Shown: piece by piece, positions 1 to 23,956 of the stretch
How positions within the stretch are numbered: position 1 is the stretch's first letter
Layout of the letters: each line of letters opens with the position of its first letter
Assembly: GCA_040770465.1 (NCBI GenBank)
Contig: JAXGJB010000040.1
Span: 1-23,956 of the forward strand
Reading direction: 5' to 3'
Length of the DNA stretch: 23,956 nucleotides
From: Methanothrix sp.
Lineage (GTDB): Archaea; Halobacteriota; Methanosarcinia; Methanotrichales; Methanotrichaceae
The notes under the pieces: model-generated
Databases searched by the model: none
The model's input: the letters and a program-made list of their open reading frames with translations, nothing else
What the model was told of the DNA's origin: nothing
Translations under genes and position numbers: made by a program

Positions 1-31
1 TCGCCTCGACCTGAACGGGGAAGTCCACGAC

Positions 32-967
32 ATGACCCGCCCAATGGAAGATCTGCTGGATACGGCCGAGAAGATCAGGTCCATGGAGATCCGGGGCGCC
101 GCCCTCATCGGCAGGGCCGCGGCCGGGGCGCTGAAGGAGTTTGCCCTCTCCATCGAGCCAGCCGGGATCGAGGAGTTCAACTCCCAGGTCGGCAGGGCCG
201 CCGATATCCTGCTCGATACGAGGCCGACGGCGGTCTCGCTATCAAACGCCATCAGGATGGTGATGCGCTACCAGGGGGACGACTTGGAGTCTGCCCGAAG
301 GTCTCTGGCCGATAACGCCGATTTGTTCGTGGAGCGATCGCTTTTGGCAGTCGAGCGGATCGGCGAGATCGGAAGCCGCAGGGTCAGAGACGGCGATACG
401 ATCCTCACCCACTGCAACTCCTCGGTCGCCCTCTCGATCATCAAGACCGCCTTCGACTCGGGCAAGGACATAAGGGTCATCGCCACCGAGTCGCGCCCCA
501 GGTATCAGGGCCACCTGACGATAAAGGCCCTCGACGGCTGGGGGATCGAGACAGAGCTCGTCGTCGACTCGGCGGTGAGGACGGTCATCAACGAGGTGGA
601 CGAGGTGATCGTCGGCGCGGACGTGGTGACCGCGAACGGCTCCCTCGTCAACAAGATCGGGACCGCCGCGATCGCCCTCGCTGCTCACGAAGCGAGGACG
701 AGCTTCATGGTGGCGGCGGAGACCTACAAGTTCAGCCCCCAAACCCTCATGGGCGAGCTAGTCCCCATCGAGATGAGGGCCGCCGAGGAGGTCTACCCCG
801 CCATCTCGGAACTCAAGCACGTCCGGGTGAGAAACCCGGCCTTCGACGTCACCCCCCACCAGTACATCGACGTCATCTGCACCGAGGTGGGTGCGATCCC
901 GCCGGAGATGAGCTACCTCATCATAAAAGAGATGCTGGGCTGGGAGATGGAAGGCCGGATTCTGTGA
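32..967 (+). CDS. e2b2: Ribose-1,5-bisphosphate isomerase (eIF-2B alpha/beta/delta-like family)
   Basis: Motifs IRGA, RPTAVSLSN, THCNS (catalytic Cys), ESRPRYQG, VGAD (catalytic Asp), NKIGT and NPAFDVTP; 311 aa. THCNS with NKIGT in a RuBisCO-encoding archaeon favours R15P isomerase over MtnA. ATG at 44 is an alternative start. Confidence 0.88.
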   Translation: MTRPMEDLLDTAEKIRSMEIRGAALIGRAAAGALKEFALSIEPAGIEEFNSQVGRAADILLDTRPTAVSLSNAIRMVMRYQGDDLESARRSLADNADLFVERSLLAVERIGEIGSRRVRDGDTILTHCNSSVALSIIKTAFDSGKDIRVIATESRPRYQGHLTIKALDGWGIETELVVDSAVRTVINEVDEVIVGADVVTANGSLVNKIGTAAIALAAHEARTSFMVAAETYKFSPQTLMGELVPIEMRAAEEVYPAISELKHVRVRNPAFDVTPHQYIDVICTEVGAIPPEMSYLIIKEMLGWEMEGRIL

Positions 968-973
968 CCACTC

Positions 974-1573
974 CTACCGTCTCCTGATCCTCCCCGAGAT
1001 CACCAGGAGGGCCACCGCCCCCAGGGCGGCGCCGATCCCGAAGCCCGGAATGCCTTCACTCTCCTCTTCTCCCTCCACGGGAACGGGTTCGCCGCCGTCT
1101 CCTCCAACATCTCTGACTATGGGGCAGGGAGGATACTCCTCTTCCGGCTCTGCCAGCCCCGCCTCTCCGTCCTCGGACTCGTCGGGTAGGGCTCTATCCT
1201 CGCTCACGACAACCTGGACCGGCGTCCATTCAGGGGGGGCGCCCTTGGCCACGATCCCGACCTCGAAGGTGTAGTTTCCCGGAGGGATGGCCCTCGCCTC
1301 CACCTTCAGCTGACAGTCAAACTCGAGGATCGTTCCCGCATCGACCCACTTCGTACACCGGGGGCCGACTATGGAGAGCCCCTGAGAGATGTTGGTGAAC
1401 TTAAGGCCCGCATAGGTGCTCTCGCTCCCCAGGTTATGGACGGAGACGTTGAAGCCCGTCTCCCCTCCGGGGCTGACGTATATCGTCGGCGTATCCACGA
1501 TCTTGAAGAAGACCGAGGCCTCGGCCTGACCTGCCAGGAGCATCAACAGAATAACCGCCAATGATCGTCTCAT
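974..1573 (-). CDS. Secreted surface protein with PGF-CTERM (archaeosortase A) sorting signal
   Basis: Signal peptide MRRSLAVILLMLLAGQAEA, beta-rich Ig-like core, sequons NVS/NIS/NYT, acidic linker, C-terminal IPGF + TM helix + RIRRR. Confidence 0.8.
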   Translation of the reverse strand: MRRSLAVILLMLLAGQAEASVFFKIVDTPTIYVSPGGETGFNVSVHNLGSESTYAGLKFTNISQGLSIVGPRCTKWVDAGTILEFDCQLKVEARAIPPGNYTFEVGIVAKGAPPEWTPVQVVVSEDRALPDESEDGEAGLAEPEEEYPPCPIVRDVGGDGGEPVPVEGEEESEGIPGFGIGAALGAVALLVISGRIRRR

Positions 1574-1595
1574 GCTCTTTTATTGGCAGCGCGAG

Positions 1596-1610
1596 ATTAA
1601 AATTCTTTCG
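1596..1610 (-). promoter_or_regulatory. BRE/TATA promoter for the PGF-CTERM gene, likely leaderless
   Basis: Minus strand CGAAAGAA-TTTTAAT ends 23 nt before the ATG at 1573; no SD motif. Confidence 0.55.
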
Positions 1611-1643
1611 GACAAAGAGGGGCACAAAATCCACGGAGATATG

Positions 1644-1673
1644 ACGAACAGAATGCAAACGAACGGAATGCAA
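1644..1673. repeat. 15-bp tandem duplication ACGAACRGAATGCAA x2
   Basis: ACGAACAGAATGCAA (1644-1658) and ACGAACGGAATGCAA (1659-1673), one mismatch. Confidence 0.8.
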
Positions 1674-1706
1674 AAATGAACGCAAAAATTGGAGTTCTCA
1701 CAAAAA
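1672..1706 (-). terminator. Oligo-T terminator region after the 1745-2458 gene
   Basis: Three T5 tracts on the minus strand (1672-1676, 1684-1688, 1702-1706), about 40-70 nt past the stop. Confidence 0.45.
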
Positions 1707-1744
1707 TGAGTTTGAGGTTGCGGTCCCTCCTGGGAATCGCAACT

Positions 1745-2458
1745 TCAGATCTCAAATCCAGTCCAGGTGCTGGTTATGGTGTCCGCTACTGTGGTCACGT
1801 CCAGTATACTGGTCTCCTCGTCGGAGGTCTCGGTTGCGGTGGCGTCTCCTGTGTCTGCAGGTTCCGTCGTCGCGGCCGCAGCTATCGTGTTGGTGGTGGT
1901 GGCGGCGGTGGTGGCAGTGGTTGCGGCGGGGACGTTGGCGGGCTCGTATCCCGAGGCGTCAGGGCTGATCAAAGAGCCGGTGACGGTTCCCTGATTGACC
2001 CTACCCTGGCTGTCTGACTGGACGAAGCTTCCAGTCAAGGAGCCGTCCTGGGCGGTCCCGGCGACCATAGTCGAGACGAGGAAGCCGTCCTGGATGGAGA
2101 AGATCCTGAGGTTCGCTACGTCACCGGAGATCGATCCGGAGACCACGGCGTTCCAGGGCTCGGGGGAGTCGGAGTTGGCGGCGCCGAATAGGATGGCACC
2201 AGACTGGTACAAGACCATGGAGACCCGGGCGTCGTCCATCGTCAGAATCCAGGAGCCTTCGAGGGACTGGGCCGTTTGGGTTGCAACGTCCTCTGATGCG
2301 GACGACTCGGCATCGGTTGCATTAGCCGTCGCATCGACGCCTTCCGCCGGAGCGATCTCGCTTTCGTTAATCGATACGTTGGCATCTTCTGCCAGTGAAA
2401 GTCCTGATATGAGGGTGATGGCGATGAGCATCGATAGAGCAATACGTCTGAGGTTCAA
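1745..2458 (-). CDS. Secreted hypothetical (probable glyco)protein with Thr/Ala-rich linker
   Basis: TTG start preceded by SD GAAGGTG; signal peptide; sequons NVS/NES/NAT; beta-strand domain (LEGSWILTM...GSLTGSFVQSDSQG); TTATTAATTT linker. Confidence 0.75.
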   Translation of the reverse strand: MNLRRIALSMLIAITLISGLSLAEDANVSINESEIAPAEGVDATANATDAESSASEDVATQTAQSLEGSWILTMDDARVSMVLYQSGAILFGAANSDSPEPWNAVVSGSISGDVANLRIFSIQDGFLVSTMVAGTAQDGSLTGSFVQSDSQGRVNQGTVTGSLISPDASGYEPANVPAATTATTAATTTNTIAAAATTEPADTGDATATETSDEETSILDVTTVADTITSTWTGFEI

Positions 2459-2534
2459 TCTAACACCTTCTTTTTTCCCACTCCGATGATGGCAGCTTTT
2501 TCACCCCGCTGCCGGGCACTAATTTCGTCCAACC

Positions 2535-2551
2535 ATATTAATAAGCTTTTC
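2535..2551 (-). promoter_or_regulatory. BRE/TATA promoter
   Basis: Minus strand GAAAAGC-TTATTAATAT, about 77 nt upstream of the 2458 start. Confidence 0.55.
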
Positions 2552-2577
2552 ATAGCTCAAAAACCCGGATTTGGCCC

Positions 2578-4677
2578 CTAAGATCCCCCGGCTGCGCCGT
2601 CTAGGATATCAAGCACCTCTCCAGGATCCGTCGTCGGCCTCTGGCAGACGTTCCCCGAGCAGACGTAGGCGGCCGCTCTGCCGTCCAGGATCGTCATATC
2701 CGCCGTGAAGTCGGCTATCTCAGCGATCTTTGGGCGCTCTCCTTCAGGCCTCAAGATGACCACCATCCTCGGCAGATACTTCGACCTGAGGGCTTTTATC
2801 ATCGCCGCCGTCTCCGGAGAACCCGGATCTCCGGCGATCACCACCTCCGTCGACGGTCCCAGGAAGAAGTCCAGGGCAGAAAGGAGGTGGAGGTGTGCCG
2901 CGGGAAGCCCCCTCACCTGAGGTGTGAATGCCTTCAAGGCATTCGAGGCGACATCTTCGAGCCTCTGGTCGCCCGTCATCCTAGCCAGCCTCAAAAGGTC
3001 CAGGACGGCGACGGCGTTCCCGGATGGGAGGGCTCCGTCGATGCCGTCTTTCTTGCGGAGGATCAGATCCTCGCCGTCTTCCGGCGTGAAGTAAAAGCCT
3101 CCTTTCTCCCCGTCGCCGAACCTTCTCACCATATCTCGGGCGAGGGTGAGGGCGGCTTCGAGGTATCTGGTCTTGAAGCCCGCCTCATAAAGCTCGATCA
3201 GCCCCCATATCAGAAAGGCGTAGTCGTCCAGGTTCCCCAGAATCCCTGCGGAGCCCTCCCGGTAGCGGTGTAGGAGCCGGCCCTTCCCATCCCTCATATC
3301 TTCGAGGATGAAGTCTGCGGCCCGGGACGCCGCGACCTCCAGGTCCTCTCGGTCCAGAACCTGGGCACCCCGGGCGAGGGCAGCGATCATGAGGCCGTTC
3401 CAGTCGGCGAGGATTTTGTCGTCTTTGTTGGGCCGAACCCTCTTCTCCCGAGCAGAAAAGAGCTTTTTGCGGGCGACCTCCAGCCTCTCTCTCAGGTCGG
3501 ACTCCGGGATCCCCAGATTTCGGGCGTGATCCGCCATGAGCCTCTTTGAATGGAGGACGTTCTTTCCGGTGAGCCGGCCCGTAGCCTCCTCCCAGAAGTT
3601 GCCTTCCGCCCGGACCTCGAAGATCCTCGCCACCAGGTCCGCCTCGTCCTCGTCGAGGATCTCTCTTTGCTCATTCAGGGTCCAGAGGTAGTACTTTCCC
3701 TCCTCCCCCTCGCTGTCGGCATCCTCTGCGGAGTAAAATCCCCCTTCTTGGGCGGTCATATCCCTGAGGACGTAGGCGAAGACCTCCTCTGCGATTCTGC
3801 CGTACTCTGCCTTTCCCGTCGCCTGGTGCGCCTCCAGGCAGGCGAGGGAGATCATCGCCTGGTCGTAGAGCATCTTCTCGAAGTGGGGGAGAAGCCACCC
3901 CGCATCGGTGGAGTAGCGGTGAAAGCCGAACCCCACCTGGTCGAAGATGCCGCCCCTCCTCATGGAGTTGAGGGTGATCTCGGTCATGGCAAGGCTGGCG
4001 GGGTCGCCGGTCCTCCTCCATGTGCGGAGGAGGAAGAGGAAGGTGGTGGGCGAGGGGAACTTCGGCGCGCCCCCAAACCCGCCGTTTGCGGCGTCGAAGC
4101 GGGCTGCGAGGTTCTGGTATGCCGACCTGATCGCCGACTCGTCGAGCCTCATCCCCGGAATCTCCGGGAGCGGCTCTCTGAGGGCGGCTGTTATCTCCTC
4201 CGACGATCTGAGAAGCTCGCTTCTCTCGTTCCTCCACAGCAGCCTGATCCGGGGGATGAGGTCGAGCATCCCGATCCTCCCGTACCTCGTCTCTTTCGGG
4301 ATGTAGGTGGCCGCTAAGATGGGCTTCTTGTCGGGGGTGAGGATGACGTTCAGGGGCCAGCCTCCTCCCCCGGTCATCATCTGGCTGACCTTCATGTAGA
4401 TCCCGTCGAGGTCGGGCCGCTCCTCCCGGTCCACCTTGATGCAGACGAAGTTGGCGTTCAAGAGCCTCGCCACATCCTCGTCCTCGAATGACTCGCGGGC
4501 CATGACGTGGCACCAGTGGCAGGTGGAGTAGCCTATTGACAGGAAGACCGGCTTATCTTCCTCCCTCGCCTTCCGAAATGCCTCCTCCCCCCACGGACGC
4601 CAGTCAACGGGGTTTTCCGCGTGCTGGAGGAGGTAGGGGCTCACTTCAAAGGCCAGTCGGTTCTTCTTTTTTCCCAT
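2578..4677 (-). CDS. yyaL: Thioredoxin-domain / six-hairpin-glycosidase-like protein (YyaL/SSP411/SPATA20 family)
   Basis: [71 protein letters not shown]. Start placed at ATG 4677 (MGKKKNRL) because the family N-terminus begins there. Confidence 0.9.
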
Positions 4678-6064
4678 CGATATCACCCGGTCGGTTCCCG
4701 ATATTTCCGGCGGCGGAGGTCTTGTCGTTTTCCTTCTCCGCCCCCGCCTTCTCTTCAGCCTCTCTCTCGTCGGTGGGGCGGCCCACCCCATCTTCCGCTC
4801 CGGCTTTATCAGGGGAGTGCTCCTCTTCTGCCATGCCGTCTTCGCCTCTTTCCGCCTCGACGCGCCCCCAGAGGACCTCTCCGGGACGTCCCCACCGGCC
4901 GGCCTCGATCACCGTACCGGGGTAGACGAGCGTACCGACGCCGGTCTTCGCCCCCTCGCCGAGGACGGCACCGAGGGTCCTCCGATCGGTCTTGGTCCTC
5001 TTCCCTTCGGCGTAAGATATGACCTCCGACCCGTCGTGACGCCTGTTGGCGACGATCGTCCCGACCCCCAGGCTGCATCCGGGGCCGACGACGCTGTCTC
5101 CGACGTAGCAGAGGTGGGATACCTCCGTCCCCTCCATTATGACGCTCCTCTCTATCACCGCGCCGGTGCCGATCCGGACGCCGTCTCCCATCGACGCCGG
5201 TCCTGTAATGAGAGAGTTGGGGCCGATCTCGCACCCCTCCCCGATCACCACCGGCCCTTCCAGGTAGGAGCCGGACCTTATCACCGTCCCTTTGCCCACG
5301 GCGACCTCGCCGGAGAGGGTCGCCCCACCGTCCACCTCGCCGAGGACTCCGCGGGATTCCGGGGGAACGGTCTCGTTCGCTTCTAGGATGTCCCAGGGAA
5401 GGACGATCTCGATCCAGCTCTCAACCTCCACCGCCCGGATCTGGACACCATCGGCGAGAAGTGAGAGCACCCCCTCCATCAGATCCAGCTCCCGGCGCCC
5501 CTCATCCGAGGACGGAATGACTGCTCGGAGGGCGTCGAAGATCCTTCGATCGAGGAGGGAGATTCCGGCGAAGATCAGGGCGGACGAGGGAGCTCTCTCC
5601 TTCCCGTCCACCGTTTTGAGAAAACCATCCGCAATCTTCAAGATCCAGTCCCTCTCAGGGTCCGGGTCTTCGACCCGAGCCGTCGCGACGGCGGGCCCCC
5701 CCTCCTCCACCATCCTCTCCAGGGAGGCGGCGTCGCAGAGGACGTCGCCGTTCATGACCAGAAACCGATCCTCTGCCAGCTCCTCGGCAGAAAGGAGGGC
5801 GCGGCCTGTCCCGAGCCCTTCATCCTGGACGACGTACTCGATTGCGACATCGAGATCGCTTCCGTCGCCGAAGTGGTCGATGATCTTCTCTTTTTTGTGG
5901 CCGACGACGATGACGAACTTCTCGACCCCTGCCTCCTTCGCCCTCTCCAGAATGTTTTCGAGGATGGGCTTTCCGCCGACGGGAAGCATCGCCTTGGGAA
6001 GTGTGGCGGTTAGGGGCCGCAACCGTCTCCCCTCCCCCGCCGCGAGAACTATGGCCTGCCTCAC
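4646..6064 (-). CDS. Archaeal GlmU-like sugar-1-phosphate nucleotidyltransferase/acetyltransferase (divergent)
   Basis: [26 protein letters not shown] nucleotidyltransferase signature, GLGTG, NGD; C-terminal hexapeptide beta-helix ([11 protein letters not shown]); GTG start; low-complexity tail overlaps yyaL by 32 nt. Confidence 0.8.
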
Positions 6065-6077
6065 TCTCTTGTCTCCA

Positions 6078-7004
6078 TCAGTTTCCTTTGTATATCCTCA
6101 GGGCCTCTTCGACGGAGGCGTCGTCGAGGGTGATCGCACTTATGGCGTCGCACATCCTGGCAGCCTCGTCGAGGTCCTTCTGGTGGATGTTCCTCCCGGT
6201 GGCGTTGCCGGCCGCGCCGCTGACGTGGATCTGGTCATGGAGCTGCTGGAGGAAGGATGCCGGGTCGCGGCTCGCGCCCCCGGCGCAGACGACTCCCGTC
6301 CGCCCGGCGGCTGCCACCGCCTCCTTGAAGATCTCCTCGGACATTTCGCCCTCTTTTTTGGGGTAGCTGACCTTGACGAAGTCCGATCCGAGAGCTGCGG
6401 CAACCCCCGTCGCCCCCGCGATCAGGTGGGGGTCTTTTTCGTCAATGACGGCTTTGCCTCTGGGATAGATCCAGAGGACGGTGACGAGGCCCTGGCGATG
6501 GGCCCGATAGACGATCTGAGCCGCCTCCCGGAGCATCTCTGCCTCGCGCTCGCTTCCCAGGTATATCGTGTAGCCCACCCCCAGAACGTCGAGGCCACTG
6601 TCGTCGGCGAAGTCTGCCACCTGGTCCACGTCGACCAATTGGCGACTGACGGGGTCCATCTGGTCGGTCTTGACGAGGTCTGTCTTGGAGTTCAGCTTGA
6701 CGAGGTAGGGGACTTCGGGGTAGTCCATCCCGTACCTCGCGATGAGGCCGAGCTGGGCTGCAAAGACCCCGATCCTCCCCCGCTTCGCGATCCGAAAGAG
6801 GTGCTCTGGGTCGCCGTCCTCGGGGCTGATCCCGGGGCCGAAAAAGTCCCGGTTCAGGTGCTCGACCTTCTGGTCTCCAGCAAAGAGCATCAGCCGGCCG
6901 GTATTCTTTGTAATCCTGAGGTAGTTGTCGACGTAATCGTCGCGCCTTTCGGGCGGCACGTCCTGGGGCACCAAGACGTCTTCAGGTCCGATTTTGATGG
7001 TCAT
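6078..7004 (-). CDS. Class I (DhnA-type, Schiff-base) aldolase, probably fructose-bisphosphate aldolase
   Basis: FAGDQKVEHLN, YLVKLNSKT, LWIYPRG, DFVKVSYP (Schiff-base Lys), AGG, ATGRNIHQ. ATG 7004 follows SD GGAGTGAGG; GTG 7013 is the alternative start. Confidence 0.82.
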   Translation of the reverse strand: MTIKIGPEDVLVPQDVPPERRDDYVDNYLRITKNTGRLMLFAGDQKVEHLNRDFFGPGISPEDGDPEHLFRIAKRGRIGVFAAQLGLIARYGMDYPEVPYLVKLNSKTDLVKTDQMDPVSRQLVDVDQVADFADDSGLDVLGVGYTIYLGSEREAEMLREAAQIVYRAHRQGLVTVLWIYPRGKAVIDEKDPHLIAGATGVAAALGSDFVKVSYPKKEGEMSEEIFKEAVAAAGRTGVVCAGGASRDPASFLQQLHDQIHVSGAAGNATGRNIHQKDLDEAARMCDAISAITLDDASVEEALRIYKGN

Positions 7005-7023
7005 GATCCTCACTCCCTACTTT

Positions 7024-7959
7024 TCACTCCTCCGAGATGATCTCAAGCTTCACCTGGGGCACGATCGTCTCGACGTCCTCCTTCTGGGCGAGGGCGGTCC
7101 CCTGCCGCAAGGTAGTCGCTGTCCCGGCGGCGGTCGCGAGGATCAGGGACTCTTTGAGGTCTCTTCCTGAGACCTGGCCGCAGATGAACCCTGCCACCGA
7201 CGAGTCTCCCGCCCCGATGGTGTTCACCACCTCTACCGAGGGGGGCACCGCCTGGTAGGCCTTCCCGTCGGAGACGAGGAGGATCCCCCTCGGCCCCATG
7301 GAGACTAGGACGATCTCAACGCCCTTCCTGTTGATCTCCCGGGCAGCCTCCAGGATCTCGTCCCTCTTCTCAAGTTTTCTTCCCACCAGGCTGGAAAGCT
7401 CGTGGATGTTCGGCTTGATCACGTCGGGCCTTCCTCCGATCCCCATCTTCAGGGCCTCCCGATCGACGTCCAGGACCACCTTGGAGCCCCGGAGCCGCGC
7501 CGTCTCGATGATCTTCCGGTAGATATCGGGGTGGGCTCTCGGCGGAAGGCTTCCTCCGATGCTCACAAACTCTGGGTCCTCAATACTCCTGACGACGTCG
7601 GTTATCTCCAGAAGCTCGAAGGGCTTCACTTCGGGGCCGGCGGAGTTGAGGATTATCTGCCTCCCGGTGACCAGCTCGTGGATGACGATGTTGATCCTCG
7701 TCTCGCCGGAGACGGGGATGAAGTTGCACCGGGTTCCGTCCCTGATCAGCTGGGCCTCCAGCTGCCGGCCGGCAAAGCCCGCGATGAAGCCGAGAGCCCT
7801 GTTCTCAACTCCCAGGGCAGTCAGGACCTTGGAGACGTCGATCCCCTTCCCTCCGGCGTAGCTCTCCTCTCGTATGATCCGGTTTGATACGTCCTCTCGA
7901 ATCTCGTTGATCCAGAGGGTCCGATCCAGTGCTGGGTTGAGGGTTATGGTGTAGATCAA
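7024..7959 (-). CDS. pfkB: PfkB/ribokinase-family phosphosugar kinase (FruK/Pfk-2/LacC-like)
   Basis: IYTITLNPALD, GGKGIDVS, GETRIN, GGSLP, IKPNIHEL, SMGPRG, NTIGAGDS (catalytic Asp); TTG start. Substrate cannot be fixed from sequence. Confidence 0.88.
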   Translation of the reverse strand: MIYTITLNPALDRTLWINEIREDVSNRIIREESYAGGKGIDVSKVLTALGVENRALGFIAGFAGRQLEAQLIRDGTRCNFIPVSGETRINIVIHELVTGRQIILNSAGPEVKPFELLEITDVVRSIEDPEFVSIGGSLPPRAHPDIYRKIIETARLRGSKVVLDVDREALKMGIGGRPDVIKPNIHELSSLVGRKLEKRDEILEAAREINRKGVEIVLVSMGPRGILLVSDGKAYQAVPPSVEVVNTIGAGDSSVAGFICGQVSGRDLKESLILATAAGTATTLRQGTALAQKEDVETIVPQVKLEIISEE

Positions 7960-8020
7960 TCATGACACCGCCGTATTTGGATTTCTCAGGAATTTCTGGA
8001 ATATCGCACATCTCGCTTAG

Positions 8021-8059
8021 GACGGCAAAAGCGCGGCCGGGCTCTAGGCCGCGCCCGTC
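8021..8059 (-). terminator. GC hairpin followed by T4, directly after the oxidoreductase gene
   Basis: GCGCGGCC (8031-8038) / GGCCGCGC (8047-8054) perfect 8-bp stem with 8-nt loop, followed on the minus strand by TTTT (8030-8027); outer GACGG/CCGTC arms. Confidence 0.6.
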
Positions 8060-8062
8060 GGT

Positions 8063-9796
8063 CTACCATCCTCTCCGCTTTCGGTAAATCTCCATCATCG
8101 TATCGATCGTCTCGGGATCGACCATCCCCATGGTGGAGATGGTCTCAAAGAACCTTCCCGGAATCCTGGACGTCTTCAGGTCGAACCCCTCCCGCCGCTT
8201 GAACCTGTACTTCTCGTCGAAGATCCTTCGGCCGAGAAGCTCCAGCTCATCGGCCGTCTTTTCGATCCCCACCGATCCCAGGGCCTCTACTATGTTTTCG
8301 TTGGTGTACACCGCCCTGGCGAAGAGGCAGCCGACGAGGGAGTTGTAAACTCCCCTCGAGTCGTCCTCTTTGATTATGGCGTCGACCATCTCTTCGGGAC
8401 CGAGATTCTTCTTCGCCGCCTTCTGGTCGATGCTGTACCCGGCGTTGTCGAGGTGGGAGTGTCTCACCCCCACGGTGAGGCCGACGATGGAGGCGGGGCC
8501 CGTGTGATATCCGGGAACCTCGTTTTTGCCGAGGGCCATGGCGAAATCCCGGCCGCCGTACCTCTCAGAGGCGACCTCGACCCCCTGGGCCAGAGCGGCG
8601 TAGAACTCGTTTTGCATCTTGACGATGTTATCTATCGCCTCCAGGTAGCTCTCAACGTCGTCCCATTTGGGGGACAGGCCCATGGTATCTTCGGTGGTTA
8701 TGAGCCCCCGGTCGAGGGCCTCCGTCGCCCAGGCGAGGACGACCCCGGTGCTGATGGCGTCGATCCCATGCCCCTCGCAGGCCTCGATCAGCTCCAAAAC
8801 CCCCTGGGGGGAGGATACGCCGAGGTTCGACCCGAGGGCGTAGATCAGCTCGAAATCGTAAGAGATCTTTCTGATCTCATACTCGTGCTGGCGGGAGAAG
8901 GAGGTCTTCAGCATCCCGATGTGGATGCAGCCTATGGGACAGTGGGCGCAGGATACCCTCCGGAAGAGGTAGTCGTCGGCGAGGATCTCGCCGCTGATCT
9001 TATCGGCCGCTTCGAAACTGCTCATTTTGAAGTTTCGGGTGGGAAGCCCTTTCAGCTGGTTTAAAACGTTGATGTTGATGGGGGTTCCGATGTCGTGATA
9101 CTTCTCCATGGCGTCGGTCTGGACGACGGTTCTGTAGAGCCTGTTGTAGATCTCCCTGTACCTTCTGGGGTCTGGAACTTCAACGTCCTCGGTCCCAGAG
9201 ATCACCATCGCCTTCAGGTTCTTCGACCCGAATGTGGCCCCAAGCCCCAGCCTTCCGAAGTGTCTGTAGGTGTCGACTACGACCCCGGCGTACTTGACGA
9301 GCCTCTCTCCGCCCGGTCCGATCCTGATTATGCTCCTTCGGCCCACGCCGGTCTCGACGTCGCGCAGGATGTAACCGACGACGTTGGCGGGTATCCCCCA
9401 TATCGACCTGGCATCTTTGATCTGGACGTCGTCGTCGGTTATGGATATGTAGCAGGGCCGGTCGGCTGCGCCCCTGATGACGATCGACTCGTGGCCCGCA
9501 AACCTCATCGCCATGGCTAGCCTCCCTCCGGCGTAGGACTCCCCCAGCTCGCCGTTGAGGGGAGACTTGAAGGTGGCGACAGTCTTGGTGATAGCCGGAA
9601 AGAGGGCGTTCAAGGGTCCGATGGAAAATATTATCGGGGCCTCCGGGGAGAGGGGGTCGGTCCCCTCGGCGCACTCCTCAAAGAGGAGCCGGGTGGCTAC
9701 CCCCGTCCCGCCGAGCCACTCCTCGAAGAGGTCGTCCCTCTCCTCAACGAAGCTCTCGCCTCTGTCGAGATCGATGTAGAGAACTCTTCTCAGCAT
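8063..9796 (-). CDS. Tungsten-dependent aldehyde:ferredoxin oxidoreductase family protein; resembles the large subunit of two-subunit glyceraldehyde-3-phosphate:ferredoxin oxidoreductase (GOR-L)
   Basis: KSPLNGELGESYAGG, RHFGRLGLGATFGSKNLKA, CAHCPIGC plus distal GCLF [4Fe-4S] ligands, YDFELIYALG, GIDAIS. Paired with a polyferredoxin and flanked by sugar-phosphate genes. The family call is firm; the GOR subtype rests on recalled motif style and context. Confidence 0.85.
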   Translation of the reverse strand: MLRRVLYIDLDRGESFVEERDDLFEEWLGGTGVATRLLFEECAEGTDPLSPEAPIIFSIGPLNALFPAITKTVATFKSPLNGELGESYAGGRLAMAMRFAGHESIVIRGAADRPCYISITDDDVQIKDARSIWGIPANVVGYILRDVETGVGRRSIIRIGPGGERLVKYAGVVVDTYRHFGRLGLGATFGSKNLKAMVISGTEDVEVPDPRRYREIYNRLYRTVVQTDAMEKYHDIGTPININVLNQLKGLPTRNFKMSSFEAADKISGEILADDYLFRRVSCAHCPIGCIHIGMLKTSFSRQHEYEIRKISYDFELIYALGSNLGVSSPQGVLELIEACEGHGIDAISTGVVLAWATEALDRGLITTEDTMGLSPKWDDVESYLEAIDNIVKMQNEFYAALAQGVEVASERYGGRDFAMALGKNEVPGYHTGPASIVGLTVGVRHSHLDNAGYSIDQKAAKKNLGPEEMVDAIIKEDDSRGVYNSLVGCLFARAVYTNENIVEALGSVGIEKTADELELLGRRIFDEKYRFKRREGFDLKTSRIPGRFFETISTMGMVDPETIDTMMEIYRKRRGW

Positions 9797-9819
9797 CCGG
9801 TCTACCTCCGATCATCTCC

Positions 9820-10293
9820 TCAATCTTCTACCTCTTCCATCTCCAGGACCCCGTGGGGGCAGAAGGCGACACAGGCCCCACAGTGCTTGCACTTGATCGC
9901 CTTTCCTTCGGCGTCCAGGGAGATCGCCCTGATGAGGCAGGCGTCGGAGCAGGCCCCGCATCCCTCGCAGAGCTCTCGGTGAAATACGACCCGTCCGTCC
10001 TCCTTCTGCTCGAGGGCCCCCGTGGGGCAGGCCTCAACGCACGGGGGGTCTTTGCAGGCGTGACAGACGACCACGGCGAAGTCGCCCTCCAGCCCACCCT
10101 GAGTCTTCACCTTGATGGCGCTTCTGGAGAGGGACGCCCGGCCCGTGTTTACCCTGCTGCAGGCGAACATGCAGGAGAGGCAGCCGATGCACCTCTCCGG
10201 GTGGGCGACCTTGAGCCTCCGCCTCTTTCTCTTCGCCTTCTCAGGCTTCGCCCTCTTCGATTCGACGCCAGCCTCTCCACTGGCCTTGCTCAT
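9820..10293 (-). CDS. 4x[4Fe-4S] electron-transfer subunit (DmsB/CooF-like; GOR-S-like)
   Basis: CIGCLSCMFAC, CHACKDPPCVEACP, CEGCGACSDAC, CKHCGACVAFCP. Start uncertain: ATG 10293 has SD-like GGAGCAGG; ATG 10326 and TTG 10341 are possible. Confidence 0.85.
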   Translation of the reverse strand: MSKASGEAGVESKRAKPEKAKRKRRRLKVAHPERCIGCLSCMFACSRVNTGRASLSRSAIKVKTQGGLEGDFAVVVCHACKDPPCVEACPTGALEQKEDGRVVFHRELCEGCGACSDACLIRAISLDAEGKAIKCKHCGACVAFCPHGVLEMEEVED

Positions 10294-10450
10294 CGGTCCT
10301 GCTCCCGTTTCCAGTTCGTCGGGCATTGCAGACGATTCCAAACCAGCTCACAACCTCGATCTTGATCGGTCCAAGTTAGATCGTCTCTTCCTGAAGGGCA
10401 AAACCGGATGGTCAGTTTCGCCATCAGAACGATCTAAAAATTAGTTCGCA

Positions 10451-10470
10451 TAATTATTAATCATTTCTCG
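10451..10470 (-). promoter_or_regulatory. BRE/TATA promoter for the FeS-GOR-pfkB-aldolase unit
   Basis: Minus strand CGAGAAATGA-TTAATAATTA, the most AT-rich patch of this intergenic region. Confidence 0.55.
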
Positions 10471-10626
10471 TCAGGATACCCGAGATTAGACGAGGGGGTG
10501 GAGAACGGCCGGGTTCGAGGACGGATGGGTCTTCGAAGAAGTGGCTGTTTTTCGGACAAGATGCGAATTGACGGTTAAAATGGGTTCTGATGGGAAGGCT
10601 AAGGCGCCCTCCCAGGTTCCTGGTCT

Positions 10627-11739
10627 TCACTCGGCGTCCTCGAACCTCTCGCCCAGGGTCTTGAGGACGGATGGCAGCGTGGTGTACTCCATGTCCTCCA
10701 TCGGCAGTCGATGGGGCTCGAAGGGGCCGTGCCTTCTCATGTAGTCGGTGACCTCCTGGACCCTCCGTCTGGTGAGGTCGAATGCCGGATCTCTGAAGAG
10801 GTCGACGGGGCCGATCAGCATCCCCCTGGCGATCTGGAACCCTGCGGCAATGACTCGCGGGGGACCGTCGAACCGTGTGCAGCAGGCGTCCTCGAAGGCG
10901 CAGGGCATCAGGGGACCGTTGTGGCTCCCCCTCATCCAGCCGCTGACGAGGTGGCCGAGGGAGAAGGGCTCCAGGACCTCGCCGAGGGCTGGAAGCCCCG
11001 ACTGGGCCCTCACCAGGGCTACGGGGTCATCTTTTCCTACGTACTTGCCTGCGGTCTGGTAGAGCTTCTCGGTACTGACGACGGCGGCTGGCTCGTCCTC
11101 GGGAAGCTTTCCGGGCTTCGGGTAGACCCTCTTGATGACGTATCTGCTCTTGGCGCCGATGAGGGCCAGGATGTCGTACATCTCCTCCGGGGACTGCATC
11201 ATCACCTTCTTGTGCTCCATGATGTCCCAGACCTCGAATATGAACCCCTGGTGGATGCTGGGGTCGATGACGAGGCCGGCGGTGTTGAAGGGGTCGGCAA
11301 ATATCCTAAATATCGGCAGGTTGAATGCACCGGGCTCGGTCTTGTCCATCATGAAGGCGACTACCGGCTCTGCCACTCGCTCGTGAAACTCCATCTCAGC
11401 GACCCCCGGCCCCATCCCCTTGATGTTGCCGCAGAAGGCATCGCATAACAGGTCCTGGCCCGCGCCGTAGAGCTTCAGCTCCTCGGCCTTCTCCGTCGCC
11501 TTGACCATGACGTCCCAGGCGAGGCCGTGGATCTCTGCGTTGTCCTCGCCGAGGAGATGTGTCATCATGAGCTGGAGGTCGTCGCCGACGGACATCACCT
11601 TGAAGTCGATGATCCTTCCTCTTGCCTTCTCCTGGGCCAGAACCGATTCTGCAACCTCTTTCAGTGCGGGGTGAACGGTGGCGTGTCCGGGCCATCCGCC
11701 GACGTCTGCTTTGATCAAGCTGATAGTGATTTTGCTCAT
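10627..11739 (-). CDS. fbp: Bifunctional fructose-1,6-bisphosphate aldolase/phosphatase (class V FBPase)
   Basis: SLIKADVGGWPGH, GDDLQL, YGAGQDLL, DKTEPGAFNLP, YVGKDDP (Schiff-base Lys and Tyr), GWMRGSHNGPLMP, EYTTLP; 370 aa. Confidence 0.96.
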   Translation of the reverse strand: MSKITISLIKADVGGWPGHATVHPALKEVAESVLAQEKARGRIIDFKVMSVGDDLQLMMTHLLGEDNAEIHGLAWDVMVKATEKAEELKLYGAGQDLLCDAFCGNIKGMGPGVAEMEFHERVAEPVVAFMMDKTEPGAFNLPIFRIFADPFNTAGLVIDPSIHQGFIFEVWDIMEHKKVMMQSPEEMYDILALIGAKSRYVIKRVYPKPGKLPEDEPAAVVSTEKLYQTAGKYVGKDDPVALVRAQSGLPALGEVLEPFSLGHLVSGWMRGSHNGPLMPCAFEDACCTRFDGPPRVIAAGFQIARGMLIGPVDLFRDPAFDLTRRRVQEVTDYMRRHGPFEPHRLPMEDMEYTTLPSVLKTLGERFEDAE

Positions 11740-11859
11740 TTACAATCCCCTCTATCCGGTCGACCCCTCGAATCGAAATCGGCACCTATCAGGACCATTC
11801 CGCCCCTGGCCGACGACCGACGGGGGAGCATTGATTCGGATCGTTGCCAACCGGCTGTG

Positions 11860-11877
11860 GTGATTCTATTGCATCAC
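11860..11877. promoter_or_regulatory. Candidate operator palindrome GTGAT-N8-ATCAC
   Basis: GTGATtctattgcATCAC in the fbp/rbcL divergent spacer. Confidence 0.3.
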
Positions 11878-11913
11878 GCTATACTTGCAGCCTTTTACCT
11901 GTTACGGTTCCGT

Positions 11914-11953
11914 TTTTGTAACCCGGTATCCCAATTTTGTAACCCGGTGTCCC
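11914..11953. repeat. 19-bp direct repeat with 21-bp period in the fbp/rbcL divergent promoter region
   Basis: TTTTGTAACCCGGTATCCC (11914-11932) and TTTTGTAACCCGGTGTCCC (11935-11953), 18/19 identical. Confidence 0.85.
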
Positions 11954-12017
11954 GGAGAGTCCTGCTGTGGCGATATAATCGATTTTGTTTTCGCCTTGGG
12001 CCCGGATACGCCTCGCG

Positions 12018-12034
12018 CAAAAGAGAGTTTATTA
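12018..12034 (+). promoter_or_regulatory. BRE/TATA promoter for rbcL
   Basis: CAAAAGAGAG-TTTATTA about 42 nt before the ATG; shares AGAGTTTAT with the atp promoter; SD GAGGT. Confidence 0.55.
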
Positions 12035-12075
12035 CAGGAGAGCGCCATCGGTGATGTTGAGGAGCGTTCGAGGTT

Positions 12076-13242
12076 ATGGAAGTCATAGCAAAATATCGCG
12101 TCGAGACCGACCTTCCGATCGAGAAGGCCGCAGAGGCTATAGCCGCAGAGCAGTCGACTGGGACCTGGACCGAGGTGGAGCGGGAGAAGCTGGCAAGGGA
12201 CCTCGCCGCGAGGGTGATCAAAGCCGAGGGGAACTTCGCGTACATCGGCTTTCCCGAAGAGCTATTCGAGCCGGGGAACATCCCTCAGTACCTCTCAGTC
12301 GTCGCCGGAAACCTCTTCGGCCTTGGGGACCTGAAGAAGGTCCGTCTGCTGGACGTCATATTCCCTCAGAGCCTGGTCAACGCCCACAAGGGCCCGCGGT
12401 TTGGGATAAAGGAGGCTCGCAAGATCCTCGGGGTCTTCGATCGACCCCTGGTGGGGACGATCATCAAGCCGAAGGTCGGCCTCAGCCCAGAGGACACGGC
12501 GGTGGTGGCGGGCCAGGCGGTGAGGGGTGGCCTCGACCTGATCAAGGACGACGAGACCCTCACCGACCAGTCCTTCTGCCCCATCGATGAGAGGGTGGAG
12601 GCTGTGATGGCGGAGCTCTCGAAGGTCGAGGACGAGACCGGAAAGAAGGCCTTCTACGCCGTCAACGTCACCTGCGGCGCCGAGGAGATCCTGGAGCGGG
12701 CCGAGGACGTCATCGATCGCGGCGCCAACATGGTGATGGTCGACGTCCTAACCGCTGGTTTTTCGGCCCTCGAGGTCCTCTCCCGGGGGGTCAAGGTCCC
12801 GATCCACGTCCACAGGACGATGCACGGTGCCTTCACCCGCGACAGAGGTCACGGCATCTCGATGGTTCCCATATCGAGGCTCGTTCGGATGGCCGGGGGA
12901 ACCAACCTCCACACCGGCAGCTACCTCGGCAAGATGGCCGGAGATCGAGAGGAGAACGACGAGTGCAGAGACGCCCTCCGGGACGACTGGTACGGCCTGC
13001 GTCCCGTCTTCCCCGTAGCCTCAGGCGGGGTCCATCCCGGCAAAGTTCGTCCCAACCTCGATGGGTACGGCATCGACTGCATAGTTCAGGCGGGCGGCGG
13101 AGTTCACGGCCACCCCTCCGGGACCACGGCGGGCGCGAGGGCGATGGTCCAGGCGGTGGAGGCCTGGAAGGCGGGGGTCTCGGCGGAGGAGTACGCCAAG
13201 AGCCACAAAGAGCTGGAGGCGGCTCTGAAGTTCTGGTCCTGA
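12076..13242 (+). CDS. rbcL: Ribulose-1,5-bisphosphate carboxylase, archaeal form III (compact, 388 aa)
   Basis: AEQSTGTW, GNLFG, IKPKVGL, DLIKDDE, HVHRTMH, LHTGSYLGKM (loop-6 Lys), VASGG, QAGGGVHGHP; all the canonical catalytic positions checked are present. Confidence 0.92.
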   Translation: MEVIAKYRVETDLPIEKAAEAIAAEQSTGTWTEVEREKLARDLAARVIKAEGNFAYIGFPEELFEPGNIPQYLSVVAGNLFGLGDLKKVRLLDVIFPQSLVNAHKGPRFGIKEARKILGVFDRPLVGTIIKPKVGLSPEDTAVVAGQAVRGGLDLIKDDETLTDQSFCPIDERVEAVMAELSKVEDETGKKAFYAVNVTCGAEEILERAEDVIDRGANMVMVDVLTAGFSALEVLSRGVKVPIHVHRTMHGAFTRDRGHGISMVPISRLVRMAGGTNLHTGSYLGKMAGDREENDECRDALRDDWYGLRPVFPVASGGVHPGKVRPNLDGYGIDCIVQAGGGVHGHPSGTTAGARAMVQAVEAWKAGVSAEEYAKSHKELEAALKFWS

Positions 13243-13278
13243 TGAGAGATTCCAGATCGGGAGGCGATATCCCCAAAA

Positions 13279-13294
13279 CCGAAGAGTTTATATT
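13279..13294 (+). promoter_or_regulatory. BRE/TATA promoter of the A1AO ATP synthase operon
   Basis: CCGAAGAG-TTTATATT about 95 nt upstream of the first ATG (13389). Confidence 0.65.
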
Positions 13295-13388
13295 GTTACA
13301 TGTTATGAGATCAGAACGTTTATCACAGCTTGAGTGATGGTAGCGCTGTCTGAAAACGGTAAGGATGTAGTGAGGGTAGAGGGATCAG

Positions 13389-13715
13389 ATGACTAGACAC
13401 GAGATCTTATCGAAGATCAAGCAAGCGGAAGCCGATGCTCAAGCCAGCATCGAGCAAGCCCAACAGGAGCGTGACAAGCGAATCGCCGATGCCACTGCCG
13501 AAGCAACGAACATTGTGAGAACCGCTGAGGCTGAAGCTCAGGAGTATTATGAGAAGCGTCTTGCCGATGCCGAGAAGGGAGTTCAGTCCAAGAAGCAGGC
13601 GATCATCGACGACGGCATGAAAAAAGTCAACGCAACGAAGAGCGGCGCCAGCGGCAAGGTGGACGCTGCAGTTGAACATCTGTTAAAGGAGTTTATGGGG
13701 TTGTTGCATGCTTAG
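13389..13715 (+). CDS. atpH: A1AO ATP synthase peripheral stalk subunit H (G-like)
   Basis: EILSKIKQAEADA...coiled coil...VDAAVEHLL; first gene of the HIKECFABD order. Confidence 0.88.
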   Translation: MTRHEILSKIKQAEADAQASIEQAQQERDKRIADATAEATNIVRTAEAEAQEYYEKRLADAEKGVQSKKQAIIDDGMKKVNATKSGASGKVDAAVEHLLKEFMGLLHA

Positions 13716-15777
13716 ACCCGTTGAGATGTGCCGTGTTGTCGTCGCCGGGTCGAATAAGGTTATAGAGCCAGTCATAGAGAAGCTCCACGAGCTTAATCTG
13801 TTGCATCTCGTAAACTATTCTGGTGCGGATGAAGCCTTCGAGATGGGCAAGCCCCTGGGAACGGCGTCTGGATACGCCGAACAGCTCATAAAGCTCCGGT
13901 CCATCGAGAGGTATCTCGACATCAGTGACAAGATGCCTGACAAACAGTTTCCCGAGTCTCAGGTCCTTTCACAGATGGATGGGATCCTCGGCAGCGTCGG
14001 CGATGACGTCATCGCCACAGCTGAGCGGATTGCTGAGATCGACAACGAGGTCAAGATCAAGCAGGATCAGGCCAAGGCCCTGAAGCCCCTGGCCGGGCTG
14101 CCGATCGATCTGGAGCTTTTGTACGGCTACAACACCCTTGCAGCCTTTGTGGGAACTGCCGCCTCTCCCGTCGAGGCCGATGTATCAAAGGTCTCGTACG
14201 TCAATGAGGTCTTCACCGCCAGCACTGGCAAAACCAATGCGGTGGCAGTCTTCGTGCCTGTGGAGAAAGCAGGCGAAGTTTCTGGCGTTCTCGCCGAACA
14301 CGGTTTCTCCGAGATATCCGTACCCCGGGGACCGACCGGAAGCATCGCCGGAGCCATAAGCACCCTCGAGTCCGATGCCAAGAGGCTGGAGGGCGAGAAG
14401 GCGCCGCTGCAGAAGAAGCTGAAGGACGTCAGTGCCCAGCATGAGGACCTGATTCTGGCCATCGACGAACACCTCTCGATCAAGTCCCAGAAAGCGGAGT
14501 CGCCTCTGAGGTTCGCTTCAACCGACAACGCCTTCGTGATCGACGGTTGGGTTCCGACCAGTCAGTACGAGACGCTGAAGAGCGAGCTCGATAGCGCGGC
14601 AGGTGGACGAATCCAGATCGAGAAGCTGGACGGTTCCGAGGCTGATAAGCTGGTGGAGGCCGGTGAGGACATCCCCACCAAGATGAACAACCCCGGCATA
14701 GTGAAGCCTTACGAGCTGATCACCCGTCTCTTCGCCATTCCCGAGTACAAAGAGTTCGACCCGACACTGCTGATATTCATATTCTTCCCATTGATGTTCG
14801 GCCTGATATTGGGCGATGTCGCTTACGGCGTGATATCTCTGATCGTGATGTTCATGCTGAAGCGGAAGTTCAGGACTCCAGGTTGGCAGTCTCTGATCAA
14901 CATCGTGATCATAGCGAGCGTCTGGGCGATAATATTCGGCTTCTTGTTCGGCGAGATCTTCGGGCCTCTGGGCCTGTGGGACTACATATTCAGTGGTGCT
15001 CACCACGTGGGCCTCTTGGGAACTGTGGCTCATCCGCATGAAGTCGGCATCGATTTCGGCGCTGGGTTCTACGGTCCTCTTGGGAGGATTGGGCCTTCCG
15101 GCCTTGGCGGGTTCGCTGGGGCGATGTTCCCCATGTACAGGCTGGCGACGGCCTCTGTTCTGGTTTTGATCGGCGTTAGCATCTTCATCGGCGTCGTCCA
15201 CACCGGCATCGGTTCTGTCCTGGGCGTCAAGACCGAACTCGCCTACGGCGAGAAGAGGCATGCCTACTTCGAGAGGCTTCCTGTGCTTCTCTTCCAGGTC
15301 TTCTTCGGCCTCGGCCTTCTGGGATTGATCGTCGGTGGTCTGGGCAACCCCCTGGTTCTGCTCAGCGCGCTGGTCATCGTCATATCCATCATCATGATGG
15401 TAAAGGGACCTGAAGGTGTCATGGGCGCGACTCACATACCGTTCTTTGTGAGCAACCTGATAAGCTACCTTCGACTTCTGGCCATTGGCCTTGCGTCGGT
15501 GGGCGTTGCTTTCGCTGCAAACCAGCTGGCTTTCTACGTGCTGATGCCGATGCTGAGCGGCGGAGCCACCGAGGGGTTCACGACGATAGCGATCGTTGTT
15601 GGTATAGTTGTGTTGATCATGGTTCACTTCATCAACCTGCTTCTTGGAATCCTCTCTCCGTTCATGCACCCTCTCAGGTTGCACTACGTGGAGATGTTCA
15701 CCAAGTTCTACAGTCAGCATGGTGGTGGAGTTGAGTATTCGCCCTTCGGACGTGTCCGAAGGTTCTTGAGAGATTGA
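13708..15777 (+). CDS. atpI: A1AO ATP synthase subunit I (a)
   Basis: MLRPVEM, IDGWVP, IPTKMNNP, PEYKEFDPT, GDVAYG, SYLRLLA (essential Arg), LRLHYVEMFTKFY. Confidence 0.95.
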   Translation: MLRPVEMCRVVVAGSNKVIEPVIEKLHELNLLHLVNYSGADEAFEMGKPLGTASGYAEQLIKLRSIERYLDISDKMPDKQFPESQVLSQMDGILGSVGDDVIATAERIAEIDNEVKIKQDQAKALKPLAGLPIDLELLYGYNTLAAFVGTAASPVEADVSKVSYVNEVFTASTGKTNAVAVFVPVEKAGEVSGVLAEHGFSEISVPRGPTGSIAGAISTLESDAKRLEGEKAPLQKKLKDVSAQHEDLILAIDEHLSIKSQKAESPLRFASTDNAFVIDGWVPTSQYETLKSELDSAAGGRIQIEKLDGSEADKLVEAGEDIPTKMNNPGIVKPYELITRLFAIPEYKEFDPTLLIFIFFPLMFGLILGDVAYGVISLIVMFMLKRKFRTPGWQSLINIVIIASVWAIIFGFLFGEIFGPLGLWDYIFSGAHHVGLLGTVAHPHEVGIDFGAGFYGPLGRIGPSGLGGFAGAMFPMYRLATASVLVLIGVSIFIGVVHTGIGSVLGVKTELAYGEKRHAYFERLPVLLFQVFFGLGLLGLIVGGLGNPLVLLSALVIVISIIMMVKGPEGVMGATHIPFFVSNLISYLRLLAIGLASVGVAFAANQLAFYVLMPMLSGGATEGFTTIAIVVGIVVLIMVHFINLLLGILSPFMHPLRLHYVEMFTKFYSQHGGGVEYSPFGRVRRFLRD

Positions 15778-15808
15778 GATTAGGATTAGCTAACGGAGGG
15801 ATAAGGAA

Positions 15809-16066
15809 ATGGTAGTAGAAACAATAACTGACGGTGGAATACTGTACGGACTTCTGGCTGTTGGCGCCGGTCTTGCGACTGGACTTGCCGGTATTGGTGC
15901 GGGTGTTGGTGAGCAGGGTATCGGAGCTGCTGTGGTGGGCGTCGTCGCAGAAGAGCCCGGCTTCCTGGGCAAGGGTCTGTTCCTGATGCTTCTGCCCGAG
16001 ACTCTCATCATCTTCGGTCTTGCTGTTTCACTGATCCTGATGTTCGCCTGGACGCCCTTCGCGTGA
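15809..16066 (+). CDS. atpK: A1AO ATP synthase proteolipid subunit K (c), single hairpin
   Basis: GLAGIGAGVGEQGIG glycine zipper, LPET ion-binding Glu; 85 aa. Confidence 0.95.
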   Translation: MVVETITDGGILYGLLAVGAGLATGLAGIGAGVGEQGIGAAVVGVVAEEPGFLGKGLFLMLLPETLIIFGLAVSLILMFAWTPFA

Positions 16067-16095
16067 ATTCGCCATCCTGAGCGAGGTCGAGAGGA

Positions 16096-16644
16096 ATGGC
16101 ACTAGACGCAGTGGTAGAGGACATTCTTGCAACCAGCAAGAGCAAGGTCGCGGAGATAAACGCCGAGACCGAGCAAGAGGTTGCAAGGATACTTAATGAA
16201 GCCAGAGACCGTGCCGCGGCAATCAAGTCCGAAAAAGAGGGGGAGGCAGACAGCGCTGTAGAGGCTCTCGAGCGCAGAGTAGTATCAAGCGCTCATCTTC
16301 AGGTGAAGAGGGCTGAGCTGAACGTGCGCAAGGATCTCATGGAGGAGACTCGTAAGAAGCTCGTCGAGGCGGTATCAAAGCTGCCCGAAAAGGAGAACGA
16401 GAACCTCGTCAAAGAGATCGTCAAGCCCTACAACCTGAAGGAGATGAAGGTAAGGTCCAGCAAGAAGGACCAGACCTTCGTCTCTTCTCTAGCCCCCAAC
16501 TATGGCGGGACTGTTGATACCGTCGGCGGCGTTGTGATAGAGAGCGAAGATGGATCGATGAGCTACGATCACACCTACGAAACTCTGGCGAGCGAAGCAT
16601 TCAGCAAGTCCATGAAAGACGTCTCCAAGATCCTGTTTGGGTGA
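16096..16644 (+). CDS. atpE: A1AO ATP synthase subunit E
   Basis: [11 protein letters not shown], coiled coil, [24 protein letters not shown]. Confidence 0.92.
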
Positions 16645-16648
16645 GGCC

Positions 16649-17692
16649 ATGCCGGTACTACGTTTGCCGAAGTTCGGAAAACCGGTGAAATACGCATACA
16701 TCACGGGCAGAGTTCGGGCCATGAAGACCAAACTCATACCCCACGAGATGTATCAGAGAATGCTGGGCATGGATATACCAGAGATTGCGCGGTACCTGGA
16801 GGAGACCCAATACAAGGAAGAGATCGACTCGATGGCGAAGGACCATTCCGGCGCGGAACTCGTGGAGTACGCCACCTTTGCCAATCTTGCAAAGACCTAC
16901 AGGAAACTCCTGGAGGTCTCGATCGATGAACCTCAGTTCCTCATTCTGGAGTACCTGAGGCGTTGGGACATCTGGAACATCAAGACGATACTCCGAGGCA
17001 AGTTCTATGGGGCCAGCGAAGAGGAGATCATGAAGTACCTGGTGCCCGCAGGCGAGCTGGATATGGAGTTTCTTGAGGGTCTTGTCAAGAAGGAGCGGGT
17101 CGAGGAGGTCATCTCTGCCTTCGACGGTACCGACTACTACGAGGCTCTGGCCCACTACGATGGACAAATGCTCTCTTCGGTGGAGAACGCCCTGGACAAG
17201 CTTTACTACTTCCGGATGGAGCGTGCTGTAGGCGGAACCCTCTCCGTTGGAGGCGGTCTCCTGCTGAAGTACGTCCGAAAGGAGATAGACGTCAAGAACC
17301 TGGTCACCCTCTTCCGGATGAACAAGGCCGGAATAGAGGCAAGCGTAATACAGGAGAACCTGATCCCCGGCGGAAAGCTCCACGAAGAGCTGAGCCGGAT
17401 GGCAGGCCAGTCCTACAACGAGTTCGTCAGGGGACTTGAGGGCTATCCCTTCTGGAGCGCTATCTCGGACGTCGTGGCAGAGGGGGGCAGTGTGAGCAGG
17501 ATAGAGGCGCGCCTCCGGGCATACCTCGTAAGGTACGCCTGGGCACTGTCGAACTATCATCCGCTCTCCATCCTTCCGGTGCTGGGTTACATCGTCAGCA
17601 AGGATACTGAAGTTTCAAACATCAGAAAGATCGTCCGCGGCAAGGAGGCGGGACTTTCTGCTGAGCTCATTGAAGAACAGGTGGTGGCGTAA
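16649..17692 (+). CDS. atpC: A1AO ATP synthase subunit C
   Basis: [48 protein letters not shown]; ATG 16649 follows SD GGGTGAGG. Confidence 0.93.
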
Positions 17693-17991
17693 TGCAGATA
17701 GCTGTTATCGGCAGTGGTGATTCTGTAATCGGGTTCACCCTGGCCGGGATAAGAAAGGCTTACGAGGCCACTACACAGGAGGAGCTCATCTCGAAGATAG
17801 AGGCGGTTATGGCGGATCCCGAGGTCGGGATCGTCGTCCTGGGGCAGGCTGATTTCAACAACCTTCCCTCCAGGCTGAGGGGAACGCTGACCGAATCCGT
17901 CAAACCAACGGTGATAGCCATCGGAACTGAGCAGAGCACAGAGATGAGAGAGAAGATTAAAAGGGCAATAGGTGTTGATTTATGGAAGTAG
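17692..17991 (+). CDS. atpF: A1AO ATP synthase subunit F
   Basis: IAVIG..DSVIGFTLAGI, REKIKRAIGVDLW; TAATG overlap with atpC. Confidence 0.94.
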   Translation: MQIAVIGSGDSVIGFTLAGIRKAYEATTQEELISKIEAVMADPEVGIVVLGQADFNNLPSRLRGTLTESVKPTVIAIGTEQSTEMREKIKRAIGVDLWK

Positions 17992-19715
17992 GCACGGGCA
18001 AAGTTCATAGAGTTGCCGGGCCGGTGGTGCAGGCTACAGGTCTTAAATCTCACATGTACGACCTGGTCCTGGTCGGCGAAGAGGGGCTGATGAGCGAGAT
18101 CATCGGCATCGCCGGGGACAAACACGTCATTCAGGTATACGAGGATACTGCAGGCGTTAAGCCGGGCGAGCCTGTCAAGGAGACGGGAGCACCGCTGGTA
18201 GCACAACTCGGTCCAGGAATTCTTACCTCTATCTATGACGGTATCCAGAGACCTCTCCCCCAGCTGGTGGAGGCTTCTGGAAACTTCATCAGCAGAGGTC
18301 TTTTCGTTGATGGTATCGACCACAAGAAGAAGTGGGAGTTCACTCCGGTCGCAAAGAAGGGTGACAAGGTTGAGCCCGGACAGACCCTAGGTACGGTCCA
18401 GGAGCAACTACTCATCAAGCACAAGATCATGATGCCCCCGGGCAAACAGGGCACGGTTAAGGAGATCAAGTCCGGAAACTTCACCGTCGATGAGACGATC
18501 TGCGTGCTTGAGGACGGAACCGAGCTTCCCATGATACAGTACTGGCCGGTCCGAAGAGCCAGGCCTTCGAGGTCCAAAGAGGCCCCGTCCATCCCCCTGA
18601 GGACTGGACAGAGGGTCATCGACGGGTTCTTCTCCCTGGCCAAGGGCGGAACTGCAGCCATCCCCGGCGGGTTTGGCACCGGGAAGACTGTAATGCAGCA
18701 GACCCTCTCCAAGTGGTCTGACGTCGACATCGTCGTCTACGTCGGCTGCGGCGAGCGCGGCAACGAGATGGCCGACCTGCTTCATGAGTTCCCCGAGCTT
18801 GTGGACCCCAGGACCGACAGGCCCCTGATGGAGAGGTCCATCGTCTACGCCAACACCTCCAACATGCCCGTGGCCGCGAGAGAGGCTTCAATCTACACCG
18901 GGATCACCACCGCCGAGTACTATAGAGACATGGGATTCGACGTGATGATGACCGCCGACTCCACCTCTCGGTGGGCCGAGGCTATGAGAGAGCTCTCCAG
19001 CCGTCTTGAAGAGATGCCTGGTGAGGAAGGATATCCCGCTTACCTCGGAGCGAGGCTCGCCGACTTCTACGAGAGGTCCGGCAGAGTGACCACTCTCGAG
19101 GGGACCGAGGGTTCCGTCAGCATAGTTGGTGCTGTCAGCCCGCCCGGCGGAGACTTCACCGAGCCCGTCACTCAGAACACCCTCCGTATCACCAAGGTAT
19201 TCTGGGCCCTCGACTCTAAGCTCACTCAGAGGCGTCACTTCCCGTCCATCAACTGGTTGGACAGCTACTCCCTCTACGACCAGACCCTCGAGCCCTGGTT
19301 CGTTGAGAACGTATCTGCCGACTGGAACAAGAACAAGAGGCGTGCCATGGAGATTCTCCAGGAGAACGCCGAGCTGGAAGAGATCGTGATGCTGGTCGGG
19401 TCCGACGCTCTGCCAGAGGATCAGCAGCTGACCCTTGAGGTCGCGAGGATGATCATCAACTTCTGGCTGGCTCAGAGCGCGTTCCACCCGGTGGACACCT
19501 TCTGTCCCTACAAGAAGCAGTTCGACCTCCTCAAGGCGATCCTCTCGTTCAGGGACCAGGCCTTCGAGGCTCTTGCCCGCGGCGTGCCCACCGATGTGAT
19601 CCTCGGAACTCCCTCAAAGGACGCCCTGGCCAAGGTCAGGCTGCTTGAGGACTACGAGCCCGAGCTTGCGAAGGTGCTGGCTCAGATGGAGAGCGAGTTC
19701 AAGACGATGTCATGA
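17982..19715 (+). CDS. atpA: A1AO ATP synthase catalytic subunit A
   Basis: Walker A GGFGTGKT, GCGERGNEM, NTSNMPVAAREAS, DSTSRWAEA, SPPGGDFTEPVT; 577 aa, no intein. Confidence 0.98.
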   Translation: MEVGTGKVHRVAGPVVQATGLKSHMYDLVLVGEEGLMSEIIGIAGDKHVIQVYEDTAGVKPGEPVKETGAPLVAQLGPGILTSIYDGIQRPLPQLVEASGNFISRGLFVDGIDHKKKWEFTPVAKKGDKVEPGQTLGTVQEQLLIKHKIMMPPGKQGTVKEIKSGNFTVDETICVLEDGTELPMIQYWPVRRARPSRSKEAPSIPLRTGQRVIDGFFSLAKGGTAAIPGGFGTGKTVMQQTLSKWSDVDIVVYVGCGERGNEMADLLHEFPELVDPRTDRPLMERSIVYANTSNMPVAAREASIYTGITTAEYYRDMGFDVMMTADSTSRWAEAMRELSSRLEEMPGEEGYPAYLGARLADFYERSGRVTTLEGTEGSVSIVGAVSPPGGDFTEPVTQNTLRITKVFWALDSKLTQRRHFPSINWLDSYSLYDQTLEPWFVENVSADWNKNKRRAMEILQENAELEEIVMLVGSDALPEDQQLTLEVARMIINFWLAQSAFHPVDTFCPYKKQFDLLKAILSFRDQAFEALARGVPTDVILGTPSKDALAKVRLLEDYEPELAKVLAQMESEFKTMS

Positions 19716-19727
19716 GGGTGGTTATCA

Positions 19728-21110
19728 ATGACCAAGGAGTACAAGACAATTAACGAGATCAAGGGCCCTCTGCTCTTCGTCGAGAAGACCGAGCCCATAG
19801 GTTTCAACGAGCTTGTGGAGATCCGAACCGAGACTGGTGAGATGAAGAGAGGTCAGGTTCTGGACACCTCCAACGAAGTCGTCGTCGTCCAGGTGTTTGA
19901 GGGAACCGGCGGCCTCGGGAAGGAGAGCTCCGTCAAGTTCACCGGAGACGTGATCAAGATGCCCCTCTCTCCCGACATCATCGGGAGAGTTCTCTCCGGA
20001 TCTGGCCAGCCCCGAGACGGCGGCCCGCCAATCGTCCCCGACGTGGCAAGAGACATCGCCGGTGCGGCCATCAACCCCGCCGCTAGAGAGAAGCCCAGAG
20101 CTTTCATCCAGACTGGAATCTCCACCATCGACGGGACCAACACCCTCGTCCGTGGCCAGAAGCTGCCCATCTTCTCCGGCGCAGGTCTTCCCCACAACGA
20201 CGTGGCTCTGCAGATCGCCCGTCAGGCCAAGGCCCTCGGAGAGGCCGAGTCCTTCGCCGTCGTCTTCTGCGCCATGGGGATCACCAACGAGGAAGCTCAG
20301 CACTTCATGGCCGACTTCGAGAGGACCGGAGCCCTGGAGAGGGCCGTCGTCTTCCTGAACCTGGCTGACGACCCCGCTGTCGAGCGGCTGCTCACCCCCA
20401 GGCTGGGGCTGACCACCGCCGAGTACCTCGCCTTCGACCTAGACATGCACGTGCTGGTCATTTACACCGACATGACCAACTACTGCGAGGCCATGAGACA
20501 GATGGGAGCGGCTCGTGAAGAGGTGCCCGGCCGAAGAGGATACCCCGGTTACATGTACACCGACCTCGCCATCCAGTACGAGCGGGCGGGAATCATAACC
20601 GGCAAGAAGGGGTCAATCACCCAGTTCCCCATCCTCACCATGCCCGGCGACGACATCACCCACCCGATACCTGACCTCAGCGGCTACATCACCGAGGGTC
20701 AGCTCATCGTATCTCGTGAGCTTCACCGAAAGGGCATCTATCCGCCCATCGACATCAGACCATCCCTCAGCAGGCTGATGAACTCCGGTATCGGTGCAGG
20801 TCACACTCGAGAGGACCACAGGGCGGTATCAGACCAGCTCTACGCCTACTACGCAGAGGGCTGCGATCTCCGAGGCCTGGTGGCCATCGTCGGTAAGGAA
20901 GCTCTCTCTGAGAGAGACAGGCTCGTCCTGGAGTTCGCCGACGCCTTCGAGCGGAGGTTCGTCAACCAGGGCAGAGACGAGGACCGGACGATCTTCGATA
21001 CTCTGGACATCGGATGGAACCTTCTCCAGGCCCTTCCCGAGACGATGCTCACCAGGATCGACGACCACCTCATCAAGAAGTACCACCCCAGGTACAGGAA
21101 GAAAGAGTGA
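19728..21110 (+). CDS. atpB: A1AO ATP synthase subunit B
   Basis: [43 protein letters not shown]; 460 aa. Confidence 0.98.
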
Positions 21111-21114
21111 GATC

Positions 21115-21861
21115 ATGGCCGTAATCAGAGGGACGAAGCCGACCAGGGCAGTCCTTATCGCCCTCAAGAGGAGGATCAAGGTCGCTCAGATGGGTCACAA
21201 TCTTCTGAAAATGAAGCGTGACGGTCTGATGATCGAATTTTTTGAGGTCCTCACCCAGGCGAAAACGATCCGTCAGGAGCTGGTCGAGGACTTCATCAGA
21301 TCTCAGCAGAGCCTCAACATGGCCAAGGCCTCTGAGGGCGCGCTCGCGATCAAGAGCGTCGCCTTCGCCCTCCAGAAAGAACCGGCTATAGAGCTGGAAA
21401 GCAGGAACATCATGGGCGTCGTTGTGCCGAAGATTACGGCAGATTCTGTGCAAAAGCAGATGTTCGAGCGTGGATACGGCATCATCGGTACGAGCGCTGC
21501 CATCGACGAAGCTGCTGAGGCCTACGAGAGCCTTGTGGACAAGATCATCACCGCTGCAGAGGTGGAGACCGCACTGATTAAGCTAGTGGAAGACATTGAC
21601 GCCACCAAGAGACGAGTTAACGCTCTGGAGTTCAAAGTGATCCCCGACATCCACGACACAGTCCGGTTCATCGGCTTCGCTCTGGAAGAGATGGAGAGAG
21701 ACAACCTCGTCAAGCTGAAGATGCTGAAAGGCAAGGCCCAGAGGGCCGAGAAGGCAGCAGAGGCCGAGGCCAAGAGGGCAGCTATAGAGGGATCCGGAAC
21801 CGAGCCCATGGGGCCGGGTAGCGGAAAGTCGAAGGGCCTGCCCAAGACAGAGGCGGCTTAA
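21115..21861 (+). CDS. atpD: A1AO ATP synthase subunit D, with C-terminal extension
   Basis: KPTR, GHNLLKMKRDGL, NIMGVVVP, TKRRVNALE, LEEMER. True start is ATG 21115 (248 aa), just after the atpB stop. Confidence 0.95.
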   Translation: MAVIRGTKPTRAVLIALKRRIKVAQMGHNLLKMKRDGLMIEFFEVLTQAKTIRQELVEDFIRSQQSLNMAKASEGALAIKSVAFALQKEPAIELESRNIMGVVVPKITADSVQKQMFERGYGIIGTSAAIDEAAEAYESLVDKIITAAEVETALIKLVEDIDATKRRVNALEFKVIPDIHDTVRFIGFALEEMERDNLVKLKMLKGKAQRAEKAAEAEAKRAAIEGSGTEPMGPGSGKSKGLPKTEAA

Positions 21862-21876
21862 GTTCGGCGTTGATAT

Positions 21877-22053
21877 ATGCCCAACCTGCTTGAACGAAAG
21901 GCAGAAGAGTGGTTTGGAACCCCCGAGAAGAAGGCACGACTGCTACAGTGGCTCGTGTACATCTCGAACCTGTACGTGCTCCTCGGGGTGTTCGTCCTCA
22001 TTTACGTTCTGTACGGCGATCATCTGATCGCCCTCTGGAACTCGCTGAGGTGA
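21877..22053 (+). CDS. 58-aa single-TM microprotein, last gene of the ATP synthase operon (positional analogue of Methanosarcina ahaG)
   Basis: Translated by hand: MPNLLERKAEEWFGTPEKKARLLQWLVYISNLYVLLGVFVLIYVLYGDHLIALWNSLR*. Starts 15 nt after the atpD stop, has GC3-rich codons and ends before the operon terminator. Confidence 0.8.
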   Translation: MPNLLERKAEEWFGTPEKKARLLQWLVYISNLYVLLGVFVLIYVLYGDHLIALWNSLR

Positions 22054-22061
22054 CGAAGGGA

Positions 22062-22122
22062 TGAGGTGGACCTGGAAACCCCAACCAGCTCGGGGACCAG
22101 GTTCGCTCAACTCCTATTTTTT
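22062..22122 (+). terminator. Stem-loop plus T6 terminator of the ATP synthase operon
   Basis: GTGGACCTGG...CCCC/GGGG...CCAGGTTCGC stem (two G-U pairs), then TTTTTT at 22117-22122. Confidence 0.65.
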
Positions 22123-22186
22123 ATGAAGTGTGATATTATATGAAGGCCGCTGATCGAAACGCCGGAGGGGATGCTGTTAAATGGTG

Positions 22187-22375
22187 TTCCACCTGCGGCT
22201 AAGCTGTGGCGACGACAGAGGATAACTTGTCTGCGAAGCAGAAGTTGCTGAACGCATGGTGCAAACTATCACTCTCGTTTGCGCTAAGCAATCCGTAAGA
22301 TATAATAAAGAGACCTAAGAAGAAACTTCTCAAGTTGGTTGTCCTATCGTTCAACCGCTAAGCTCGTTGTTGGAT
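22187..22375 (-). other. Long imperfect fold-back resembling a degenerate integron attC site
   Basis: Nested arms on the + strand: TTCCACC (22187)/GTTGGAT (22369), AGGATAAC (22219)/GTTGTCCT (22338), AGAAGTT (22240)/AACTTCT (22324), TGGTGCAAAC (22257)/GTTTGCGCTA (22277). GCTAAGC L-box-like heptamers lie next to both cores. Confidence 0.4.
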
Positions 22376-22394
22376 AGCACAAGAGGATATATGT

Positions 22395-23010
22395 ATGGAT
22401 CAAGACTTAGGAACGCAATTGATAAAGCAGGTTGAAGACTACCTCACCCCAAGACTCAAACTCGACGCTCATGAAAAGAGCATTTATTATTATGTATTGC
22501 GACATTCAAGATTAATCGGAAAAGATGAAACTGTGATATCTATTCCACAATTGTCGGGAGCTCTTAATTGCTCTAAAAGCCCGATAAAAAGTCGATTGAG
22601 ATCGCTTGCTGAAAAAGGTCTAATCAATACTATAGATACTGGTTGGGCTGGGACGAAAATCTCAGTATTTTTACCTTCTGAAATCATTGGCGCGCTGCCC
22701 GAAGATGTACCGGATAAACCTATTGATATTGAGGTTATTGATTTCTATTCAGATACAAGATTTAGGAAAGCAATTTTTGACCGTGAAGGTGGTCGATGTT
22801 TTTATTGTCTTCGTGATTTAACAACTGAAAACAGTGGTCTCGATCACATCGAAGCCCAAGCAAACGGTGAAGATAATAGCTATAGAAATGTTGTTGCTGC
22901 TTGTCATTCCTGTAACTCATCAAAGTGTAGTGCGTTGTCAAGATGAGTTCGAAGAAAGAATGAATAAACTTCAATTAATTAAAAGCGGAGAACTAATACC
23001 TGATATTTGA
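22395..23010 (+). pseudogene. wHTH + HNH endonuclease, apparently frameshifted near the 3' end
   Basis: N-terminal helix-turn-helix (ISIPQLSGALNCSKSPIKSRLRSLAEKGLI); HNH core CFYC..LDHI..N..NVVAACHSCNSSK. ORF stops at 22946, but the +1 frame at 22939-23010 reads QDEFEERMNKLQLIKSGELIPDI*. AT-rich. Confidence 0.65.
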
Positions 23011-23026
23011 ACTTTTATTCTCTACC

Positions 23027-23112
23027 GGCTTTGCACCCAAACTCACCTTTTGACCCGAATTTAGGTGCATACTTCATACTTTAGGTGGAAACGCGACTTT
23101 AGGTGCAAAGCC
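23027..23112. mobile_element. 86-bp MITE with terminal inverted repeats and 9-bp target-site duplication
   Basis: TIRs GGCTTTGCACCCAAA (23027-23041) / TTTAGGTGCAAAGCC (23098-23112), 14/15 match. Flanks TTCTCTACC (23018-23026) and TTCTATACC (23113-23121), 8/9 match. TTTAGGTG occurs 3 times (23060, 23080, 23098). Confidence 0.8.
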
Positions 23113-23220
23113 TTCTATACCATCTAACCTGTAACGGATGTAGACGTAATAAACATATCAAAAATTTTAGTTTTATAATTTCAGAGATCGATTATCCTTA
23201 ACTGCCTCAGACTATCCGAC

Positions 23221-23956
23221 TCAATCATTCTCATCGGTCCCGACCTTTGAGGAGGCTACAACCTCCTTCCGCTGGGCGATCCTGTAGCCGCAGATCACCT
23301 GCCGCTTTCCTGAGATCGTCTCGTCGAGATCAACGTCGCCAGTGTCGACGAAAAGGCGGTCCGTCTCCTTCAGCTTGTGAGGTGTGGCGACGATGATGAG
23401 GTTTTCTGGCCCCGCTTTTCGGAGGACTTCGGGGCTGATCTGCTGGCTTCCCCTCCCCAGGACGAAGCCCTGGGCGCCGATGGGGCTGACTATGATCTTA
23501 ACCTCTCTCACCTCGTCGATGATTCGGAGGAGGTCCCGTTCCGATGCGTCGCGGCAGATAACTCGGCCGTCTTTCACGACGTCCACTCCGAGGAGGGTCT
23601 TCTTGACCCCCAGGACTTCGGCGATCTTGGCGGTGGTGGTACCAGCCCCCAGGATGTAAGCCGAGCCGTCTCGCATGAACTCCGAGGCGAAGATCGCGAT
23701 CTCTTCTTTGAACTCCTCCTCGGAGCTGGCGGAATAGATCTGTTTTCTCTCCTGGACCAGGGCGGGCTGGTAGGGGGTCCTTGCTATCCCGTAGATCTTG
23801 GTATCGAGGGTCCCGGCCCGGTACTTCTCCTCGTCGACGTCCACGATCTCGGTCTCCCTCACATTTAGATCCCCTTCCAGGTATCCCCGGATCAGATCGC
23901 TCGCTGCTTTTGGGCTGATGGCGAAGACCCCCGAGTGCATCTTGACGCCCGCGGGT
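23221..23956 (-). CDS. ATP-NAD kinase family protein (COG3199/AcoX-like), 5'-partial
   Basis: Frame stays open to the window edge (PAGVKMHSGVFA); TLLGVD, IGAQGFVLGRGSQQIS, VDTGD motifs. Confidence 0.85.
   Translation of the reverse strand, partial: PAGVKMHSGVFAISPKAASDLIRGYLEGDLNVRETEIVDVDEEKYRAGTLDTKIYGIARTPYQPALVQERKQIYSASSEEEFKEEIAIFASEFMRDGSAYILGAGTTTAKIAEVLGVKKTLLGVDVVKDGRVICRDASERDLLRIIDEVREVKIIVSPIGAQGFVLGRGSQQISPEVLRKAGPENLIIVATPHKLKETDRLFVDTGDVDLDETISGKRQVICGYRIAQRKEVVASSKVGTDEND

Follow-up and report, generated by a model that had tools for sequence, protein, structure and literature searches.

Why does Methanothrix sp. keep a RuBisCO gene back to back with the gene for a gluconeogenic FBP aldolase/phosphatase, followed by a tungsten-type oxidoreductase, a sugar kinase and an aldolase? 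The window analysed here, positions 1–23,956 of contig JAXGJB010000040.1, was originally predicted to encode one module forming an undescribed ferredoxin-coupled sugar-phosphate pathway. The single undescribed pathway did not hold, as the genome contains PRK, AMP phosphorylase, R15P isomerase, PGK and HPS. The idea of one module survives in part: the linkage of fbp, rbcL and the oxidoreductase genes (WorS and WorL, together WorSL) is kept well outside this genome, but pfkB and the aldolase gene form a separate pair. We therefore consider another answer, that the stretch is a triose/hexose-phosphate island of three units with WorSL as a GOR-like branch, probably working oxidatively, and we give this reading an even chance.

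All six predicted genes were recovered as open reading frames and by family scans. The rbcL gene (12076–13242, plus strand) and fbp (10627–11739, minus strand; NF041126, 570.7 bits at a cut-off of 520; PF01950, 597.5 bits) are divergent, and the expected spacer of 336 bp between them is indeed present at 11740–12075. A spacer of 285 nt (10342–10626) separates fbp from WorS (9820–10341, minus), a ferredoxin-like small subunit matching Fer4 families, with 16 cysteines in four [4Fe-4S] motifs; translation probably begins further downstream than the listed TTG. Then follow the catalytic subunit gene WorL (8063–9796, minus; AFOR_N PF02730, 211.5 bits; AFOR_C PF01314, 233.1 bits), pfkB (7024–7959, minus) and, 10 nt downstream, the aldolase gene (6078–7013, minus). 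Only 13 nt separate the 3' end of the latter from a gene for an archaeal GlmU-type sugar-1-phosphate nucleotidylyltransferase/acetyltransferase (4646–6064, minus; TIGR03992, 401.9 bits, cut-off 292.1), a homologue of which comes after WorL in the majority of genera. Ribose-1,5-bisphosphate (R15P) isomerase, an enzyme of the AMP/pentose-bisphosphate route, was expected about 5 kb further left and is found there at 2–967 on the plus strand, truncated by the left edge of the window (TIGR00511, 438.5 bits, cut-off 314.1). Directly 3' of rbcL, family scans identify the A1Ao ATP synthase operon (ahaH, I, K, E, C, ..., A, B; 13389–21110, plus), which is a neighbour outside the sugar-phosphate module.

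The rbcL product is a form III-like RuBisCO large chain of 388 aa. Its closest solved structure is the form III RuBisCO of P. horikoshii (2cwx, 8.7e-92), and the alignment to it retains the active-site motifs KPK, KDDE, HR, H, GK, SGG and GGG. The score with the form III model TIGR03326 is below the cut-off (414.7 against 497.45), and the N-terminus is about 23 residues shorter than that of 2cwx, the short form being family-wide. The gene is present in a single copy, and orthologs with at least 73% identity were found in 27 of 31 family genomes.

Profile scans of the contig yielded no match for PRK, AMP phosphorylase, PGK or HPS, in line with their predicted absence from the window; all four are encoded elsewhere in the genome. 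The RHP set comprises PRK (NF005655, 289.3 bits at a cut-off of 236), RuBisCO, PGK (405.6 bits), FBPase and HPS, and the PHI score is 68.5 at a cut-off of 160. The AMP route is complete, with AMP phosphorylase (TIGR03327, 733.5 at a cut-off of 535), R15P isomerase and RuBisCO. Since these genes are in the genome, RuBisCO can be explained by the RHP and AMP routes as published (PMC5241800), and the same source describes Methanosaeta PRKs as active and counts the genus among the RHP carriers. The published RHP scheme (Kono et al. 2017; PMC5241800) shares RuBisCO, PRK, FBPase, PGK and HPS with this genome. However, it uses PGK and GAPDH for the conversion of 3-PGA to GAP, whereas here the canonical GAPDH is unrecognisable and a putative ferredoxin-linked enzyme is encoded in the fbp/rbcL neighbourhood.

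The only GAPDH homologue in the genome is divergent (NF003251, 85.5 against 185) and has no Pfam match. A Pfam-recognisable GAPDH is found in none of 105 family genomes, compared to 379 of 401 genomes of the phylum. All 31 sampled family genomes encode the GAPDH-like protein, in which the catalytic Cys, the RR pair and His are retained. A normal GAPDH occurs in two other families with WorSL, f7 (4/4) and f16 (7/7).

The arrangement around rbcL may have no functional meaning for the other units: rbcL would merely precede the ATPase genes, and its orientation away from fbp would reflect family-level synteny with no shared control. We place this only slightly below an even chance. Indeed, rbcL is followed by ahaH in 26 of the 27 rbcL-holding loci, many loci of genus g13 have inserts of 2.7–3 kb between rbcL and fbp, and in genera g14, g10, g4 and g12 WorSL is present with no rbcL nearby. 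Among 20 loci from other families, rbcL is never adjacent to WorSL. The spacer features back-to-back TATA-like elements, at about 11893–11901 (fbp) and 12028–12036 (rbcL), which may be the promoters of these genes, as their conservation across genera suggests; these are the only elements that the spacers of different genera have in common. A 19-nt direct repeat (two copies, 11914–11953) is species-specific. None of the RNA contigs bridges the units of the island. On the other hand, the divergent arrangement of rbcL and fbp is seen at 27 of 40 family loci and is retained in most genera, and both genes encode steps of the published RHP cycle.

The core of the locus is formed by fbp and WorSL, and the synteny survey of 40 family loci demonstrated that their linkage with rbcL extends well beyond the genome considered here. 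Of the 40 family loci, 32 have fbp–WorS–WorL in this order on one strand, as do 3 of the 20 loci outside the family, which is more than chance would give; whenever fbp and WorSL are both present, they are co-directional (35/35). The distance between fbp and WorS shrinks to at most 7 nt, or to an overlap, in genus g16 and family f16, and fbp is operonic with WorSL in g16 (three loci), f16 (one locus) and f7. Archaeal relatives of WorSL adjoin fbp, TIM or PRK: fbp is upstream of WorSL in both f16 and f7, one f7 locus reads fbp–TIM–WorS–WorL, and one locus of family f6 contains a PRK–WorS–WorL string. In 15 of the 20 other-family loci the WorSL neighbours are unrelated and include no sugar-phosphate gene.

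WorL is the only AFOR gene in the genome, and the predicted two-subunit composition is supported by gene pairing: WorS accompanies WorL at 39 of the 40 family loci, at all 20 outside the family and at 76 of 80 bacterial ones. The closest solved structure is the broad-spectrum AOR of P. furiosus (1aor, 3.7e-75); in the alignment to 1aor, WorL keeps the equivalents of Thr243, Glu313, Tyr427 and His448 and the four cluster cysteines. The Thr, Glu, Tyr and His second-shell residues are those given for the GOR clade in PMC12096430, although most aldehyde-oxidising WORs have them as well. Its sequence places WorSL among the Class II tungsten-type oxidoreductases, in a distinct subfamily whose members show 42–60% identity (414–773 bits), followed by a fall to at most 35% for other AOR-like proteins. 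In a 50-row FastTree this subfamily sits on a long branch. Its archaeal sequences group apart from the bacterial members with glycolytic context, to which they are about 40% identical. Archaeal GAPOR was considered as an identity for WorL and rejected, given 30.5 bits with NF040818 (GAPOR_Arch) at a cut-off of 1300 and the presence of WorS.

In bacteria, 82 same-strand neighbours were tallied at 37 scanned loci of the subfamily. The list is headed by genes of glycolysis and glycogen metabolism: class II FBP aldolase (6), pyruvate kinase (4), glycogen phosphorylase, PGI, PFK and alpha-amylase (3 each), dPGM-type genes (2) and glucokinase (1). This gene context supports the step between GAP and 3-PGA that had been predicted for the tungsten-type enzyme. 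Most likely, WorSL is a GOR-like GAP/3-PGA:ferredoxin oxidoreductase, comparable to the GOR of Caldicellulosiruptor bescii (formerly XOR; Class II WOR, clade 20; GAP:ferredoxin oxidoreductase) as that enzyme is described in print. Both have a large AFOR subunit and a small one with four [4Fe-4S] clusters, both keep all four second-shell residues (for the GOR clade, see PMC12096430), and relatives of WorSL likewise lie among glycolysis genes. However, the C. bescii enzyme is described as bacterial, whereas this WorSL is archaeal and encoded beside a gluconeogenic FBP aldolase/phosphatase and RuBisCO. With the archaeal GAPOR of P. furiosus and M. maripaludis it would share the ferredoxin-linked conversion of GAP to 3-PGA and a suggested part in the breakdown of glycogen and sugars by a methanogen. 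GAPOR is monomeric and, according to PMC12096430, has no Tyr/His second-shell pair, unlike WorL with its WorS partner and both residues.

In the window WorSL is flanked by fbp on one side and by pfkB on the other. The latter encodes a PfkB-family ketohexose-phosphate kinase of the 1-PFK/6-PFK type, most similar among solved structures to F1P kinase 2abq (2.6e-53) and E. coli Pfk-2 (3cqd, 2.2e-38). Its top score is that of 1-phosphofructokinase (TIGR03828, 309.3 at a cut-off of 292), yet no source of fructose-1-phosphate is evident, which counts against a PFK branch. The DhnA/DeoC-type class I aldolase (DeoC/LacD; PF01791, 188 bits) is probably an FBP aldolase: its closest solved structure is 4moz, 'fructose-bisphosphate aldolase' (1.7e-112), followed by the T. 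tenax FBPA 1ojx (1.4e-29). The archaeal class I FBPA model NF040816 was rejected (96.4 at a cut-off of 430); the protein reaches the 'aldolase' model NF005321 instead (525.5 at 420). The sugar specificities of the two enzymes are predictions, and PfkB may act on F1P, F6P or tagatose-6-P. The two genes are a separate family-wide pair that adjoins WorL only in two genera, that of the window (6/6 loci) and g4 (1/1). Away from WorL, a phosphoglycerate mutase gene comes after the pair, as scanned in two of ten fetched loci, and in such an operon a GAP-oxidising step is the sole gap. In g15, WorL, pfkB and the aldolase gene are each broken or missing. In g16, with its tight fbp–WorSL unit, pfkB is present in none of three genomes and the 310-aa aldolase was not found.

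Taken as three units, the island would work as follows. The short form III RuBisCO would supply 3-PGA as part of the PRK-dependent RHP route and the AMP route. The one-way gluconeogenic fbp product would convert GAP and DHAP to F6P. The third unit, WorS–WorL–pfkB–aldolase, would be an ATP-PFK, aldolase and GOR branch that leads from stored glycogen and hexose-phosphate to 3-PGA with reduction of ferredoxin, WorSL interconverting GAP and 3-PGA and bypassing 1,3-bisphosphoglycerate; PGK and the conserved GAPDH-like protein with its catalytic Cys would serve the anabolic direction. That all three meet at the GAP/3-PGA node would explain why they are kept together. Methanothrix stores glycogen (PMC12525153, citing Pellerin 1987). 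The modified Embden–Meyerhof pathway of the Thermococcales, with ADP-PFK, FBA and GAPOR opposed to FBPase and GAPDH/PGK, similarly sets ferredoxin-linked non-phosphorylating GAP oxidation against a separate gluconeogenic FBP aldolase/phosphatase route. In contrast to the Thermococcales, the kinase here is of the PfkB type, the oxidoreductase has two subunits, and catabolic and anabolic genes are adjacent, in some lineages in one operon.

The substrate of WorSL, the oxidative direction and co-regulation are what we infer from sequence. Of 64 high-quality family genomes, 9 have no WorL, which hence is not an indispensable step; such dispensability suits oxidation. Several observations point the other way. 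An operon joining gluconeogenic fbp to WorSL would be unexpected if the enzyme were purely glycolytic, g16 retains this unit with neither pfkB nor the 310-aa aldolase, and PRK precedes WorSL in the f6 locus. The unrelated neighbours in other families and the separation of the archaeal clade from the bacterial members in glycolytic context also speak against the three-unit reading.

The alternative, already raised as the bolder option in the original prediction, is that WorSL runs in reverse, using low-potential ferredoxin from CODH/ACS to reduce 3-PGA to GAP, while the fbp product pulls GAP away. Together with RuBisCO (elsewhere also with TIM and PRK), WorSL would form a reductive branch of gluconeogenesis and the RHP cycle independent of ATP and NAD(P)H. 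We regard this as unlikely. It is favoured by the invariably co-directional core, the f7 and f6 strings, the g16 unit, the divergent rbcL/fbp pair and the loss of recognisable GAPDH; moreover, acid reduction with low-potential donors is known for AOR-family enzymes (PMC9295118, PMC10816221). However, PGK and the GAPDH-like protein are conserved, f7 and f16 carry normal GAPDH, genomes without WorL must also build sugars from acetate, and in the genus of the window an ATP-dependent kinase and an aldolase share the WorSL operon. Under standard conditions the reaction would cost about 26 kJ/mol, as the sign-reversed GAPOR estimate from PMC12525153 implies, and that source terms GAPOR-type enzymes catabolic only. 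The full claim is a shade more doubtful still: that in Methanotrichaceae and two related families WorSL is a ferredoxin-dependent 3-phosphoglycerate reductase, driven by ferredoxin that CODH/ACS has reduced and pulled by the FBP aldolase/phosphatase, turning 3-PGA from RuBisCO or acetate into GAP with no ATP or NAD(P)H. If true, it would explain why the family GAPDH drifted beyond recognition.

Finally, it is improbable that WorSL serves as an aldehyde:ferredoxin oxidoreductase of the general or formaldehyde type, clearing formaldehyde released by HPS, or other aldehydes, in an inherited gene order: the 1aor similarity, the shared second-shell residues, the unrelated neighbours in 15 loci and the absence of a characterised member from 38 of 40 clades holding Class II WORs (PMC13328260) would allow it, but glycolytic or gluconeogenic neighbours recur across unrelated bacterial and archaeal lineages, the subfamily is clearly apart from AOR-like proteins, and Fae is thought to capture formaldehyde in other methanogens (PMC5241800).

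Ferredoxin-linked GAP oxidation has been ascribed to Thermococci, Thermoprotei and Methanococci (GAPOR) and to some thermophilic bacteria (GOR) (PMC12525153, PMC12096430). What is new is a two-subunit subfamily with WorL orthologs in 140 of 401 sampled genomes of a methanogen-rich phylum; in the principal acetate-using methanogens worldwide, its genes are fixed beside those for RuBisCO and the FBP aldolase/phosphatase. The family-wide absence of a recognisable GAPDH also calls for explanation. If WorSL reduces 3-PGA, both the price of sugar synthesis from acetate and the assumed operation of the RHP cycle would change, and methanogens at the thermodynamic limit would have an energy-saving reductive branch. 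If it oxidises GAP, low-potential electrons from glycogen breakdown would feed directly into methanogenesis.

Open reading frame calls and family scans of the window place all six genes where the original prediction had put them. The minus strand carries a DeoC/LacD-type aldolase (6078–7013; NF005321 score 525.5, cut-off 420), a PfkB kinase (7024–7959; TIGR03828, 309.3, cut-off 292), WorL, the large subunit of a two-subunit tungsten-type oxidoreductase, recognised in the domain scan by AFOR_N and AFOR_C (8063–9796), its ferredoxin-like small subunit WorS, with 16 cysteines and four clusters by cysteine motif count (9820–10341), and fbp, encoding FBP aldolase/phosphatase (10627–11739; NF041126, 570.7, cut-off 520). 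WorS and WorL together (WorSL) were proposed to be a GOR-like ferredoxin enzyme acting on glyceraldehyde 3-phosphate (GAP) and 3-phosphoglycerate (3-PGA). The rbcL gene lies on the plus strand (12076–13242); the predicted 336-bp divergent spacer between rbcL and fbp is found, as is the gene for ribose-1,5-bisphosphate (R15P) isomerase, at 2–967.

The 388-aa RuBisCO, assigned by family scans and structure alignment, aligns best with form III enzymes (2cwx, 8.7e-92) and has the catalytic motifs; its TIGR03326 score is below the cut-off (414.7 vs 497.45), and about 23 N-terminal residues of 2cwx are absent. Family scans identify an A1Ao ATPase operon downstream of rbcL. Past this operon, the stretch 22001–23000, with the G+C content of 0.42 compared to about 0.6 in the remainder of the window, may be a mobile-element remnant; the ORF 22395–22946(+) in it weakly matches IscB, an RNA-guided endonuclease (25.8 bits, cut-off 175). 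Two ORFs between the R15P isomerase gene and a DUF255 thioredoxin-like gene, 974–1573(−) and 1745–2458(−), match no Pfam or NCBIfam family; their position is kept within the genus, with 49–69% identity.

The assembly (66 contigs, 94.85% complete) contains, outside the window, PRK (NF005655, 289.3, cut-off 236), AMP phosphorylase (733.5, cut-off 535), PGK and HPS (215.3, cut-off 200), and all matches to PHI in it are sub-threshold. There is one RuBisCO gene and one AFOR gene. Kono et al. 2017 (PMC5241800) describe PRK activity measured for two Methanosaeta species and name Methanosaeta as a carrier of the RHP (reductive hexulose-phosphate) pathway, and a metatranscriptome study (PMC6411985) reports the pathway to be transcribed in M. 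concilii. Thus, RuBisCO in this genus already has a published pathway, and the suggestion of one undescribed pathway is not supported in the form given. In the main texts of the open-access literature, we found no paper assigning WorSL or remarking on the missing GAPDH in Methanosaeta or Methanothrix.

WorL was searched for in 105 genomes of the order, which consists of a single family, the Methanotrichaceae (threshold E ≤ 1e-40). It has a match in 85 of them, and in 55 of the 64 high-quality ones; in three of the 85 (G012, G100, G101) the match is only to fragments or to a 33% paralogue, and in two WorL is broken by stop codons (G075, G080). The window proteins were mapped on 40 loci from 39 positive genomes, picked for long contigs and genus spread; these are chosen samples, and related genomes are non-independent observations. 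WorS is paired with WorL in 39 of the 40 loci, fbp is upstream of WorSL on the same strand in 32, and rbcL is present and divergent from fbp in 27, so that the predicted linkage of WorSL to fbp and rbcL is kept in relatives. The ahaH gene is next after rbcL in 26 of these 27 loci, the remaining one ending inside rbcL. The distance from fbp to WorS is less than 600 nt in 26 loci and 1–2.9 kb in six loci of genus g13; in the three loci of genus g16 it is at most 7 nt, or an overlap. The four loci of genus g14 have WorSL but neither fbp nor rbcL. Most genera have a GlmU-type gene downstream of WorL; the pfkB–aldolase pair follows WorL in seven of the 40 loci, all six of the window's genus and the sole locus of genus g4. 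In one family genome, rbcL is interrupted by three TGA codons (G018:C18:17356–18204). In another, the sole RuBisCO is 44% identical and situated at another place (G014:C26:81830–83059), and in its WorSL locus (L017) the ATPase operon comes after fbp–WorSL, rbcL being absent.

The only elements common to the rbcL–fbp spacers across genera are two back-to-back TATA-like elements. Between them, the window has a 19-nt unit repeated twice in tandem (11914–11953), 21 nt apart, with a perfect 14-nt core. Within the genome, neither this direct repeat nor the GTGAT..ATCAC palindrome occurs outside this spacer, and the repeat is absent from the congeners' rbcL–fbp spacers; as both lack conservation even within the genus, they were dropped as candidate sites of a shared regulator. 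In metatranscriptome contigs from four runs of one study, each of the six genes is covered in part. One contig spans the WorS/WorL junction, with DNA carry-over possible, and none in these runs spans fbp–WorS, WorL–pfkB or rbcL–ahaH. Since RNA kept as contigs allows no ranking of expression, and carry-over is possible, the contigs speak neither for nor against co-transcription or co-regulation. With the spacers alike in TATA-like elements alone, the repeat unique in its genome, and RNA bridging just WorS and WorL, neither the spacers across genera nor the RNA contigs of this study give evidence of shared control of rbcL, fbp and WorSL. That rbcL and fbp both encode steps of the RHP pathway is enough to explain the persistence of the pair.

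Both pfkB and the aldolase gene are family-wide. Among the 31 sampled family genomes, pfkB orthologues (56–86% identity) are present in 26 and not found in g16 (0/3), G043 and G100; the 310-aa aldolase type is present in 24, with fragments in G101, and the two genes are adjacent by coordinates in 22. The best solved relative of the aldolase is labelled fructose-bisphosphate aldolase (4moz, 1.7e-112); for the kinase, F1P kinases lead the solved relatives and E. coli Pfk-2 comes next. Nine of 10 loci fetched outside the window's genus (L159–L168) have the pair. The next gene, in the two of these 10 loci that were scanned, encodes 2,3-BPG-dependent phosphoglycerate mutase (NF010713, 333.6 and 342.4, cut-off 305), and after it comes a protein of 313–317 aa whose HPr-kinase-C-like match is weak (e.g. 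L159:6001–9583). With the mutase scanned in two of 10 loci, this looks like a four-gene operon conserved outside the window's genus. Hence, on the same two loci of 10, the usual family operon is kinase–aldolase–mutase, and the sole missing step is the one between GAP and 3-PGA. In the window's genus, the kinase–aldolase pair is joined to WorSL. Losses of WorL and of pfkB/aldolase among the 31 genomes are joint in two cases (g15, G043) and single in two or three (g16, G008, the incomplete G012), too few independent events for a test. In genus g15 (G100, G101; loci L036, L037), WorL consists of fragments with stop codons, and neither pfkB nor the 310-aa aldolase is whole, being absent or in fragments; the three may have decayed jointly.

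The Pfam Gp_dh_C domain has no match in the 105 family genomes, 14 of 14 controls being positive. It is present in 379 of 401 genomes of the phylum sample, where this is the only family uniformly without it (0/12 and the window's genome). A very divergent type-II-GAPDH-like protein is encoded in the window's genome (C5:12543–13547, corresponding to L047:1474–2481; also locus L149) and found in 31 of 31 sampled family genomes at 67–86% identity. It scores 85.5 vs 185 with NF003251 and matches 2yyy at 2.5e-14, but Pfam yields no significant hit, with no E value under 0.28. The protein has kept the motif with the catalytic cysteine, as well as the RR pair and the histidine. The canonical dinucleotide-binding motif is glycine-rich; the conserved N-terminus of this protein deviates from the usual motif. 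Judging by its sequence, it is probably the GAPDH of the family. In the window's genome, the gene has ATT where its relatives have ATG.

The best 120 homologues of WorL are all named Methanothrix or Methanotrichaceae. Among 1.84 billion representatives, the set of WorL relatives has 42–60% identity, 414–773 bits and 554–607 aa; beyond it, identity falls to 35% or less. A FastTree built from the window's own sequence, 27 loci and 22 representatives (50 rows; topology alone used) unites the set as a single group with a long branch, with the archaeal proteins in a clade of their own, roughly tracking taxonomy, and the bacterial members apart. Of the 401 genomes sampled in the phylum, 140 have an orthologue; counts by family are 10/12 in family f1, 17/52 in f2, 2/2 in f4, 48/64 in f6, 4/4 in f7, 50/54 in f13 and 1/7 in f16. 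In the alignment, WorL keeps the equivalents of Thr243, Glu313, Tyr427 and His448 of P. furiosus AOR and the cluster cysteines. The review PMC12096430 assigns the Thr/Glu/Tyr/His pattern to the GOR clade, not to the GAPOR clade; by that published description, WorL resembles in these residues the clade of the Caldicellulosiruptor bescii enzyme, CbGOR. It fails the archaeal GAPOR model (30.5 vs 1300). The name Caldicellulosiruptor is absent from the clusters of 20 subfamily representatives and from the best 80 of 578 relatives that the subfamily profile yields in species genomes.

Outside the family, 20 loci were drawn from 129 positive archaeal genomes, and WorS is paired with WorL in all of them. 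In three, fbp is adjacent or near; one f7 locus is fbp–TIM–WorS–WorL. That such linkage is tied to the loss of GAPDH is ruled out by the normal GAPDH, with Gp_dh_C, of f7 (4/4) and f16 (7/7). One f6 locus is PRK–WorS–WorL on the same strand (L060:7551–10716; PRK NF005655, 290.4, cut-off 236); PRK is not beside WorSL in four other f6 loci, and the neighbours in the remaining 15 of the 20 are unrelated. All of the best 80 among the 578 profile relatives come from bacteria (Desulfovibrionales, Syntrophobacterales, Nitrospirota and others); they share 38–43% identity with the WorL of the window, and 76 of these 80 loci have WorS upstream of WorL. Neighbours were scanned in 37 bacterial loci with full flanks; the 82 ORFs covered are those on the same strand, up to two genes away and no longer than 900 aa, out of 148 called by a simple script. 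The commonest families among the 82, headed by glycolysis and glycogen enzymes, are class II FBP aldolase (six), pyruvate kinase (four), glycogen phosphorylase, PGI, PFK and alpha-amylase (three each), lactate/malate dehydrogenase and dPGM-type phosphatase (two each), glucokinase and GAPDH (one each).

It is rather unlikely that WorSL runs as a reductase, from 3-PGA to GAP. In favour of this direction, FBP aldolase/phosphatase, reportedly one-way gluconeogenic, is operonic with WorSL in g16, f16 and f7 (with TIM in f7), and g16 retains fbp–WorSL without the kinase and aldolase; further, PRK adjoins WorSL in one f6 genome, and rbcL is adjacent in the family. The table in PMC12525153 gives the GAPOR reaction as about −26 kJ/mol and that of FBPase as about −30 kJ/mol, and we infer that reversal to 3-PGA reduction would require a very reduced ferredoxin pool and low GAP. 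Reduction of acids by AOR-type enzymes with low-potential donors is reported in PMC9295118 and PMC10816221. Oxidation, or a two-way node that is mainly oxidative, appears more likely from gene content and context, because the bacterial relatives sit in a glycolysis/glycogen context, the kinase–aldolase pair is joined to WorSL in the window's genus, PGK and the GAPDH-like protein are present for the anabolic route, nine of the 64 good family genomes have no WorL and still must build sugars from acetate, and Methanothrix, according to PMC12525153, stores glycogen.
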